A stretch of DNA of 64,000 nucleotides, taken from contig CAVSGO010000008.1 of NCBI GenBank assembly GCA_963727525.1, forward strand, positions 160,001-224,000. The letters run 5' to 3'. Of the stretch, positions 1 to 64,000 are shown piece by piece. Under the pieces are notes generated by a model, which was given only the letters and a program-made list of their open reading frames with translations, did no database searches and was not told the DNA's origin. This stretch comes from an uncultured bacterium. GTDB taxonomy: Bacteria > Krumholzibacteriota > Krumholzibacteriia > LZORAL124-64-63. Within the stretch, counting starts at the first letter, position 1; each line of letters opens with the position of its first letter. Made by a program: the position numbers and the translations under genes.

Positions 1-470
1 TCCTGGCCATATCGTTGACGCTGGCGCTGTCGGCGCTCTTCCTGCTTTCGCTGCTCATCGTGCTCTTCGGTCCGCAACTCACGCAGCAGATCTTCGAGTC
101 CCTCCACATGGCGAGTCAGACGAACACGATCTGGACCAGCCTGCGGTTGCCCATCGCGGCCATTCTGGCTTTCGTCGGCCTGGGGATCCTGTACTACTAC
201 GCGCCAGAGGCGAAGCAGCGCGTGATCCATATCCTGCCCGGGACGGTGGCGGCGTCGGTGATGTGGCTCTCCGCCAGTTCACTCTTTCGCCTCTTCGTAC
301 GGAACTTCGGCAACTACAACGCCACCTACGGCTCGCTGGCGGCGCTGGTGATCCTGATGCTGTGGTTCTGGCTCACCGGATTCATCTTCTTGCTCGGCGC
401 CGAGATCAACGCTCAGATGAAACGCATGGAACACGAGATCGGACACTACCCGATCCGCCTGTTACGCTGA
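1..470 (+). CDS. YihY/BrkB family inner membrane protein (5' truncated)
   Basis: Motif YNATYGSLAALVILMLWFWL...LLGAEIN and several TM segments. Confidence 0.9.
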   Translation, partial: LAISLTLALSALFLLSLLIVLFGPQLTQQIFESLHMASQTNTIWTSLRLPIAAILAFVGLGILYYYAPEAKQRVIHILPGTVAASVMWLSASSLFRLFVRNFGNYNATYGSLAALVILMLWFWLTGFIFLLGAEINAQMKRMEHEIGHYPIRLLR

Positions 471-649
471 GCGGTTTCGTATTCCTTTTATGATGATATC
501 GGAATCACAATATCTAAAAAATCATTGCGGCATTGCCACCGGGGACCTCGTTTGTTAAGGTCATGCGGTCGCATCATGTCCACCTGACGACGATCCCCTC
601 GCCTTCGGGAGGGATCGCGCGGGGTTTTCGTGTACGTGAGGAGAACCCG

Positions 650-3600
650 ATGCGCTGCCGCACTGCGCTCGTCTCTCTGGCTCTCGTCGTGTCGTGTTTC
701 GCGGTCGTGGCGCCCTCGCCGGCCCGCGCTGCGCGCATAGATCCGGAACTCCAGCGCATTCTCGACGAGCACGCGAAGATGGAGATCATCCCCGTCATCA
801 TGCTCTATCCCGAGAGTGCCGAGGGCACCCTCGACAGTCTCGACGTGCAGCTCGAGATGGCGGTGCCGTCGAAGCGGCGCGATGGCGTGATCGTGGCGAT
901 GAAGAAGCACGCGCGCAAGATCCAGTCCGACGCGTGGGCGATCCTGGAGGATCCTGATCATCCCGGCGTGCTCGCCTACTCGGAGATGCTCTACATGGCC
1001 AACGCCATCGCGTTCGGTGGCGATTCCCAGCTCATCCTCGCCGTGGCTGGCAACAAGAGCGCGGACGATGCGGTGCTCTTCTTCGACAAGGATTACGATC
1101 TGCTGACAGCGCAGCGGCAGGCCGCGCCGCGGCAGGACGACGGCATCAAGTCGGCGCGAGGCGACACCGTCTGGAACGTCAAGGCCATCCACGCCGATCG
1201 TGTGTGGAACGAACTGGGTTACAAGGGCGACGGGATCATCGTCGGGCACGTTGACACCGGGGTGTGGATGACCCATCCCGATCTGCGCGACCATATCTGG
1301 GTGAATCCGGCAGAGATCCCGGACAACGGCGTGGACGACGATGGAAACGGCTACGTGGACGACGTCCATGGCTGGGACTTCGGCGACCACGACAACGATC
1401 CCACCGACGACGCCGCCAACGCGGGGCACGGCACCCATACCGCCGGCACGCTTGCCGGCGACGGCACGGGCGGTATCCAGACCGGCGTGGCGCCCGATGC
1501 CACGATCATGCCGTGCAAGGTCTTCAACCAGGCCGGCGGCGGTTCGCTCGGCTCGATCTGGGAGGCGCAGCAGTACTGCGCCGAGAACGGGGCCCGCATC
1601 ATCACCATGTCGGTGAGCATCCGCGGCGATATCCCCACCCAGTTCCTGCGCAACGACCGCTATAACGCGCTGAGCCTGCGCAGCGCTGGTGTCACGGTCT
1701 TCAACTCCTCGGGCAACGACCACGGCGTGTTCGCGCCGCCGATCGAACTGGGCATGACGGCGCGGATCCCGGCGCCCTGGCGACCGGGCGTGCCCTACAG
1801 TTCCGCCGGCGGGATCATCTCGGTCGGCGGCACCGCGTACAAGAGCGACGCGATCTGGAGCGGCAGCAGCCAGGGGCCGGCCGACTGGGGTCAGGTGGAT
1901 CCGTGGTTCGACTGGCCGTACGATCCAGGCACCGGACTCGTGAAGCCGGACATCGTGGCGCCCGCTCAGGGCATCAATTCCACCTTCCCACCGAGCCTCT
2001 ACAGCGGCGAGACGTGGACGGGCACGTCCATGGCCTGCCCGCATGCCGCGGGCGTGGCGGCGCTCATGTTGCAGAAGAATCCCACGCTCTCGCCCGCGGG
2101 CATCGACAGCACGCTGGAGATGTCGGCGATCGATCGGGGCGATGCCGGCAAGGACAACGTCTTCGGCGCGGGCATGCTCGATGCCTACGCGGCCGTGTCC
2201 GCCGTGTCGATGGCGCAGGTGCCGAACCTCGAGGAGGTGGCATTCCTGCCCGATCCCGACGGCAATCAGGTGCTCGATCCGGGCGAGCTGCCCGGCATCG
2301 TCTTCACGCTGGCCAACGTGGGGCAGGTCGCGGCCACGAACGTCATCGGTCGGTTGCGCGTGGTGTCGAACCCGTTCGTGGCGATCTCCGGACAGTTCGG
2401 CAGCGATCGGGCCTCATTCCCCGACCTCGCGCCGGGTGAACAGGCCTCCAATGCGGCGTCGCCTTTCAAACTCGTGGTGTCCACCGCCGCTCCGCAAGGC
2501 TTTCCATTCACACTGCTGTTGACAGTGATGACCGGCGAAGGCTTCGAGCGCACGTTCGACATTCCCACCGCCGTCGGTTTGCCGGAGTTCCGGACCCACG
2601 ACGTGGGGCACGTGTACCTCACGGTCACGGACCAGGGCGGGGTGGGATACCTCGACGATTCCCGGGCCATCGGCCAGGGCATGGGTGTACAGGGGCAGGA
2701 GAGCGCGCTCTTCATCTCCTCGTTGTGGGCAGGGACGGACGCGTCGTATGTGTGCAACAACGACCTCACGGGCAACGGGGCCGATCCCGTGGAGTGGCGG
2801 ACGCGACTGATCCCGGTGGGCCGGGTGGCGGTGGCGTCGGGGCCGCCCTCGGCGCAGACATTCTCGGCCGCCTTCACCGACAGCGGTCACGCGAATCCGC
2901 GGGGCATCGAGGTGCGGCAGATCTCCTGGGCCCATCCGGACCCGCCCTACGACGATGTGGTCATGGTGCAGTACGCGATCGTCAATACCGGTGACGCGAC
3001 GATCACGGATTACTATGCGGGTCTATTCGCCGACTTCGATGTCATGGATTCGTTGCACGACGTGGGCGGTGTCGACACGGCGAATCGCGCGGTGTGGATC
3101 AAGTCCCTGGACGGCCCGTGCTATGGCGTGGCGGTGCTGGGCGACACGCCCGTCAGCAATATCTCGCTGATCGACAACCTCGTCTACATCTACGCCGACA
3201 GCTACATGCACGATGACGACAAGATGCGCTTCCTGCGCGGCGACCTGACCCAGGGCACGACAGCTCAGGAGTCGGACTGGTCGAGCGTGGCCGCGGCGGG
3301 GCCGTTCACGCTGGCTCCGGAGAGCGTGGTGCTCGTGACGTTCGCGTTCGTATACGGCGACGACGAGGCCCACTTCCTCGCCAACGTGCAGGCGGCCAAC
3401 AACGGGTACTCGCCCGTGGTAGCCGTGGATGACGGCCCGCGCGAGCTGCCCGCCAGCGTGCGGCTGCAGCAGAATCTCCCCAACCCCTTCAATCCCGACA
3501 CCGCGATCCGCTACACCGTGCCCACGTCCGGCGCCGTGGATCTCGCCGTGTACGATGTGAGCGGACGGCGGGTGCGCACCCTCGTCACGGGCACCGTGGC

Positions 3601-3730
3601 CGCGGGCGAGCACACGGTGCACTGGAACGGCCGCGACGAGAACGGCGGACTGGTACCTTCGGGGCTCTACCTCTACCGGGTAGTGGGCCACGGCGCCACG
3701 CTCACGCGCAAGATGATGCTCGTGAAGTGA
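650..3730 (+). CDS. Secreted S8 (subtilisin-like) serine peptidase with C-terminal FlgD-Ig domain
   Basis: Catalytic motifs VDTG, GHGTH, GTSMA; signal peptide; RBS GAGGAG before ATG 650; C-terminal PNPFNP...WNGRD motif. Confidence 0.92.
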   Translation: MRCRTALVSLALVVSCFAVVAPSPARAARIDPELQRILDEHAKMEIIPVIMLYPESAEGTLDSLDVQLEMAVPSKRRDGVIVAMKKHARKIQSDAWAILEDPDHPGVLAYSEMLYMANAIAFGGDSQLILAVAGNKSADDAVLFFDKDYDLLTAQRQAAPRQDDGIKSARGDTVWNVKAIHADRVWNELGYKGDGIIVGHVDTGVWMTHPDLRDHIWVNPAEIPDNGVDDDGNGYVDDVHGWDFGDHDNDPTDDAANAGHGTHTAGTLAGDGTGGIQTGVAPDATIMPCKVFNQAGGGSLGSIWEAQQYCAENGARIITMSVSIRGDIPTQFLRNDRYNALSLRSAGVTVFNSSGNDHGVFAPPIELGMTARIPAPWRPGVPYSSAGGIISVGGTAYKSDAIWSGSSQGPADWGQVDPWFDWPYDPGTGLVKPDIVAPAQGINSTFPPSLYSGETWTGTSMACPHAAGVAALMLQKNPTLSPAGIDSTLEMSAIDRGDAGKDNVFGAGMLDAYAAVSAVSMAQVPNLEEVAFLPDPDGNQVLDPGELPGIVFTLANVGQVAATNVIGRLRVVSNPFVAISGQFGSDRASFPDLAPGEQASNAASPFKLVVSTAAPQGFPFTLLLTVMTGEGFERTFDIPTAVGLPEFRTHDVGHVYLTVTDQGGVGYLDDSRAIGQGMGVQGQESALFISSLWAGTDASYVCNNDLTGNGADPVEWRTRLIPVGRVAVASGPPSAQTFSAAFTDSGHANPRGIEVRQISWAHPDPPYDDVVMVQYAIVNTGDATITDYYAGLFADFDVMDSLHDVGGVDTANRAVWIKSLDGPCYGVAVLGDTPVSNISLIDNLVYIYADSYMHDDDKMRFLRGDLTQGTTAQESDWSSVAAAGPFTLAPESVVLVTFAFVYGDDEAHFLANVQAANNGYSPVVAVDDGPRELPASVRLQQNLPNPFNPDTAIRYTVPTSGAVDLAVYDVSGRRVRTLVTGTVAAGEHTVHWNGRDENGGLVPSGLYLYRVVGHGATLTRKMMLVK

Positions 3731-3981
3731 TGCCGTATCAGCGTCGCCGTGCGGGGAATCTGCCGCGCGCCCGCGACTGGAATCGACCTTGCATCACCAC
3801 CGGGCCGGAGCCGAGAGGCGACCGGCCCGGTTCTCGTGTACCCACCAGACGCACCGGGCGGTTGCTGCCTCGTTGTTTCTCGTGACGGCGTGTCGCGCAG
3901 CGTCGGGCCGCGTGCGCGTATGGAACATCGATGTCGGGCGGCACACTCACGCCGCGCGACACTGGACCAGGTGGTGCCACG

Positions 3982-6390
3982 ATGCTGCGTTTTGCCTGCT
4001 TGCTCGCCGTCGGCGTTGGCTTATGCCTGCCGGCGACCTCCGGAACCGCCCTGGCGGGTGCCTCCGCACCGCACCCCATGCCGGCGCATCCGGATCTGAT
4101 CCGGACGCTCGGCCCCACCAGGGTCGCCGCCCTCCAGCGCGCCGGATTGCCGGAGCGCGAGGGCTACGAGATGATGACCAGGAGCCTGCGCCGGACGCAC
4201 CTGGCCGCCGACAAGGCCCGCACGAACGGCACCGGCTCCTGCCTCTTCATTCTCTGGACGTTCCCCGACCACACGGCCGACACGGCGGATCACCCGCGCG
4301 GCGACTACGAGGACATGTTCTTCTCGATCGGCACCTACCCCACCGGCAGCATGAACGACTTCTACCTCGAGGCAAGCCACGGCACCTACCAGATCGGGGG
4401 TGTCGTGAGCGGCTGGACCACGTCCTCGCACACGTATGCGAGCTACGCGAACGCTGATGGCACGCAGGACTATTACACCTGCAAGGAGATGATCCGTGAC
4501 GTCATCGCGCAGCTCGATCCGGTGGTCGACTTCGCGCAATTCGACAACGATGGCCCGGATGGCATTCCCGACAGTGGCGACGACGACGGGAGCGTCGACT
4601 CCATCTTCTTCATCCACGCCGGCCCCGGCCAGGAAGCCTCCGGCAGCACCCAGGACATCTGGTCGCACGCCTGGTCGTTCTGGGACCTGACGACGAACGA
4701 CGGCGTGGACATCGGGCGGTACTCCGTGGAGCCCGAGGAGTTGCCGAGCGGGGACATGAGCACGATGGGCGTGTTCGCGCACGAGTACGGTCACGTGCTC
4801 GGCCTACCCGATCTCTACGACACCGACTATAGCTCGAGCGGTATCGGCGAGTGGGGCCTCATGTCGGGCGGTTCGTGGAACAGCCGCCCCGGCGACCTCG
4901 GCGGAAGCTGTCCGGCGCAGATGACGGCCTGGAGCAAGGCGCAGCTCGGTTGGGTGACACCGGTGGCCATCACAGCCACCACCACCGACCTGGTGCTGCC
5001 GGCCGCCGCCACACATGCGGTGGCGTACCGCGTGTGGCGAGACGGGGCCGCAGGCAGCGACGAGTACTTCCTCATCGAGAACCGCCAGAACGTGGGCTTC
5101 GACGCCGGGCTCGTGCGCCGTCAGGTCGACTACGGCCTGCCCCTGGCCGATGGCCTCTTGCTCTATCACGTCGACGACGCCATGGGCAGCAATACCAACG
5201 ATCACCACCGCCTCCTCGACGTCGAGGACGCCAGCCCCTGGATCCTGAACGACGGCAGCGCGCGCGAGAATCTCGACGGCGTGATCGACTACGGCGTGCG
5301 GCGCTACGTCTGGAGCTATAACCGCGGCGACAACGGCGACACGTGGCCGGGCTTCTCCGCCGTCAACGGCGATTCGACCGACTGGCTGTCGCCCCGCGAT
5401 CGCGATCGCTTCGCCGACGACACCACGCCGGGCGCCGAGGACTACGCCTGCGCGCCCACCGGCGTGGCCATCACACACATCGTGCTCAGTGGCGACGACG
5501 TGGTGGCCGACGTGGAGATCAACACGCCGCAGATCAGCACGCCGGCCGTGCCGGCCAGCGTGGTCTGGGACTTCGAGGACGGCATGCAGGACCTGCGCGG
5601 CTGCAATGCCGTCGCCCACTTCGACCAGACCCAGGCTGGAACCTGCGGCGGCCCGGGTGGCCTGTGGTTCGGCACCACGGGCTGGGACTACTGCGGCGGC
5701 GCGGGCTACGGCAACAACTGGGACGACGCCGTCGCGGTGGCGGCGCTCGTGGGTATCGACGCGGCGCCGCAGGTCATCCTGACGCACCGCTACGAGACCG
5801 AGTCGGGCTACGACTTCGCGCGCCTGGAGGTGCGGGCTGCCGACGTGGGTGCGGCCTGGACCACGCTCGGCTCGTTCAGCGGCAGCGCGAACTGCCGCAC
5901 CGATACCTGGACGATTCCGCCCACAGTGCTCGAGGCCGGCCGCGTGGGCGCCACCGGCAACGCCAAGGTCGAGCTGCGAATGCGGCTGACAAGCGACGGC
6001 TCCTACTCGCCGGAAGACGGCAACTTCTGCGGCGTGGGCTGGTGGGTCGATCAGCTCGAGGTCACCGGCACACCCACCGGTGTCGACGAGTTGCCAGGTG
6101 CGATGCCCACGGTGGCGCAGCTCCGCCCGCCGGTGCCCAATCCGTTCAATCCGCTCACCGTGCTGCCTTACTTCGTACCCACCGGCGCGCGCGCCGTGAC
6201 ACTGCGCGTGTATGACGCGCGCGGCAGCGCGGTGCGCATGCTCGTGTCGGGACCGGCCGCCCCCGGCTGGCAGGAGGCGCGCTGGGACGGACGCGACGAC
6301 GGCGGCAACCGCGTGGCGAGCGGCCTGTACTTCGCGACGCTGCAGGTCGACGGCACGCAGCGCACGCAGAAGGTCGCTCTCGTGAAGTGA
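3982..6390 (+). CDS. M6 family (immune inhibitor A-like) metalloprotease with C-terminal FlgD-Ig domain
   Basis: HEYGHVLGLPDLY zinc motif, EYFLIENRQ, signal peptide, PNPFNP...WDGRD C-terminus. Confidence 0.9.
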   Translation: MLRFACLLAVGVGLCLPATSGTALAGASAPHPMPAHPDLIRTLGPTRVAALQRAGLPEREGYEMMTRSLRRTHLAADKARTNGTGSCLFILWTFPDHTADTADHPRGDYEDMFFSIGTYPTGSMNDFYLEASHGTYQIGGVVSGWTTSSHTYASYANADGTQDYYTCKEMIRDVIAQLDPVVDFAQFDNDGPDGIPDSGDDDGSVDSIFFIHAGPGQEASGSTQDIWSHAWSFWDLTTNDGVDIGRYSVEPEELPSGDMSTMGVFAHEYGHVLGLPDLYDTDYSSSGIGEWGLMSGGSWNSRPGDLGGSCPAQMTAWSKAQLGWVTPVAITATTTDLVLPAAATHAVAYRVWRDGAAGSDEYFLIENRQNVGFDAGLVRRQVDYGLPLADGLLLYHVDDAMGSNTNDHHRLLDVEDASPWILNDGSARENLDGVIDYGVRRYVWSYNRGDNGDTWPGFSAVNGDSTDWLSPRDRDRFADDTTPGAEDYACAPTGVAITHIVLSGDDVVADVEINTPQISTPAVPASVVWDFEDGMQDLRGCNAVAHFDQTQAGTCGGPGGLWFGTTGWDYCGGAGYGNNWDDAVAVAALVGIDAAPQVILTHRYETESGYDFARLEVRAADVGAAWTTLGSFSGSANCRTDTWTIPPTVLEAGRVGATGNAKVELRMRLTSDGSYSPEDGNFCGVGWWVDQLEVTGTPTGVDELPGAMPTVAQLRPPVPNPFNPLTVLPYFVPTGARAVTLRVYDARGSAVRMLVSGPAAPGWQEARWDGRDDGGNRVASGLYFATLQVDGTQRTQKVALVK

Positions 6391-6445
6391 CCGGCCGCCC
6401 GCGATCGCCCTTGCGTCGGCGCGGGTTTCGTGGCTTCGTGGAGCC

Positions 6446-7324
6446 ATGGACCCGCGCCGACGTCTCATCCTCGCCGTGCTCGCGCTCGTCGCCGTCGGCG
6501 CTTGCCATGGTGGCGAGCGCAAGATCATACCCGCGCCGTTGTCGCGGGTATGGGCGTACAACGCACAGGCCCCGCAGCTCCGCCGCGAAGCGACCCTCGA
6601 CAGCTTGCTCGCCCAGGAGCAGGGCCTGCCGACGGCCCACCGCATCGGCCTGTGGGCGCGGCGTTTCCGTGCCGATACCACCAACGTCTACTGCTTCGGG
6701 CCGAAGCCGGGCGGCTACGTGAGTGAGGGCCGCCTGGTCGACGACGCGCACGTTGACTGCATCAGCCTGCTCTACCGTGTCTGCGAACTGGCGCAGGCAC
6801 GCACGGCCCGCGACGCCGTCACGGTGGCGCTGCGCACGCGGTTCGCGGGCGCGTCCCTCGACTCGGTGGTCGATGCGACCGGCCGTGTCGACTATACCGA
6901 TCCGGCGCACCTCGACTACAGCCTCGACATGGTGCAGAGTGGCCTGTGGGGCGCCGACGTCACGCCTACCCTGACGGGTGCCGTGCGCGATCGCAACGGC
7001 AGCGCCCGCTACGCTCCGGGGAGCTTCGCCTACGTGCCGACGGATTCTCTGCGCACGACCGAGCTGCACGACGGCGATCTCGTGTGGTTCGTGCTGAGTC
7101 CCGCCAGTGCGGACGCGCGCCGCCTGCGCGACGGCTACGGCCTGGTGATCGGCCACGCGGGCATCGTGATCGTGGAGGATGGGCAGAGGATCCTGGTGCA
7201 CGCGGCCAGCAGCGATCTGCCGGGGGAGTACACGGGCGGTCACGTGGTGAGCGTGCCGCTCATGACCTACCTGTCGCGGGTGGACCGCTTCGCGGGCATC
7301 GTCGTGACGCGCTTCGTACCCTGA
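6446..7324 (+). CDS. DUF1460/NlpC-P60-like amidase lipoprotein
   Basis: Lipobox LVAVGAC; DC, HAG and HASS-like (HAASS) papain-fold motifs. Confidence 0.7.
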   Translation: MDPRRRLILAVLALVAVGACHGGERKIIPAPLSRVWAYNAQAPQLRREATLDSLLAQEQGLPTAHRIGLWARRFRADTTNVYCFGPKPGGYVSEGRLVDDAHVDCISLLYRVCELAQARTARDAVTVALRTRFAGASLDSVVDATGRVDYTDPAHLDYSLDMVQSGLWGADVTPTLTGAVRDRNGSARYAPGSFAYVPTDSLRTTELHDGDLVWFVLSPASADARRLRDGYGLVIGHAGIVIVEDGQRILVHAASSDLPGEYTGGHVVSVPLMTYLSRVDRFAGIVVTRFVP

Positions 7325-7331
7325 CGAGGCC

Positions 7332-9200
7332 CTATTTCGCCGGCACCACCGACAGCGACACCGTCGCCTGGGTCGAGTCGCCACCGGCGAAGGCGCGCGC
7401 CACGACCGGCCACACGGTGGTGTCGGCGGCCGCGGGGGCCGTGAGCTCCGCGCTCCAGGTCGCGAGTCCAGCGGCAACAATGCGCGCGCTGCCCGCGAGC
7501 ACGACCACCGAATCGAGCGCCGCGCCGGCCGCGTAGGGCGCCGCAGTGCCGGACACCGCCACCGCGTTTTCCGCCGTGACCACCGCGCCGTTCTGCGGCG
7601 CCGTGATCCTGATCGCGAGCCGGCTCACGGTGACCGAGATTTCGACGGTCGCGCTGTCGGCCGGCAACGTCGTCGTGCTGTCGATGTAGGCGCGGGCCGT
7701 GATGAGCCGTACGGTGTCGGCGTTCAGCTCGGGCACGGTCCAGTCGTAGGCCCAGTCCTCGGTGCCGTCCACCGCCACGAAGCCATCGCCGACGTTGACC
7801 TTCACCGACGTCACCGGGCGGTTGGTGTCACGGCTCCACGCGCGGCCGCGCAATCCCACCAGCGTACCGCCGCGCACGATGGTGCCGTCCGTCGGCGTGA
7901 TGATGTCGACCGCCACGTCCGCGCTCGTGACGGTGACCTGGTCGGTGAGCACGGCGGATTCGTTCCAGTAGTTGCGGTACTGCACGTAAACGACATGGAA
8001 GCCGGGCGTGGTGTCCAGGGTGACCGTCGCCGTGTCCTGGTACGCCATCCACGGGGCGGCCGTGAATGCGGGATCGGTGGCCAGGCGCATCTGCGTTGCC
8101 ACGGCGTGGCTGAAGACGGTCAGGAAACCCTGGCCGACGACATGGTTGGCCGGCACGTCCAGCGTGAACGACGCGCTCGTGAGCTGATCCGGAGAGATGC
8201 GCACGCTGTCGACGTAGGTGAACGCCGGATCGAACTGACTGCCGTACTCGGCGAAGACCGCCTGCGTCGTCGGGTCGTCGCGCAGGACATAACCTCCGTA
8301 TGTGGCGCTCGGCGGCAGCCACGCCGAGTCGGCCAGCGCCGATCTCGTCGGCGCGAATCGCATGCGCGTGACGCCGCGGGCCTCGTTGCCCACCGCGAGC
8401 GCGATCGACCGATCGGCCACCGTCGTGCCGCCGCCCACCTGGCGCACGGAGGGCTTGAACTGCACCGTCAAGGGCACGTTTGCGGTGTCCGAGCTGATGG
8501 TCTGCGGCTGGCCGCCCGACTCGAAGGTGGAGAACGCCGTCGCGTAGACGTGCAACACGGCGCCGTTCGCGGTGGCATGGCCGAGGTCCCAGTCGTCGAC
8601 CACCACCGTGGTGCTCGAGTCGCCCAGGGCACGTGTCACCGTGCTGCTGTCCGGGAACGCTGCCTCGCGCGATACCTTGACCGAGTCGAACCCGGCCCCG
8701 CGCACCTTCAACGTCTGGAAGCGCCGGCTCACGGAGAGCACCCCCGTGCCGACCACCACCACCGGCGGTACCGGGATCGATGCCGCCACGACGTTGCTCA
8801 GGTAGGTGAACAGTTCGTCGCTGTTGAAGGCCTGGACCTTGTAATAGTTGGTCCGCGCGCCCACCGGCAACGAATCGGTGTACGAGAACGTGGCCGCCTG
8901 CGTCGCCGCGACCTGGCCGAGGTTGTCGAAGTGCACGGCATCGAGGGATCGGAAGACGCGGTAGCTGACGATATCGTAGTTCTTGAGCTGTTTCCAGGTG
9001 ACGACGACGGTGCTGCCCTGGAAGACCGCGCGCAGTGCGAAGGGGTCGCTCCCCGCCGACCCGTGCGGGTCGAATGGATTGGCGTACTCGGGAGCCGCGG
9101 GGTTCTTGCTGCATCCCTGGGCGAGTCCGAAGATCAGCGCTCCCAGCAGGAGGGCCAGCCACAGGGTCGCGAGATGTCGGATGCGAAGCGAGTGCATCAC
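7332..9200 (-). CDS. Lipoprotein with FN3/Ig-like repeats
   Basis: Lipobox LAQGC; beta-rich Thr/Val repeats (YRVFRS, MRFA/MRLA..W, ITAP..G). Confidence 0.7.
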   Translation of the reverse strand: MMHSLRIRHLATLWLALLLGALIFGLAQGCSKNPAAPEYANPFDPHGSAGSDPFALRAVFQGSTVVVTWKQLKNYDIVSYRVFRSLDAVHFDNLGQVAATQAATFSYTDSLPVGARTNYYKVQAFNSDELFTYLSNVVAASIPVPPVVVVGTGVLSVSRRFQTLKVRGAGFDSVKVSREAAFPDSSTVTRALGDSSTTVVVDDWDLGHATANGAVLHVYATAFSTFESGGQPQTISSDTANVPLTVQFKPSVRQVGGGTTVADRSIALAVGNEARGVTRMRFAPTRSALADSAWLPPSATYGGYVLRDDPTTQAVFAEYGSQFDPAFTYVDSVRISPDQLTSASFTLDVPANHVVGQGFLTVFSHAVATQMRLATDPAFTAAPWMAYQDTATVTLDTTPGFHVVYVQYRNYWNESAVLTDQVTVTSADVAVDIITPTDGTIVRGGTLVGLRGRAWSRDTNRPVTSVKVNVGDGFVAVDGTEDWAYDWTVPELNADTVRLITARAYIDSTTTLPADSATVEISVTVSRLAIRITAPQNGAVVTAENAVAVSGTAAPYAAGAALDSVVVLAGSARIVAAGLATWSAELTAPAAADTTVWPVVARAFAGGDSTQATVSLSVVPAK

Positions 9201-9214
9201 GCGGTGCTCCCTCG

Positions 9215-9967
9215 TCAGAACGCCAGACTCACGCCGGCATGAATGCCCACCCCACGCTCGTACCCACCGTCGCCGACCGCCGCCGCGACCGGCGGCACCG
9301 GTCCCGGACCGACGTCGGCGTGCGGGAAGAGCAGGAACGCGTCGAGCATGCTCACCGCGATCGCACCGGCGGCGACGAGCAGACCGGTGTTGCGCAGATT
9401 CGTGGCGTCCTGCATGTCCTGGTACGCCTGATTGCTGAGCGCGTGGTAGTGGTCGAGCACGTCGGGATCGATGGTGCCGTCGTACTCGGCCTTGTAGAGG
9501 ATGTAGTCGTCACGATAGGTCTGGCGCTGCGACTCGCTGATGGCCGCGGTGACCAGGCCGCCAGCTTCCGCGGCCGCATAGATCCACCCGCGCCAGCGCG
9601 CGCCCATGGACATCTGTCCGAGCCCGGCGAAGACGAGGTTGTTCGTCACGGCGTGGCTGCGCTGGATCCGCTCGGGCCGGATGCGCAGGTACACCCAGTC
9701 GGCATCGTCAGCGAGCACCACGGTCTGACTGAAGTCGTGGTAGCCGGGCGCCGTGAACGTCACGGTGTAGGTTCCGCGCCCCAGCTCGAGGGGCTGGGCC
9801 AGCGGCAGCGAACCGAGGCGGTGTCCATCGACCGCCAGCGTGCCGCCCGCGGGACCGGTGACCGCCAGCGTGGCCGCCGCGGCCGCGCCGGCGCCGAGGA
9901 AGAGGATCAAGACGGGAACCAGATACCGGTGGTGGCGCAAGGTCGGTCGCGTCATCGTCTCCATCAC
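9215..9967 (-). CDS. PEGA-domain protein
   Basis: Signal peptide then VDG..LG..PL....L..G.Y.V....PGY; C-terminal GLGQ and helical region. Confidence 0.75.
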   Translation of the reverse strand: MMETMTRPTLRHHRYLVPVLILFLGAGAAAAATLAVTGPAGGTLAVDGHRLGSLPLAQPLELGRGTYTVTFTAPGYHDFSQTVVLADDADWVYLRIRPERIQRSHAVTNNLVFAGLGQMSMGARWRGWIYAAAEAGGLVTAAISESQRQTYRDDYILYKAEYDGTIDPDVLDHYHALSNQAYQDMQDATNLRNTGLLVAAGAIAVSMLDAFLLFPHADVGPGPVPPVAAAVGDGGYERGVGIHAGVSLAF

Positions 9968-10075
9968 CTGTCGGGATGATCGCGCGCGCTCACCCCGGCG
10001 CGGGGCGAGCGACTCGAACCAGCGACCAGTATAAGAGAAAGACGGGCAACGGAAAAGGCCGTTGACCGCACCCGG

Positions 10076-10510
10076 TCAGGCCCGGTGGTAGGGCATGCCC
10101 CGCATGATCGTCACCCCCCGGTAGATCTGCTCCACGAGCAGCGCCCGCGCCCACTCGTGCGTCAGGGTGAGGGACGATAGCCGCATGACCCTGTCGGCGC
10201 GCTCGCGCACTGCCGCCCCGAGCCCATCGGCCCCCCCGACGAGAAAGGCCACGCTGCCGTGAGCCCCGAGCAGGCGGGCCATGTCCGCACTCGTCACGTC
10301 GTCGCCATGCTCGTCCATGGCCACCACGTAGGTCGCCGAGGCCTCTCCCCCCAGCCGCCGCACCATTTCGCGTCCCTCCCGCTCGGGGTCCTGGTCCTTC
10401 AGTTCCACGACCTCGCACGGCGCAAGGGGGCGCAGGCGACGAAGGTATTCAGAGGTGAGGTGGGAGAGGTGGGGGTCTTTGACCCGCCCCACCGCAATCA
10501 GGCGTATCAC
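10076..10510 (-). CDS. rlmH: 23S rRNA (pseudouridine-1915-N3)-methyltransferase
   Basis: SPOUT motifs FLVGGADG, LSSLTLTHE, EQIYRG...PYH. Confidence 0.95.
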   Translation of the reverse strand: MIRLIAVGRVKDPHLSHLTSEYLRRLRPLAPCEVVELKDQDPEREGREMVRRLGGEASATYVVAMDEHGDDVTSADMARLLGAHGSVAFLVGGADGLGAAVRERADRVMRLSSLTLTHEWARALLVEQIYRGVTIMRGMPYHRA

Positions 10511-10515
10511 AATAG

Positions 10516-10657
10516 GTGCCTCGAAGAATGTTGATGGCCTAATCTGGGGTCTAACGATAGGCTCATTTTAGACCTAACATCACTATTTTTGTCCCTAAGT
10601 CATTCAGGTTCGGCTGATTCCTGATCAGTCCGACGACATCAACAATCATCGAGGCAC
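10516..10657. mobile_element. 142-bp MITE-like element with the ends of the IS at 31441 and 46692
   Basis: Left end GTGCCTCGAAGAATGTTGATGG matches the IS left end at 20/22; right end CATCAACAATCATCGAGGCAC is its imperfect inverted repeat; followed by AACC like both IS copies. Confidence 0.8.
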
Positions 10658-10703
10658 AACCCAGGGGTTGGCAAGTCGGCGATTGTCTGATGAGATGATA
10701 TCC

Positions 10704-11081
10704 ATGCACACTCCCCTCGCCATCACCCCCGTCGCCCCCGCCATGGTTCACCTGGCCGCGTTCGTCGCGTCCGGGGTGGCGGTGGCCGCGGTCATCGTGG
10801 GGGTGCGGCGCTGGTGGCTGGGGAAGTTGCCGGTGGCCGATGCGCCGGTCGCCGACCGGGCCGGGGCGCGGCAACGCGACGTGCGCTGGCGAGCCGCCGT
10901 GGCGCTCGCGGCAGGCGTGGCAGCAGCAGCGGTGCTCATGCCGGCGCTGGTGGCGTTGCGCCAGCTCTATGCGTTGCCGGGCTTCGGGGCGCGGCTCGTG
11001 GTGCTGCTGGTGGCGTTGCTGCTGCTGCTGGTGGCCGCGTTACTGGCGCTACTGCTGGCCGATCCGGGCGAGGATACCTGA
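10704..11081 (+). CDS. Divergent NuoA-like 3-TM protein
   Basis: Three TM segments; 'VRW...LMPALV' aligns by eye to NuoA 'VRFY...LFPWAV'; first gene of the nuo-like cluster. Confidence 0.55.
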   Translation: MHTPLAITPVAPAMVHLAAFVASGVAVAAVIVGVRRWWLGKLPVADAPVADRAGARQRDVRWRAAVALAAGVAAAAVLMPALVALRQLYALPGFGARLVVLLVALLLLLVAALLALLLADPGEDT

Positions 11082-11084
11082 GTC

Positions 11085-11942
11085 ATGTCCGCTACCTTGC
11101 ATGCCGCCGTCCTGGTGTTGCCGACCCTGGCTCTCGTGAGCGTGTGGCCGGAGGTGGACGCCTGGCTCGATCGCCGTCTCGCGACCGAGTCGCGCGAGGT
11201 GACGGGAAACTGGCGAGAGAGCTTGTGGCGTCTGGGACCGCGCGGGCGCGGGGGCTGGTTGCGCTTCGGGGCGTTGCTGCTGGCGCTGGCGCCTTTGCCG
11301 GCAAGCGCGCATCTCGTGGGGGCCGATCTCGACGCGGGACTCGCCTGCGTGCTGGCCGCAGGGTTGCTGGCGCTCGCGGGCGCCTGGCTCGACGATCCCC
11401 AAGAGGTGACAGCGCGTCTGCCGGTGGTGGCCATTGGCGGGCTGGCGCTGGCGCTGGCCGGGGTGCCCATCGTGGCGCGGGTCTCGAGCCTGAATCTGAG
11501 CGACATCGTCATTGCGCAGCAGGGGGGACTCGGCAACTGGTTCCTCTGGCGCGACCCCTTCCTGCTCCTGGTCACCGCGGGATACGTGGCCACGGCGGCG
11601 TGTCTGGTGCCGGATCTCGGCGCCCTGCGCGGTGTGACCGATGCGGCCGGGCCGGCGGCCTGGACGCTCGTCACGAGCGTGCTCGGCGCGTGCCTCTTCC
11701 TTGGCGGCTGGTGGGGCGTGGTGCCGCAGCTCGACGTGCCGCAGCTCGGTGTGGCGCCGATCGTGCATCTGGGGTGCAAGGTGTTCGTGCTGGCGGCGGC
11801 CCAGATCTGGTTGCGCGGACGGCTGCCGCAGCCGCCGCGAGGAACGCGGAGCGAGCCGCCGGTGCGTCTGCTGCTGCTGGCCACGCTGGCCGGCGCGGTG
11901 GGGTCGACCCTGTGGATGGTACTCTCGGGCGAGGTGCTGTGA
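11085..11942 (+). CDS. Divergent NuoH-like membrane subunit
   Basis: SLNLSDIVIAQ...NW, LFLGGW and K......IWLR..LP motifs typical of NuoH. Confidence 0.75.
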   Translation: MSATLHAAVLVLPTLALVSVWPEVDAWLDRRLATESREVTGNWRESLWRLGPRGRGGWLRFGALLLALAPLPASAHLVGADLDAGLACVLAAGLLALAGAWLDDPQEVTARLPVVAIGGLALALAGVPIVARVSSLNLSDIVIAQQGGLGNWFLWRDPFLLLVTAGYVATAACLVPDLGALRGVTDAAGPAAWTLVTSVLGACLFLGGWWGVVPQLDVPQLGVAPIVHLGCKVFVLAAAQIWLRGRLPQPPRGTRSEPPVRLLLLATLAGAVGSTLWMVLSGEVL

Positions 11943-11946
11943 GGTC

Positions 11947-12435
11947 ATGACGGAATTCGTCTTCGTGGTGCTCGCGGGCATCGTCCTCGCGGCGGCGGGC
12001 GTGGCCGTGCTGGCCGATGTGGCCATGCTCAGGCGCCGGGCGCTGCTGCTGCAGGTGCTGGCGCTCGCCGCGCTCGTGCTGCTGGTCGGCGCGGATCTGC
12101 CGGCGTGGGCAGTTCTCGTGGGCGGGCTCACCGGCGGAGGCGTGGTGCTCGCCGCGCACACGCGCGATGCGGACGCCGCGGCGCGGACGTCGGCCGACCA
12201 GCGCGTGGTGCCGGCGGTGCTGGCGGCGCTGGTCTTCGCGGGGTTGTATTTCGTGGTCGCGACAGGGCACTGGAGTGGTGCGCAGCCCGAGGTGCCGGTG
12301 GCGCTCACGGCGCTGATCGGCGCGCGACTGCTCACGCGCGATCTCGTGGTGCTGGTCCTGCTGATCGTCTTTTTGGCCGGTGCCGTGGCGGGGGCGGCTC
12401 GACTGGCGGGACGTCCGCCGAGGGGGGGGGCATGA
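11947..12435 (+). CDS. Divergent NuoJ-like membrane subunit
   Basis: About 5 TM segments; C-terminal IGARLLT.......AVAGAARLA resembles NuoJ; RBS GAGG; position in cluster. Confidence 0.65.
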   Translation: MTEFVFVVLAGIVLAAAGVAVLADVAMLRRRALLLQVLALAALVLLVGADLPAWAVLVGGLTGGGVVLAAHTRDADAAARTSADQRVVPAVLAALVFAGLYFVVATGHWSGAQPEVPVALTALIGARLLTRDLVVLVLLIVFLAGAVAGAARLAGRPPRGGA

Positions 12436-12728
12436 GCTGGGGATTGGCCCCGTTTCTGGCCGTTGGGGCGGCCCTGGCCTCTCTGGGGTGTCTGGCCCTT
12501 ATGGTGCGGCGGGACCTGCGTGGCTTGCTGCTGGGCCTCCTGCTCCTGCTGGCCGGGGCGTGCCTCGACTTCGCTGCGGCGTCGCGACTCCTCGTGGACG
12601 AACTCGATGGGCACCTGGCGGTGCTCGTGATCGTGGTGCTCGGCGTGGCCCAGGTGCTCGTGCTCACGGCGCTGGCGCGCGAAGCCGGCGACGATGACGA
12701 CACGATCATGCCCGGAGATGCGCCTTGA
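12432..12728 (+). CDS. Divergent NuoK-like subunit
   Basis: 98 aa, 3 TM; ...VRRDL...FAAASR....DGH pattern of NuoK; ATGA overlap with the upstream gene. Confidence 0.75.
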   Translation: MSWGLAPFLAVGAALASLGCLALMVRRDLRGLLLGLLLLLAGACLDFAAASRLLVDELDGHLAVLVIVVLGVAQVLVLTALAREAGDDDDTIMPGDAP

Positions 12729-14629
12729 GTGCCGGCGCCGTCCTGGTGCAGGTCGCGGTGATCGTCGCCTTGCCGACGCTCGCCGGGCTGAGCCTGATGG
12801 CGGTGGGCTCGCGCCATGGTCGTCAGCCGGTGAGCGCGTGGATCGCCGCCGGCGCGGCTGCGGTGGCGGCGCTGCTGGCGGTGCGCCTCGTTGCCTGGGC
12901 GGCCACTGGGGGTGCGTCCGCGCTGCCCGTGGGTGGTCAGCATGCGTGGCTCACTTCCGACAACGTCGCGATCGCCGTGGGTGTGCATGTCGATGGTGCC
13001 GCGCTGGCGCTGCTGTTGCTGACGACGGTCGTGCCGATGCTCGTGCTCGTCCACCGCGCTTCGCAGCCTGCGGACGTGCCCGACGCGGCGCCGGCCGCCG
13101 TACTCCTGCATGCGGCAGCGCTTGGCGGACTCGGCGTGGCCAGCGGACTCATTCCCCTCGTGACGTTCTGGTTGCTGGGCGGACTCGCCGCCGCCGTGCT
13201 CGTGGCGACGGGGCAGCCGCGCGCCACGGCGCTGGCGGCAGGCCGCGGCCTCTTCCTGGCCGAGGTCGTGGGCGTGATGGGGCTGGGACTGGCGGCCGTG
13301 ATCTGCCGTGTCGTCTGCTCGCCGGCCGATCCGTTCTCGCCCGCGACCACGCCGCTCGCGAGCGCGTGGCCGGCCGGGCCGATGCGGTCCCTGGCCGGGG
13401 CCGGGCTCCTGCTCGCGGCGGCCGCGCGCGCGTCGCAGTTGCCGCTCGCGTGGTGGCTGCCACGCGGGGGTGTGGCGCCGGCGTCGGCGCGCGCCGTCCT
13501 GCTGAGCGGTATGCACGGCGCGAGTGGACTCGTGCTCCTGTTGCGCTTCAACCTGCTCATGGACATGCCGGTGCGGATCGCCGCGCTCACACTGGGCGGG
13601 ACAACCGCGTTCGTACTCGCGTGCGTGGGGTTGGCACAGACGTCGCGGTCGCGCGCGGTGGGGAGCCTGGCTGCCCTGTCGCTCGCCGCGGCCCTCAGCG
13701 TGCTCGGCGCCGGGGGCGATCCTCGCACGGTGCTCGTACTCCTGCTCTCGCAGACGCCGGCGCTTGCCGTGCTGGCGCTGGTCACCGAAGGAAGCCTGAT
13801 CGGACGGCGCGGCACGACCGTCGCCTGGGTGATCGCGGCCACGGTGGTGGTGGGAATGCCCGGCACGGGCGGATTCCTCGCCTGGCGCGATGCGCTGGGC
13901 ACCCTGTTCACCGAGTCGGCACCCCTGCTCGTGGCCTTCGTGGTGCTCTGGCTGAGTCGTGTGGCGACTGTCGCGGTGCTCGTGCGATGGTGGCTGCACG
14001 ATCGGATGCGCAGCGAGTCGGCGGCACCGGCTGCGCCGGCTCCGGGGGGCGCGTTGATGGCGCTCGCGATATTCGCCTTGGCGAGCCTGCTCTGGCATGG
14101 CAGTGGTGGGGGCTGGTTGAGTCGGTTGCTCAATGCTGATCCGCAGGCCTCGCTGTTTCTGCCGCCGCCGTTGCCGTTCTGGCTGGCGGCTGCGCTACCG
14201 CTGGCCGCGATCGTCGTCGGCGCGCTGCTCGGCTGGACGGGGCGCACACGCTCGCCGGCTGAGGGATGGCCCTGGCCGCCGGCGCTGCACCACGTGCCGG
14301 CACGGCTGCGTCTGATGGTGGCCGGGCCGGGGCCGCTGGCCGCGGCGATGTCGCATGCATTGACGACGGTGGCGCGTGCCGTGGCGGGCTGCGACCGGGT
14401 CGTGGCCGTGGGCATCGTCGACGGTTGCGGCTGGATCGTGAGGGTCGTGGCGCGGATGGTCATGCTGATCGACCAGGGGCTCACTCGTCTCTTGACGGAA
14501 GGCACGGAACTGGTCTTCGATCGTGCCGGAGCGGCGATGCAGAGGGTGCAGACCGGTCGGCTCCGCGACGGCATGATCGTGGCCGTGGCCGTGGGAGTGG
14601 GCGTGGTGCTCGTCATGGTGGCGCGGTGA
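12725..14629 (+). CDS. Divergent NuoL-like antiporter-type subunit
   Basis: SQLPLAWWLP (cf. KSAQFPLHVWLP), GMPGTGGF, C-terminal VQTGRLR; TTGA overlap. Confidence 0.8.
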   Translation: MSAGAVLVQVAVIVALPTLAGLSLMAVGSRHGRQPVSAWIAAGAAAVAALLAVRLVAWAATGGASALPVGGQHAWLTSDNVAIAVGVHVDGAALALLLLTTVVPMLVLVHRASQPADVPDAAPAAVLLHAAALGGLGVASGLIPLVTFWLLGGLAAAVLVATGQPRATALAAGRGLFLAEVVGVMGLGLAAVICRVVCSPADPFSPATTPLASAWPAGPMRSLAGAGLLLAAAARASQLPLAWWLPRGGVAPASARAVLLSGMHGASGLVLLLRFNLLMDMPVRIAALTLGGTTAFVLACVGLAQTSRSRAVGSLAALSLAAALSVLGAGGDPRTVLVLLLSQTPALAVLALVTEGSLIGRRGTTVAWVIAATVVVGMPGTGGFLAWRDALGTLFTESAPLLVAFVVLWLSRVATVAVLVRWWLHDRMRSESAAPAAPAPGGALMALAIFALASLLWHGSGGGWLSRLLNADPQASLFLPPPLPFWLAAALPLAAIVVGALLGWTGRTRSPAEGWPWPPALHHVPARLRLMVAGPGPLAAAMSHALTTVARAVAGCDRVVAVGIVDGCGWIVRVVARMVMLIDQGLTRLLTEGTELVFDRAGAAMQRVQTGRLRDGMIVAVAVGVGVVLVMVAR

Positions 14630-14669
14630 GTCCGGCACACGGGTGCGCCGAACGCCGGGAGCGACGAAC

Positions 14670-16169
14670 GTGATACCGTCCTACTTGCTGTCGTGGATGA
14701 TCTTCGTGCCGCTGGGCGGCGCGGCGGTGATCGCGTGCCTGCCGGCGCGACGGCACGAGGTGATCCGCACGGTGGCGGCCTGCACGTCGGCGCTGCCGCT
14801 GGTGATGGGCGTGATCCTGCTGCTGCGCTTCCGGGCCGACGCCGTGACCTTCCAGTTCGTCGAGCACTACACGTGGATTCCTGCGTTCGGTATCGAGTAC
14901 TTCGTGGGCGTGGACGGTATCAGCCTGCCGTTGCTCGCGCTCACCGTACTGCTGGTGTTCCTCGCGCTCGTGACGTCGTGGCGCGTGGGGCAGGCCGTGA
15001 AGGGCTACTTCGCACTCATCCTCGTGCTGGAGACCGGTCTCATCGGCGCGTTCGGCGCGCTCGACGCGTGCCTGCTGTGGGTGTTCTGGGAAGTCGTGCT
15101 GGTGACGGTGTTCTTCCTGGTGGCCTTCTGGGGGCAACCCGGCCGCGAGACCGCCGCCACGCGCTTTCTCATCACCACGCAGGTCGGCGCCATGCTGCTG
15201 CTCATCGCGATCCTTGCGCTCCGGCAGCACGTGTCCGATCCCGTGACGGGTCGGCCGACGTTCAACCTCATCCTGCTGATGGATCAGGCGAATCACGACC
15301 AGTGGCTTTCGGTGGTGGCGACGCGCCATCTGCTGTGGTGCGGCATCGCGCTGGGCTGCGCGGCGCTGCTGCCGGTGGTGCCTCTGCACGTCTGGCTGCC
15401 ATCGTTGCATACACACGCCCAGCCCTCGATCTCGCTGCTCGTGGCCGGCGTGGTGGTGAAGCTGGGGGCCTACGGACTGCTGCGCATCGCCCTGCCCGTG
15501 CTGCCCGACGCCACGGCGTGGGGTGCGCCGGTCCTCGTGTGGCTGGGCGTGGTCGGCGTGCTCTGGGGCGGGTTCTGCGCTCTGGCAGCCGGCGAGCTGA
15601 GTCGCGTGGTGGCGTTCGGCAGCCTGAGCATCCTGAGTTTCGTGCCGCTGGGACTGGGGTCGCTCACGTCCGAGGGCCTGCACGGCGCCGCCGCGCTGCT
15701 GGTTGGCCACGGGCTCGTGCTGGGCATGCTCTTCGTGGCCGTGGGCGGGCTGCGCGACCGCGCCGGCCACCTCGACCTGCCGCGCTGGGGTGGTCTCTAC
15801 CGCCGCGCGCCGGTGCTCGCCGCGTTCTTCACCGCCGCCCTGCTGGCCGTGGTGGGCTTGCCGGGACTCGCCGTGTTCCCCGGCGTGGTGCTCGTGCTGC
15901 TGGGCGCCTTCGCGCGCGCGCCGCTGACGGCGGTGCTCGCCGCCGGCGGTCTCGTACTCGGCGCGTCGTGGGTGGTGCGCGTGGTGCTGCAAGTGTGCCT
16001 ACGCGAGCCGGTCGTCGACCTCGGCGACAACCCCGCGATCACGGCGCCGGAACTGGGTGTGATGGTGCCCCTCGGCGCACTCGTCCTGGCCCTCGGCCTG
16101 TATCCGCAACCCCTCCTCGTCATGGGCCGCACCGTGCTCGACGCTCTGCTGGCGGCGATCGGCGGCTAG
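14670..16169 (+). CDS. NuoM-like antiporter-type subunit
   Basis: WIPAFGIEYFVGVDGIS, FWE, PLHVWLP, KLGAYGLLR, GLYPQP. Confidence 0.9.
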   Translation: MIPSYLLSWMIFVPLGGAAVIACLPARRHEVIRTVAACTSALPLVMGVILLLRFRADAVTFQFVEHYTWIPAFGIEYFVGVDGISLPLLALTVLLVFLALVTSWRVGQAVKGYFALILVLETGLIGAFGALDACLLWVFWEVVLVTVFFLVAFWGQPGRETAATRFLITTQVGAMLLLIAILALRQHVSDPVTGRPTFNLILLMDQANHDQWLSVVATRHLLWCGIALGCAALLPVVPLHVWLPSLHTHAQPSISLLVAGVVVKLGAYGLLRIALPVLPDATAWGAPVLVWLGVVGVLWGGFCALAAGELSRVVAFGSLSILSFVPLGLGSLTSEGLHGAAALLVGHGLVLGMLFVAVGGLRDRAGHLDLPRWGGLYRRAPVLAAFFTAALLAVVGLPGLAVFPGVVLVLLGAFARAPLTAVLAAGGLVLGASWVVRVVLQVCLREPVVDLGDNPAITAPELGVMVPLGALVLALGLYPQPLLVMGRTVLDALLAAIGG

Positions 16170-16368
16170 CGGCGAGCCGGGTGGTCACGGTGTGACGGCG
16201 CGGCACGCTTCCCGGCACACGGACCGTCGTTTGCAGCGGTTTTGCGGCCGGAATCGTGGGCTGGGCGTGGGCACGCCGGTTGCCATATAGTACGAAAGCA
16301 CCGAAGACGCGCGGCACCGGCCGCGGCCCTGACAACGACAGCCGTAACCGGCGCGAGGACGTTGCCTG

Positions 16369-17715
16369 ATGAGGACGATCCGCCAACTCCCGCAGATCCT
16401 GGGACTCGCCCTCGTGGCGACGGCGCTGCTGGCGTCCTCGCCGGCCGCCAGGTCGGCCCCCGTCGCGACCGAGCCGAGCTTCTCGCTCGAGACCATCCGG
16501 ATCGTGCCCGACGACCGCGAGACGGTGGCGATCGTGAGCCGCGACCTGCCGGTGCGCACGGGCCAGACCGTCACCGCCGGCATCCTCGTGCAGACGCGCG
16601 ACTACCTCACCGGATCGGGGCACTACCGCACCGTGGACGTGTACACGGAGCGCGGCAGCCGTCCGGGCGCCATCGTGCTGGTCGTGGAAGTGGAGCGCGC
16701 GCGCGCGGTTCGTCTCGAGACAGGGCTCGGCTTCGAACCGCTGAGGAGCTGGTACCTCAACATCATCGGCATGCGGGTCGTGAGCCCCCTCGGCCGCGGC
16801 GGCCTCTTCCGGGCCGGCTTCCATCAGGGTCTGCGCAGCGGTGGACTGTATCTCGACCTCGACGTTCCCGCGCTCCTGGGCCCTGGCCTCGACCTCGTGG
16901 CCGACGGCGGCGCCTACGAGGAACTGTGGGACGTGCCTGCCCGCGATGTGGCCTACTACCAGTCGATCTGGCACTTCCGTCTGGTGCCGGGCGTACGCAA
17001 ACGCCTGCGTGACGGCCCGTCCATGTTGCTGTGGTCGGGATTCTCGAGTTCACGCGTCGATCGCGAGTTGCAGAGCGACGACCAGGACGCGCCCGACGTC
17101 GACCCGGCCGCCCTCGTCCCGCAGATTCCGCACACCACGAGTTTCTGGGAGAGCCGGCTCGAGGTGCAGCTCGATCGTCGCGACCCCCTGCGCCCCTGGC
17201 AGGCGGGACACTGGCTGGGCTGGACGCTGAAGGGCGCCCTCAGCGATCGCGGCGACGGGTTCTGGGGTACGTCAGTCGATGCCCACGTGGCCGTGCCCGT
17301 GGTGGGGAACGCCGCGGCCGCTTTCCGCGCGCGGGCCGACTATGCCGGTCCCGGCACGCCCTATTACATGCGTCCGATCCTCGGTGGCGTGCGCAGTCTG
17401 CGTGGCTTCACGATGGGCGGACTCAGCGGCCCGCGCGGTGCACGTGCCACCTGGCAGGTCAACGGCGAGTGGCGACAACCGCTGGCAGGGCGTGACCCGC
17501 GGCGGCCTGCCGTCATCGGCACCGTGTTCGCAGACGTGGGCCAGTTCTGGGACGCCGACGGGGCGTCGCACGCGCTCGCGGCCAGCATCGGGTACGGCGC
17601 GCTCTTTCGCATCCGCTGGCTGCAGACCGTCAACGTGGAGATCGCGTATCCAATCACGAGGGACCTGACGGGCAATCCCGTGGTCCTGCACGTCAGTCTG
17701 GGCAGGTCGTTCTAG
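16369..17715 (+). CDS. Omp85/BamA-TamA family outer-membrane protein
   Basis: Signal peptide, POTRA-like N-terminus, LGG..SLRGF, VFADVG, C-terminal SLGRSF. Confidence 0.85.
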   Translation: MRTIRQLPQILGLALVATALLASSPAARSAPVATEPSFSLETIRIVPDDRETVAIVSRDLPVRTGQTVTAGILVQTRDYLTGSGHYRTVDVYTERGSRPGAIVLVVEVERARAVRLETGLGFEPLRSWYLNIIGMRVVSPLGRGGLFRAGFHQGLRSGGLYLDLDVPALLGPGLDLVADGGAYEELWDVPARDVAYYQSIWHFRLVPGVRKRLRDGPSMLLWSGFSSSRVDRELQSDDQDAPDVDPAALVPQIPHTTSFWESRLEVQLDRRDPLRPWQAGHWLGWTLKGALSDRGDGFWGTSVDAHVAVPVVGNAAAAFRARADYAGPGTPYYMRPILGGVRSLRGFTMGGLSGPRGARATWQVNGEWRQPLAGRDPRRPAVIGTVFADVGQFWDADGASHALAASIGYGALFRIRWLQTVNVEIAYPITRDLTGNPVVLHVSLGRSF

Positions 17716-17719
17716 CACG

Positions 17720-18361
17720 ATGCTTCGGGGGTGGTGGCATCGCGGGATCTTCATGGTCGCGCTCGTGAGCGCGACGGCGCTGGCCTATGCCGCGCAGCGA
17801 GGTGAGATCGTGAGCTTGCACCCCTATCGCGACACCGGCTGGTTGCGCCTCGACCTGCGTGCGCGCAACCTCCTCGACGACCGTACCGTGTCAACCATCG
17901 AGAGCGGGTTGCCAGGCACCTGCGTCTTCCATCTGCGCGTGGAGAACCGCGACGGTGAGGTGGTGGTGGAACGGCTGGTCGAGCTGAGCCTGCGCTTCGA
18001 TCTGTGGGAGAACCACTACGTGCTCGATGGTGAGGGCGAGTCGCTCACCCTGCCATCGCTGGCCGCGGCCGACTCTGCCTGGTCCACATTGCACGGTCAG
18101 CGCCTCTGTGCGCTCGACCGACTCGCCCCGCAGGACGAGTACCGCGTCCTGGTGCGCACGGCCGTGCAACCACTGGCGCCCGAGGATCGCGAGCGTCTGA
18201 GCCACTACGTGAGCCGCAACAGCGGGGGCGGAGGCGAGGAGGTGGCGCTGGATCTGGGTGCCCTCATCAGCGGCATCTTCGGGCGTCACGGCAGTGGCGA
18301 GCGCATCGTGGAATACGCCGGCCGCTACTTCCGGCGCGACGACCTGGAGGTCCGGCCATGA
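17720..18361 (+). CDS. DUF4390 domain protein
   Basis: IESG.P...F, LRFDLW..HY pattern; upstream of an NtrY-like kinase. Confidence 0.7.
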   Translation: MLRGWWHRGIFMVALVSATALAYAAQRGEIVSLHPYRDTGWLRLDLRARNLLDDRTVSTIESGLPGTCVFHLRVENRDGEVVVERLVELSLRFDLWENHYVLDGEGESLTLPSLAAADSAWSTLHGQRLCALDRLAPQDEYRVLVRTAVQPLAPEDRERLSHYVSRNSGGGGEEVALDLGALISGIFGRHGSGERIVEYAGRYFRRDDLEVRP

Positions 18362-19842
18362 GCCTGCGCTTGCGCCTCGCCATGCTGATGGCCTTGCTCA
18401 CGGTGTTGCCGACGCTCCCGGCGGCCCTGGTGGCGCGCAACGTCATCTCCCGCACACTCGATCTCGGCTTCTCCACCGACGTGGATGCCGCGCTCGACGC
18501 CGGCGTGCGTCAGGCGCGGGCGAACTTCGTGCTGCAGCGCGCGGCCCTCGGCGATTCCCTCGCGACCTGGGCGCGCGAGACGCTCGGCGAGGATCTCGAT
18601 CCCGCCGCGGTGCGCGGGCTCCCGGCCGACGATCCGCGCCTCGTCACCGCTCCCGGTGCCTGCGTGTTGCTCGACGAAGGCGACGGCCGGGTGCGCGTCG
18701 TGCGCGGCGATCCGCGGCACATGGTCGAACCTGGGACGTCGGCGCCCGACGAGCCTCCCCATCTCGTGTCGGCCACCATTGCGCTGTCCGGTGGTGGCTC
18801 GCTGGAAGCCCGTGCGCCTGTCGCGGCCACCTGGCGCGCCGACGCCCGCCAGCTCGCGACGAGCCTGCAAGCCATGCGCGGCCTGCAGGTGCAACGCGTG
18901 GAGCTGGAGCGCGGCTTCTGGCTGCCGTTCCTGGCGATCGTCGTCATCGGGCTCGTGGCTGCGCTGGCGGCGGCCGCGTGGTTGAGCCGCGGCCTCACCG
19001 TGCCCCTCGGTCACCTCGACGCCGCCGCCCGCGCGGTGGCGGCGGGATCCTGGGACGTGCAGGTGCCGCCCACCGGCAGCGGCGAACTGCGGCAGCTCGG
19101 GACGCGCTTCAATGCCATGGTGCGCACCCTCGACGCCCAGTCGCGCCGGCTCGTGGATCTGGAGACCATGGCCGGTTGGCGCGAGATGGCCCGCGCGCTG
19201 GCTCACGAGGTGAAGAACCCGCTCACGCCCATCCAGCTCACCGTGGAGGAGATCCGCGAGCGCTACCACGGTGACGATCCCGAGTACCGCACGTTGCTCG
19301 AGGAGTGCACGCGGATCATCGTGCACGAGGTGGAGAGCTTGCGCAACGTGGTGACTCGCTTTCGCGAATTCTCGCGGCCGGTGGAGCCGCACTTCGCCCC
19401 CGTAGACCTGAATCGGCTCGTCACGGAGATCGGCGCCCTGCAGCGCGACATGCGCGTGGAGGTGGACACGGCCCCCGATCTCGCGCCCATCCTCGCGGAC
19501 GACGACCAGTTGCGCCAGATGCTCATGAACCTGGCGCGCAATGCCCAGCAGGCCACCGCCGACCAGGCCGAGCCGCGCCTGCGTCTCGCCACTCGGGCCA
19601 CGCCGACGGGGGCGGTGGTCACCGTCGAGGACAGTGGTGACGGCGTGCCGGCGGCCGAGCGCGAGCGCATCTTCGAACCCTACCGCACCGGCAAGAGCGG
19701 CGGTCTGGGCCTGGGACTGGCGCTGGTCAAGGGCATCGTGCTGGCCCATGGCGGCGTGATCCGCGTGGACGACGGACCCAGGGGCGGCGCCCGCTTCGTG
19801 ATCGAGCTGCCGCGGGATCCCAACCCCAGGAGCGACGCATGA
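18358..19842 (+). CDS. NtrY-like HAMP sensor histidine kinase
   Basis: WREMARALAHEVKNPLTPI H-box, HAMP domain, N/G boxes. Confidence 0.92.
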   Translation: MSLRLRLAMLMALLTVLPTLPAALVARNVISRTLDLGFSTDVDAALDAGVRQARANFVLQRAALGDSLATWARETLGEDLDPAAVRGLPADDPRLVTAPGACVLLDEGDGRVRVVRGDPRHMVEPGTSAPDEPPHLVSATIALSGGGSLEARAPVAATWRADARQLATSLQAMRGLQVQRVELERGFWLPFLAIVVIGLVAALAAAAWLSRGLTVPLGHLDAAARAVAAGSWDVQVPPTGSGELRQLGTRFNAMVRTLDAQSRRLVDLETMAGWREMARALAHEVKNPLTPIQLTVEEIRERYHGDDPEYRTLLEECTRIIVHEVESLRNVVTRFREFSRPVEPHFAPVDLNRLVTEIGALQRDMRVEVDTAPDLAPILADDDQLRQMLMNLARNAQQATADQAEPRLRLATRATPTGAVVTVEDSGDGVPAAERERIFEPYRTGKSGGLGLGLALVKGIVLAHGGVIRVDDGPRGGARFVIELPRDPNPRSDA

Positions 19843-21209
19843 ATCCGAGCATCCTCGTCGTCGACGACGAGCACAACATCCGCCGCAGCTTCGAGATCAT
19901 CCTCGGCGGCGCCGGCTTCACGGTCCGCGGCGCGGCGAGCGGGGAGGAGGGGCTCGAGGCGATCGCGGCCACCGTGCCCGACGTGCTCTTCCTCGACCTC
20001 CAGCTGCCGGGACTCGACGGCCTGGAGGTGCTGCGCCGCGTGCGCGCCGGTCATCCCGACCTACCGGTCGTCATGATCTCGGGCCACGCCACGATCGAGC
20101 GCGCGGTGGAGGCCACGCGCCTGGGGGCGTTCGACTTCGTGGAGAAGCCCTTCGGCCGTGAGCGCATCCTCGTGCTCGCGCGCAACGCCGCCGAATCGAG
20201 CACGCTGCGGCGCGAGGTGGCACGCCTGCGCGACGAGAAGCACGGCGCGATCCTCGGCGAGAGCCCGGCAATCCGCGAGCTGCGCGAGACGGTGGCGCGC
20301 GTGGCGGCCACGGGCACGCGCGTGCTCATCCTCGGCGAGAGCGGCACCGGCAAGGAACTCGTGGCCCGGGCTCTGCATGATGGCAGCACACGGGCGCGCA
20401 AGCCTTACGTGCGCGTGAACTGTGCCGCCATTCCCGAGGAGCTGATCGAGGCCGAGCTATTCGGCGCCGTGAAGGGCGCCTACACCGGCGCCGTGGCCGC
20501 GCGCGAGGGCCGCTTCGCCGCGGCCGACGGCGGCACGCTCTTTCTCGACGAGATCGGCGACATGAGCCTGCGCGCCCAGGCCAAGGTGCTGCGTGTGCTG
20601 CAGGAGGGCGAGTACGAGCCGGTGGGCAGCATGCAGACGCGCAAGGTGGATGTGCGCGTGGTCGCCGCCACCCACCAGGACCTCGCCGTCAAGGTCCGCG
20701 ACGGCGCGTTCCGCGAGGATCTCATGTTCCGCCTCAACGTGATCCCGATCCTCATGCCGCCGCTGCGCGTGCGCGAGGGCGACGTCCGACTGCTCGGCGA
20801 GCACTTCCTCGCGCACTACGCCGCGCGCCACGAGCTCCCGGCGCCGTCCCTCACGGGCGCGGCCTGGCGTCTGCTCGAGGCCTATGGGTGGCCCGGCAAC
20901 ATCCGGGAGCTGAAGAACCTCGTCGAGCGTCTCGTGATCCTGGGGGGCGGCGGCGGGATCGGCCCGGACGGCCTGCCGCACGAGATGCGCGGTACGGAGG
21001 CGACGGCCCGCCCAGACTCGGGCGCGACCACGGTGGCCGCGTACGATCATCTGCCCCTGCGCGATGCCCGCGACGCCCTCGAGCGCGATCTCATCCGCGC
21101 CGCCCTCGAACGCCATGCCGGCAACGTGTCGCGCGCGGCCGCCGATCTCGGTCTCGAACGCACGCACCTGCACAAGCGCATCCGGGCCCTCGGTCTGCGC
21201 GACGATTGA
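19839..21209 (+). CDS. NtrX/NtrC-family sigma-54-type response regulator
   Basis: REC domain, GESGTGKE, GAYTGA, FLDEIGD, C-terminal Fis HTH. Confidence 0.93.
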   Translation: MNPSILVVDDEHNIRRSFEIILGGAGFTVRGAASGEEGLEAIAATVPDVLFLDLQLPGLDGLEVLRRVRAGHPDLPVVMISGHATIERAVEATRLGAFDFVEKPFGRERILVLARNAAESSTLRREVARLRDEKHGAILGESPAIRELRETVARVAATGTRVLILGESGTGKELVARALHDGSTRARKPYVRVNCAAIPEELIEAELFGAVKGAYTGAVAAREGRFAAADGGTLFLDEIGDMSLRAQAKVLRVLQEGEYEPVGSMQTRKVDVRVVAATHQDLAVKVRDGAFREDLMFRLNVIPILMPPLRVREGDVRLLGEHFLAHYAARHELPAPSLTGAAWRLLEAYGWPGNIRELKNLVERLVILGGGGGIGPDGLPHEMRGTEATARPDSGATTVAAYDHLPLRDARDALERDLIRAALERHAGNVSRAAADLGLERTHLHKRIRALGLRDD

Positions 21210-21222
21210 GAGAGGACACGCC

Positions 21223-21855
21223 ATGATGCTGCGCATGCTGGTCGTCGGGTTCGCGGTGGCGACCGGTGTCGTCGGTCATGCCGATGCCGGCGACGCCGCG
21301 ACACGATCCGGCGAGGACACGGGGATCTACGTGGGTATCGGGATCACGCGCGATTGGTTCGATGTCGATCTCGACGAGAGGGCAGCCGCGCGCGACGCGG
21401 GTATCACCTTCGATCACTGGGGCACCGGCATCGGACTCGTGGTCGGTTACGGCATCGGACCTCGCTTCCGCGCCGAGCTGTCCATGGAGGGCGTGCCACG
21501 CCAGGCGCATCCGGACGGAAGCGATGTCTCCGAGGGTATGATGCGTCTTTCGGCCATCGTACCATTCGTCACCCATGGCTGGTGGCGCCCCCATCTGATC
21601 GCCGGTCTCGGCGTCACGGGAGTGGCCTACAAGGGCCCCGGACTCGACGAACGGATCTACGTCATGCCGCAGGGTCATGTGGGCGTGGGCGGACGTCTCA
21701 AGCTGGATGGACATCGCTTCCTGCAAACCGACGTGCTCCTCACCATCCTCGACGTTGCGCGCGAGTACGAGACCGGCGCCGACGACGCGACGCGCTATGT
21801 CGGTGGCATGGGACGTTCTTACACGCTGCGCTTCGCCTTCGACTGGGATTTCTGA
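21223..21855 (+). CDS. Outer-membrane beta-barrel protein
   Basis: Signal peptide, amphipathic strands, C-terminal FDWDF. Confidence 0.7.
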   Translation: MMLRMLVVGFAVATGVVGHADAGDAATRSGEDTGIYVGIGITRDWFDVDLDERAAARDAGITFDHWGTGIGLVVGYGIGPRFRAELSMEGVPRQAHPDGSDVSEGMMRLSAIVPFVTHGWWRPHLIAGLGVTGVAYKGPGLDERIYVMPQGHVGVGGRLKLDGHRFLQTDVLLTILDVAREYETGADDATRYVGGMGRSYTLRFAFDWDF

Positions 21856-22093
21856 CGGACGGTCGCGATGCGGGATGTTTGCGACCCGCAAGGGTGACGG
21901 ATGCGGGGAACCCCGTGACGCCGAGCAGACTTCCGTATACTTGATTGCGCTTTTTCCTCTCCACAAGAGACCATATTTACACAACTTACGTAATAACCCT
22001 AATTGACTCGGCATTATTTTCGGTCACACTCAGCCAACGGTCCTCGACTCGCCCCTTATCGGACCGACCGCGTTGATCGCAAAGGAGGACTCC

Positions 22094-23539
22094 ATGACCA
22101 GCATGTCTCGCCCTCTGAGCCATTCACTCGCGATGACCCTCGCCATCGCGCTGTTCGCTTGCGCCGCGGTGTTCGCGGCATCCCCTACCCTCGCCGCCGA
22201 AATGCCCCCCGCGGACATCGCAGCCATGAGCCAGTCCGGCAGCGTCACGCCGCCGGTGGCCGTGGGCACCGCGTTCACCTACCAGGGCCGCCTGCTCATC
22301 TCGGGCGCGCCGGCCAATGGGCCCTATGATCTGCAGTTCCGCGTGATGGACGCCGCCGCCGGCGGTGGGCAACTTGGTTCCACCGTCGTCGTCGACAATG
22401 CTGCCGTCTCCGACGGCCGCTTCACGGTGCAGCTCAACGTGGGCCTCAACGTGTTCGGCGGCGGCGCACGCTGGCTCGAGATCAGCGTGCGACCGGGCGC
22501 CGGCGGCGCTTACACGCTGCTGTCGCCGCGCCAGGAACTGAAGCCGGCGCCCTACGCGCTGGCCATGCCCAACGTCTACACGACCGAGACGACCGGGTTC
22601 GTCGGCGTCGGCCGCTCGTTCCAGATTTCATCCGCCGAGTACTTCGGTGTTCATGCCCCCGTCGGTTCTGACCAGTACGGCGGCATGTATGTGAATTCCG
22701 AGAGTGCCGGCGGCTGGCCGTTCTATGGCTTCGCCACCGCAGGGACATTCCGTGCGTGGACCTACTTCGACGGCAACACCAGCATGTGGAAGCTCTACAA
22801 CGGCGGTGATCGCCTGATCGTGCCGGCCGGTGGAGGCCTCGAGATCACCAGCACGTCGACGACGGACGGGATCCGGATCAATGATACGCCCGACGACGGC
22901 GTCCAGATCGGCACGGGCTCGGTCGCGCCGAACTACGGTGTCTACATCCCCAGCCCGGGCGTGGCAACTATTTGCCTGCTCGTCTACACGGCGGATGCGA
23001 GTAATAATTACGCGCTCTATACTTCCGACAATATCGAGGCCGGCACGGTGACGCTCACCGCGCAAAAGGTCATTGTCCGTGTCGGGGATGGGGGCTCGGT
23101 GTCACGCGGTGATGTGGTCATGGCGTCCGGTTTCGACGACCCGATCGACGGGGGATCCGATCGCCTGGCCGTGGTGCAGCGCGCCGCTGGCGGCGTGGGC
23201 GGTGTGATCGGCGTCGTCGCCAGCCGCCTCGAGTGGCAGACCGCGCCCGGCAAGGAGGACGACGGCGTCCAGGTGCTCACGCCCGTCGACGGCCCGGCCC
23301 AGGCCGGCGATTACGTCGCCATGGTGACGCAGGGCGTGGCCGACGTGCACGTGCAGCGCGGCGCGTCCATCAGCAAGGGCACGCGGCTGACGGCGGGCGA
23401 TGCCGATGGTGCGGTGCGCCCCCTGCGCGTGGAATCGCTCAACGGCATGCCCGTGAGCGAGGGCGCGCCCGTGGTGGGCGTGGCTCTGGCCGACGCGAAC
23501 GGCCGCGACACGGTGCCGGTCTTCGTCAACATCCACTGA
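22094..23539 (+). CDS. Secreted 'FTYQGRL' protein, paralog 1 (function unknown)
   Basis: RBS AGGAGG; signal peptide; FTYQGRL...PRQ...PAPYA N-terminal domain; VIGVVA C-terminal domain. Confidence 0.75.
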   Translation: MTSMSRPLSHSLAMTLAIALFACAAVFAASPTLAAEMPPADIAAMSQSGSVTPPVAVGTAFTYQGRLLISGAPANGPYDLQFRVMDAAAGGGQLGSTVVVDNAAVSDGRFTVQLNVGLNVFGGGARWLEISVRPGAGGAYTLLSPRQELKPAPYALAMPNVYTTETTGFVGVGRSFQISSAEYFGVHAPVGSDQYGGMYVNSESAGGWPFYGFATAGTFRAWTYFDGNTSMWKLYNGGDRLIVPAGGGLEITSTSTTDGIRINDTPDDGVQIGTGSVAPNYGVYIPSPGVATICLLVYTADASNNYALYTSDNIEAGTVTLTAQKVIVRVGDGGSVSRGDVVMASGFDDPIDGGSDRLAVVQRAAGGVGGVIGVVASRLEWQTAPGKEDDGVQVLTPVDGPAQAGDYVAMVTQGVADVHVQRGASISKGTRLTAGDADGAVRPLRVESLNGMPVSEGAPVVGVALADANGRDTVPVFVNIH

Positions 23540-23553
23540 GAGGAGGTGTGACC

Positions 23554-24108
23554 ATGAAGAGCATCCTGCTCGCACTGCTCGTGCTGGCGCTGGGCGCATC
23601 CGTCGCGCAGGCCCAGTCCGGCGGTCCTTACGATCTGAGCTGGTCCACCATCGATGGCGGCGGCGGTACGTCCAGCGGTGGTGTCTACTCGCTGAGCGGC
23701 ACCGCCGGCCAGCCCGACGCGGGCGTGCATACGGGCGGCGCCTATGCGTTGCAGGGCGGGTTCTGGTACAGCGGCCTGCTCGCCACCGGCGTGGGCGACG
23801 AGCCGCTGCCCGACGAGACCATGCTGCCGCTCGTGTATCGCCTGTACGACGCGGCGCCCAACCCGTTCAACCCGCGCACGCAGATCGCCTTCGATCTGCC
23901 GCGCACGGGCACGGTACGGCTGTGCGTGTATGACCTGCGCGGCATGCTCGTGCGCACGCTGGAGTCGGGCACGCTGCCGGCCGGACACCACGTCCGCACG
24001 TGGGACGGTGTTGACGACGGCGGGGCCACGGTGGCCAGCGGCACCTACATCATGACCATCGACGCGGGTGACTATCACGCGCGCAAGAAGGGTGTGTTGC
24101 TGAAGTAG
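23554..24108 (+). CDS. Small secreted protein: 'YDLSWSTIDGGG' domain plus FlgD-Ig domain
   Basis: RBS AGGAGG; signal peptide; Gly-rich domain ending GGFW; PNPFNP C-terminal domain. Confidence 0.8.
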   Translation: MKSILLALLVLALGASVAQAQSGGPYDLSWSTIDGGGGTSSGGVYSLSGTAGQPDAGVHTGGAYALQGGFWYSGLLATGVGDEPLPDETMLPLVYRLYDAAPNPFNPRTQIAFDLPRTGTVRLCVYDLRGMLVRTLESGTLPAGHHVRTWDGVDDGGATVASGTYIMTIDAGDYHARKKGVLLK

Positions 24109-24138
24109 CACGTCCGCATCGCAGCGATCCAGACCCAC

Positions 24139-24179
24139 GAACCTGGCGGCGCCGGGTGCCTTCCGACGCCGCCAGGTTC
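24139..24179 (+). terminator. Rho-independent terminator
   Basis: 13-bp perfect stem GAACCTGGCGGCG/CGCCGCCAGGTTC followed by TCTTT. Confidence 0.65.
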
Positions 24180-24222
24180 TCTTTCCTCGGCCATACCCAG
24201 GCCATGAACCTGGAGGAATTTC

Positions 24223-25632
24223 ATGTTCGCCCCCGAATTCAGACCTCACCCTCGCGCATTCGCGATCGCCGTGACGGTAGGCGCGATCGCAATGCTCGCA
24301 TCCCTGCCCGCGCTCGGCGGCGACATGATGCCCGTCGGTACCTCGGCGATGAGCCAGTCCGGCAGCGTCACACCGCCTGTGGCCATCGGTAGCGGGTTCA
24401 CCTACCAGGGCCGATTGCTCCTCTCGGGATCGCCGGCCGACGGGCCGTACGACGTGCAGTTCAAGCTGATGGACGCCGCTGCCGGTGGCTCGCAGTTCGG
24501 ATCCACGATCACCTTCGACAACGTGGCCGTGGCCGATGGCCGGTTCACGGTGCAGCTCGACTTTGGCACCAACGCTTTCTTCGGCGGCGGACGCTGGCTC
24601 GCCATCAGTGTGCGTCCGGGCGCGGGTGGTTCGTACACGGCGCTGACGCCGCGGCAGAAGCTCACACCGGCGCCGTACGCGATGGCCATGCCCAACGTCT
24701 ACACGAACGAGCCGAGCGGGTTCGTCGGAATCGGACGCTCGAGCCGGGTCTCTCTGAACGAGTTCTTCGGCGTGCAAGCGCCCTCGGGCGCCAGTTCCTA
24801 TGGCGGCATGTACGTCAACACGGAGTCCGCCGATGGCTGGCCGTTCTACGGCTACGCCTCGGGCGGAACGTACCACGCCTGGACCTATTACAATCCCGCG
24901 ACATCCGAGTGGCGTCTCGACAACGGGGGCACCCGCCTCATCGTCCGGGAGGGCGGCGGGCTCGAGATCGCGAATACGAGCTCGGGCGACGCCATCACCA
25001 TCAACCATACGGCGGATGACGGTGTGCAGATGGGCGACGGGACGAATTACCCGGATTACGGGATCTGGATCCCGGGGCCGGGAACCACGAATTTCTGCTT
25101 CCTGGTGTCCACGGCCGATCCGTCGAACAACTACGCTCTGTACACTCCGGACAACATCCACGCCGGCAACGTGACGTTCACCTCCGAGAAGGTGATCGCC
25201 AGGGTGGACAACGGGGCACCGCTTTCACCCGGAGACGTGGTCGTCGCTGCCGGAGTCGATACGCCCCTCGACGGCGGCGACCGGATCGTGCTGGTTCAGC
25301 GCGCCGGCCGCAGCGGCGGCGTCATCGGCGTGGTCGCCAGTCGCCTGGCGTGGCGCAAGCCGCCCGGTAAGGGCGACGCGGACGAGATGGTCCTCATGCC
25401 CGTGGACGGGACGGCCCATGCGGGAGACTACGTCACCCTCGTGACCCAGGGCGTCACCGACGTGCGCGTACCGCACGACGCCACGATCACGAAGGGCATC
25501 CGGGTGACCGCGCGTAGTGCTGACGGCGGCGTGCGGGCCCTCCAGGATGCGGAGACGGGGCCAGCGTTGGGCGTGGCGCTGGCCGACGCCCACGGGGGCG
25601 ACACGGTACCCGTCTTCGTGAGCCTGCACTGA
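24223..25632 (+). CDS. Secreted 'FTYQGRL' protein, paralog 2
   Basis: Colinear and highly similar to 22094..23539; RBS GGAGG. Confidence 0.75.
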   Translation: MFAPEFRPHPRAFAIAVTVGAIAMLASLPALGGDMMPVGTSAMSQSGSVTPPVAIGSGFTYQGRLLLSGSPADGPYDVQFKLMDAAAGGSQFGSTITFDNVAVADGRFTVQLDFGTNAFFGGGRWLAISVRPGAGGSYTALTPRQKLTPAPYAMAMPNVYTNEPSGFVGIGRSSRVSLNEFFGVQAPSGASSYGGMYVNTESADGWPFYGYASGGTYHAWTYYNPATSEWRLDNGGTRLIVREGGGLEIANTSSGDAITINHTADDGVQMGDGTNYPDYGIWIPGPGTTNFCFLVSTADPSNNYALYTPDNIHAGNVTFTSEKVIARVDNGAPLSPGDVVVAAGVDTPLDGGDRIVLVQRAGRSGGVIGVVASRLAWRKPPGKGDADEMVLMPVDGTAHAGDYVTLVTQGVTDVRVPHDATITKGIRVTARSADGGVRALQDAETGPALGVALADAHGGDTVPVFVSLH

Positions 25633-25638
25633 GAGCGC

Positions 25639-25675
25639 CCACGATGGCGCCGGCACCGCGCCGGCGCCATCGTGG
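25639..25675. terminator. Hairpin between convergent genes
   Basis: 16-bp perfect stem CCACGATGGCGCCGGC/GCCGGCGCCATCGTGG. Confidence 0.6.
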
Positions 25676-25678
25676 CCA

Positions 25679-26860
25679 TCAAAACGAGTAGGTGAGGCGA
25701 GCGATCGCGATCTCGCCGTCGTCGCCGAACTCGGTACCCGGCTCCCCACCGAAGATCAGTCCCATGGCCGTTCCCTCGAGATTCGCCGCGATCGACCAGG
25801 TCACCGCGGGGCCCAGGTACCACGAACCGTCATCCGGATTGACGATGCCGACGAGGTCGGCATGCACCAGCGGGCTCAGGTTGTGGGCCGCCTCCGCGAG
25901 GAGGGACAGGCGCGCGGGACTCGGCCACTGCCGGGCGTACGCGGCGAGGAGCCGGAGGCCGCCGGCGGGCCCGGTGGTGCCGGCCGTGTTCAGCAGGATC
26001 GCGCCGTGCAGGTAGAGGGAGCTGCGGAACGTGTAGTCGCCATCGAGAGTCCCGAGAACGTAGGTCTCGTCGCCACCGACTGCCCCGATCTCGCTTCCCT
26101 GGCGCGGCATCGCCACGAGCATCTCGCCGCGGAAGCCGCCGCCACCGATGCTGCCGGCCCAGGCGGCCCCCAGCACGGTCTCCGGACCGCGCCGACCGCC
26201 GATCACGATCCAGTCGTACTGCCACCGGCTGAGGCGCAGTTCGACCGCGCCGGTCGCCGCGTCGGCATGGCGGGATGGAGCCACGGCCACGTCGACCTTG
26301 GAACGCGGCCCGAGATAGATCTGGGCACGGGCCGCATCGGTGCCCGGCTTCTCGATGTTGTCGAAGTCGAGCGGACTCGCCGGGTTGAAGATGTCGATGG
26401 GATTCCACGCGAGGGCGGTGCCCCAGGCCACGCGCTGGCGCCCGAGAGTGGCCTGAACGGGCCCGGCGTTCGCGATCGCCCAGGCGCGGTCGACGGCGCC
26501 GATAAGGACGATGCGGTCGTGGTCGATGATGCGATGCGTGCCATCGAAATAGGTGCGGTTGCTGCCGAGTCGATCGCTCTGTGCAAGCAGGCTCGCGATG
26601 CCATCACCCACGAACAGCCGCGTCTTCACGTCCAGGCCGGCGGTGATGGCGCTACTGGCGTACCAGCGGAGATTCTCGCGCGTGTGGACCAGGTTCGTGA
26701 ACGCCTCCGAGGTCGGCGCGGTGGTGAGCGCGGGCGGCTGCCACCAGAGGGGCGACTCCCGCACGTATCCGCTCAGGGCGACGTCGTCACGCCATCCGGC
26801 GTGGGCGCTGCCGACGAGGACGGCCGCCAGTACCGCGACCGCACACGCGGCCCTACGCAT
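25679..26860 (-). CDS. Putative outer-membrane beta-barrel associated with the ABC cluster
   Basis: Signal peptide, GRQRVAWG...NP.D.F motif, C-terminal YSF. Confidence 0.7.
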   Translation of the reverse strand: MRRAACAVAVLAAVLVGSAHAGWRDDVALSGYVRESPLWWQPPALTTAPTSEAFTNLVHTRENLRWYASSAITAGLDVKTRLFVGDGIASLLAQSDRLGSNRTYFDGTHRIIDHDRIVLIGAVDRAWAIANAGPVQATLGRQRVAWGTALAWNPIDIFNPASPLDFDNIEKPGTDAARAQIYLGPRSKVDVAVAPSRHADAATGAVELRLSRWQYDWIVIGGRRGPETVLGAAWAGSIGGGGFRGEMLVAMPRQGSEIGAVGGDETYVLGTLDGDYTFRSSLYLHGAILLNTAGTTGPAGGLRLLAAYARQWPSPARLSLLAEAAHNLSPLVHADLVGIVNPDDGSWYLGPAVTWSIAANLEGTAMGLIFGGEPGTEFGDDGEIAIARLTYSF

Positions 26861-27536
26861 CGGCGTCCGGGACAACGCGCCCGTCGCGCAGCGTGACGAC
26901 CCGCCGGGCGCGCCGCATCACGCGGGGATCGTGCGTGGAGAAGACGAAGGTCATGTCGTGGTCCCGGTTGAGCCGCTCCATGATGTCGAGCAGCGATTCC
27001 GCGGATGCCGTGTCCAGATTCGCCGTGGGTTCGTCCGCCAGCACGAACGCCGGCGTGGACGCGAGGGCCCGCGCCACCGCGACGCGTTGCTGCTGCCCTC
27101 CCGACAGCTCGTGGGGACGCCGGTCCATCTGTGCCTCGAGCCCGACGGCGGCGAGCAATTCCTCGGCACGGGCGCGTCGCTCCCGTGTCGGCACGTGCTG
27201 CAGCAGCATGATGAACTCCACGTTCTCCCTGGCCGTGAACACGGGGATCAGATTGTAAGCCTGGAAGACGAAGCCGATATGGTGCAGTCGGAAGGCGACG
27301 AGATCCCCGGACGCCTTGCCACCGATGTCCTCGCCGGCGATCGTCACGCGCCCGGCGGTCGGGGAGTCGAGTCCGCCGATCAGGTTCAGGAGCGTCGTCT
27401 TCCCCGATCCCGACGGCCCGACGATGGCCGTGAACTCCGCCTTCGCGATGCTCAGTGTCACATCGTCGACGGCCGTGACGGGCACACCGTGGTCCCGGTA
27501 GGTTCGAGTCAGGTTCTCGGTCTGGATCACGACCAT
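26853..27536 (-). CDS. ABC transporter ATP-binding protein (LolD-like)
   Basis: GPSGSGKT, LSGGQQQRV, ADEPT, STH. Confidence 0.95.
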   Translation of the reverse strand: MVVIQTENLTRTYRDHGVPVTAVDDVTLSIAKAEFTAIVGPSGSGKTTLLNLIGGLDSPTAGRVTIAGEDIGGKASGDLVAFRLHHIGFVFQAYNLIPVFTARENVEFIMLLQHVPTRERRARAEELLAAVGLEAQMDRRPHELSGGQQQRVAVARALASTPAFVLADEPTANLDTASAESLLDIMERLNRDHDMTFVFSTHDPRVMRRARRVVTLRDGRVVPDADA

Positions 27537-27552
27537 GACATTCGCCTTCGCT

Positions 27553-28767
27553 TCACGGGTTACGAATGGCCTGTGCCGGCACGATGCGAATGGCCTTCAG
27601 GCCCGGGTAGATCGCAGCGAGGATCGCCGTGACCACGATGAGCGCGACCACGAGGGGGTACTCGGTTGGCGCCAGGCGCGGATAGATCCGGGAACTCAGG
27701 CCGAATGCCGCCAGCCCCTGGCTGAACAGGGAGAGGTCGAGCCCGGTGCGGCCGAGCCACGCGATGGTGAGGGCTCCGAGACCGCTGCCGACAATGCCAC
27801 CCGCTATCGAGAGGATGATCGTCTCCAGCACGATCATGACGAAGAGGGGACCGTGCCGCATGCCGAGGGCACGGATCACACCGAATTCATGCCGGCGCTC
27901 GATCACGGCCATGAGCATGGTGTTGGTCATGCCGAACACCAGAGCGGCCAGGATGATGGCCATGAAGATGTGGTTCATCTGCCCCGTGGAATCCTGGGTG
28001 AGGGCGATCTCGGGCGCCAGCTCGCGCCAGGTCGCGACGTCCAGCTGTGGGTACCGCGTGCGCAGGTCGCTCGCGACGTGGTCGAGATCGCCATCGTCCG
28101 CGACGACGATGGCGATCTCGTGCACGCCGCCTCCGAGGCCGAAGGCGCGGCCGACATCGGGACGTCGGGCGAACACGGTCGTCTCGTCGAAGACCGAGTT
28201 CGCGGTCACGAACTCGCCCACGATACGAAAAGCCGCCGAACCGATCGAGCCATCCGCCGCCTGGCCAGTCACCACGATCTTGTTGTGCAGCGTCACGCCG
28301 AGCTTCTTGGCCAGTGCCTTGCCGATGACGCACGGATTGCGCGTCTCGTCCCCGAAATAGCGTCCGGCGACGAGATGTCGGGACAGGTCCGTGACCGCGC
28401 GTTCCGCGGTGGGATCGATACCTTCGAGCGACACGCCGCGCGCCGTCGTGGCCGACGCCACCATGCCGGTGACGATGGCGCGATCGCAGGCGCTCTTCAC
28501 CGCGGGGAGCGCACGGGCCACGGCGAGCACGGCATCGCCGTGCGGGATGACATCGGCGACGTCGTGGTGCTCGCGAAAGCCCGCCGCGTGGATCTGCAGA
28601 TCGCTCGTGCGGGTCGCGATGGCCGCGGCGACCTGCTGCGCCGCCATGCCGTTCATCAGACCGACGACGAGTTCGCCCGACCAGATCGCGAAGGCGATCG
28701 TGGCGATGAGGATGCCGCTTCGCTTACCGTTGCGCCAGACGTTGCGCCAGGCCAGTGTTGCGATCAT
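27553..28767 (-). CDS. ABC permease, MacB/FtsX (LolC/E-like)
   Basis: LAWRNVWRN, ERRHEFG..RALG. Confidence 0.92.
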   Translation of the reverse strand: MIATLAWRNVWRNGKRSGILIATIAFAIWSGELVVGLMNGMAAQQVAAAIATRTSDLQIHAAGFREHHDVADVIPHGDAVLAVARALPAVKSACDRAIVTGMVASATTARGVSLEGIDPTAERAVTDLSRHLVAGRYFGDETRNPCVIGKALAKKLGVTLHNKIVVTGQAADGSIGSAAFRIVGEFVTANSVFDETTVFARRPDVGRAFGLGGGVHEIAIVVADDGDLDHVASDLRTRYPQLDVATWRELAPEIALTQDSTGQMNHIFMAIILAALVFGMTNTMLMAVIERRHEFGVIRALGMRHGPLFVMIVLETIILSIAGGIVGSGLGALTIAWLGRTGLDLSLFSQGLAAFGLSSRIYPRLAPTEYPLVVALIVVTAILAAIYPGLKAIRIVPAQAIRNP

Positions 28768-29981
28768 CGCCTGGCCTCCACGACGTTCAGCCGCGACACG
28801 CGCACCAGCGGATACGCCGCCGTCGCGAGTGCGATGGCCAGGACCGTCACCGTCTGCCAGATGAAGATGGCCGGGTCGAGGGAGAACGGGAAGATGGGTT
28901 CGAATCCGTAGTTGAGCAGGGCCGTGGCCGCCTGTCCCGTCATGTGCAGCGGGTGGTGGTGAAAATAGACAAGCAGGGGAATGCTGATCAGCATGCCGGA
29001 CATGGCGCCCGCGAAAGAGAGCAGGACGCTCTCGAGCACGACCATCAGGCTTAGCCGCCCACGGCTCATCCCGACGGCGAGCAGCATGCCGAACTCCCGC
29101 GTTCGCTCCACCGTCATCATGAGCACCGTGCCGAGCAGGCCGAAGCCGACGATCGTGTAGACGAGCAGCAGCATCACCTCGCCGCTGGCGTTGTCCAGAT
29201 CTATGTACTGCACCATGTCCGGGAGCATGGTCTCCCAGGTGACGACCTCAAACGCCGACCCGAGACCGCCCTGCAACCGGCTCGCAACGGCCGTCAGGGC
29301 GCGCGGGCCGGAGAGCATCACCACGAGCGAGGTCGCGCGATCCGCCGCCCCGAAGAGCCACTGCGCCCGTGGCAGCGCGATGTATGCGATGCCGGCGTTC
29401 AGCTCGGGCGTGGGGAAGTGCAGGGTGCCGGCGATGGGGAAACGCCCCGCCGCGGTGATGCCGTGGTAGCCCGATCCGAGCACGACCACCGTGTCGCCCA
29501 CTGCGAGACCCAGATGCGTCGCCAGGCCTTCGGCGAGCAGAATGCCGTCATCGTCGGGTGTGAGGTAGCGCCCGGCGACGATCTTGTCCTTCAGGCTCGT
29601 GAGGCGATTCTCCCGCGCCGGATCGATCCCCACGATCTGTGTGGCATCCGTCGTCGCGCCGGACGACAGGAGTGCGAACGCCTCGAGTCGCGGCGCGCTG
29701 AACGTGACGCCCGGTACGATCTCGACAACACCGGACAGCGAATCTGGATGCACGAAACTCAGGTCGAGGCTCTGCTTGTCCTGATAGCCGGTCGCGTGGA
29801 TCTGCAGGTAACCTGTGTAGACCGACACGACGTTGGCGATGGCGCGAGCATAGAAGCCGAGTTGCAGCGAGCGCATCGACACGGCCGTGATCACGGCGAA
29901 GACGACAGCTGCTATCGAGATGACGCTGCGCCGACGATTACGCCACAGGTTGCGCCAGGCGAGCCGCAGGTACAGCCGCAT
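28764..29981 (-). CDS. ABC permease, MacB/FtsX (LolC/E-like)
   Basis: LAWRNLWRN, ERTREFG..LAVG. Confidence 0.92.
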   Translation of the reverse strand: MRLYLRLAWRNLWRNRRRSVISIAAVVFAVITAVSMRSLQLGFYARAIANVVSVYTGYLQIHATGYQDKQSLDLSFVHPDSLSGVVEIVPGVTFSAPRLEAFALLSSGATTDATQIVGIDPARENRLTSLKDKIVAGRYLTPDDDGILLAEGLATHLGLAVGDTVVVLGSGYHGITAAGRFPIAGTLHFPTPELNAGIAYIALPRAQWLFGAADRATSLVVMLSGPRALTAVASRLQGGLGSAFEVVTWETMLPDMVQYIDLDNASGEVMLLLVYTIVGFGLLGTVLMMTVERTREFGMLLAVGMSRGRLSLMVVLESVLLSFAGAMSGMLISIPLLVYFHHHPLHMTGQAATALLNYGFEPIFPFSLDPAIFIWQTVTVLAIALATAAYPLVRVSRLNVVEARR

Positions 29982-30742
29982 CAGTGCACTCGCTTCATGT
30001 TTTGCTGGCTGAAGAAGCTGTCGTCCAGGGTCTGGTTCCACCAGGCGTCGGCGTAGGTCAACACCGTCCTGTGACCTGGCTTGTCCTTCGGGATCACCGT
30101 CAGAACGGTGGGGATCACGCGTTCGCCGAGCGTCTTGATCGCGGACATCTGCATCTCGTTGACGAGTGATCCGTCCTCGTCGAAGTAGCGGGCCAGCAGC
30201 TCGAGGTCGTCCTTCTTATCCACGTAGAGATCGACCTTGCCCCACACGACCGCCGCATCCGGGTGGGGAATCATCCGTATCTTCCAGCAGGCACGATCGG
30301 CGATGGTCGTGTCGCCGACCACGGAGTGGCTGTAGTCGGTGACGATCGACGCTTCCTTCACCAGGTCGTCGTTGGTGAAATCCGAGCCCATCCAGGCCTG
30401 CGACATCATCGACGGCGGGATCTTGATGACCCGTTCCACGCTCGGGATCCAGTTCCATACCTCGTGACCGAGCTTGAGGAAGGTCGTGCCCCGGTCGCGC
30501 GACGGCGATGTGACGAGAATGAGCGCCTCGTCGTCGCCCTTGCTCCAGGTGCGTAGCGTCATCTCGCGCGACCAGGTCGGACGGATGAGGGTCATCGTGT
30601 ATTCGGCGTAGCTCGTGTTCCCGCGCAGGTGCTGGTCGGCCCGCTTCACGATGGCGTCGGCGTCCATGGACCGGGCCTCCCGTGGTGCGGCCAGCGCGAG
30701 CAGTACGAGACCCAGGACGAGTGATCCATGCCGATGTCGCAT
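29981..30742 (-). CDS. LolA-like outer membrane lipoprotein-sorting protein
   Basis: Signal peptide; WMGSDFTNDDL motif. Confidence 0.88.
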   Translation of the reverse strand: MRHRHGSLVLGLVLLALAAPREARSMDADAIVKRADQHLRGNTSYAEYTMTLIRPTWSREMTLRTWSKGDDEALILVTSPSRDRGTTFLKLGHEVWNWIPSVERVIKIPPSMMSQAWMGSDFTNDDLVKEASIVTDYSHSVVGDTTIADRACWKIRMIPHPDAAVVWGKVDLYVDKKDDLELLARYFDEDGSLVNEMQMSAIKTLGERVIPTVLTVIPKDKPGHRTVLTYADAWWNQTLDDSFFSQQNMKRVH

Positions 30743-30753
30743 CCCATCTCTCC

Positions 30754-31359
30754 TCAGCGTGGCGTGGCGCCAGCGAGCAAGGCGTGCAGGAGGTAGTCGC
30801 GCACCTCGCGAGCCGCGGCCGGGTCGTCGAATGGCCCCGGACCCGGCCGATAGGCCGGGTGCAGGTAGTAGGCGTTGTCGAGCACCGAGTACGTGAGCCA
30901 GGTGGCCAGCTCGGCGTCGAGCGGTCGGAAGGTGCCGGCGCGGATACCCGCCTCGATGATCGCCTGGAGCACCGCGACGAGCGGGGCGAAGGGAAGATCC
31001 TTCGCGTGGGCGCTGAACGACGTCAGCAACTCGGCGTCCTGCATCAGGATCCGGAAGATCGGATGTTCGCGTCCGAGGCCGACGTAGGCGTCCAGGAACA
31101 CGTCAAACCGCGCGACGGCTCCCATGTCCGGGCGCGCGCCGTCGTGGACACGGATGACGATCTCGCCGGAATGGTGGAGAAGGAGCCGTCGCGCGAGGTC
31201 GACCTTGTCGGCGAAGAGCTCGTAGAAGGTGCGTTTCGATGCGCCCACGGCCCGGCAGATCTCCTCGACCGTCGTCTTGCGGAGTCCAAATCGCTCGAAC
31301 AGCGGCTCCGCAGCGGCGAAGAAGGCCAGGCGCCTGGTGTCGATATCGGAGGCCGCCAC
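30754..31359 (-). CDS. TetR/AcrR family regulator
   Basis: N-terminal HTH FERFGLRKTTVEEIC...SKRTFYELF.DK. Confidence 0.9.
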   Translation of the reverse strand: MAASDIDTRRLAFFAAAEPLFERFGLRKTTVEEICRAVGASKRTFYELFADKVDLARRLLLHHSGEIVIRVHDGARPDMGAVARFDVFLDAYVGLGREHPIFRILMQDAELLTSFSAHAKDLPFAPLVAVLQAIIEAGIRAGTFRPLDAELATWLTYSVLDNAYYLHPAYRPGPGPFDDPAAAREVRDYLLHALLAGATPR

Positions 31360-31440
31360 GGGTGCCCTTTCGGGTGGTTGGATTGGAAGAAACGATAAAA
31401 CGAATATAGTATAATCGTTCCAAGGCGCAACAGTTCTGAT

Positions 31441-32664
31441 GTGCCACGAAGAATGTTGACGGGTCCAGCGCTTGCCTGGGCCCGTCTTCATGAACACCAA
31501 AACCCTCACTTCATGCCCCTACGCTTCCTCCCCACTGCCCCAACCCTAACTGCAAATACCACAAGCCTCAGCCGCATTCCTGGCCCTTCGCGCTCTTCGG
31601 CACCTTCTCCCGAAAATCCCCGCCCTACACCGTCCAGCGCTACCTCTGCCTGGCCTGCGGCAGGACCTGCTCAGACCAGACCTTCCGCACCACATACTGG
31701 CTCAAACGCGCCGATCTCCTGCCCAAGGTCCATAAGCACGCCGTCTCTGGCGCCGCCAACCGCCAGATCGCCAGGCTCCTCGACACCTCGCCGACGACCG
31801 TCGACAACCTCCTCGCCCGCCTCGGCCGACACTGCATCCTCTTCCATCGACACCTGGTGTCCCAGGCGTCACCCTTCGTGGACATCGCCATCGACGGGCT
31901 CGTCACCTTCGAGCACTCCCAGTACTTCCCCTACGAGATCGTCACGGCCGTCGATCGCCCCTCCAGCTTCATCATCCACTTCGCCGAAGCCGAGCGGCGA
32001 CGCAGCGGGGCGATGACCGACGAGCAGAAATGGAAACGGTCCCTCTTTGAACAAAACTATGGCCGGCCGGACCCCAGGTCGTTGATGCGGGCGCTGCTCG
32101 AGGTGCTCTCGGTCTCGCTCGACGGCGCCACCGAGGCCCACATCTGGAGCGACAAGCACAAGACCTATCCCTACGCGATCGCGAAGCTACGGTATTGCAA
32201 GGTGATCCACGAGACGATCGACTCCCGTGAGCCGCGGACGAGTCGCAACCCGTTGTTCGAGGTCAACTTGCTGGACATGTTGCTGCGGCATTGTCTGAAA
32301 GACCACACGCGGGAGACGATCGCGTTCGGGAAGCGACGCCAGCATTCGATCTACCGGCTGGCGATCTTCCTGGTGTGGCGCAACACGATCAAGTTGCGTC
32401 GGGAGAAGCGGTGCTGGAGCACGCCGGCGATGCAGATCGGGATCGCCACGAAGCCCTTGACCGAGGAGGAGGTGTTGTCGCGGCGGCTGTTCGTGTCGCA
32501 TATCGAGTTGCCGCCGTTGTGGGATGACTACTACTGGCGACGGGTCGAGACGCGGCCATTGAAGGTGAACCGGAGGCACAAGCTGACGTACGCCGCGTAG
32601 TGAGAAAGTCGGGCCTGGCGGGCGAGATCCCGGTGCGAAGCCTCGTCAACATTCTTCTTGGCAC
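31441..32664 (+). mobile_element. IS1-like insertion sequence, copy 1
   Basis: 21-bp terminal inverted repeats with 1 mismatch (GTGCCACGAAGAATGTTGACG / CGTCAACATTCTTCTTGGCAC); near-identical copy at 46692. Confidence 0.9.
31490..32600 (+). pseudogene. IS1-like transposase, frameshifted near the 5' end
   Basis: Extra A at 31521 relative to copy 2 shifts the ATG-31490 frame into an early TAA. Confidence 0.75.
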
Positions 32665-32727
32665 AACCCGAAGAATGTGTGCGATCATGGATCCTGGATG
32701 CCGTTCCTCGAGCCGAAAGGAAGCCGC

Positions 32728-33726
32728 ATGTCCGCGACCCGATTTCGCGCTCTCATCGTCGAGGAAGTAGCCGAGAACCAGTTCACTCGGTCGCTCCGGG
32801 AGCGTACAATCAGCGATCTGCCCGAGGGCGACGTGCTCATCGCCGTCGCCTACTCGTCGCTAAACTACAAGGACGCGCTGTCGGCCACGGGGCATAAGGG
32901 CGTGACGCATCACTACCCGCACACGCCGGGGATCGACGCTGCGGGCACCGTCGCCGAGAGCCGCGATCCGCGGTTCGCACCGGGCGACGAGGTCATCGTC
33001 ACCGGCCATGACCTCGGCATGGATACGGACGGGGGATTCGGGCAGTACATCCGCGTGCCGGGCGACTGGATCGTGCGCCGTCCCGAGGATCTCACGCTTC
33101 AGGAAAGCATGGTGCTGGGCACGGCCGGATTCACGGCCGGGCTCGCGGTGCATCGTCTCACGGCCGACGTCGCGCCCGACCAGGGGGAGATCCTCGTCAA
33201 CGGTGCCACCGGTGGTGTGGGCTGCCTCAGCGTGGCGCTGCTCTCACGCCTGGGCTACAAGGTGGTGGCCGCCACGGGCAAGGCGAACGCGGCGGCGTTC
33301 CTGGCGCCGCTGGGCGGCCCTGCGCTCCTCTCGCGCGAGGAGGCGGTGGCCGGCGCACGGCGGCCTATTCTGCGGCCGCGCTGGGCCGGCGTCATCGACA
33401 CCGTGGGCGGCGAGCCCCTCGTGGCCGCGGTCAAGGCGACGCAGACTCATGGCCTCGTGGTGGCGTGCGGCAATGCGGCCGGCAACGACATTTTGCTGAA
33501 CGTCTTCCCCTTCATCCTGCGCGGCATCACGCTCGCGGGCATCGATTCCGCTACCTGCGTCAAGCCGTTGCGCCAGAAGATCTGGCAAAAGCTCGCCACC
33601 GACTGGAAACTCCCTACCCTCGACCACCTCCACCACGTGATCGGTCTCGACGGCCTCGAGGAGGCCATCGCCACCATCCTGCGCGGTGCGATGGAGGGGC
33701 GGGCGGTGGTGGATCTGAGCGCGTGA
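32728..33726 (+). CDS. YhdH/YhfP (AcuI-like) MDR oxidoreductase
   Basis: YSSLNYKDAL, GTAGFTAG, GATGGVG, PFILRG. Confidence 0.92.
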   Translation: MSATRFRALIVEEVAENQFTRSLRERTISDLPEGDVLIAVAYSSLNYKDALSATGHKGVTHHYPHTPGIDAAGTVAESRDPRFAPGDEVIVTGHDLGMDTDGGFGQYIRVPGDWIVRRPEDLTLQESMVLGTAGFTAGLAVHRLTADVAPDQGEILVNGATGGVGCLSVALLSRLGYKVVAATGKANAAAFLAPLGGPALLSREEAVAGARRPILRPRWAGVIDTVGGEPLVAAVKATQTHGLVVACGNAAGNDILLNVFPFILRGITLAGIDSATCVKPLRQKIWQKLATDWKLPTLDHLHHVIGLDGLEEAIATILRGAMEGRAVVDLSA

Positions 33727-34286
33727 CTGACGAGATCCGCTGGTTCGACACCCACTGGAGCCGCGTCGGCGCGGTCCTCGCGTGCGTGATGGTGGCGACG
33801 TTGCCCCTGGTGTTGCTGCACTGGGGGTCTGCGGCTGGGTCGATCCATATCGTCCTCATCGGCTACCTGCTGCACCAGGTCGAGGAACATACCGGCGACC
33901 GTTTCCGTCGCTTCGCCAACACCTTCGTGGGCCACGGCCGCGAGGTACTCACCCTGCGTGCCACGATGCTCATCAATGTCGTCGGGGTATGGGGCGGCTA
34001 TCTCGCCCTGATCCTGCTCACCCGGTACGTCGATCCCGGTTTCGGTCTCATCGGCGCCTACGCTGCGATCGTGAACGGTCTGGCGCACATCGCCGTGACC
34101 GCAGTGCGCCGCGTGTACAACCCGGGTTTCTGGACGTCGCTCGTCTTTCTCGTCCCCGCGGGCGCGTGGGCCTGGGTGGCGTGCAGCCGGGCGAACGGCC
34201 TTGGCCTCGCGGCCCACGCGATCGGCCTGGGCGTTGCGGTCCTGATCCACGTTGCCATCATCGGCTGGGTTCGCCACGCGCGATAG
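33723..34286 (+). CDS. HXXEE domain membrane protein
   Basis: HQVEEH and YNPG motifs, TM segments. Confidence 0.85.
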   Translation: MTDEIRWFDTHWSRVGAVLACVMVATLPLVLLHWGSAAGSIHIVLIGYLLHQVEEHTGDRFRRFANTFVGHGREVLTLRATMLINVVGVWGGYLALILLTRYVDPGFGLIGAYAAIVNGLAHIAVTAVRRVYNPGFWTSLVFLVPAGAWAWVACSRANGLGLAAHAIGLGVAVLIHVAIIGWVRHAR

Positions 34287-34313
34287 GTCGCACGGCGCCG
34301 TGGCCGAGACCTT

Positions 34314-36062
34314 TCATCGCACCACGATCACGCGGCCCGATACCGCAGTGCCTCCGGCGACGGCCCGTACGAGATACACACCGGCCGGTACGTCGCGGCC
34401 GGCGCCGTCGCGGCGATCCCAGGTGACGACGATGGTGCCGGCACCACGCGCCGCGCCGTGGAGGAGGGTGCGCACGTGGCGGCCGCGGACATCGAAGATC
34501 GCGAGGTCGAGAGCGTCGCCGTGCGGCACGGACAGGGACAGACGCGCGCGCGCCGCGTCCGGACCACCCAGTACCGTCAACGCGAGGTCGTGCGGAGACG
34601 ACACGCCATCCACCGCCGTCGCATCGCCGTCGCGCACGCGGTCGCAGTACACGTCAGGTTCGTAGAGGGAGTCGCGGTCGTCGGGCCAGGTCACGATGAT
34701 GCCGTCGGCGCCTCGGACGAGGTCGGGACGCTGCTGGTTGCCGGGTGCGACGCACACGGCCACACCATCGTCGGCCCATTGCGGCCGGCCGGCGTCGTCG
34801 ACGTGCTGGGCGTAGATGTCCTCGAGGCCTGTGCCGCTGCGGTTATCCTCCCAGGCCAGGAATGCGCCGCCGCTGCCGTCGGCCACGAGATCGACGTCGC
34901 GCTGGGCATCGAGGGCGGCACACACGGCGACACCGTTTAGCGCCCACGCCGGTGCGCCGGCGGCGGTGATCCGCTGGGCGTAGATGTTCAGGTTCCAGGG
35001 TGGGCCGCTGGCGTCGCGGTAGTCGAACCAGGCAACGACGGCACCACTCGCGCCGTCGGTATCCAGGGCGGGGCGATACTGCGACTCGGCGGCGGTACAC
35101 ACGGTGCTGCCGCCGGCCGTCCACCGTGGGGCGCCGTTCGCGGCGGCGAGCTTCTGGCCGTAGATGTCGGGCGAGCCACTGCGCCGGTCGACCCAGGCGA
35201 GGAGCACGTCGCCGTCCTCGGCCCGGCGTGCGGTGATGGCATCCTGACCGCCGCTGCCGGTCGCCACCGGTATGCCGTTCGCCGTCCACAGGGCCGTGCC
35301 CGCCGTGTCGAGGCGCTGAGCGTAGACGTCACCGACGTCGTCGCGCGCATCGCTCCAGGCCACGAACGCGCCGCCCTGGCCGTCGGCGCACACGGTGGGG
35401 CCGTCCTGGTCCCATGCGAAGGCGACGACCGGCAGGGACTGACCGCCGTTCCACAGCGGCTGGCCTCCGCCGTCGATGCGTTGCGCGTGGATGTCGTAGA
35501 ACACGGGATCGTCGTTCTTGTCCTGCCACACCACGATGAGTCCGTCGGCTCCGTCACGGCATGCGGTGGGCTGGTCTTCCATACCGGTGCGCGCCGCGAC
35601 CGCCACGCCATTCGTGGTCAGCAGCGCGTGGCCTCCGGCGTCGAGGTGCTGCACGTACACGTCGCGCGCCCGCGCGGCGAACGCGCGCTCGTCCTGCCAG
35701 ACGATCCAGGCGCCGCCGGTGCCGTCGGACACCAGCGGCGTGAAGCCGGTGGTACTCGTGGATGAGTGGTAGAGGGCCTGATCGCCCGCGGCCGTGCACA
35801 CCGGCACGCCGTCGGCCGTCCACAGCACCGTGCCGTTGGCGGCCACACGCTGGGCGTAGAGGTCGCGGTCGTCCGTGCGCTGGTCCTCCCAGGCCACGAT
35901 CGCCCCGCCGGCGCCGTCGGTGACGACGAACACGTCGCTCTTGGCGCCCTGTGCCAGGCTCACGGGTACGTTGACGGTGGGGTCGTCGGGCCAGGCAGCC
36001 AGGGCGGGCGCCACCAGGGCGAACACGAACAGCGCAAGGTTGGAGCGACGAGCGATGGACAT
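34314..36062 (-). CDS. Secreted repeat (probable beta-propeller) protein with FlgD-Ig C-terminus
   Basis: About 8 repeats DG.GGA...W.D.R....D.YAQ....G...W...G; C-terminal WDRRD..G..VPAGVY. Confidence 0.8.
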   Translation of the reverse strand: MSIARRSNLALFVFALVAPALAAWPDDPTVNVPVSLAQGAKSDVFVVTDGAGGAIVAWEDQRTDDRDLYAQRVAANGTVLWTADGVPVCTAAGDQALYHSSTSTTGFTPLVSDGTGGAWIVWQDERAFAARARDVYVQHLDAGGHALLTTNGVAVAARTGMEDQPTACRDGADGLIVVWQDKNDDPVFYDIHAQRIDGGGQPLWNGGQSLPVVAFAWDQDGPTVCADGQGGAFVAWSDARDDVGDVYAQRLDTAGTALWTANGIPVATGSGGQDAITARRAEDGDVLLAWVDRRSGSPDIYGQKLAAANGAPRWTAGGSTVCTAAESQYRPALDTDGASGAVVAWFDYRDASGPPWNLNIYAQRITAAGAPAWALNGVAVCAALDAQRDVDLVADGSGGAFLAWEDNRSGTGLEDIYAQHVDDAGRPQWADDGVAVCVAPGNQQRPDLVRGADGIIVTWPDDRDSLYEPDVYCDRVRDGDATAVDGVSSPHDLALTVLGGPDAARARLSLSVPHGDALDLAIFDVRGRHVRTLLHGAARGAGTIVVTWDRRDGAGRDVPAGVYLVRAVAGGTAVSGRVIVVR

Positions 36063-36179
36063 GGTGATCGACCTCGGGATCGCGGGACATCGAGCACGAA
36101 TGTCCATTGTACCACATCAGTGCCGGTCGTCGCGGTTCCGCCTACCGTGTCAGGCATCACCGCGAACGAGGAGATGGCC

Positions 36180-37544
36180 ATGGGCGTGATGATGCAAGCC
36201 TTTTACTGGGACTGCCACGTGTCCGAGAACCGGCGCGAGAAGTGGTGGCCGCACGTGACGAACCAGGTGCCGGCCCTCGCCCGGGCGGGATTCACCGGGC
36301 TGTGGTTGCCGCCCGCCAGCAAGGGCGACGCGCGGCTGGGCATGGGCTACGATCCGTTCGACTACTTCGATCTCGGCGAGTTCGATCAGCGCGGCGACGT
36401 GCCCACGGGCTTCGGCACCCGCACCGACCTCGAGGCGCTCATCGGCGAGGCCCACGCCCGCAATCTGCAGGTGTACGCAGACGTCGTGTACAATCATTGC
36501 AGCGGCGGGGCGCTCGAGCCCAATCCGGATATCGGCGGCGAGTACTGGACGCGCTTCGACCCGGCCAGCGACCGGTTTCCGCGCAACTACGCGTGCTTCC
36601 ATCCGAGCCGTTACGAGGCCCACGACCATCATCGGCGCTACGGCGGTTTTCCCGACCTCTGCCACCGCAATCCCGACGTCTACGGCTGGCTCCTGGAGCA
36701 CGCACGGTTCCTGGTGGAGGACGTGGGTTTCGACGGGTTCCGCTTCGACCTCGTCAACGGGTACGGCGCCTGGATCGTCGCGGCCGTGCTGGAGTACCTG
36801 TACCGTCCGCAGGACGGGCGACGCAACGCGAGCGTCGATGGCCGCGAGTACTTCCGGCCCTTCGGCTGCGGCGAATCGTGGTCGATGGCGGGCGACATCA
36901 CGCACTGGCTCGATACGGTGGATCCCCGCGGCGACACGCCCACGGCCGCCTTCGATTTCCCCATGCGCTATCGCCTGAAGGACCTCTGCGACCGCCCCGG
37001 CTATTCGCTCCGCGATCTCTCCGCACCGGGCGCCCTGTGCATCGACCGGCCGGAGCAAGCCGTCACCTTCGTCGACAACCACGATCTGCGCGGCGAGCCC
37101 AACCCGCCCATCATCAACGACAAGATGCTGGCCTACGCCGTCATTCTCACCCATCCCGGCTACCCGTGCGTGTTCTGGCAGGACTACTTCACCTACGATC
37201 TGGCCCTGCCCGGCGAACCCAGCGGCATCGACGCACTGGTCGCCGCGCACGAGCGCCACGCCGGCGGCGGCATGATCGTGCGCCACGCCGCCGACGATCT
37301 CTACCTCATGGAGCGCACCGGCTGGGGCGACCAGTCGGGCCTCGTCTTCGTGCTCAACAACCGCGGCGACAGCTGGCATGGCACCTGGATCCCCACGCAG
37401 CGCGCGGGGACGTACTGGGAACCGGTGGCCTGGCGCGGGCGCGCCGACCTGAATGCGCCCCAGGGCACGTGGAGCGGCGGTGAGGGGTGGGCACAGTTCT
37501 GGGCACCGCCCCGCGGATATGCCGTGTATGCACCGCGGACGTGA
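36180..37544 (+). CDS. Alpha-amylase, GH13
   Basis: MMQAFYW, MGYDPFDYFDLG, GFRFD, FVDNHD, GYPCVF. Confidence 0.9.
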   Translation: MGVMMQAFYWDCHVSENRREKWWPHVTNQVPALARAGFTGLWLPPASKGDARLGMGYDPFDYFDLGEFDQRGDVPTGFGTRTDLEALIGEAHARNLQVYADVVYNHCSGGALEPNPDIGGEYWTRFDPASDRFPRNYACFHPSRYEAHDHHRRYGGFPDLCHRNPDVYGWLLEHARFLVEDVGFDGFRFDLVNGYGAWIVAAVLEYLYRPQDGRRNASVDGREYFRPFGCGESWSMAGDITHWLDTVDPRGDTPTAAFDFPMRYRLKDLCDRPGYSLRDLSAPGALCIDRPEQAVTFVDNHDLRGEPNPPIINDKMLAYAVILTHPGYPCVFWQDYFTYDLALPGEPSGIDALVAAHERHAGGGMIVRHAADDLYLMERTGWGDQSGLVFVLNNRGDSWHGTWIPTQRAGTYWEPVAWRGRADLNAPQGTWSGGEGWAQFWAPPRGYAVYAPRT

Positions 37545-37601
37545 CAGAGCGGCGGGTCGTCGTCTAGTATGCGCGGCAACCGTCAGCTCCGGAGGACCTC
37601 G

Positions 37602-39317
37602 ATGCCGCGCAATATCCGCCGTAGGAGATCGCGCCGCCGCACCCCGCGCCAGTGGCTCTCCGAGCTGGCTGCCCTGAAGACGGACTTCGGTCCCGAGGCC
37701 TCGGTACGCAAGCGCGCCCTGCTCGCCGAAGCTGCGAGGACGACCCTCTCCAGCGCCGACGACGTGCTGCGGCTCCACGAGATCCTCTGTTTCTGGCGAG
37801 CCTATCCCGACGACCGCGAACTCCTCGTCCTGGTCGAGGGGCTGCTCGCTGATTTCGAGCAGCGCCGCGACCTGAAACGCCACCGCGACGAACTCGCCGA
37901 CACCGGCGTTGCCGGTACCGCCATCCACTACCCGTTCTTCATGCAGATGGCGCAATGGGTGGCCACGCGGTGGCCGGATCGGCTGCATGTCGACTGGTCC
38001 GAGGTGGAGGAGCCCGACAAGCTCGAAAAGGTGCTGAGTCTGCTGGCCCTGTACAGCGAGACGCCTGCGCTCGACGAGTACGCGTTTGCCGTGCCGCAGT
38101 GGCTGGAGCGCCTGAAGGGGCCTGACGAGACCGACGGCACGTTCCTGGCCCGGCGCATCGCCGATCTCGGGCTCGACACGTTCATGCACGAGTACTTCTA
38201 CGAGCACCTGCACCTGCCCATGCGTATCGCGCCGGGCGCCGGCGGGCCGTCGCGCACCCGGGCCAGACTGGCGGGTTTCCCCTTCGTGCCGCAGCGCGGG
38301 CCGCTCGAGGCCACGCGTCCTGACCTACCGGCGGCGCTCGGTCGCCAGCCCCGGCGGGTCGCCGCCGTCTCGCGGCAGCGCGGGCAGGCGATCATCGATC
38401 TCGCACGCGAGGCCATGGTCACGCGCAGCCGCGATCTCGATTGCTTCGCCTTCGGCGATCCGCGCGACGTGCGCCTGATCGACTGCGGCGACGGCCTCGT
38501 GTTCGCCGCCATCGGTCTGCTGCCCGAACGACGCCTGCTCTTCGAGTCCGTGTACGGTTTCCTCACCTTCAAGAACGGCGTGCCCATCGGCTACGTGCTC
38601 AACAGCGCGCTCATGGGTTCGGTGGAGGTGGCATACAATGTCTTCGAGACCTATCGCGGCGGCGAGGCGGCGCGTGTCTACGGCTGGCTGCTCGCGAGCC
38701 TGCGCCACCTGTTCCGTGCCGACACGTTCACCATCTACCCGTACCAGCTCGGCGGCGAGGGGAATGACGAGGGACTGCAGTCGGGCGCCTGGTGGTTCTA
38801 CCAGAAGCTCGGCTTCCGCGCGCGAGATCCGCAGGTCCTTGCGCTGATGGAGCGCGAGCTGACACGCATGCGGCGCGATCCGCGTCATCGCTCGAGCATC
38901 GCCACCCTGGAGAAGCTGGCGGCGCAGAATGTGTACTACCACCTCGGGCCGGAGCGTGACGACGTGATCGGCGTGCTCTCGCTGGCCGGCGTCGGGCTGC
39001 GCATCTCGGCTTACCTCGCGCAGCGCTTTGGTTCCGACCGCCGCCGGGGCGCGGCGGTTTGCGCCCGGGAAGCTGCCGCTGCTCTTGGCGTACGGCAAGG
39101 CTCCCGGTTCACCGCCGGCGAGCGCCTGGCCTGGACTCGCTGGGCGCCGCTGGTGCTCATCCTGCCGGGGCTGGCCCGCTGGTCGGATGCGGACAGGGCC
39201 GCGCTCGTGGAGGTGATCCGTGCCAAGGGTGGTCGGCGCGAGTCCGACTTCGTGGCGCGTTTCGACCGCCACACCCGACTGCGCGCTGCCGTGTGTCGCC
39301 TCGCCGTGGAGGAATGA
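37602..39317 (+). CDS. Conserved-looking hypothetical protein
   Basis: Long ORF with typical composition, RBS GGAGG; SGAWWFYQKLGF resembles a GNAT motif. Confidence 0.7.
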   Translation: MPRNIRRRRSRRRTPRQWLSELAALKTDFGPEASVRKRALLAEAARTTLSSADDVLRLHEILCFWRAYPDDRELLVLVEGLLADFEQRRDLKRHRDELADTGVAGTAIHYPFFMQMAQWVATRWPDRLHVDWSEVEEPDKLEKVLSLLALYSETPALDEYAFAVPQWLERLKGPDETDGTFLARRIADLGLDTFMHEYFYEHLHLPMRIAPGAGGPSRTRARLAGFPFVPQRGPLEATRPDLPAALGRQPRRVAAVSRQRGQAIIDLAREAMVTRSRDLDCFAFGDPRDVRLIDCGDGLVFAAIGLLPERRLLFESVYGFLTFKNGVPIGYVLNSALMGSVEVAYNVFETYRGGEAARVYGWLLASLRHLFRADTFTIYPYQLGGEGNDEGLQSGAWWFYQKLGFRARDPQVLALMERELTRMRRDPRHRSSIATLEKLAAQNVYYHLGPERDDVIGVLSLAGVGLRISAYLAQRFGSDRRRGAAVCAREAAAALGVRQGSRFTAGERLAWTRWAPLVLILPGLARWSDADRAALVEVIRAKGGRRESDFVARFDRHTRLRAAVCRLAVEE

Positions 39318-39376
39318 CGGTGGCGGGGGTGCGGGCCCTGGGCTAGAATGCGCCGGGCCCTGCCGAGGATGGAACC

Positions 39377-40888
39377 GTGGTCGACGTTTTGCCGATGACC
39401 GCCGCCGATCCCGCCACGCTGTCGTCGTGGCGGCCGGAGCTGCTGCTCATCGCCACGTTCCTCGCCACCATGCCCCTGTCGCTCGTCGCGCGCGGACGGC
39501 TCCCCGGACTCACACGATTCGTCGCCATCGTCGGACTGGTGGCAGCCGCGTCCGCGGCGATCATTGGGCTCGGCAATGGTCCGACCGGCGTGCTCGGTCC
39601 GGTGCTCGTGGTCGATCCCCTGGCGGCTCTCGTGCGCGCCTTGCTCGTGGTCGCGGCGCTGGCGGCGGTGGTGCTGGGATCGCGCCAGTGGCGGGGGCGG
39701 CCCGCGGTGCACGATCTGGGTGTCGCCGTCATTCCCTTCCTCATGCTGCACACCCTGGCCGCCTGCGTCGTGGTGGAGGCGCGCGGCATCGTGGGCATCG
39801 TCGTGGGCGTGATGGGTCTGGGCGTCATGGGCACGCTCGTGGCCGGCCTCGCAGCCCGGACGCCGCAGGCTCGCGCGGCGGCCCTGCGCTTCGGTGTGGG
39901 CATCGCGGCGGGAGCGGCCGTGGTCACTTACGGGGTCTCCCTTCTGTACCCCATGGTCGGGACCGACGACCTCGCCGCCATGGGCACCGCGCTCCTGGCC
40001 GGGCTGCCCACGCGCGGCGCGATGATCGTGATCGTCGTCCTGCTGGTGCTCGGGCTCACGGGTCTCGCGGTCACCACACCTCTCACCTGGCGACGGGCTG
40101 GGGCGCGCTCTGCCGACGACCTCCCGCCCATGATCATCGGCTATCTTTCCACCGTGCCGCCGCTGGCCATCCTTGTCCTGCTGTGGCGGCTGGCGCGCGC
40201 ACTCGCCGGGTCGATCGGCGACCCGAGCGCGGCGGCCCTGCAGCGTCTGTTGCCGTGGCCCGGTCTGCTCACGGGGCTCGCCGTGGCGGCCATGACGCTC
40301 GGGGCCGTGCTGGCATTGCGCCAGCAGCGCGTCACGGTGCTCCTGGCCTGGCTGGCCGTGGCGCAGGCGGGCTATGGCCTGCTGGCGCTGATCGCTGCGC
40401 CGGAGGTGCTCCTGGCGCCCACCCTGCTGCACCTGGGGTTCTTCGCGCTCGCCAACCTGGGCGCCTTCGGACTGGCTCAAGTGGTGGTTGCGGCCCGGGG
40501 TGACGACGCGCGGGCGGCCTTCGTGGGCTGGGGACGCCGGCAGTTCCTGCCGGCGGCGATGCTCGCCGTCTTCCTGATGTCGCTGGCCGGCATGCCGCCG
40601 ACAGTCGGTTTCGTGGCGCGGGTGCGGTTGCTGGCCGCCCTGGTGGAGACCGATCGCCTCGGTCTGGCCGTCACGGTGGCGGGCCTCGGCCTGCTGGCCG
40701 CGTTCGGGTATCTGCGCGTGGTGATCGACATGTTTCGCCCGGTGAGACCCGAGAGCGAGGTGACGACGGTGGACCTGGGTCCGCTGGCCATGCTGTCGCT
40801 TCTGGCCCTGCTGGCCCCGGTCCTGGCCGGCGGACTCGTCTGGCATTTGTTGACGGCCGTGGCGATCCGGGCGGCGACCGGGCTGTGA
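39377..40888 (+). CDS. Divergent NuoN-like antiporter-type subunit
   Basis: PEL N-terminus, YGVSLLY...GT, NLGAF, SLAGMPPTVGF, YLRVV..M. Confidence 0.8.
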   Translation: MVDVLPMTAADPATLSSWRPELLLIATFLATMPLSLVARGRLPGLTRFVAIVGLVAAASAAIIGLGNGPTGVLGPVLVVDPLAALVRALLVVAALAAVVLGSRQWRGRPAVHDLGVAVIPFLMLHTLAACVVVEARGIVGIVVGVMGLGVMGTLVAGLAARTPQARAAALRFGVGIAAGAAVVTYGVSLLYPMVGTDDLAAMGTALLAGLPTRGAMIVIVVLLVLGLTGLAVTTPLTWRRAGARSADDLPPMIIGYLSTVPPLAILVLLWRLARALAGSIGDPSAAALQRLLPWPGLLTGLAVAAMTLGAVLALRQQRVTVLLAWLAVAQAGYGLLALIAAPEVLLAPTLLHLGFFALANLGAFGLAQVVVAARGDDARAAFVGWGRRQFLPAAMLAVFLMSLAGMPPTVGFVARVRLLAALVETDRLGLAVTVAGLGLLAAFGYLRVVIDMFRPVRPESEVTTVDLGPLAMLSLLALLAPVLAGGLVWHLLTAVAIRAATGL

Positions 40889-40936
40889 CGTTATCCTGAA
40901 GCCCCTGCCGAGAGAATCTGACGAACGGGAGCGGCC

Positions 40937-41548
40937 ATGACCTTTCCGCAATCCTTCTATCGCTGGCGTCCGCATCCCTGGCACGGACTCGAGGTGGGGC
41001 CGCAGCCGCCCGAAGTCGTCACCGCGTACATCGAGATCACGCCCTACGATCTGGTGAAGTACGAGGTGGACAAGAGGACCGGGTACCTGCGTGTGGACCG
41101 GCCGCAGCGGACCTCGTCGCAGCCACCGGCGCTCTACGGTTTCATCCCACGCACGTTCTGCGGCCGGCGCGTGGGCGCGCTCTCGCCCGCGGCGGCACGC
41201 GGCGACGGCGACCCGCTCGACGTCTGCGTAATCAGCGAGCGCCCGATCAACCGCTCCGAGGTCATCCTCAGCGCCCGCGTGGTGGGCGGCCTGCGGGTGA
41301 TCGACCACGACGAGGCCGATGACAAGATCGTGGCCGTGCTCAACAACGACAACGTCTGGAGCCACGTGCGCGAGATCGCCGAGCTGCCGACCGCGCTGGT
41401 CGACCGACTGCGTCACTACTTCGCGACATACAAGCAGCTCCTGGGGGAACCCGCGCACCTGCTCGTGCAGGAGACGTACGCGGCGGCCGACGCCTTCAAG
41501 GTGATCGCCGCGGCCATGGCCGACTACGACGACGAGTACGGCGCCTAG
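40937..41548 (+). CDS. ppa: Inorganic pyrophosphatase (family I)
   Basis: HPWH, KYE.DK, YGFIP, GDGDPLD, DDKI. Confidence 0.93.
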
Positions 41549-41572
41549 GTCCAGCGGTCCGGACGTCGCGGT

Positions 41573-43099
41573 TCACGGCGACGCGCTCGCGTGATCCACC
41601 TCGCGCCGGCGCAGACAGAGCTTCACGTCGCCCACCTGGGCCACCAGCTCGTAGTGGGCGGTGAAGACGTCGAGCACCGAGGCCGTCTGCTTGTCGTCGA
41701 GCGCGTTGTTCACCTCGTACATCCAGGTGCCCAGCACCACGAGACTCGGCGTCTCGCTGGCAAAGGCGTTCACCAGCTCGGCCCGCCCCGCCACGTGGTA
41801 CCGGTGACGCTGCTCCGTGGTCAGGCGCTCGGCCACGCCCAGGGCGAAGTGGTTCTCCAGTCCCGGCAGCGGGCGCTGACCGGTCTCGAACACGTATCCC
41901 GGCCAGAACGCCAGCACCGTGTCGCCAGGGCGCGTGAGCTGTGTGATGTTGCGGCACACCGACCGGAAGTGGTCCCACTTCCAGTCGGGAGCGGCCGGCA
42001 CGCCCGTTCGCGGCCGCGCGAGCGTCACGCCCGACATGGCCAGCAGCAGGGCGAGCACCACCGGCGGCGCGGCACGTCGGGTACCCGTCGGCCAGCGCGC
42101 CAGGCCACCGGCCACCAGCGGGAGCACCAGCGGAGCCAGTGTGGCCGTCATGTACTGCTCCTGCACCGGATCGGGCAGGAGGCTCACGCCCAGATGGGTG
42201 AGCGCGCCGATCGCCACGATCTGCTCGAACCGCCGCGCGCCGTCGGCCGCCGGCGCCCGTCGCCACGACCACGCACCCCACACGGCGAGCGCCAGGACGA
42301 TGGTCAGGAACGGATCGCCGGCCAGCGTATGGCCGAGCACCGCGAGGGCGCGTCCGGCAAGGCCGAACGCGCCGAGCCCCTCGTTCTCGCTGAACTTGAG
42401 CTGGTGATAGCGCAGGTTGTTGAACCAGAACCGATCGGGATCGCGAGCGAGGGCGATCACGAGCGGCAATCCGCCCAGCGCCACGCCGGCGAGCCAGGCG
42501 ACCGCCTGCCTCAGACGAGCGCGTCCCTCGCCCACCACGAGAACGAGCGCTGGCACCACGGCCAGCGGCGCGTACAGCAGCCGGACCGATGCGGCGAGCC
42601 CCAGCGCCACGCCACCGCCGATCCACCAGCGCAGGCCGCGTCCCTGCGTGAGCCCCCGGTGCAAGGCGATCAATCCGAGTACGGACGCGAGGCTCGCCAG
42701 GGCGTAGGTCTTGACGGTGACGTTCCAGTCCAGCACCCCCGGGCTCGCGGCCACCCCCACCAGAGCGACGAGCGCCTGCCACGGACGCAGACCGCGCCCG
42801 CGCAGCCACAACCCCCATGCGAGCACCAGCAAGCCGTCGCCGACGACGGACAGGAACCGTAGCGCGAGCAGGCGTGGGCCGAACAGGGCCACCACCGGGG
42901 CGTAGACGTACGGCAGCAGCGGTGCCTGGGGATAGAAGAAGTCGAGGTAGGGTGTCCGACCCTCCGCCACGAGGCGCGTCGCCATGGCGTAGTAGCCCTC
43001 ATCGCCGTCGATGGGCCGTTGGACCGCGAGATACGCGGCCGCGCCCAGGTGCAGGACCACGATGGCGAGGATCACGGCGGTGGTGACGCGGCTGGACAT
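41573..43099 (-). CDS. ArnT/PMT-like (GT-C) membrane glycosyltransferase
   Basis: DEGYY...PY.DFFY.Q.PL after TM1; many TM segments. Confidence 0.8.
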   Translation of the reverse strand: MSSRVTTAVILAIVVLHLGAAAYLAVQRPIDGDEGYYAMATRLVAEGRTPYLDFFYPQAPLLPYVYAPVVALFGPRLLALRFLSVVGDGLLVLAWGLWLRGRGLRPWQALVALVGVAASPGVLDWNVTVKTYALASLASVLGLIALHRGLTQGRGLRWWIGGGVALGLAASVRLLYAPLAVVPALVLVVGEGRARLRQAVAWLAGVALGGLPLVIALARDPDRFWFNNLRYHQLKFSENEGLGAFGLAGRALAVLGHTLAGDPFLTIVLALAVWGAWSWRRAPAADGARRFEQIVAIGALTHLGVSLLPDPVQEQYMTATLAPLVLPLVAGGLARWPTGTRRAAPPVVLALLLAMSGVTLARPRTGVPAAPDWKWDHFRSVCRNITQLTRPGDTVLAFWPGYVFETGQRPLPGLENHFALGVAERLTTEQRHRYHVAGRAELVNAFASETPSLVVLGTWMYEVNNALDDKQTASVLDVFTAHYELVAQVGDVKLCLRRREVDHASASP

Positions 43100-43263
43100 G
43101 AACGACTTCCGATCCGGCTCTGGTGTTGCGGACCATGATCGGCGAGGCCGACCTCCCTGACAAGCGGATCCCCGCGCTTTCGCGCTGGCCGCTGCGCCGG
43201 CGAGCGATCACCTTGTGGTTGTTCGCCACGCTCTTCCGCTGCCACGTTTCGCCGAGGTCGTCC

Positions 43264-44046
43264 ATGCACGCCGCGAGCAAGACAACGCTGATTCTCGTCC
43301 TGGGCATGATCGCCGGCTGCTCCGTCCACGTGCATGCGCCTCCGGCCTCTGAAGCCCTCGTCGCGGCCCTGGATCGCGGGTCCGTGGTGGCTTTCGCGGG
43401 AGTGACGACAGACCCCGCGGTGGGTGTCTTCACGCCGCCGGATGCGATCGCAGCCGACGACGCGGCGCTCGGGGGTATCGCCAGCGCGTATCCCACGCTC
43501 ACCGTGTGGGCGACGCCTGCGGTGGCCGACGTGCTCGGCGACCCGCAACTTGCCGCCCTGCGCGACGAGTACGGCCGCCTGGGCGGCCTCGCGATCGCAC
43601 GAGTGCGGGCCCTGGCCGCCGGGCTGCCCGGTGCGTCGCTGCTCGCGCTGGCGCGCCTCGAAGCGGACGACGTGCACACCGACACCGTGGTACAGGACCA
43701 GGCCAATCCCGAAGCCCGCGTCTCGGGACAGCCCGAGCACTCGACGCCGTGGGCCATGACCATGTCCACGGAGCGCAAGATCCGGGTCGCTATGGAGATA
43801 TTCGACCTGCAGACCGGCGCCTCGCTGTGGCGTGGCCAGGCCGACGTGCGCGACCGCATCCGGTACGAGTACAAACCGCCCTCCATCGACCCGCAGGCCA
43901 TCGCGCGACGCTCCGCTGCAGCTTCCGACAGCGCCATCGTGCGCACGGGCGAGTTCCTCAAGCGGCCCGACATCGTGCCCATGATCGGCAACGCCTGCCA
44001 CGACCTCACCACGCGTCTGCCCGGGGTGCCGAAGGACGCGTCGTGA
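43264..44046 (+). CDS. Hypothetical lipoprotein
   Basis: Lipobox MIAGC; IFDL.TG..LW motif. Confidence 0.65.
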   Translation: MHAASKTTLILVLGMIAGCSVHVHAPPASEALVAALDRGSVVAFAGVTTDPAVGVFTPPDAIAADDAALGGIASAYPTLTVWATPAVADVLGDPQLAALRDEYGRLGGLAIARVRALAAGLPGASLLALARLEADDVHTDTVVQDQANPEARVSGQPEHSTPWAMTMSTERKIRVAMEIFDLQTGASLWRGQADVRDRIRYEYKPPSIDPQAIARRSAAASDSAIVRTGEFLKRPDIVPMIGNACHDLTTRLPGVPKDAS

Positions 44047-45233
44047 TCACCCTGGCGATGCTGGCGATGCTGGCCCTGCTCGCCACGCCGCTGCCTGCCA
44101 CCGCACCGGTCGAATCCACCGCGATGATCGCCTGGCTCGACGATCCGGCCTGGCCCGCACTCGTCGCTGCGGCGGGGCCCGATCAGCAGATCATCGTGGA
44201 GTTCACGGCGTCCTGGTGCGGGCCGTGCAAGCTGTTGCAGTCGGAGGTGCTCGACGACCCCGCCGTGATCGCGGAGCTGGCGCCGCTGGTGTGCGCCCGC
44301 CTCGATATCGATCGCCCGGGCAACGCCGCCGTCGCCGACCGCTTCGCCATCACCACCCTGCCCACCGTCGTGCTCTGCACACGCGACGGTACGGAGATCG
44401 ACCGCATCCGCGGTTTCCAGGGGCGCGACGCCTTTCTCGAGAAGCTGCGCACCTTCAAGAGCGGACGCGGCTCGCTGCCGGACCTGCAATCCCGCCTCGC
44501 GCGCAATCCGGACGTGCCCACGCTCCAGGTGGAGACCGGCCTGCGCTACGCCGAGCGTCTCGACCTTGTCGCGGCCGCGGAACTGCTGGAACGCGGCCTC
44601 GCCACCTGGACGGCTCCCGACTCGGCCGCTGCCGCCCTTGCCTGGCGCACCCTCGCCGATGTCCACCACCGGCTCGGCGACGACGCCGGCGCCGTGCGCG
44701 ATCTGCGCACCCTGCAGCGCACGTGGCCCGATCACGAGTATCCCGTGGTCACGTGGCGCAATCTCGCGGACTATCAGCTTGCGGCGGGCGACACGACGGC
44801 CTCGCTCGCCGCCCTCGACTCCCTGCTGGCCATCCGGCCCGACGACGGGCCGTCCCTCACCGTTTTCGCCACGACCGCCGCCCGTACCGGGGTGCGGCTG
44901 GACGAGGCCACCGAACGGGCCCGTCACGCGGTCGCCGTCAGCGCCCTGCCCTACCGGGCCATGGACGCGCTAGCCACGGTGCTCCTGCGCCGCGGCGCCT
45001 ATCCCGAGGCCCTGCTCTGGAATCGCCGCGCCGCCACTGACGACCCTCACGCCGACGACCGCGCCACGCTCCGCGCGGCGGTACGGGAAAGCGCAATCAT
45101 GGGCGACTGGCGGCTCGCTTCTCCCACCATCGGCACCATCGCTCCGATTCCCAAAACCGTCGTCACGGAGGTTCCGGCGACGGTACACGGCGACCCGTGG
45201 CAGGTCTCCCGCCCGCCCATCGAACCATGGTAG
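44043..45233 (+). CDS. Secreted thioredoxin-fold protein with TPR-like repeats
   Basis: Signal peptide, WCGPC, helical C-terminal repeats; GTGA overlap. Confidence 0.8.
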   Translation: MITLAMLAMLALLATPLPATAPVESTAMIAWLDDPAWPALVAAAGPDQQIIVEFTASWCGPCKLLQSEVLDDPAVIAELAPLVCARLDIDRPGNAAVADRFAITTLPTVVLCTRDGTEIDRIRGFQGRDAFLEKLRTFKSGRGSLPDLQSRLARNPDVPTLQVETGLRYAERLDLVAAAELLERGLATWTAPDSAAAALAWRTLADVHHRLGDDAGAVRDLRTLQRTWPDHEYPVVTWRNLADYQLAAGDTTASLAALDSLLAIRPDDGPSLTVFATTAARTGVRLDEATERARHAVAVSALPYRAMDALATVLLRRGAYPEALLWNRRAATDDPHADDRATLRAAVRESAIMGDWRLASPTIGTIAPIPKTVVTEVPATVHGDPWQVSRPPIEPW

Positions 45234-45249
45234 CCGGTATCTTCCAGGG

Positions 45250-45786
45250 TCAGCGGTCCGCGAGCGCGCCGTGGAACTCGTAGCGGTGCTGACCGTCTTC
45301 GATGATGATCTCGAGCTCGCCGGACAGCCCTGCGAGCTCGTCGGTGCCCGAATCGGGCACGACCTTAGCGATCAGGCGCTCGGTTTCGCCCCGCGCCATC
45401 GTGGCGCCATGCTGCAGCACGAAGCTCCCTTGGCGGCCGGCGAGCGTGCCGGTCACCTGCTCCATCGCCACGTATCCGGCGGAACCCTCCACGCTCGACC
45501 GGTAGCCCAGCATCTGGCCGCTACTGGTGGCCTCGATGTCGCCGTGGTATGTCTTGGTGAGCAAGAGGCGCCCGATCGGGCCGGCGGCCTCGCTGTCCGG
45601 ATCCTGCGGGGTCATCGCGACGTCGAAGGTGCCGCGCAGCGTCATCTTGAACTCCTCGGGGGACCGGGTGGATGTGGTATCACTGTTCGCGGTCGCTGGA
45701 AACACCGAGATCGCAAAGGTGATGATGGCAAGGGTGATTGTGGCAGAGGTGATGATGGCACGGGTGCCGATGAATCGAGAACGCAT
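45250..45786 (-). CDS. DUF3224 family protein
   Basis: GSAGYVAME...G.L.GR.GSFVLQH, VVPDSGTDEL.GL.G. Confidence 0.88.
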   Translation of the reverse strand: MRSRFIGTRAIITSATITLAIITFAISVFPATANSDTTSTRSPEEFKMTLRGTFDVAMTPQDPDSEAAGPIGRLLLTKTYHGDIEATSSGQMLGYRSSVEGSAGYVAMEQVTGTLAGRQGSFVLQHGATMARGETERLIAKVVPDSGTDELAGLSGELEIIIEDGQHRYEFHGALADR

Positions 45787-45862
45787 ACGACCTCCTGATC
45801 ATTGCTTGTCCCTGCAAGTTAATCGCCCCTGACCGGAGCGTCTTGAAGAAACGCGACAGACG

Positions 45863-46690
45863 ATGCTACACCGCAAGACCGAGCGCCCACGGGGCGTCCT
45901 GAAGCTCGCCGAGACCGAAACCACCGGACTCGTGCACGAGCGTTTCCTGCCGTCCGACGACCTCGCTCCCTACGTGGAGCATTACTGGCGCGTCGCCTGG
46001 GATCGCTGCGATCTGGGGCCGATGCCCGTGGCCACCTTGCCTCACCCGAGCGTGCACATGACCTTCTCCGCCCCTGACGGGGGAATCATCGGTGGTCCGG
46101 CACGCGCCCGCTTCACGCGCGAACTGAACGACGTGGGCGAGGTCTTCGCCGTGAAATTCCGCCCCGGCGGTTTCCACCCCTTCGCCGCTGGGCCCGTCTC
46201 GCGTTTCACCGATATCACGGTGCCCGTAGCCACGGTCTTCGGGCCGGACGGCGCTGCGCTGGCGCATGCCGTGGTCTCGGCCGGTGAGACCGCAGGGCGG
46301 GTCGCGCTCACGGAGGCCTTCCTGCGTGCGCAGCAGCCTATTCCGGATGCCTGCGTGGCGCGCGCGGCCGAACTCGTGCTCCTGGTGATGCGAGAACCGG
46401 GGATCGTGAAGGTCGCCGATCTGGTCGCGCGCGCGGGTGTCGGCATGCGCACGCTGCAGCGCCTTTTCGCGGAGTACGTGGGCGTGGGTCCCAAATGGGT
46501 GATCCAGCGCTACCGTCTCCACGAAGCCGCCGAGCGTTTGGCAGCCGGCCCAGTGGACCATTCTGCTCTCGCCCTGGAGGTGGGCTACAGCGACCAGGCG
46601 CATTTCATCCGCGACTTCAAGGCCATCGTGGGCGTCACGCCGGCGGCCTACGCGCGGCGGGCGTGTCCAGAAACCTCACATCCCGACTAA
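45863..46690 (+). CDS. AraC family regulator (DUF6597-type N-terminus)
   Basis: RTLQRLF..YVG..PK, GYSDQAHF.RDFK. Confidence 0.92.
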   Translation: MLHRKTERPRGVLKLAETETTGLVHERFLPSDDLAPYVEHYWRVAWDRCDLGPMPVATLPHPSVHMTFSAPDGGIIGGPARARFTRELNDVGEVFAVKFRPGGFHPFAAGPVSRFTDITVPVATVFGPDGAALAHAVVSAGETAGRVALTEAFLRAQQPIPDACVARAAELVLLVMREPGIVKVADLVARAGVGMRTLQRLFAEYVGVGPKWVIQRYRLHEAAERLAAGPVDHSALALEVGYSDQAHFIRDFKAIVGVTPAAYARRACPETSHPD

Positions 46691-46691
46691 C

Positions 46692-47914
46692 GTGCCACGA
46701 AGAATGTTGACGGGTCCAGCGCTTGCCTGGGCCCGTCTTCATGAACACCAAAACCCTCACTTCATGCCCCTCGCTTCCTCCCCACTGCTCCAACCCTAAC
46801 TGCAAATACCACAAGCCTCAGCCGCAACCCTGGCCCTTCGCGCTCTTCGGCACCTTCTCCCGAAAATCCCCACCCTACACCGTCCAACGCTACCTCTGCC
46901 TGGCCTGCGGCAGGACCTGCTCAGACCAGACCTTCCGCACCACATACTGGCTCAAACGCGCCGATCTCCTGCCCAAGGTCCATAAGCACGCCGTCTCTGG
47001 CGCCGCCAACCGCCAGATCGCCAGGCTCCTCGACACCTCGCCGACGACCGTCGACAACCTCCTCGCCCGCCTCGGCCGACACTGCATCCTCTTCCATCGA
47101 CACCTGGTGTCCCAGGCGTCACCCTTCGTGGACATCGCCATCGACGGGCTCGTCACCTTCGAGCACTCCCAGTACTTCCCCTACGAGATCGTCACGGCCG
47201 TCGATCGCCCCTCCAGCTTCATCATCCACTTCGCCGAAGCCGAGCGGCGACGCAGCGGGGCGATGACCGACGAGCAGAAATGGAAACGGTCCCTCTTTGA
47301 ACAAAACTATGGCCGGCCGGACCCCAGGTCGTTGATGCGGGCGCTGCTCGAGGTGCTCTCGGTCTCGCTCGACGGCGCCGCCGAGGCCCACATCTGGAGC
47401 GACAAGCACAAGACCTATCCCTACGCGATCGCGAAGCTACGGTATTGCAAGGTGATCCACGAGACGATCGACTCCCGTGAGCCGCGGACGAGTCGCAACC
47501 CGTTGTTCGAGGTCAACTTGCTGGACATGTTGCTGCGGCATTGTCTGAAAGACCACACGCGGGAGACGATCGCGTTCGGGAAGCGACGGCAGCATTCGAT
47601 CTACCGGCTGGCGATCTTCCTGGTGTGGCGCAACACGATCAAGTTGCGTCGGGAGAAGCGGTGCTGGAGCACGCCGGCGATGCAGATCGGGATCGCCACG
47701 AAGCCCTTGACCGAGGAGGAGGTGTTGTCGCGGCGGCTGTTCGTGTCGCATATCGAGTTGCCGCCGTTGTGGGATGACTACTACTGGCGACGGGTCGAGA
47801 CGCGGCCATTGAAGGTGAACCGGAGGCACAAGCTGACGTACGCCGCGTAGCGGGTCTGTCGGGCGTGGCCGGGAGTACCGGGGCTCAAGGCGCCAACAAC
47901 ATTCTTCTTGGCAC
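46692..47914 (+). mobile_element. IS1-like insertion sequence, copy 2
   Basis: Same ends as copy 1; about 99% identical through the transposase stop; begins 1 bp after the AraC stop. Confidence 0.9.
46741..47850 (+). CDS. IS1-like DDE transposase (Zn finger + HTH + RNase-H core)
   Basis: CSNPNC..CLAC, HTH NRQIARLL..S..TV, IAIDG, WSD...Y, E.N....LR.....R.T.AF.K resembling IS1 InsB. Confidence 0.8.
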   Translation: MNTKTLTSCPSLPPHCSNPNCKYHKPQPQPWPFALFGTFSRKSPPYTVQRYLCLACGRTCSDQTFRTTYWLKRADLLPKVHKHAVSGAANRQIARLLDTSPTTVDNLLARLGRHCILFHRHLVSQASPFVDIAIDGLVTFEHSQYFPYEIVTAVDRPSSFIIHFAEAERRRSGAMTDEQKWKRSLFEQNYGRPDPRSLMRALLEVLSVSLDGAAEAHIWSDKHKTYPYAIAKLRYCKVIHETIDSREPRTSRNPLFEVNLLDMLLRHCLKDHTRETIAFGKRRQHSIYRLAIFLVWRNTIKLRREKRCWSTPAMQIGIATKPLTEEEVLSRRLFVSHIELPPLWDDYYWRRVETRPLKVNRRHKLTYAA

Positions 47915-48033
47915 AACCTGGGGGGCGCCGACCCGTTCTCGGGTAGGACAACCCACGCGCATGGGGTATGATCTGACCAGGCGGGTGCGGCCGGAACCGA
48001 TGGGCGGGCCGGTGACGCAACCGTGGAAGGCGC

Positions 48034-49020
48034 ATGAAGTTGACACAACGGCCTGAAGATCGTGGGGATGCAGCGACCGCCGTCATGGTGACGGGCGGAG
48101 GCGGTTTCGTGGGGACCACGCTGGTGCCCGACCTGCTCGCCGACGGCCACCGCGTGGTGGTGTACGACGATTTTTCCGTGGGCCGGCGCCCAGCGCCTGC
48201 GGAAGGGCTGCAGGTGGTTACGGGCGATATCCGCGACGAGGCCCATCTGCGCACCGTCCTGCGGGAGCACGCCGTGGCGAGCGTCATCCATCTGGCGGCC
48301 CTGCACTATATCCCCCACTGCAACGCGCATCCGGTCGACACGCTGCACGTCAACGTGGTGGGGACGCAGGCGCTGCTGGAGGCATGCCGCGAGGCCGGTG
48401 TCGCGCGCCTGGTGTTCGCCTCTTCGGCGGCCGTGTACGGCCCCTCGGAGTCGGCGCATCGCGAGGACGAGGCCCATGCCCCGGTCGATATCTACGGCCT
48501 CAGCAAGAGCATCGGGGAGCAGCAGCTGGCCGCTTTCCACCGACGCACCGGAATCCCGTGCACGGCGGCGCGCCTGTTCAACGTGTTCGGGCAAGGCGAG
48601 ACCAACCCGCACCTCATCCCCGAGATCCTGCGCCAGCTCGCCGAGCACGGAGACACGTTGAGCCTGGGCGCGCTCACGCCGCGGCGGGATTACGTGCACG
48701 TGACCGACGTGTCGCGAGCCCTGCGCGTATTCCTGGGCGCCACGGATCCGGGATTCTCGGTCTACAACGTGGGTACGGGCCACGCCGCCTCGGTGCGCGA
48801 CATCATCGCGTCCCTCGAGGACATTCTGCGGCGACCGCTGGTGGTGGAGCAGGACCCGGCCCGGCTACGCCCGGTCGATATGCCACACCTTCAGGCCGAC
48901 ATCGCGCGCCTGCAGGGCGACCTGGGCTGGTCGCCGGCGACCACGCTCACCGCGGGGCTGCGCGATCTCGTGCAGGCCAGCCTGCCTGGTGCGGGCGACG
49001 CAGGACGTCCGGTACCATGA
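48034..49020 (+). CDS. NAD-dependent epimerase/dehydratase
   Basis: TGGGGFVG, YGLSK, RDYVHV.D. Confidence 0.92.
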   Translation: MKLTQRPEDRGDAATAVMVTGGGGFVGTTLVPDLLADGHRVVVYDDFSVGRRPAPAEGLQVVTGDIRDEAHLRTVLREHAVASVIHLAALHYIPHCNAHPVDTLHVNVVGTQALLEACREAGVARLVFASSAAVYGPSESAHREDEAHAPVDIYGLSKSIGEQQLAAFHRRTGIPCTAARLFNVFGQGETNPHLIPEILRQLAEHGDTLSLGALTPRRDYVHVTDVSRALRVFLGATDPGFSVYNVGTGHAASVRDIIASLEDILRRPLVVEQDPARLRPVDMPHLQADIARLQGDLGWSPATTLTAGLRDLVQASLPGAGDAGRPVP

Positions 49021-50210
49021 AGGTCATGATGGTCGGGCCGTATCCCGTGCATGGCATCGCGACGGGGGGAGTCGCCGCGGTCGCGTCCGCGCTCGTCGGT
49101 GCGCTTGCGCGACGTGACGAAATCGACCTCCATGTCGTGACCACGGCGCCGCCGGGTACGCTGGCCCGCAGCGACGGGCAGATCACCATGCATCTGGTGC
49201 CCGATTCGGGACGCTGGCGGCGGCTGACGTTCTACCGGTCCGAGCGCGACGCCATCACCCGTATCCTGCGCGAGGCCAGGCCCGAAATCGTGCACGTCCA
49301 GGGCCAGAACTTCTTCGCCGCCGGGGCGCTCACGGCGGGATTGCCGACGGTGGTCACGCTGCACGGCATGCTCGGCCGCGAGAAGGGGATCGTCGATCGT
49401 CGCAGCCGTGTGTCGGAGCGTGTTTCCAAGCTCGTGCGCGGTCACTTCAACGCCCGCTTCGAGACCGCGGTGTTGCTCGACGCCAGCGACCTGATCATCA
49501 TCAACCCCTACGTGGCGCGCACAATCGGCGACCGCACGCAGGCGCGGTTCCATGCGATCGACAACCCGGTCGACGACGCGTTCTTCGACGTGCGCGATGC
49601 CGCCGAGCCCGACCGCCTCTTCTTCGCCGGCGCTCTCGAGCCACGCAAGGCGCTGCACCAGCTCATCGAGGCCGTCGGCCTGCTCTGCGACCGGGGCGTC
49701 GACGTGCGCCTGCGGATCGCGGGCATGGATGCCGATCCCGGCTACGCGGCCGCCCTGCGCGCCGCTGCGGCCCAGCGCGTCCCGCCCGGCGCGGTGGCGT
49801 TCCTGGGCGTCGTCAGCCAGGCCGACCTGCTGGAGGAATATGCGCGGGCGGCGCTCGTCGTCATGTCGTCCGTGGAGGAGACGTCGCCCATGCTGCTGCA
49901 ACAGGCCATGGCGGCCGGCAAGCCCGTCGTCGCGCCGCGCGTCGGCGGGATCCCCGACCTGGTCGACGATCGGCAGACGGGCCGGCTCGTACCCGGGGCC
50001 GACCCGGCCGCGCTCGCGGACGCCATCGCCGAGCTCCTTGGCTCGGCCCCGGCCCGCAGCGCCCTGGGCGCTCGGGGGCGCGAGCGCGCGGAGGCGCGTT
50101 TCCGGTCCTCGGCCGTGGCGGCGCGCACCTGTGAGGTCTACGCGGCGATCCTGGCGGCCGGCCGCCTGCCGCGGGCCACCGCTGGCGAGACACGCCAAAA
50201 ATCCGACTAG
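49017..50210 (+). CDS. GT4 family glycosyltransferase
   Basis: S..E.SPM...QAMAAGKPVV...VGG; ATGA overlap. Confidence 0.9.
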   Translation: MKVMMVGPYPVHGIATGGVAAVASALVGALARRDEIDLHVVTTAPPGTLARSDGQITMHLVPDSGRWRRLTFYRSERDAITRILREARPEIVHVQGQNFFAAGALTAGLPTVVTLHGMLGREKGIVDRRSRVSERVSKLVRGHFNARFETAVLLDASDLIIINPYVARTIGDRTQARFHAIDNPVDDAFFDVRDAAEPDRLFFAGALEPRKALHQLIEAVGLLCDRGVDVRLRIAGMDADPGYAAALRAAAAQRVPPGAVAFLGVVSQADLLEEYARAALVVMSSVEETSPMLLQQAMAAGKPVVAPRVGGIPDLVDDRQTGRLVPGADPAALADAIAELLGSAPARSALGARGRERAEARFRSSAVAARTCEVYAAILAAGRLPRATAGETRQKSD

Positions 50211-50241
50211 GCAATTGGTCGGCATTAGGATATAATTGCTT

Positions 50242-50285
50242 CCGAATAAGACTTATTCGGCACATGTTAAATATAAATAACGTGT
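50242..50285. promoter_or_regulatory. Two adjacent palindromes in the AT-rich glnA promoter
   Basis: CCGAATAAG-A-CTTATTCGG and ACATGTTA-N8-TAACGTGT. Confidence 0.55.
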
Positions 50286-50327
50286 CGATAAGACTAAATC
50301 TACGTACAATAAGAGGAGAGTTCGGCC

Positions 50328-51758
50328 ATGTCCACCCCCCTGCGGGACTTCCTGGAGATTCCCTACGATCAGCTCGAAGAGATGAACCTCGCGGCCAAGA
50401 TGGACCGCCTCGCCCGGAAGGACCCGGGCAAGATCCGGGAAGCCCGGCTGAAGTACCTGACGGACGAGAAGCGGATCAAGGCCATCACGGTGTGCTTCAC
50501 GGACCTCGAGGGTCGGCTCCACATGCTCGACTACGACAAGAAGTTCCTCCTCAGGTCGGAGGACAACCTCACCTTCGACGGCTCCTCGATCCGTGGCTTC
50601 TCGCGCCAGGCCGAGTCGGACCTGCGCCTGGCCATCGACTGGCCCGCGTTCTACTGGCTGCCGGCCGATGTCTTCGGACCGGGCAAGGTCCTCGTCTTCG
50701 GCATCGTCAAGGGTCAGGACGGCACCGACTACGTCGCCGATCTGCGCGCGCAGCTCAAAGCGTACGCGGGCGTACTCGCCAAGAAAGGCATCACCGCCAA
50801 CGCCGCCAACGAGATCGAGGGCTTTCTCTTCAGCGGCCGCGATGCTGAGCGCCGCTACCGCGAAACCGGTGTCTTCGATTTCATCTCCACCGGCGGCTAC
50901 TACCACTCGCTGCCCGGCGACTCGCTGCGCCGCTTCATCGACAGCTCCGCCGAGGTGCAACGCGCCCTCGGCTTCCAGAACGAGAAGGACCACCCCGAGG
51001 TGGCACCGTCGCAGTTCGAGATGAACTACAGCTACACCGAGGCCACGGTGGCGGCCGATCAGGTGCAGCTCTACAAGCTCATCGCTCGGCAGGTCGCGGC
51101 GCAGATGGACACGACGGCGAGCTTCCTGCCCAAGCCGGTCGCCGGCGTCAACGGCAACGGCATGCACACCAATCTCTCGCTCACCAAGGGCGGCAAGAAC
51201 ATCTTCCACGCGGCTCGGGGCCAGGACGGGCTGTCGGCGCAGGCCTGGAGTTTCATCAACCGGATCCTCGCCAACGCCAACGACATCTGCCTCGTGCTCA
51301 ACTCGAGCGTCAACTCATACCGGCGTCTGGATCCGCACTTCGAGGCCCCGAATCAGATCAAGGTGTCCGCGAGCGATCGTGGCTCCATGATCCGCCTCCC
51401 CATCGGCAACGAGAAGTCGGCGCGCATCGAGGTGCGGTCGATCGCCCCCGACGCGAATCCCTACCTCGCCATCTACACGCTACTGCGCACCGGCCTGGAA
51501 GGGCCGATGTCCGAGGAGGAGGAGGGCAAACGCTCGCGCACCCGCTTCTTGCCGGACAACATCTACGACGCCATCCGCCTCTTCAAGTCAAGCAAGTGGA
51601 GCCAGGAACTTCTGGGCTCGCAGGTGCACGAGAAGTACGCCGAGCTGAAGTCGGCGCAGGCCGATCGCTGCCCCAAAGCCCTCGGCTCGCGCATCAAGCG
51701 CGCCGAGATCCAGTTCCACCACGAGGTGACGAACCAGCAGCTCTGGGCACGGTTCTAG
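50328..51758 (+). CDS. glnA: Glutamine synthetase type I
   Basis: FDGSSI, HPEVAPSQFE, PKP..GVNGNGMH, YRRL.P.FEAP, RIEVRS. Confidence 0.92.
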   Translation: MSTPLRDFLEIPYDQLEEMNLAAKMDRLARKDPGKIREARLKYLTDEKRIKAITVCFTDLEGRLHMLDYDKKFLLRSEDNLTFDGSSIRGFSRQAESDLRLAIDWPAFYWLPADVFGPGKVLVFGIVKGQDGTDYVADLRAQLKAYAGVLAKKGITANAANEIEGFLFSGRDAERRYRETGVFDFISTGGYYHSLPGDSLRRFIDSSAEVQRALGFQNEKDHPEVAPSQFEMNYSYTEATVAADQVQLYKLIARQVAAQMDTTASFLPKPVAGVNGNGMHTNLSLTKGGKNIFHAARGQDGLSAQAWSFINRILANANDICLVLNSSVNSYRRLDPHFEAPNQIKVSASDRGSMIRLPIGNEKSARIEVRSIAPDANPYLAIYTLLRTGLEGPMSEEEEGKRSRTRFLPDNIYDAIRLFKSSKWSQELLGSQVHEKYAELKSAQADRCPKALGSRIKRAEIQFHHEVTNQQLWARF

Positions 51759-51889
51759 AACGACACCAGATGACGCTGCTCGCAGGGCAGGCCGCCCAGT
51801 CGCCGTGCTACGGAGTCGGCGAGGTCTCTTGATGAGTCATCAAGCCGCCGCCGGTCTCGGACACGATCGCGACGGCACACCCAAAAGTA

Positions 51890-51917
51890 ACCGGCCCGGG
51901 CTTGCGCTCGGGCCGGT
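51890..51917 (-). terminator. Probable terminator
   Basis: 12-bp stem followed by TACTTTT on the minus strand. Confidence 0.5.
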
Positions 51918-52086
51918 CGGCGGCTTGCCGGTGGGGGATTGGAGGGAGAAACCGACAAACCGCGCAGCTTAAAGATGCCGCTTAATCTGGGCGAATATAT
52001 CGCATCGACCATGACATCCGCAACCAGAAAATTGCCCTCGGTGTTGATTCGCGGTGCCAATTATTGACGAATTGGCACCGCATCCA

Positions 52087-55000
52087 TCAGGCAACCCGGT
52101 TCCGAGCATACAGATAATAGGCGAGCGGGATGACCACGATCGTCAGGGCCGTGGACATCAGGCCGCCCATCATGAGCGAGATGGCCAGCCCCTGGAAGAT
52201 GGGGTCGAAGACCATCACGAAGCTGCCGGCGATCACCGCGCCGGCCGTGAGGGCGATCGGTAGGAAGCGCACCGCACCCGCCTCGATCACGGCCTCCTCG
52301 AGGGGGAGGCCTTGCTTGATGCGCGCCAGCATGAAGTCGATCAGCAGCACGCTGTTGCGCACCATGATGCCGGCGAGGGCGATCACGCCGATCATGCTCG
52401 TCGCCGTGAAGAAGGCCCCGAAGATGAGATGGCCGGGGATGATGCCCACCAGCGTGAGCGGGATCGGGATCATCTGCAGCAGGGGCACCCAGAAGTCCTG
52501 GAACATGGCCACGATCAGCAGATAGATGATGACGATCACCACCGCGAAGGCGAAGCCGAGATCGCGGAACACCTCGTACGTGATATGCCACTCGCCGTCC
52601 CACTTGAGGGAGTACTGGTCGGTCAGCTCGGGCTGGGACTTGAAGTACTGCTCCATCGTGGTGCCGTCGGGCAGAGTGATCTCGGCGATGGCCTTCTTCA
52701 TGTCGAGGATCGCATAGATCGGCGACTCGAGGGCGCCGGCCACGTCGCCGGTGACGTAGACCAGGGGCTTCAGGTTGCGGCGGTGCCGGCTCTTGGGTAG
52801 AGGCGACGCTTCCACCTTCACGAGATCGGCCAGCGGCACCAGGCCGCCGGACTTGCTCCCGACGAAGAGCCCCTGCAGCGACCGCGTGTCGCTGCGGTCC
52901 TCGATCGGCAGGCGAACGGTGATGGGCACCGGCTCGGTGACGTCGTTCAGGTGCACGAGACCCGCGTCCATGCCACCGAGGGCCACGGCGAGGGTCTGCG
53001 TCACCTGGTCCGAGGCCACGCCGGCCATCGCGGCGCGCTCCTTGTCGACGATGAAGCGATAACGCGTCTGATCGGCTTCGACCCACCAGTCGACATCGAC
53101 CACGCCGTCCGTGCTGTCGAAGATCTCCTTCACCTTCTGCGCCACCTGGATGCGGCCGGCCGCGTCGGGTCCGTAGATCTCGGCCACGAGCGTTGCCAGC
53201 ACTGGCGGGCCAGGTGGGACCTCGACCACCTTCACCGCGGCATCATGGCGCGCGGCGATCTCCTGGATCGGCCCGCGCACGCGCTCGGCGATGGCGTGGC
53301 TTTGATCCGACCGCTGCGATTTCTCCACCAGATTCACCTGAAGTTCGGCCACGTTGGCGCCGCGCCGCAGGAAGTAGTGCCTGACCAGGCCACTGAAGTT
53401 CACCGGGCCCGAGGTGCCGGAGTACACCTGGTAATCGGTGACCTCAGGCACGGTGGTGAGGTACTGACCGATCTCGCGTGCGACCTGGGTGGTCGATTCG
53501 AGGGTGGTGCCCTCGGGCATGTCGATGACCACCTGGAACTCGCTCTTGTTGTCGAAGGGCAGCATCTTCACCTGCACGGCGCGGGTGAAGAACAGGAACG
53601 TGCTGGCTGCCGTGAGCACCGCCGTGGCCAGGAGCGTGAGCACGGCCTTCCGCGGGCTACGCACCAGTGGACGCATGATCGCGTTGTAGGTGCGGTAAAT
53701 GCGCGTGTCGTGCAGGTCGTGGCCGGCGTGGTTCTCGCTGGCCTTGCGGTGCGGCTTGATGAGGCGCAGGGCCAGGTACGGCGAGATGACGAAGGCCACG
53801 AAGAGCGAGAACGCCATGGCCAGCGAGGCGCCGATGGGCATCGGACGCATGTAGGGCCCCATGAGGCCGCGCACGAAGGCCATGGGGAAGAGCGACGCGA
53901 TCACCGTGAGGGTGGCGAGGATGGTCGGGTTGCCTATCTCCTCGATCGCCTGGAGGGAGATCTTCACCGACTGCTTGCCCTTCGCCATGACGTGGCGGTG
54001 GATGTTCTCCACCACGATGATCGTATCGTCGACCACCAGACCCGTCACCAGGATGAGGGCGAACAGCGTCACGCGATTCAGCGTATAGCCGAAGATGTAA
54101 TAGATGAACAGCGTGAGCGCGAAGGTCGTGGGAATGGACACGAAGATGATCGTCGCCCCGCGCCAACCCATCGCCAGAAATACCACGAGCATGGCCAGCA
54201 GGATGGCGTGGCCGAGGCTTTCGATCAGGTGCCAGCCCTTCTCGTTGGCGGTCTTGCCGTAGTCGCGGGTGACGGTCACGTTCACGTCGCCCGGGATGAG
54301 GCGGCCCTTCAGTTCGTCGACCTTCTTGAGCACCGCCCGCGAGATCCGCGTGGCATCGGTGCCCTTCTTCTTGGCCACCGAGATGGTGACGGCCGGCGCT
54401 TCGTGCCCCGGCTCGTACTCGTCGCCCAGGCCGACCTCGTCAGCCCGCGGCCCGGTGCCGAAGAAGACGTAGCTGTCGATCTCGGCAGGACCGTCGCTCA
54501 CCGTGGCCACATCGCTCAGGTGCACCGGCTGGCCGCCGTGCACGCCCACGACGAGGTCGGCCACGTCCTGCGCGCTGCGCACGAAGGCGCCGGTCTCCAC
54601 CGAGAACTCCTGGTTCGCCGTCGCGAACGAGCCGGCGGGCAGGTCCTGGTTCTGCATCTGCAGCGCCGGGATCACGGAGAGCGTGGTCACGCCCATGGCG
54701 GCCAGGCGCTGCGGGTCGAGTTGCACGCGCACGGCGCGGCGGCGGCCACCGTGCGTCTCGACCACCGACACGTTCTCGACCGAGGCGATCTCGGCCTTCA
54801 GCTCGTCGGAGATCTGACGCAGGCCGTACGCATCGTAATGGTCGCTCCATAGCGTCAGCGCCAGGATGGGCACGTCGTCGATCGCGCGCACCTTGATCAG
54901 AGGTTGCATGGCTCCGGGCGGCGCCTCGTCCATGTTGCCCAGAATCTTGTTCCAGATGCGCGTGACGGCCTCGTCCATGTCGGTGCCCACGTAGTAGCGG

Positions 55001-55359
55001 GCCGTGACCATGGCGAAGCCCGGGTAGCTGGCGCTATAGACGTACTCGACGCCCTCGATCTCCCACACCTTCTGCTCGAGAGGCCTGGTCACGAGATTCT
55101 CGACCTCGGCCGGATCGGCACCGGGGAAGGGCACCATGACGTCGATCATCGGCACGACGATCTGGGGCTCCTCCTCCCGCGGCGTCAGCATCACGGCGAA
55201 GCCGCCGATGAGCAGCATGGCCACGACCATGAGCGGCGTCAGCTTGGAGTCGATGAACGTGTGGGCCAGCCGGGTCATCAGTCCGGCGTGCGGCGGCATC
55301 ACGTTCTCGGAGTGCAACGAACCGTCGTCCGGCAGATTGCGCGGGTTCTCGTGGCTCAT
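52087..55359 (-). CDS. RND (AcrB-family) efflux permease
   Basis: GLVVDD.IIVVENI, RNSVLLIDF, RFLPI.LT; 1090 aa. Confidence 0.93.
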   Translation of the reverse strand: MSHENPRNLPDDGSLHSENVMPPHAGLMTRLAHTFIDSKLTPLMVVAMLLIGGFAVMLTPREEEPQIVVPMIDVMVPFPGADPAEVENLVTRPLEQKVWEIEGVEYVYSASYPGFAMVTARYYVGTDMDEAVTRIWNKILGNMDEAPPGAMQPLIKVRAIDDVPILALTLWSDHYDAYGLRQISDELKAEIASVENVSVVETHGGRRRAVRVQLDPQRLAAMGVTTLSVIPALQMQNQDLPAGSFATANQEFSVETGAFVRSAQDVADLVVGVHGGQPVHLSDVATVSDGPAEIDSYVFFGTGPRADEVGLGDEYEPGHEAPAVTISVAKKKGTDATRISRAVLKKVDELKGRLIPGDVNVTVTRDYGKTANEKGWHLIESLGHAILLAMLVVFLAMGWRGATIIFVSIPTTFALTLFIYYIFGYTLNRVTLFALILVTGLVVDDTIIVVENIHRHVMAKGKQSVKISLQAIEEIGNPTILATLTVIASLFPMAFVRGLMGPYMRPMPIGASLAMAFSLFVAFVISPYLALRLIKPHRKASENHAGHDLHDTRIYRTYNAIMRPLVRSPRKAVLTLLATAVLTAASTFLFFTRAVQVKMLPFDNKSEFQVVIDMPEGTTLESTTQVAREIGQYLTTVPEVTDYQVYSGTSGPVNFSGLVRHYFLRRGANVAELQVNLVEKSQRSDQSHAIAERVRGPIQEIAARHDAAVKVVEVPPGPPVLATLVAEIYGPDAAGRIQVAQKVKEIFDSTDGVVDVDWWVEADQTRYRFIVDKERAAMAGVASDQVTQTLAVALGGMDAGLVHLNDVTEPVPITVRLPIEDRSDTRSLQGLFVGSKSGGLVPLADLVKVEASPLPKSRHRRNLKPLVYVTGDVAGALESPIYAILDMKKAIAEITLPDGTTMEQYFKSQPELTDQYSLKWDGEWHITYEVFRDLGFAFAVVIVIIYLLIVAMFQDFWVPLLQMIPIPLTLVGIIPGHLIFGAFFTATSMIGVIALAGIMVRNSVLLIDFMLARIKQGLPLEEAVIEAGAVRFLPIALTAGAVIAGSFVMVFDPIFQGLAISLMMGGLMSTALTIVVIPLAYYLYARNRVA

Positions 55360-55360
55360 C

Positions 55361-56443
55361 CTACCTCACCACCCTGTCGCCCTCGGTGAGGGGCTGCTCG
55401 GAAGTGAGCACCACGGTCTCGCTGCCGGTCAAGCCGGAGATCACCTCGACCCTGTCGTCGAAGGTGCGGCCCGTGCGGATCCAGTGGAGGTGCGCGATGC
55501 CGTCGTTGTCCACTGTCCACACGCCGGTGAGCTGGCCGCGCGTCATGATCGCGGCTTTCGGCACGAGCACCGCCGCGCGCGTGCCCACGGGCACGAGCAC
55601 CCGCGCGAACATGCCACTCTTGAGCTGACCATCGGTGTTGGGCAGGTAGGCCTGGAGGTCGTAGGTGTGGCTCATGGTGTTGGCCGCCGGCACGACGCGC
55701 GCCACCGGCACCGTGAACGGGGCGATCGGCAGGGAGGGGATCTCCACGGTCACGCGCTCACCGCCCTTGACGAGATCGACATCGCGCTCGCTGAGGCCGG
55801 CCGTCACCTTCATCGTGCCCACCTGCTCCAGCGTCAGCAGCGGTTGGCCCGGGTTGGCCATATCCCCCGGATCCACCATGCGCCGCACCACCGTGCCATC
55901 GACCGGCGCCTTGATCGCGAGGTAGCTGAGCTGCATGTCGATCTCGGCCAGCGCGGCCCTGGCCTGCGCGAGGCCCGCGGCCGCCTGGTCGCGGCCGGTG
56001 TGCACGTCGTCGAGGCGCGCCTTGGAAACCGACTTCTGCTCGTACAGCTTCTCGAAACGCGCGACGTTGGTGCCGGCATTCTCGAGCACCGCCTTCGCCG
56101 CGTCGATCCCGGTCTCGGCCTGCTTGCGCCGTGCCTGCAGGTCGGTGTCGCCGATCTGGACGAGCAGTTCGCCCTTGCGTACGACCGTGCCCTCACGTAC
56201 CGGGACGGCCGTGATCCAGCCCATCAGGCGCGTGCTCACCTGTACGGTGTTCTCGCCCGCGAGGCTGCCGGAGGCCGAGACGTACTGGGGCACGTCGGTC
56301 TTCTGCGCCACGGCGACCGTGGCCTTCACGTCCCTGGATTCTCGCTTCGCGACCTCGTGACCGCCACCGCAGCCGGCGACGACGACCAGGAGAGTGGTGG
56401 CGACGGCGACGGCGAAACGTCGCGACATCTGGGTGGTCATCAC
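55361..56443 (-). CDS. RND membrane fusion protein (lipoprotein)
   Basis: Lipobox VAGC, IKAPVDG, LKSGMF. Confidence 0.92.
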   Translation of the reverse strand: MMTTQMSRRFAVAVATTLLVVVAGCGGGHEVAKRESRDVKATVAVAQKTDVPQYVSASGSLAGENTVQVSTRLMGWITAVPVREGTVVRKGELLVQIGDTDLQARRKQAETGIDAAKAVLENAGTNVARFEKLYEQKSVSKARLDDVHTGRDQAAAGLAQARAALAEIDMQLSYLAIKAPVDGTVVRRMVDPGDMANPGQPLLTLEQVGTMKVTAGLSERDVDLVKGGERVTVEIPSLPIAPFTVPVARVVPAANTMSHTYDLQAYLPNTDGQLKSGMFARVLVPVGTRAAVLVPKAAIMTRGQLTGVWTVDNDGIAHLHWIRTGRTFDDRVEVISGLTGSETVVLTSEQPLTEGDRVVR

Positions 56444-57836
56444 TTCCGTCCTCCTTCTCGAGCGGGGCTGCCGGCGGCGAACGTCAGGCGCGCCAGGCTG
56501 AGATTGTAGTCGTGCTGCGCCTGCACCAGACCGCCCTCGGCCTGGATGTCGGCGGCCTGGACATCGAGCAGGTCGACCATGGAGGTGAGACCCTCGGTAT
56601 ACTGATTGGTGATGATGCGCAGGCTCTCGCGCGCGGCCGCCACCGCGTCGTGCGCCACGTCGAGCTTTGCGGCGGCGGCTTTACGTCGCGCCAGGCCTGG
56701 ATCGCCTCGAATCGCGCCTGCCGCGCCATGAAGTCGTACTGGTATTCGACCGCGCGCTTCTGGGCCTTGGCCTTGCGCACGGCCGAGACGTTTTGCAGGC
56801 CCTTGAAGAGATCCCACGTGCCGTAGACACCCAGCGACCAGCTCCGGGCATCGCCACCGAACATGGTGTTCTGACTGATATAGTCGCGCTGCAGTCCGAG
56901 GTTCACATGCGGCACCATGGCGCCCGTCGCCACGTGGACCATGCGCCGCGCGGCGCGCACCTGCTCGGACACGGCCAGCAGATCGGAGCGGCTTTCCACG
57001 CCGGCCAGCTCGGGCGGGGCGGGCATGGCGGCCGCCGCAACCTGCGGCGCGGCCGCGATGGGCAGCGGGATGGTGGTGGCGGTGAGCATCTGCACGGCGT
57101 CGCCGGCCGCGGCCAGCTGATTGCGCACGGTGATCTGCTGCTGCTGCAACGCAGCCAGGAATACCCGCGCCTGCAAGAGATCGGCCTCGGTGGCCATCTC
57201 GGCCTCGACCATGCTGCGCGCCTGCTGCGCGTGCGCCTCGGCGCTGCGCAGCGCGGATGCGATCACCTCGTCGTACGCCCGCGCCAGGGTGAGCCCTTCG
57301 TAGACCTCGTTGGCCTGGAGCCGGACGGTCTCGGCGGCCCGCCGGTGCTGGTACTCGGCGGCGCGGCTCATGGCGTTGGCGGCTTGCTTGCCGAACGTGG
57401 CCATGCCCCCGTTGAAGATCGGCTGCATGAGCTGCAGGCGGGTGAGCCACATGTTGATCTCACCCGGATGGTTCAGGACGTCCGGCGCGAAGTCGGAGGG
57501 CTGCGCGTTGCGGGCGGTGAGCTTGTAGCCAAACGCGCTGAGTGCGTCGTCCGAACGCATGAAGAACTCGTTCACCGACACGCGCGGCAGGAAGCCCGAC
57601 CAGGCCCCGGCAGCGTCGGCGGCGGCAGCGTCGGCCATGGCGCCGGCCGATGCGAGCATCTCGTTGTGTGTGAGAGACGCGTCGATCAACCGGTCGAGTT
57701 CGACGAACAACGTGTCGCCGCGGACCTGGCCCAGGCTGGACCAGTCGGCCGTGGCGGGCGTGTCATCGGCGAACGCCAGGGTGGCGCCCACCAGGAACGC
57801 CGCGCCGAGCAGCGGCGTCATCCAGATTCGCTTCAT
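56440..57836 (-). pseudogene. TolC family outer-membrane factor with a 1-bp frameshift (real or sequencing error)
   Basis: TolC-like helices; the C-terminus (QY.EG.....DLLD.Q) continues in another frame after about 56682. Confidence 0.75.
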
Positions 57837-57848
57837 GGTGGACCTCGT

Positions 57849-58058
57849 TCAGCTCGATTTGGCCGGCACCGTGGCCGGCACGCCCATCTTCTTGAGGATC
57901 GTGATGAGGGGGCACCAGTTGGTGAAGGCGCTCTGTAGGAGGTTTAGCCCGACGAACGCGGTGAAGTACAGCCAATTCGGGCTCACGAACCTGGCGAGGA
58001 CGAGGCTCAGGAGCACGAGGGTGCCCGCCACGGCTCGGACGACGCGGTCTATGGTCAT
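57849..58058 (-). CDS. DUF2892 (YgaP-like) small membrane protein
   Basis: [16 protein letters not shown] motif. Confidence 0.9.
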
Positions 58059-58098
58059 GACGATTCCCTTTCCGGTTCGACGTGAATCTGGCAAAGAT

Positions 58099-58124
58099 CG
58101 TAGTTTCGAAAATTCTAAACTGCG
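58099..58124. promoter_or_regulatory. 12-2-12 inverted repeat, candidate ArsR/SmtB operator
   Basis: CGTAGTTTCGAA-AA-TTCTAAACTGCG (10/12 paired), about 40 bp upstream of DUF2892. Confidence 0.6.
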
Positions 58125-58276
58125 CCATAATCTAGATTGTTGTCGGACGGAAAGCAAGGGACCACGAGAAAAAAATCGTCGCCCCGGGGCGGGGGCGACG
58201 AACAACTTGTCGCAACATGATTTCGGGGTTTTCTTGCCCGCATCCCGTCGGACCCGGATCCAGAGGAGACCCTCGC

Positions 58277-59236
58277 ATGAGCGACCAGATACAGCGCGAA
58301 GTCCTGATCGCGGCCCCCCGCGGCTTCTGCGCCGGGGTGGAGAGGGCCATCGAGGTGGTGGACCGATTGCTCGCGATACATGGCACCCCAGTCTATGTCC
58401 GCAAGGAGATCGTCCATAACAAAGCGGTCGTGGACGGGTTTCGCAAACGCGGTGTCATCTTCATCGACGACCTCGACGAGGCGCCGGATGGGGCGACGGT
58501 CGTGTTCAGCGCCCATGGCATCGCACCTCAGGTTCGCGAGGACGCGCAGCGGCGCGGCCTGCGCACGATCGACGCCACCTGCCCCCTCGTGACGCGCGTC
58601 CATCGCTCGGTGCTGAAGCAAGCCGGCCAGGGGCGCACGATCGTGCTCATCGGTCACGCTGGTCACGACGAGGTGATCGGCACGATGGGCGAGGCGCCGG
58701 GCCGGGTGCGGCTCGTGGAATCCGTGGGTGACGTCGCCGCCCTCGACGTCGCCGATGACGAGGAGTTGGCCTACGTCACCCAGACGACTCTGAGCGTCGA
58801 TGAGACCGAGGCCATAGTCGCGGCCCTGAAGGCGCGCTTTCCCCACCTCGTTGTGCCGCTCCGCAGCGACATCTGTTACGCCACCCAGAACCGTCAGGAC
58901 GCGGTGAAGCAGCTGCTCGACGAGGGCGTTAGCCACCTGCTCGTGGTGGGCTCGCGCAACAGCAGCAACAGCGTGCGTCTTTGCGAGGTGGCGCAGCGGC
59001 GCGACTGCGAGGCGACGCTCGTGGACGGGCCCGATCAGGTCGACGTGGCGGCCCTGCGCCACCACCGGACCCTCGGCTTGTCGGCAGGCGCCTCGGCACC
59101 GGAGCATCTCGTGCAAGCGGTGGTGGACAAGCTGGCGGCAGCCGGATGGTCGCCGCGCGAAGTGGCTGTCATGAATGAAGATGTGAAATTCTCGGCGCCC
59201 AGGGAGCTTCTCGCGTTCGAACGGGAAACCCCGTAG
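58277..59236 (+). CDS. ispH: 4-hydroxy-3-methylbut-2-enyl diphosphate reductase
   Basis: [32 protein letters not shown]. Confidence 0.96.
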
Positions 59237-59377
59237 CTATGAAGATATGAATTAAAATAGCTTTGACATCCTGAAGTGATATGATTTTCGTGAGGGGGCG
59301 ATCCTGAGGGGTCACCTTCAGGTCTCTTGTGCGACGAGCATTCCTCCGTGGCAATCCTTCAGCGACGAGGCGCGACG

Positions 59378-59698
59378 ATGGACCGCAAGATCTATGAACT
59401 GCAGGCCGAGCTCTGCAAGACGCTCTCCAACCCCAAGCGGCTCGAAATCCTCGATATTCTCAAGCACGAGGGTGAGATCACCGTGAACGCCCTGGCCGAG
59501 CAGCTGGAGATCCCCAAGGCCAATACGAGCCAGCATCTCGCGGTGCTGCGGCAGGCCGGCGTGGTGTACACCCGACGCGACGGGATCAACGTGTACTACA
59601 GTCTGCGCTCGGAACGCATCAGCGAGGCCTGTTCCGTGACGCGGCAGATCCTGCTCGAGCGCCTCGAGGAACAGATGTCGCTCATGAAGGACGAATGA
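59378..59698 (+). CDS. ArsR/SmtB family regulator
   Basis: LSNPKRL.IL, SQHL.VLR..G.V...R.G..VYYSL. Confidence 0.92.
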   Translation: MDRKIYELQAELCKTLSNPKRLEILDILKHEGEITVNALAEQLEIPKANTSQHLAVLRQAGVVYTRRDGINVYYSLRSERISEACSVTRQILLERLEEQMSLMKDE

Positions 59699-59704
59699 TC
59701 CCGG

Positions 59705-62700
59705 CTAGAAGCTCGCCGCGCGCGAATCGGGAGTTTCCGTCGCGCGCCACCAGGCGGTCACCAGGCCGTCGATCTCTCCCGGCGCGAGATGACCCGCGCC
59801 AATCGCATCCCGCATTGCCGCCGCCACCCTCGCCAGCACCTCATCGCGCGTCAGGCGCGGGCGATCGTCCAGTTCGCCGCGCTCCCGCAGCGTGGTCTCG
59901 AGCTCATCGATGAGCGAACGCCGCAGGTTGGACACGCGACCGTCGCGCAGGGCGGCGACGAGTGTGGCCGCGTCGCCACCGACGTCGTCGATGAGCGCCT
60001 CGATCTCCGCCAACTTGGTGCTGCGCGCCACGGCGCCGCAGGCGGCGAGCGACGCCCGGGTGACGGCCCGGCCGCGGCCCTCCGCCCGCGCGGCCAGGAA
60101 CGCCGCCAGCGCGTCGGCCCTGACCGTCAGACGTCGCATCTGCATCCCGCCCGGCCCCGTGGCCCCGTCGCCGGCCGCGTCGGCGAGCGCCGCGAACGCG
60201 CCCCACGTGCGGGCGCCGCTCCGCAGGGCGACGTGCAACGCCGCGAGGTCGTCGCTCAGCAGGTAGTAGAGGTGGGCCCGGGTGACGGGCGCATGGACAT
60301 CGAGGCTCTCCACGCGCAGGCGCCGGGCGTACTGCGGCGGGTCGAGCCCGTCGGGCGCCGGGATCTCCGGGGGGACGGCCGCGGCGAGCGCCGCCAGCGG
60401 CGGAAGCTGCGCCTCGGCGCGGATCACCCCGAGGTCGGTGACCGGCGCGGGTGGCAGGTCCGCGGCGGCGAGCGCCCGCTGCCAGGTGGCGATGGTCTCG
60501 GGATGCGCCGTGAGCACGACGAGCTGGCGACCGTCGCGCTTGACCATGTCGATCAGGCTGGCCGCCACCGCGGCGGCGCGCCGGGGATCGCTCGCCGATA
60601 GCGCCTCGTCCAGCAGCAGCGGCAACGGTTCGCCGCGCTCGATGTCCACGACGAAGGCCAGGCGCGCCGCGAGCAGGAGCTGGGCGCGCGTACCGTCGGA
60701 CAGCTCCCGCAAACGCAGCGGCCGCTGCGTCTCCCGATCGCGTGCGCGGAATCCGTCGTCGTGCACCGCGAGCGCGTAGCGACCCGCAGTGAAGAGAGTG
60801 AACAGGGTGCTGGCTTCCGCGAGCACGGCGGGCAGGCTACGGCGTTCGTGTTCCTGGGCCACGGTGTCCAGGAGGAGATGCGCCAGAGCGTTGTCCTCGT
60901 GTGTGCGTACCACGCGGGCCAGGTTCGACACGGCGGCCGCGACGGCGGCAGTCGCGTTCTGCAGGCGCGACTGGCGGCGCGCCTGGGCGATGGCGCCGTC
61001 GATCTCCCCGTACCGTTTCTGGAGCGCCGCGGACTGGTCGGCCTGGGCGGCCAGCGCGGCGCGCTGCGTGGCGCGCGTGACGTCGTCGCTCGCGGCGGCT
61101 GCGAGAGCGTCGTCGCGGTACGGGCCGAGAGCATCGATCTCGTCTTCGGCGAGGGATACCGCGGCCGTGGCGGCCCGGTGGTCGGCGGCGGTGGCGAGGT
61201 AGGTGTCGCGCTGGGCGAGCAGGCGATCGAGGTCCGCGACGGCGCCCGGCGCTAGGTCCAGATTCGCGAAGAGCGCGGCGATCGACGCGTGGATGTCGTT
61301 GAGACGCGCGCGGGCCGCATCGGCGAGGGCCGACTGCGACGCGAGGTCGCGCGTCGCGTCGCGATGCTGCTGGGCACGCTGCGCGAGGTCAGCCAGGGCG
61401 GCGTTGGTGGCAAGAGCGTCGGTGGCAAGAGCGTTGGTGGGTTGCGCAACGCCGTGCCGGGCGAGGAATTGCGCCAGCTCCGCCAGGATCGCGTCGCGCT
61501 CGGCCCGGGCGGTGACCACGCGGGCGGCCGCGGCAGCTTCCTCGTGACGGGCCTCGTGGACGGCGGCGATGCGCGGCAGCAGCTCCGCCAGCTCGAGACC
61601 GCCCGTCTCGGGCTCGAGGCCGTGCTGTAGCGCCAGTGCGCGCCGCGCGGCACGCTGCGCCCGGCGCTGTTCGTCGACCCGCGTGCGCTCCGCCTGCAGG
61701 CCAGCGCGCCAATTGCGCCGAAGTTCGCGCTCGGCGGCGTCCGCCAGCTCGGCGTTCAGCGCGAGTAGGCGGCGCACCACGTCGTCGCGCCGCCACGACG
61801 TCGGCTCGGGCAGTCCGGTCTCCCGGTAGGCTTGCTGCGCGACGCGTCGCTGCGCGCGTGCGGCTGTCCGCGGCCACAGGGCGGCGACGATCGCGACCGT
61901 ACCGCCGGCCAGCACCAGCCATCCCCGCGGTCCGGTATGCCAAAGCCGCGCCATCATGCCGGCGGCGACCACGGCCACGCCACTCAGGACCACGATGCCC
62001 CGGCGCCAGTCGCGCGCCGTGGCGTCGGGCGCGGCCAGCCAGCGCGTGAGGGCTCCGCTGGCATCGCGTAACCGCGCCTCCTCGCCATCCTCGCCGTCGG
62101 GACCGTCGCCGACGAGATCGGGGCGGGCGAGCAGCGTCGCCAGGGCTTCGCCGCGCGCACCCAGCTCCGCATCCTGGCGCAGTTCGCGCCTCGCCTCGTC
62201 GATGGCCTCGATGGACACCGGCGCGTGTGGCGCCTCGTGCCAGGGTGGGCCGAGCTGGCGACCGCGCTCGGCGGCAGCCGCCACGGCCGCGTCATGCTCG
62301 CGCTCCAGGCGTGCGACGTCGGCCGCGGACGTCTGCAATGCCTGGCCGCGTTGCTGGGCGACGCGCAGATCCGCTTCGGGCGGCGGCGCGGCGGCGAAAC
62401 CGGCGGTGCCCATCGCCTGGCGCGCATGCTCGCCCGCCGCCAGCGCGGTCGTGAGGCGCTCGTTGTTCTGATCGCGCTCGCGCGCCAGATCCTCCCAGCG
62501 TGCGTGTTCCTGGCCGTGGAGGCGCTCCAGCACGGCGGGCATGGCGTCAAGGCGCCGCCGGGCCTCGGCTGCACGCGTGCGGGCGGCGGCGAGGCGATCG
62601 GCGGCGTCGAGAACCCGCAACCGCGCGGCGGCGTTGTCGGCCGCCCGGATCTGCGCGTCGAGGTCGGCAAGCGCATCCTCGTCGGCGGCGAGGCTGCGCA

Positions 62701-63214
62701 GGTCGTCCTGGACGACGTGCAGCTCGCTGCGGGTCTGGCCGAGAACAACAGTCTCGTGCAGACGCCGCGCCGAGACGCGCATCCCATCGGACTCGCGCAG
62801 GGTCGCCAGATCGTAGCCGCCGGCCATGCGGCTGCGGATCTCGCGGACCAGCGCCTCGTCGTCGGCATCGGGCCCGCTCTTGTGCAGATCGAGCAGGCCG
62901 AGGTGATAGGCTGCGCGCAGCGGGCTCGCGGGCAGCACGGGCGGCGCTCCCCCGTCGGTCGCGCTCCAGCTGGTGGTGGCCGTACCCTCGCGCGCGGCAT
63001 GCCAGGTGCGCGTGCCCGCCTGGAACGTGGCTGTGACCTCGCGACGGGGATCGGGGCGACCGTCCGGGAAGAGCAGGGCGAGGACCGCGCGGCAGGTGGA
63101 ACTCTTGCCGCTGCCGTTGGCGCCCTGGATCAGATTCACGCCCGCCGCGAGGGTGAGGTCGAATGCCGTGTCGATGCCCGGCAGACGCCGGATGGAGAGC
63201 TTACGCAGATCCAT
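59705..63214 (-). CDS. YhaN-like SMC/Rad50-type ATPase
   Basis: GANGSGKSS, long coiled coil, LSDGTR.QL, LLLDE. Confidence 0.85.
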   Translation of the reverse strand: MDLRKLSIRRLPGIDTAFDLTLAAGVNLIQGANGSGKSSTCRAVLALLFPDGRPDPRREVTATFQAGTRTWHAAREGTATTSWSATDGGAPPVLPASPLRAAYHLGLLDLHKSGPDADDEALVREIRSRMAGGYDLATLRESDGMRVSARRLHETVVLGQTRSELHVVQDDLRSLAADEDALADLDAQIRAADNAAARLRVLDAADRLAAARTRAAEARRRLDAMPAVLERLHGQEHARWEDLARERDQNNERLTTALAAGEHARQAMGTAGFAAAPPPEADLRVAQQRGQALQTSAADVARLEREHDAAVAAAAERGRQLGPPWHEAPHAPVSIEAIDEARRELRQDAELGARGEALATLLARPDLVGDGPDGEDGEEARLRDASGALTRWLAAPDATARDWRRGIVVLSGVAVVAAGMMARLWHTGPRGWLVLAGGTVAIVAALWPRTAARAQRRVAQQAYRETGLPEPTSWRRDDVVRRLLALNAELADAAERELRRNWRAGLQAERTRVDEQRRAQRAARRALALQHGLEPETGGLELAELLPRIAAVHEARHEEAAAAARVVTARAERDAILAELAQFLARHGVAQPTNALATDALATNAALADLAQRAQQHRDATRDLASQSALADAARARLNDIHASIAALFANLDLAPGAVADLDRLLAQRDTYLATAADHRAATAAVSLAEDEIDALGPYRDDALAAAASDDVTRATQRAALAAQADQSAALQKRYGEIDGAIAQARRQSRLQNATAAVAAAVSNLARVVRTHEDNALAHLLLDTVAQEHERRSLPAVLAEASTLFTLFTAGRYALAVHDDGFRARDRETQRPLRLRELSDGTRAQLLLAARLAFVVDIERGEPLPLLLDEALSASDPRRAAAVAASLIDMVKRDGRQLVVLTAHPETIATWQRALAAADLPPAPVTDLGVIRAEAQLPPLAALAAAVPPEIPAPDGLDPPQYARRLRVESLDVHAPVTRAHLYYLLSDDLAALHVALRSGARTWGAFAALADAAGDGATGPGGMQMRRLTVRADALAAFLAARAEGRGRAVTRASLAACGAVARSTKLAEIEALIDDVGGDAATLVAALRDGRVSNLRRSLIDELETTLRERGELDDRPRLTRDEVLARVAAAMRDAIGAGHLAPGEIDGLVTAWWRATETPDSRAASF
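61401..61440. repeat. 15-bp tandem repeat (about 2.7 copies), in frame
   Basis: GCGTYGGTGGCAAGA repeated; encodes TNALA/TDALA. Confidence 0.7.
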
Positions 63215-64000
63215 CGTCCGCTCCCCGTTGCTGCGCGAGCAGCGCATCGAGCAGGCGGTAGCCGGCCTGCAGCAGGCGCGTGCGGGTCTCGTCGTCCGTG
63301 TGCGCCGCCGGGTCGGCGCCGAGCCGCCGGTCGAGGCTCGCGAGCGTGCGGCCTGCCTCCGCCAGGAGGGCCGACTGCTCCCCGGCTTGTAGCGCAAGAA
63401 GCTTGCGCGCGAGCACGCCCGGCGGCGTGTCGCTACGTGCGAGCGCCTCGAGGTCATGGGCGGGCGTGACGGCGAGCGCGACGTCGTCGATGAAGGCCAC
63501 CCGTTCGGCGGCCGTGGTGGTCTGGCCGACGAGTGTGGGCGACGTGGCCAGCTCCGTCAGCGCATCCGCGTGGTGCGTGCGGCCGTACAGGCGCAGGCGC
63601 ACGCCCACCACCCGCGCCTCACCCCACGTCTCGTCGTCAGCGGTGAGATGATCTCGGAGCCTGGCGAGCACGCGATCGGTGAGTTCGAGGCGAGGATCGT
63701 GCAGTGCGCTCACGTCGATCGGCAGCATCGACCAGCGCAGCGGCGCCAGCGCGAGCTGGCGCACCGTCACCCGACCTTCCGCGGCTTCGAGGAGCCACGG
63801 GCCGTGTACGCCGGTCTCGGTGGGATCGAGCCCGACGAGCGATCCGAGATAGCCGGGCGCCAGGGTCGCGGGATCGAGGGTCGGTGCGTGCTGATGGCCG
63901 AGCAGCCAGGCGTCGTAGCCGGCCGCGCGCAGCGACGACGACGGTGTGGGGGCGTGTACGCTCGCGCGATGATCCAGGTCGCAGTGCAGCAGGCCCACCG
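63201..64000 (-). CDS. YhaO/SbcD-like metallophosphoesterase (5' truncated)
   Basis: LLH, WLLGH.H, Y.GS..GLD..E.G; adjacent to a YhaN-like ATPase. Confidence 0.85.
   Translation of the reverse strand, partial: VGLLHCDLDHRASVHAPTPSSSLRAAGYDAWLLGHQHAPTLDPATLAPGYLGSLVGLDPTETGVHGPWLLEAAEGRVTVRQLALAPLRWSMLPIDVSALHDPRLELTDRVLARLRDHLTADDETWGEARVVGVRLRLYGRTHHADALTELATSPTLVGQTTTAAERVAFIDDVALAVTPAHDLEALARSDTPPGVLARKLLALQAGEQSALLAEAGRTLASLDRRLGADPAAHTDDETRTRLLQAGYRLLDALLAQQRGADDGSA

Follow-up and report, generated by a model that had tools for sequence, protein, structure and literature searches.

What is a membrane arm of complex I doing at a locus from which the genes for its soluble subunits are missing? 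The question is raised by a gene cluster of an uncultured Krumholzibacteriota bacterium (GCA_963727525.1), which we have analyzed in a 64,000-nucleotide stretch of contig CAVSGO010000008.1 (hereafter the window, to which all positions refer). An earlier note on this DNA had described six tightly packed membrane ORFs in the order nuoA-H-J-K-L-M and had read them as a duplicated membrane arm repurposed as a stand-alone complex. The ORF list and the family matches confirm the description and the spacing that it gave. The six ORFs lie on the plus strand at positions 10704 to 16169: a strongly degenerate NuoA-like ORF of 125 aa in the first operon slot (10704..11081), a NuoH-like ORF of 285 aa (11085..11942), a NuoJ-like ORF of 163 aa (from a GTG at 11944 or an ATG at 11947 to 12435), a NuoK-like ORF of 98 aa (12432..12728), a NuoL-like ORF of 634 aa (12725..14629) and a NuoM-like ORF ending at 16169, which starts at 14643 or, as is likely, at 14670 to give 499 aa. 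The gaps are 3 nt between A and H, 1 or 4 nt between H and J, and 13 or 40 nt between L and M, and the J/K and K/L junctions are 4-bp overlaps. Directly upstream of A, on the minus strand, is an rlmH-like SPOUT methyltransferase gene (10076..10510; PF02590, E = 1.9e-36) that served as a synteny anchor. A further ORF, absent from the earlier note, encodes a NuoN-like protein of 503 aa about 23 kb downstream of the cluster (39377..40888, plus strand) and is followed on the same strand by a soluble inorganic pyrophosphatase gene (40937..41548; PF00719, E = 5.6e-43). The block between M and N (16170..39376) consists of ordinary chromosomal genes encoding Omp85, DUF4390, histidine kinase, sigma-54 activator, ABC/MacB and LolA-like proteins, a TetR regulator and others, and no transposase or integrase family was found among the ORFs scanned in it.

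Pfam, profile comparison and synteny together indicate that A, H, J, K, L, M and N are homologous to the complex I membrane subunits and follow the canonical order, with A matching weakly. Searching each ORF for its Nuo family or fold, as the earlier note had proposed, was successful by Pfam for H (PF00146, 33.9 bits, cut-off 27), K (PF00420, 33.9 bits, cut-off 26.1), L (PF00361, 29.9 bits, cut-off 21.5; PF00662 fell below its cut-off) and M (PF00361, 145.7 bits), and likewise for N (PF00361, 57.5 bits). A and J hit no Pfam family; J aligns with the canonical NuoJ profile over 150 columns (96.6% probability, E = 5.5e-10), and A aligns with that of NuoA over 35 columns spanning the TM2-loop-TM3 motif (68.5% probability, E = 4.6e-5). 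All 11 hits of an H profile search of the PDB are NuoH/ND1/NdhA chains (best 1.7e-10), and so are the top 50 Foldseek hits of its AF2 model (pLDDT 73.5; TMq 0.49-0.64), so that H is still predicted to adopt the NuoH fold. Similarly, the PDB hits of L are NuoL/ND5/NdhF chains (12 of 12), M matches the NuoM chain 8e9g_M at E = 3.2e-74, and the best PDB hits of N are NdhB/NuoN chains (6.6e-22). The C-terminal lateral-helix region of L is kept, its last 115 residues being 31-36% identical to the C-terminus of the relatives' NuoL, and N is 29-31% identical to their NuoN. Overall, the cluster proteins share 24-43% identity with canonical orthologs, whereas the canonical copies share 56-92% among themselves.

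It is also evident that the soluble subunits are absent. Canonical nuoB, C, D and I queries gave no tblastn hits at E ≤ 0.01 in the window or in seven related loci, and ORF spacing and tblastn revealed no remnants of these genes or spacers within the cluster. The locus thus has no Q module (nuoB/C/D/I) alongside its membrane genes, as complex I (NDH-1) would have. Elsewhere the genome carries a complete nuo operon on each of contigs C3 and C7; tblastn places B, C, D and I genome-wide inside these two operons only, and NuoD profile hits are found nowhere else. The membrane-only cluster is therefore additional to working complex I genes, and not the genome's sole set of membrane subunits with its partners encoded at a distance, an outcome that the earlier note had named as fatal to its reading.

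Where did the cluster come from? In the same chromosomal slot, same-family relatives carry a complete 11-subunit nuo operon (A-B-C-D-H-I-J-K-L-M-N) beside rlmH and without nuoEFG (rlmH-adjacent complete operons at loci L017, L018, L020, L021, L022, L035 and L037). The rlmH of the window shares 57-62% identity with the gene immediately before the complete operon of same-family relatives, 57-64% with its sister-genus counterpart and 70% with that of a metagenomic relative, L054. Three upstream genes including rlmH are conserved in five same-family relatives and in one relative from another family, each with the full operon at that place. The relatives' operon also agrees with the cluster in membrane-gene order and provides the closest matches for H, K, L, M and N; M, for example, is 42-43% identical to it, compared with 36-37% for its C3 and C7 counterparts in the same genome. 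The cluster differs from it in that B, C, D and I are gone, H is without a loop and most relay residues have disappeared (see below), and N lies 23 kb away; the pyrophosphatase gene, for its part, was not found by tblastn at the relatives' canonical nuo loci. In the M and H trees the diverged group forms one long branch with 100/100 support, and its placement inside the relatives' orthologs was not recovered; because the trees do not nest it there, orthology rests on synteny. Since rlmH and two more upstream genes stand beside the cluster exactly where relatives carry the complete operon, the duplicated arm of the earlier note has to be given up. Judged by this synteny, the cluster is evidently what remained in place from a third, ancestral operon of 11 subunits.

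The stripped state is common to the sister genus. In six sister-genus loci A-H-J-K-L-M-N is contiguous, with 4-bp overlaps, and is followed by the pyrophosphatase gene. The earlier note had asked whether relatives keep the same block; these six do, and L054 does not, as it carries A-H-J-K-N with L and M absent and N directly after K. Thus, L and M appear to be dispensable in at least one lineage. The pyrophosphatase gene directly follows N on the same strand in all seven related loci (73-78% identity), and the 23-kb separation of M and N, which adjoins M or K in the relatives, is peculiar to this genome when compared with these seven. Lengths vary as well: the 634 aa of L in this genome compare with about 420 aa in the sister genus, and N ranges from 410 to 503 aa. 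The short diverged H has full-length matches in nine of nine sister-genus genomes (38-43% identity). At E ≤ 1e-5, H is matched in 82 of the 91 family genomes, those other than the sister genus over part of H only, and at E ≤ 1e-16 in 7 of the 208 class genomes, representing 2 of 81 genera. One same-family genome (G011) gave no match to H or L; its rlmH was undetectable too, so that the missing matches do not speak for loss of the operon there. M is 51-56% identical to the sister-genus copies, which are 68-81% identical to one another, comparable to rlmH. A metagenome scan returned L054 as the one close locus, the other 79 loci being at most 36% identical. Among the 19 loci from a scan of a genome collection, 2 are of the diverged type and 17 look canonical (at least one of B/C/D/I nearby, or a full-length canonical H). 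A search of 5.8 billion proteins found no M closer than 58% identity and 14 relatives of H at 59-79%.

We then compared the diverged proteins with the columns that are invariant in eight canonical sequences. Across the diverged copies, the proportion of such columns kept is 2-7 of 31 in A, 18-23 of 77 in H, 2-10 of 22 in J, 8-15 of 27 in K, 23-47 of 172 in L, 75-85 of 148 in M and 22-37 of 76 in N. In this genome M, with 85, is the best conserved member of the cluster, and J keeps 6. The charged columns have suffered heavily. A keeps 7 of its 31 invariant columns and none of the 7 charged ones, and its conserved loop motifs are absent. H keeps 23 of 77 and 4 of 23 charged ones; the segments corresponding to canonical NuoH 62-80 and 237-250 are absent, and H lacks both the TM5-6 loop at the quinone site and the set of acidic residues conserved in the quinone cavity and E-channel. 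L keeps 47 of 172 and 5 of 28 charged ones.

The conserved Glu/Lys relay, which comprises residues in TM5, TM7, TM8 and TM12 of L, M and N and two Glu residues of K, is likewise not intact; the helix labels follow complex I of E. coli and T. thermophilus and were transferred by alignment. By alignment with canonical NuoK, the TM2 Glu of K has become Leu and the TM3 Glu has become Gln, and among eight copies the former Glu is kept in one and the latter in none. L has no TM5 Glu, has Arg in place of the TM7 Lys, and lacks the charged residues of TM8 and TM12. M keeps the TM5 Glu and the TM8 Lys, while its TM7 Lys is replaced by Leu and its TM12 Glu by Val; the former is Leu and the latter position hydrophobic in all seven copies of the clade. 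None of the eight copies of N retains the TM5 Glu, TM7 Lys or TM8 Lys, and the TM12 Lys of N is Arg in this genome. Given the losses in the H loop and in the Glu/Lys relay, quinone reduction and pumping by the known mechanism would be impossible.

These results bear directly on the functions that the earlier note had suggested, a transporter or a swappable module, both of which are unlikely, given that H lacks its quinone-site loop and that A, H, K, L, M and N have lost most of their conserved charges. A stand-alone secondary cation/proton antiporter or pump similar to Mrp (Mnh/Pha), the multisubunit cation/proton antiporter, would account for the antiporter-like subunits L, M and N and for the two relay residues that M retains, and the cluster resembles Mrp in having NuoL/M/N-like and NuoK-like subunits and no redox module. 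Mrp keeps its charged relay residues, whereas most of those in L, M, N and K are now hydrophobic or Arg, consistently across the clade, and L and M can be lost altogether. Mrp to our knowledge lacks NuoH- and NuoA-like subunits, whereas this cluster has A and an H that passes PF00146, and Pfam scans of the cluster ORFs found nuo-type families only and none of the Mrp-specific small subunits (MrpB/E/F/G-type). With its synteny to a canonical nuo operon, the cluster is nuo-derived and not Mrp, as the earlier note had held, and an Mrp-like activity is highly unlikely. Two complete operons could in principle supply a peripheral arm, so that the cluster might serve as an alternative membrane arm docking on the Q and N modules of one of them. 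Such docking is hardly plausible for an H without the quinone-cavity loop and with 19 of 23 conserved charged residues lost, and for an A without its loop motifs; furthermore, three of the four sister-genus genomes that are at least 90% complete have one NuoD locus only.

We further investigated whether the diverged genes show signs of selection. The genome is 70% GC, and long open frames are common in such DNA by chance. The amino acid composition of the cluster proteins has shifted to GC-rich codons (Lys 0.1%, Asn 0.3% and Tyr 0.4%, compared with 2.2%, 2.1% and 3.6% in canonical proteins), which is the outcome that relaxed selection gives. Synonymous differences are saturated (pS ~0.5 in every pair by the Nei-Gojobori method, with stop-to-stop ORFs overlapping neighboring genes used for the sister-genus pairs of A, H, J, K and L), and dN/dS is therefore unusable. 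Nevertheless, clade-specific invariant columns number 174 in M, 39 in L, 36 in H and 25 in N, and only 3-6 in A, J and K. H has 34 invariant columns among 18 homologs, including Trp, Pro, Asp, Gln, Lys and Arg positions. No indel was found among seven copies of M, and the 7-22 internal indel blocks of N and the 14 of L are all in frame. The contrast among codon positions also persists (GC2 0.46-0.57, GC3 0.85-0.91). Conservation thus extends to the reading frames, the 4-bp overlaps and many distinctive residues, and is clearest in H and M.

The cluster could nonetheless be a decaying pseudo-operon with no protein-level role, and plain slow decay is the main rival to the explanation that we favor below. 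The frames would then be open because stops are rare in 70% GC DNA, and frame breaks might also be harmful, either by polarity on the genes that follow (in relatives the pyrophosphatase gene, in this genome Omp85 and others) or because truncated membrane proteins are toxic. The extreme divergence, the lost key residues, the drift in composition and the lineage-specific truncations, including the deletion of L and M in one lineage, all fit decay, as does the pyrophosphatase gene on the same strand directly downstream in seven of seven related loci, with no sigma-70-like promoter seen between N and that gene in a weak consensus scan. The earlier note had listed decay in relatives as evidence against itself, and in this respect the outcome is divided: L and N are shortened and L and M can be absent, yet the frames are kept. 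What speaks against decay is that H retains its 34 invariant columns across 18 proteins, that M combines 174 such columns and freedom from indels with a sister-genus identity comparable to rlmH, that every indel block of N is in frame, and that the three codon positions still differ. We thus regard a pseudo-operon as somewhat unlikely.

Taken together, the sequence comparisons are best explained if the cluster is a relic membrane arm that is probably catalytically dead, still translated and under relaxed selection, with any remaining role being structural and not ion transport. The starting point would have been the NuoEFG-less 11-subunit complex I operon beside rlmH, ancestral in this bacterial family, from which nuoB, C, D and I would have been cleanly excised in the common ancestor of this genus and its sister genus. 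Very fast evolution of A, H, J, K, L, M and N under GC-biased drift may have followed, in the course of which H would have lost its quinone-site loop and the arm most of its proton-carrying Glu and Lys residues. The proteins are presumably still made and inserted into the membrane, and the arm is probably still packed in a complex I-like manner. Purifying selection would be relaxed but real, acting most on M and H and least on A, J and K, while lineages seem to keep trimming the arm, with L shortened, L and M deleted in one lineage, and N shrinking.

The earlier note had called such a complex possibly undescribed, which does not hold for the kind. A partial NDH-1 operon, nuoA-(hypothetical)-H-J-K-L-M-N, has been published from marine actinomycetes (Salinispora, Streptomyces SM17/SM18 and Kocuria flava S43; PMC3314556, PMC6676996, PMC6002675), where it is, in the excerpts of these papers, reported as horizontally acquired and assumed to pump ions, an assumption that would also favor an antiporter or pump here. 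The same excerpts mention no biochemical characterization of these operons. The gene content found here is of this partial nuoAHJKLMN type (Penn and Jensen 2012 and later papers), with all seven genes contiguous in the six sister-genus loci and six plus a distant N in this genome. As far as those excerpts go, the two cases are alike in having membrane subunits only, in nuo order, with a complete nuo operon elsewhere in the genome; they differ in that the cluster described here apparently originated by in-place deletion, has lost relay residues, and has no extra ORF in the 3-nt gap between A and H. Synteny argues for an independent in-place origin rather than shared descent with the actinobacterial and proteobacterial partial operons. 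Another candidate partial nuo operon, suggested by a weak third NuoH of a Kineosporiaceae genome (L134), was rejected, as this NuoH belongs to a hydrogenase-like B-L-N-C-D cluster. In a non-exhaustive search of papers, confined to main texts, we found none on residue loss in partial nuo operons.

Annotation routinely labels membrane-only nuo operons as NADH dehydrogenase, or takes them for ion pumps. In the present case, where relatives still carry the ancestral operon, the individual residues indicate that a cluster of this kind can be maintained although it is catalytically dead. One may speculate, though we think it unlikely, that stripping complex I of its redox module and charges is a recurrent route, perhaps also taken in actinomycetes, to a non-pumping membrane machine, in which an H-A-J-K-N core is kept for a structural or conformational role and M and L are optional distal add-ons; if true, such machines might, for example, organize membrane domains or respiratory complexes. 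The clade also offers a natural experiment for telling apart those parts of the arm that are retained for folding and assembly from those that serve proton transfer, and should the cluster proteins be produced, the question becomes what role a charge-less membrane arm plays. The case likewise calls for caution when metabolism is reconstructed from metagenome-assembled genomes, as counts of nuo genes may overstate respiratory capacity.

The window is ~69% GC, a composition in which long ORFs are plentiful by chance. The six plus-strand ORFs described in the earlier note are nevertheless real genes, as borne out by family match, position and conservation. These are A (10704-11081), H (11085-11942), J (11944 or 11947 to 12435), K (12432-12728), L (12725-14629) and M (14643 or 14670 to 16169). 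Their tight spacing was also confirmed, with gaps of 1-4 nt, two 4-bp overlaps and 13 or 40 nt ahead of M. H matches PF00146 (33.9 bits), K matches PF00420 (33.9 bits), and L and M both match PF00361 (29.9 and 145.7 bits). No Pfam family was matched by A, or by J in its correct frame; profile-profile comparison with canonical sequences gave 96.6% probability for J (E = 5.5e-10, 150 columns) and 68.5% for A (E = 4.6e-5, 35 columns). A seventh, N-like gene lies at 39377-40888, and 59 nt upstream of it is a 582-aa ORF (37569-39317, plus strand) with no Pfam family. Another ORF, of 1250 aa (59705-63457, minus strand), has a very high GC at first codon positions (0.80) and no more than a weak N-terminal SMC_N match, with several overlapping ORFs on the opposite strand.

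The genome (4.66 Mb, 8 contigs, 96.7% complete) carries two complete nuo operons elsewhere, so the canonical operon anticipated in the earlier note does exist, and the cluster is additional to both copies. The operon on contig C7 consists of A, B, fused CD, E, F, G, H, I, J, K, L, M and N, and that on contig C3 (209.8-220.6 kb) is of the 11-subunit type, with A, B, fused CD, H, I, J, K, L, M and N. In a genome-wide search, NuoB, C, D and I were confined to these two operons, which makes the window cluster a third set, of membrane subunits only. The C3 operon has an unusually long NuoL (756 aa) and, judged from NuoD matches, its type is apparently found in just one (G057) of the four sister-genus genomes that are at least 90% complete. 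Beside it, a 922-aa protein (L005:3195-5963, in the C3 nuo locus) ends in an FlgD Ig-like domain. The same C-terminus is found on three large secreted-looking proteins in the window (533-6390 and 34314-36107), namely an S8 subtilase, an M6 peptidase and a repeat-rich 597-aa protein, and may serve throughout the lineage as a tag for sorting or anchoring.

Three genes upstream of the cluster, encoding a 622-aa protein, a PEGA-domain protein and rlmH, are conserved in six genomes, five from the same family and one from a different family of the class. There they are directly followed by a complete A-B-C-D-H-I-J-K-L-M-N operon, and two further loci show the same arrangement. For window H, K, L, M and N alike, the best matches lie in the relatives' rlmH-adjacent operon; M is 42-43% identical to its counterpart there, and 36-37% to those on C3 and C7 in its own genome. 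The upstream synteny and closest matches show that the cluster descends in place from the rlmH-adjacent operon and is not the duplicated membrane arm proposed earlier. No remnants of B, C, D or I were matched at the cluster. In the M and H trees the diverged sequences form one long branch with 100/100 support whose attachment point is not resolved, and orthology with the relatives' operon rests on synteny.

The short diverged H is present here and in all nine genomes examined from one sister genus. At E≤1e-5, H is matched in 82 of 91 family genomes, over only part of its length outside the sister genus, and tightening the cut-off to E≤1e-16 leaves the diverged form in 7 of 208 class genomes (2 of 81 genera). 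A protein search returned 18 further H-like proteins (170-283 aa, 41-78% identity). A weak third NuoH-like match in a Kineosporiaceae MAG (L134; G212 contig C47, 26-44 kb) is clustered with NuoB-, L-, N-, C- and D-like genes; it was rejected as a partial nuo operon, its content looking like a hydrogenase-related, complex I-like module. The A-H-J-K-L-M block is kept in six sister-genus loci, contiguous with N and joined by 4-bp overlaps, and N is followed there by a pyrophosphatase and a PMT_2 membrane protein. Since the same two genes follow N in this genome, ~23 kb of ordinary genes has come between M and N here. Directly 3′ of M on the same strand (16369-21209) lie genes for an Omp85-family barrel, a DUF4390 protein, a HAMP histidine kinase and a sigma-54-dependent response regulator, a stretch particular to this genome; relatives have N at that place. 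In L054, a metagenomic locus and the sole close one with DNA available (H 62-67% identical), the order is A-H-J-K-N-pyrophosphatase, with L and M missing. Its N-like gene (11432-12664) overlaps the K-like gene (11151-11435) by 4 bp, and because K/L and M/N overlap likewise elsewhere, the deletion recreated the same type of junction. No M with identity above 58% was found in a collection of 5.8 billion proteins. L ranges from ~420 aa in the sister genus to 634 aa here and ~720 aa in canonical copies, N is 410-503 aa across copies, and the seven M copies share a single length of 499 aa.

Identity among the canonical relatives is 56-92%, whereas the window proteins are 24-43% identical to canonical ones. 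We scored the diverged clade (this cluster, the sister-genus loci and L054) at columns invariant in eight canonical sequences, from six relatives and the C3 and C7 operons. The retained columns are 2-7 of 31 in A, 18-23 of 77 in H, 2-10 of 22 in J, 8-15 of 27 in K, 23-47 of 172 in L, 75-85 of 148 in M and 22-37 of 76 in N. H is without the loop that lines the quinone cavity in solved structures. Both membrane glutamates of K are gone, the first being kept only in L054. Helix numbers of key residues follow E. coli and T. thermophilus complex I, mapped by alignment. In all seven M copies the TM7 Lys is replaced by Leu and the TM12 Glu by a hydrophobic residue, and the TM8 Lys and TM5 Glu (Gln in one copy) are retained. 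N has lost three of four key residues, the remaining one being Arg, and L has lost all except the TM7 Lys, now Arg. Composition has moved toward GC-rich codons, with Lys, Asn, Tyr, Phe and Ile nearly purged. Without the Q module (NuoB, C, D and I), the quinone-site loop and the Glu/Lys relay, the cluster cannot function as complex I. From these sequences, an Mrp-like antiporter appears unlikely, and so does the swappable module put forward in the earlier note, the quinone-site loop and relay being lost.

The main rival to the relic reading given below is plain decay, with no protein role whatever. Constraint is weak in A, J and K. All eight loci preserve intact reading frames, and every inferred indel block keeps the frame; N has 7-22 such blocks and L has 14, and M is free of them. 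Clade-specific invariant positions number 36 in H, 39 in L, 174 in M and 25 in N, many of them Trp, Pro, Asp, Arg, His or Lys. The top 50 Foldseek matches of an AF2 model of H (pLDDT 73.5) are all NuoH/ND1/NdhA chains. Synonymous sites are saturated between copies, so dN/dS is not obtainable.

Salinispora, Streptomyces and Kocuria have been reported to carry partial NDH-1 operons made up of precisely nuoA, H, J, K, L, M and N, and these are assumed to pump ions (PMC3314556, PMC6676996, PMC6002675). Their gene set is the same as that of the cluster plus N. A survey counts incomplete complex I in 2,171 species (PMC12361115). Beyond these precedents, the cluster offers an origin in place that can be seen directly, evidence of inactivation at the level of single residues, and a series of variants. 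The cluster is best read as a dead relic membrane arm that would still be translated, with proteins that probably still fold and pack and distal parts that are in the course of being shed.

Follow-up and report, generated by a model that had tools for sequence, protein, structure and literature searches.

To our knowledge, the membrane subunits of complex I are normally discussed only as proton-pumping parts. The Mrp antiporter is a redox-independent assembly of NuoL/M/N-like (PF00361) and NuoK-like subunits. Partial nuoAHJKLMN operons have been reported in marine actinomycetes (Salinispora, Streptomyces, Kocuria) as "NDH-1 partial operon 2" (PMC3314556, PMC6676996, PMC8622039) and, in the excerpts of these reports considered here, were proposed as marine adaptation genes acting in redox-independent cation or proton transport. 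As described there, they encode only the membrane arm, carry no flavin or Fe-S subunits, stand beside a complete complex I, are read as working pumps and were acquired horizontally (PMC3314556). Full-text literature searches yielded reports of partial nuo operons and none of a charge-stripped one, and titles and abstracts on Krumholzibacteriota and NADH dehydrogenase held nothing relevant.

The cluster described here, from an uncultured Krumholzibacteriota bacterium, resembles the actinomycete operons in being membrane-arm-only and in coexisting with complete complex I. Their gene order, A-(hyp)-H-J-K-L-M-N, is matched contiguously in one sister genus, g39, and in this genome with the N-like gene 23 kb away. 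Unlike those operons, it appears to have arisen in place, by deletion within a resident operon, and its proton-path residues are gone; it is far more degenerate than the actinomycete operons as these are described. It also differs from Mrp, since it includes NuoH- and NuoJ-like genes, its profile matches are specifically to NuoL, NuoM and NuoN (hhalign controls), and the Lys/Glu that Mrp has in common with complex I are absent; Pfam scans of every cluster gene found no Mrp families, neither MrpE/F/G-type subunits nor an MrpA-type fusion. We consider that the cluster is probably a selectively maintained, redox-uncoupled and non-pumping membrane-arm pseudo-complex, the in-situ remnant of a complex I operon.

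Gene cluster and genomic context

The window, i.e. the whole 64,000-nt stretch of DNA that was analysed, carries the following features.

10076..10510, minus strand: rlmH, SPOUT methyltransferase, synteny anchor (PF02590, 125.8 bits)
10511..10703, no strand: AT-rich divergent intergenic region between rlmH (minus) and the cluster (plus), presumed promoter region, read from the sequence against the 64-75% GC of the window
10704..11081 (ORF open from 10668), plus strand: gene at the NuoA position, 125 aa, three hydrophobic segments, placed by position and topology only
11085..11942, plus strand: NuoH-like, 285 aa (PF00146, 33.9 bits, partial; hhalign 99.2%)
11947..12435, plus strand: NuoJ-like, 162 aa (hhalign 96.2% over 145 columns; PF00499 only 11.9 bits)
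12432..12728, plus strand: NuoK-like, 98 aa (PF00420, 33.9 bits; hhalign 95.8%)
12725..14629, plus strand: NuoL-like, 634 aa (PF00361, 29.9 bits; hhalign 98.8%, residues 12-627)
14643..16169, plus strand: NuoM-like, 508 aa, 499 aa in the database gene call (PF00361, 145.7 bits; hhalign 100%)
39377..40888, plus strand: displaced NuoN-like (N'), 503 aa (PF00361, 58.2 bits; hhalign 99.9%, residues 11-500)

The genes A-H-J-K-L-M are tightly packed on the plus strand, with 4-nt overlaps or tiny gaps, and the gene calls, whose frames were verified by GC3, bear out the intact reading frames claimed in an earlier note on this DNA. Since a sigma-70 scan of the rlmH-cluster intergenic region gave no promoter-like site on the plus strand, a promoter there is only presumed. 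L, M and N' of this genome all exceed the curated PF00361 (Proton_antipo_M) cut-off of 21.5 bits; in g39, N' falls under it (15.3 bits or no match) and one of two tested L-like proteins has no match. The NuoM-like protein, which aligns to the mycobacterial NuoM 8e9g_M with 254 bits, is the only well-conserved member of the cluster.

The displaced N' gene was found by tblastn with the g39 N' proteins. A pyrophosphatase gene follows it, as in g39, and a search for tRNA or mobile-element marks of the 23 kb separation found none. In this genome an Omp85-like gene comes after M. The gene at that place in g39 was considered as a similar Omp85-like gene, and hhalign identified it instead as a degenerate NuoN.

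The first gene is a special case. Compared with NuoA, its product reaches an hhalign probability of only 2.7% and has no Pfam match, so that no homology is detectable; its three hydropathy peaks are nevertheless positioned as in E. coli NuoA. Orthologues occur in five g39 loci and in G128, a further g39 genome, at 24-50% identity. The gene can thus be termed NuoA-like only by position and three-helix topology. MAFFT sets V and A at NuoA D79/E81, where the earlier note had read GVAA, on a protein for which NuoA homology is not detectable.

The locus of a complete complex I operon

No nuoB, C, D or I gene lies between or beside A-H-J-K-L-M according to gene calls and Pfam, and none has been relocated elsewhere in the genome: E. 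coli NuoB and NuoCD, searched against the whole genome, match only two other, complete operons, on contigs C7 and C3. At least one NuoD is present in each of five g39 genomes that were examined for it, and four of them have just one.

Other genera of the family show what the locus once held. There, rlmH is followed by a complete canonical nuoA-B-C-D-H-I-J-K-L-M-N operon in 14 of 17 loci, and two further upstream genes are also identical in kind in 11 of the 17; NuoL of this operon shares 43-49% identity with that of E. coli. Only A-H-J-K-L-M(-N') comes after the same three genes in this genome, and also in all seven of the g39 loci that include upstream sequence; in g39 the set is contiguous through N'. 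Since the rlmH-adjacent locus is the same, the cluster is a "beheaded" descendant that arose in situ. A quick ML tree agrees with this: the remnant NuoM clade (SH-aLRT 100) joins the NuoM of the family-specific operon (SH-aLRT 99), on a stem of 1.13 changes per site. Synteny of the locus and this NuoM grouping, in a tree without actinomycete sequences, point to an origin that would be independent of the actinomycete operons.

The cluster therefore shares with the complex I operon of sister genera its chromosomal position, the order of the surviving genes and their folds, with NuoM the nearest relative by tree; homologues of H, J, K, L, M and N are recognized at hhalign probabilities of 95.8-100%, and A by position and topology. 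It differs in lacking NuoB/C/D/I, in the displaced N-like gene and in the missing titratable chain, of which M keeps E144 and K265 only. The C3 operon was considered as a replacement for the lost complex and rejected: a C3-type NuoM is present in just one of nine g39 species. In the ML tree the C3 NuoM lies outside the clade of type-X and remnant sequences.

An exhaustive search of 1.84 billion representatives turned up no relative of the L-like protein at more than 26% identity, and a word-indexed search matched only the protein itself. Since close matches were lacking, orthologues were located via NuoM and synteny. NuoL matches of 25% identity in relatives were rejected as orthologues, since they belong to the complete operon at this locus and are its canonical NuoL.

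Loss of proton-path residues

Residues were mapped in E. coli numbering against a reference set of the E. coli K-12 nuo genes and nine canonical homologues from this genome and sister genera. Two independent alignments, by MAFFT and by hhalign profile-profile comparison, agree, and functional roles follow the consulted part of PMC9271201. The earlier note, comparing E. coli motifs by eye, had proposed that the charged residues of pumping were systematically replaced, and for H, J, K, L and M both alignments uphold it. The NuoH-like protein carries E157->G, and the acidic TM5-6 loop (R209, D213, E216, E220, E228, E241) has been substituted or deleted, and neither the TM1-2 loop motif nor the E157 region is present. 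NuoJ Y59 is replaced by L, NuoK E36 by L and NuoK E72 by Q. In the NuoL-like protein we find E144->L, D178->V, K229->R and H254->L, with K342, K399 and D400 lost. Nearly every proton-path position of H, J, K and L is thus hydrophobic or Arg. N', in the hhalign mapping, shows E133->M, K217->L, K247->P and K395->R.

The NuoM-like protein departs from this pattern. As the earlier note had read, E144 and K265 are retained while K234 (->L) and E407 (->V) are lost; H241, H248 and H348 are kept and H322 is replaced by I. Over eight sequences, K265, H241, H248 and H348 are kept in 8/8 and E144 in 6/8, and K234, H322 and E407 are missing from all eight. The loss also extends to homologues, another point raised earlier: all 16 clade members share the loss of K234 and E407, reading E-[L/V]-K-[V/A/L] at the four NuoM positions, where 103 of 104 public NuoM homologues outside the clade read [E/D]-K-K-E (the one exception reads QQKE; the E. 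coli reference row, too, is EKKE). Among 37 sampled NuoL matches, likewise outside the clade, E144 is kept in 34 and K229 in 37. L has in addition acquired charges that are invariant within the clade, R235 where K229 stood and E180 a single turn away from the lost D178; this pair would suit a static salt bridge.

Charge loss was weighed against the loss of other residues. In H/J/K/L/N' of this genome, only 2 of 49 columns with a canonically invariant D/E/K/H retain it, as against 40 of 69 for invariant Gly/Pro/Trp and 54 of 162 for other residues (Fisher's test, p = 2e-10 and 1e-5, respectively). Judged by these counts, the charge loss is neither chance nor uniform drift. Together with the absence of nuoB/C/D/I, from the cluster or moved elsewhere, the residue losses support the earlier view that redox-coupled pumping does not occur here.

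The cluster could still encode an ion transporter, in which cations or protons move independently of redox chemistry via NuoM E144, K265, the histidines and non-canonical routes. Membrane-arm-only nuo operons have been read as ion pumps, at least in the portions of the reports considered (PMC3314556, PMC6676996, PMC8622039), and M, which keeps these residues, is under the strongest constraint of the set. However, the residues that M lacks throughout, K234, H322 and E407, are partners for the ion-pair switch and onward proton passage (PMC9271201, in the part consulted). Moreover, every canonical Lys/Glu of L and N' is missing or frozen as Arg, the acidic chain of NuoH/J/K/A is gone and no energy input module is encoded nearby. 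We regard such a transporter as unlikely, and a membrane arm that no longer pumps as the better reading.

Retained fold and structural residues

The NuoH-like protein keeps the motif SLNLxDIVIAQQGGxxNW together with K274 and R286. The NuoL lateral helix clamps the membrane arm together, and its motif DRxVxDG is retained in L, apparently along with the C-terminal anchor; DRxVxDG is invariant in 17/17 aligned sequences. An AF2 model of H (pLDDT 75) has NuoH/ND1/NdhA as all of its top 50 PDB matches, and that of L (pLDDT 67) has NuoL/ND5/NdhF-type proteins in 48 of 50, an outcome that is partly built in since the input alignments held canonical homologues. In its C-terminal half the L model falls to pLDDT <50, and its 73-residue helix 537-609 and terminal helix 613-633 are likewise of low confidence (pLDDT <50). 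In g39 the L-like protein measures only about 420 aa, with about 200 residues (TM1-3 and the TM10-13 region) absent, so that large parts of the arm are dispensable.

Conservation and selection

The cluster occurs in 9/9 g39 species. Seven g39 loci hold it whole (L039-L045), with all frames open and indels in frame only; an eighth (L046), at a contig start, has only M and N'. In the ninth genome (G128), a low-quality assembly, J and L appear frame-broken, and since rlmH is broken there too, an assembly error is suggested. Disrupted orthologues, which the earlier note took as a sign of pseudogenisation, were therefore not seen in the seven whole-cluster loci. With this genome included, frames stay open across 45-75% amino-acid divergence. 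In neutral simulations H, L or N' remained stop-free in only 2-13% of runs per species pair, and the gap events in H, J, K, L and N' of one species pair were in frame in 19 of 19 cases.

Constraint is unequal among the genes. At nonsynonymous sites A/H/J/K/L/N' have diverged 3-5 times as much as M. NG86 dN/dS is 0.34-1.03 (mostly 0.5-0.75) for A/H/J/K/L/N' and 0.18-0.28 for M, values that are upper bounds because dS is underestimated. Since synonymous sites are saturated (ML dS 2-40), dN/dS is an unsound measure here, and only relative dN and the NG86 upper bounds were used; two fast-evolving neighbour genes have NG86 values as low as, or lower than, those of A/H/J/K/L/N'. Between genera M is 51-56% identical, compared with 53-64% for the peptidase, AmiA-like and RlmH genes. 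Ala, Gly, Leu and Val make up 57-64% of the cluster proteins versus 42-52% of same-family canonical homologues, and Lys is close to 0%. Along with the raised nonsynonymous divergence, this composition speaks for the relaxed selection with GC-driven drift that had been suggested earlier. A, H and L score low for coding potential, at 0.20-0.25 per codon where neighbours reach about 0.36.

These features raise the question of whether the operon is simply functionless and slowly decaying, its frames still open because DNA of 70% GC contains few stop codons and decay has not run its course. The extreme divergence, seen best in the L-like protein, the drift towards GC-rich codons, the low coding-potential scores, the large deletions in the g39 L-like protein and a dN/dS not reliably below 1 with saturated dS would all be in keeping with this. 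But chance preservation of the frames, at 2-13% per pair for H, L and N' each, accords poorly with their being open in all seven whole-cluster loci and in this genome at such divergence, with the observed indels in frame. In addition, nuoB-C-D and nuoI were removed precisely, leaving overlapping start/stop junctions; charges were lost while structural residues were retained; conservation of M between genera equals that of ordinary neighbour genes; and the N-like gene is still intact after its separation from the operon. On our reading the cluster is not a plain set of pseudogenes, and we hold slow decay of a functionless operon to be quite improbable. The data fit a relaxed but real purifying selection acting on what would be a non-pumping complex.

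Docking of the degenerate subunits to the peripheral arm of another operon, giving an uncoupled, non-pumping NADH:quinone oxidoreductase, is very improbable: although the two complete operons (C7, C3) and the NuoD of every g39 genome examined could supply such an arm, the NuoH-like protein has neither the TM1-2 loop motif nor the acidic TM5-6 loop, the very parts by which NuoH touches NuoB/D and borders the quinone cavity, the loop of the A-like protein is unrecognisable, and the complete operons carry their own full membrane arms.

Discussion

The cluster thus descends from an 11-subunit complex I operon, nuoABCDHIJKLMN, at the resident locus, and probably encodes a non-pumping pseudo-complex. 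In the proposed sequence of events, nuoB, C, D and I were cleanly deleted before this genus and g39 diverged, with the seven membrane-subunit genes left behind, tightly packed in one operon. Later, in this genome, a 23 kb rearrangement would have split off the N-like gene. With the redox input gone, selection on the proton pathway would have ceased, and under strong GC pressure buried titratable Glu, Asp, Lys and His could have given way to hydrophobic residues or to non-titratable Arg. What defines the folds would have been kept, namely Gly, Pro and Trp residues, the periplasmic motif of NuoH and the lateral helix of NuoL. On this view the proteins would still be produced and would come together in a membrane-arm-like complex, incapable of redox-driven or canonical antiporter-type proton translocation. 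Its retained value may lie mainly in the NuoM-like subunit, the others serving as structural partners.

It is possible, and we suggest it tentatively, that the arm here outlives the enzyme as a recurrent outcome, an assembled pseudo-enzyme with a non-bioenergetic, NuoM-centred role, either as a scaffold or organiser or as the partner of another membrane system.

The cluster amounts to a natural experiment, in which the quinone module has been taken away, as have about 96% of the charged residues that are otherwise invariant. Despite this stripping, selection maintains all seven membrane proteins, the residues that define their folds and, apparently, the clamp helix in two genera or more. Provided that the complex is made, it would point to a role of the membrane arm that is independent of ion translocation, and it would provide a naturally "dead" reference, separating the residues needed for fold and assembly from those needed for pumping. 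Furthermore, automatic annotation names the cluster genes NADH-quinone oxidoreductase subunits, which would overstate the respiratory capacity of these uncultured bacteria.

Organization of the cluster

The six nuo-like genes run in one direction and are tightly packed, according to GC3 periodicity and to a gene caller that had learned codon usage from this genome and whose starts are used here; GC content is about 70% across the window. A PEGA-domain gene and a Big_7-domain gene lie upstream on the opposite strand, together with rlmH.

Features of the cluster and its displaced part (A-like to M are co-directional gene calls)
10076-10510, opposite strand, rlmH, upstream of the cluster
10704-11081, A-like
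11085-11942, H
11947-12435, J
12432-12728, K
12725-14629, L
14643-16169, M
16170-39376, segment of ~23 kb of ordinary genes between M and N'
39377-40888, N' (NuoN-like), intact, 503 aa, PF00361 at 58.2 bits
40994-41548, soluble inorganic pyrophosphatase, after N'

Pfam clearly recognizes M (PF00361, 145.7 bits) and gives weak matches to H and K (33.9 bits each, partial for H) and to L (29.9), while A-like and J were not recognized in Pfam scans. None of nuoB, C, D, I, E, F and G is present within or adjoining the cluster. Complete complex I operons stand at two other places in the genome (8 contigs, 4.66 Mb): the one on contig C7 is of a 14-subunit type, and the one on contig C3 is of an 11-subunit type whose NuoCD is fused. 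E. coli NuoB and NuoCD match these two operons only. The C3 operon (209.8-220.6 kb; NuoL of 756 aa, NuoM of 553 aa) has a NuoM 85% identical to that of only one of the nine species of the sister genus g39 and placed outside the family's own operon clade in a quick tree; this operon may have been acquired horizontally. A C-terminal FlgD_ig-like domain, apparently a shared tag for sorting or anchoring, occurs in four predicted secreted proteins of the window (689-3730, 4078-6390, 23548-24108 and 34314-36062), among them an S8 subtilase and an M6 peptidase.

Loss of the proton-path residues

Each subunit was aligned by MAFFT, and independently by hhalign profile comparison, with the E. coli K-12 nuo operon as reference and nine canonical homologues (two from the complete operons of this genome, seven from operons of sister genera). 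The two methods agree on residue mapping, and the Glu and Lys residues of NuoH, K, L and M that the earlier note had read by eye as replaced are not restored. In NuoM, E144 and K265 are retained, K234 and E407 have become L and V, H322 has become I, and K173, D246, K312, H367 and R369 are gone. NuoL carries E144L and K229R, as well as D178V, H254L, K399W and D400R, and lacks H334, H338 and K342. E36L and E72Q in NuoK were likewise borne out, as were the losses of Y59 in NuoJ (now L), of E157 in NuoH (now G) and of the acidic TM5-6 loop of NuoH; the TM1-2 loop motif of NuoH is also absent, and its K274 and R286 are retained. In N', E133, K217, K247 and K395 are replaced by M, L, P and R, respectively. 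PMC9271201 describes E144/K234 (M), K229/D178 (L) and K217/E133 (N) as ion pairs, and gives roles for the central K265 and K247, for H322 and for the terminal E407, K395, K399 and D400. The A-like protein shows no detectable similarity to NuoA (hhalign 2.7%, level with NuoJ and NuoK controls); its three hydrophobic segments are positioned like those of NuoA, and it is called NuoA-like by position alone.

The loss of residues is selective. D/E/K/H columns are retained far less often than Gly/Pro/Trp columns (Fisher p = 2e-10) or columns of other residues (1e-5).

Canonical-invariant columns kept in H, J, K, L and N' of this genome
D/E/K/H: 2/49
Gly/Pro/Trp: 40/69
Other residues: 54/162

Arg has taken the place of titratable Lys at several sites (L K229, N K395 and N K158, the last in 6/8). 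In L, E180 is invariant in the clade and lies one helical turn from the lost D178; E180 and R235 could form a permanent salt bridge. The GC-driven drift suspected earlier is visible in the composition: Ala+Gly+Leu+Val make up 59-64% of the degenerate proteins and 57% of M, versus 42-52% of canonical homologues from the same family, and Lys is nearly absent from the degenerate proteins.

Structural motifs are shared by the clade and the canonical proteins, namely SLNLxDIVIAQQGGxxNW...RDPF, GGWW, K274 and R286 in NuoH and W149, P240, W244 and P252 in NuoL, and the NuoL lateral-helix motif DRxVxDG(I/V)xxG is invariant in 17/17 aligned sequences. AF2 models, whose input alignments contained canonical homologues, reached pLDDT of 75 (H) and 67 (L). 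All top 50 structure matches of the H model are NuoH/ND1/NdhA chains, and 48/50 of those of the L model are NuoL/ND5/NdhF; the 73-residue helix and the terminal helix of the L model are both of low confidence.

Origin by deletion and displacement of the NuoN-like gene

A comparison of 208 genomes from the phylum found close NuoM orthologues (E<=1e-146) nowhere but in this genome and in eight of the nine species of g39, which is of the same family; the ninth also has the cluster, on a contig that stops inside L. For one g39 protein the named source is "Candidatus Krumholzibacteria bacterium". Seven g39 loci (L039-L045) are long enough to show the arrangement: behind three upstream genes come A, H, J, K, L, M, a membrane protein of ~460 aa and inorganic pyrophosphatase; most junctions overlap or nearly so, and the gene caller did not find A in two loci (L040, L045). 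The g39 L is only 396-427 aa long versus 634 aa for the full-length window copy; it is without the first three helices and the TM10-13 region, and retains the lateral-helix motif and a putative anchor at the C-terminus.

The ~460 aa protein matches NuoN in hhalign at 99.3%, versus 6.9% for NuoM and 2.7% for NuoL, and is a degenerate NuoN. The g39 queries match N' at 30-33% identity, over ~450 residues for four of the five matching queries and ~220 for the fifth, and N' itself matches NuoN at 99.9% across its full length. N' is followed by pyrophosphatase as in g39, where M and N' are adjacent; in this genome ~23 kb have come to separate the two genes. This segment holds an Omp85-like gene, a DUF4390-histidine kinase-sigma54 regulator set, a LolA/MacB-type (FtsX) ABC system, a TetR gene, a Zn-ADH and an alpha-amylase. 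Neither a tRNA nor an integrase, transposase or other mobile-element mark was found in it. The pyrophosphatase (77-88% identical among species) follows N' in all six g39 loci reaching that far and was not found downstream of nuoN in six other genera checked.

In other genera of the family, the closest relative of the window NuoM (41-45% identity) belongs to a complete nuoA-B-C-D-H-I-J-K-L-M-N operon. All the key residues are present in that operon, and its NuoL shares 43-49% identity with the E. coli protein. This operon stands behind the same rlmH in 14/17 loci and behind the same three upstream genes in 11/17. In a maximum-likelihood NuoM tree (n=29), the eight remnant proteins, from charge-stripped clusters, form one clade (SH-aLRT 100) that joins the family-specific operon NuoM (99) through a long stem of 1.13 changes per site; the C3 and C7 NuoM fall outside this grouping. 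The tree was built by a quick method, with long branches and remnant rows of deviant composition. From the synteny at rlmH and the tree, therefore, the cluster is the positional and phylogenetic descendant of the complete 11-subunit operon, from which two clean deletions took B-C-D and I.

According to PMC3314556, PMC6676996 and PMC8622039, marine actinomycetes have membrane-arm-only "partial nuoAHJKLMN" operons, reported as horizontally acquired and proposed, without experimental test, to be ion pumps for marine adaptation. By description rather than by sequence, the present cluster differs in having arisen by in-place deletion. A full-text literature search found no published partial nuo operon born by in-place deletion and none with proton-path residues removed.

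The L-like protein has no close relative: a word-indexed search returned only itself, and exhaustive HMMER against 1.84 billion representatives gave 384 matches at E<=1e-3, the best at 82.7 bits and 26% identity. Among the 37 of these that were aligned, E144 is present in 34/37 and K229 in 37/37. For NuoM, 15 public proteins lie at 51-58% identity and the next at 44% or below. The four key positions read E-[L/V]-K-[V/A/L] in 16/16 clade members, including that of the window, versus [E/D]-K-K-E in 103/104 other public proteins and QQKE in 1/104; the earlier note had called for such a comparison of homologues.

Evidence of selection on the cluster

Among g39 species, identity is 68-82% for M and only 26-56% for A, H, J, K, L and N'. 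NG86 puts dN/dS of M at 0.18-0.28, of pyrophosphatase at 0.15-0.21 and of RlmH at 0.25-0.39; the degenerate genes are at 0.34-1.03 (mostly 0.5-0.75), akin to two fast-evolving neighbour genes; because dS is saturated (2-40 by codon-frequency-aware maximum likelihood), these ratios are upper bounds only. The dN of the degenerate genes, 0.35-0.55 versus 0.10-0.13 for M, is 3-5 times higher, a difference solid despite saturation.

Frame integrity is stronger evidence of selection than these ratios. The earlier note had envisaged pseudogenization with disrupted orthologues; no gene has a broken frame in this genome or in the seven g39 loci with the whole cluster, and each indel separating orthologues keeps the frame (19 events in H, J, K, L and N' in one pair) against a neutral expectation of about one third. 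When neutral change was simulated up to the divergence seen, only 2-13% of runs per species pair left H, L or N' stop-free. One further g39 locus (L055, G128:C58:5000-12439) has frame breaks in J, L and rlmH; since housekeeping rlmH is broken too, these look like errors of the assembly (84% complete, 5% contaminated) rather than decay.

Interpretation

Several features speak against plain decay of the operon. The deletions are clean, the operon has stayed packed, and frames remain open despite deep divergence; residues that define the fold, and the clamp-helix motif, were selectively retained, M is under a normal level of constraint, and N' survived its relocation. The redox head is lost, and none specific to the cluster exists elsewhere: the single NuoD present in 4/5 g39 genomes examined is part of a 14-subunit-type operon, which has a membrane arm of its own. 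The chain of acidic residues through NuoH/A/J/K has been lost, as have all ion pairs and terminal sites of L and N, and M is without K234, H322 and E407. With the head also lost, canonical proton translocation is predicted to be impossible for the cluster products, in line with the earlier view that this is not redox-coupled pumping; a non-canonical transporter and an alternative arm for the head of another operon are further rivals. The features that oppose decay suggest a maintained, probably assembled, non-pumping membrane-arm pseudo-complex.
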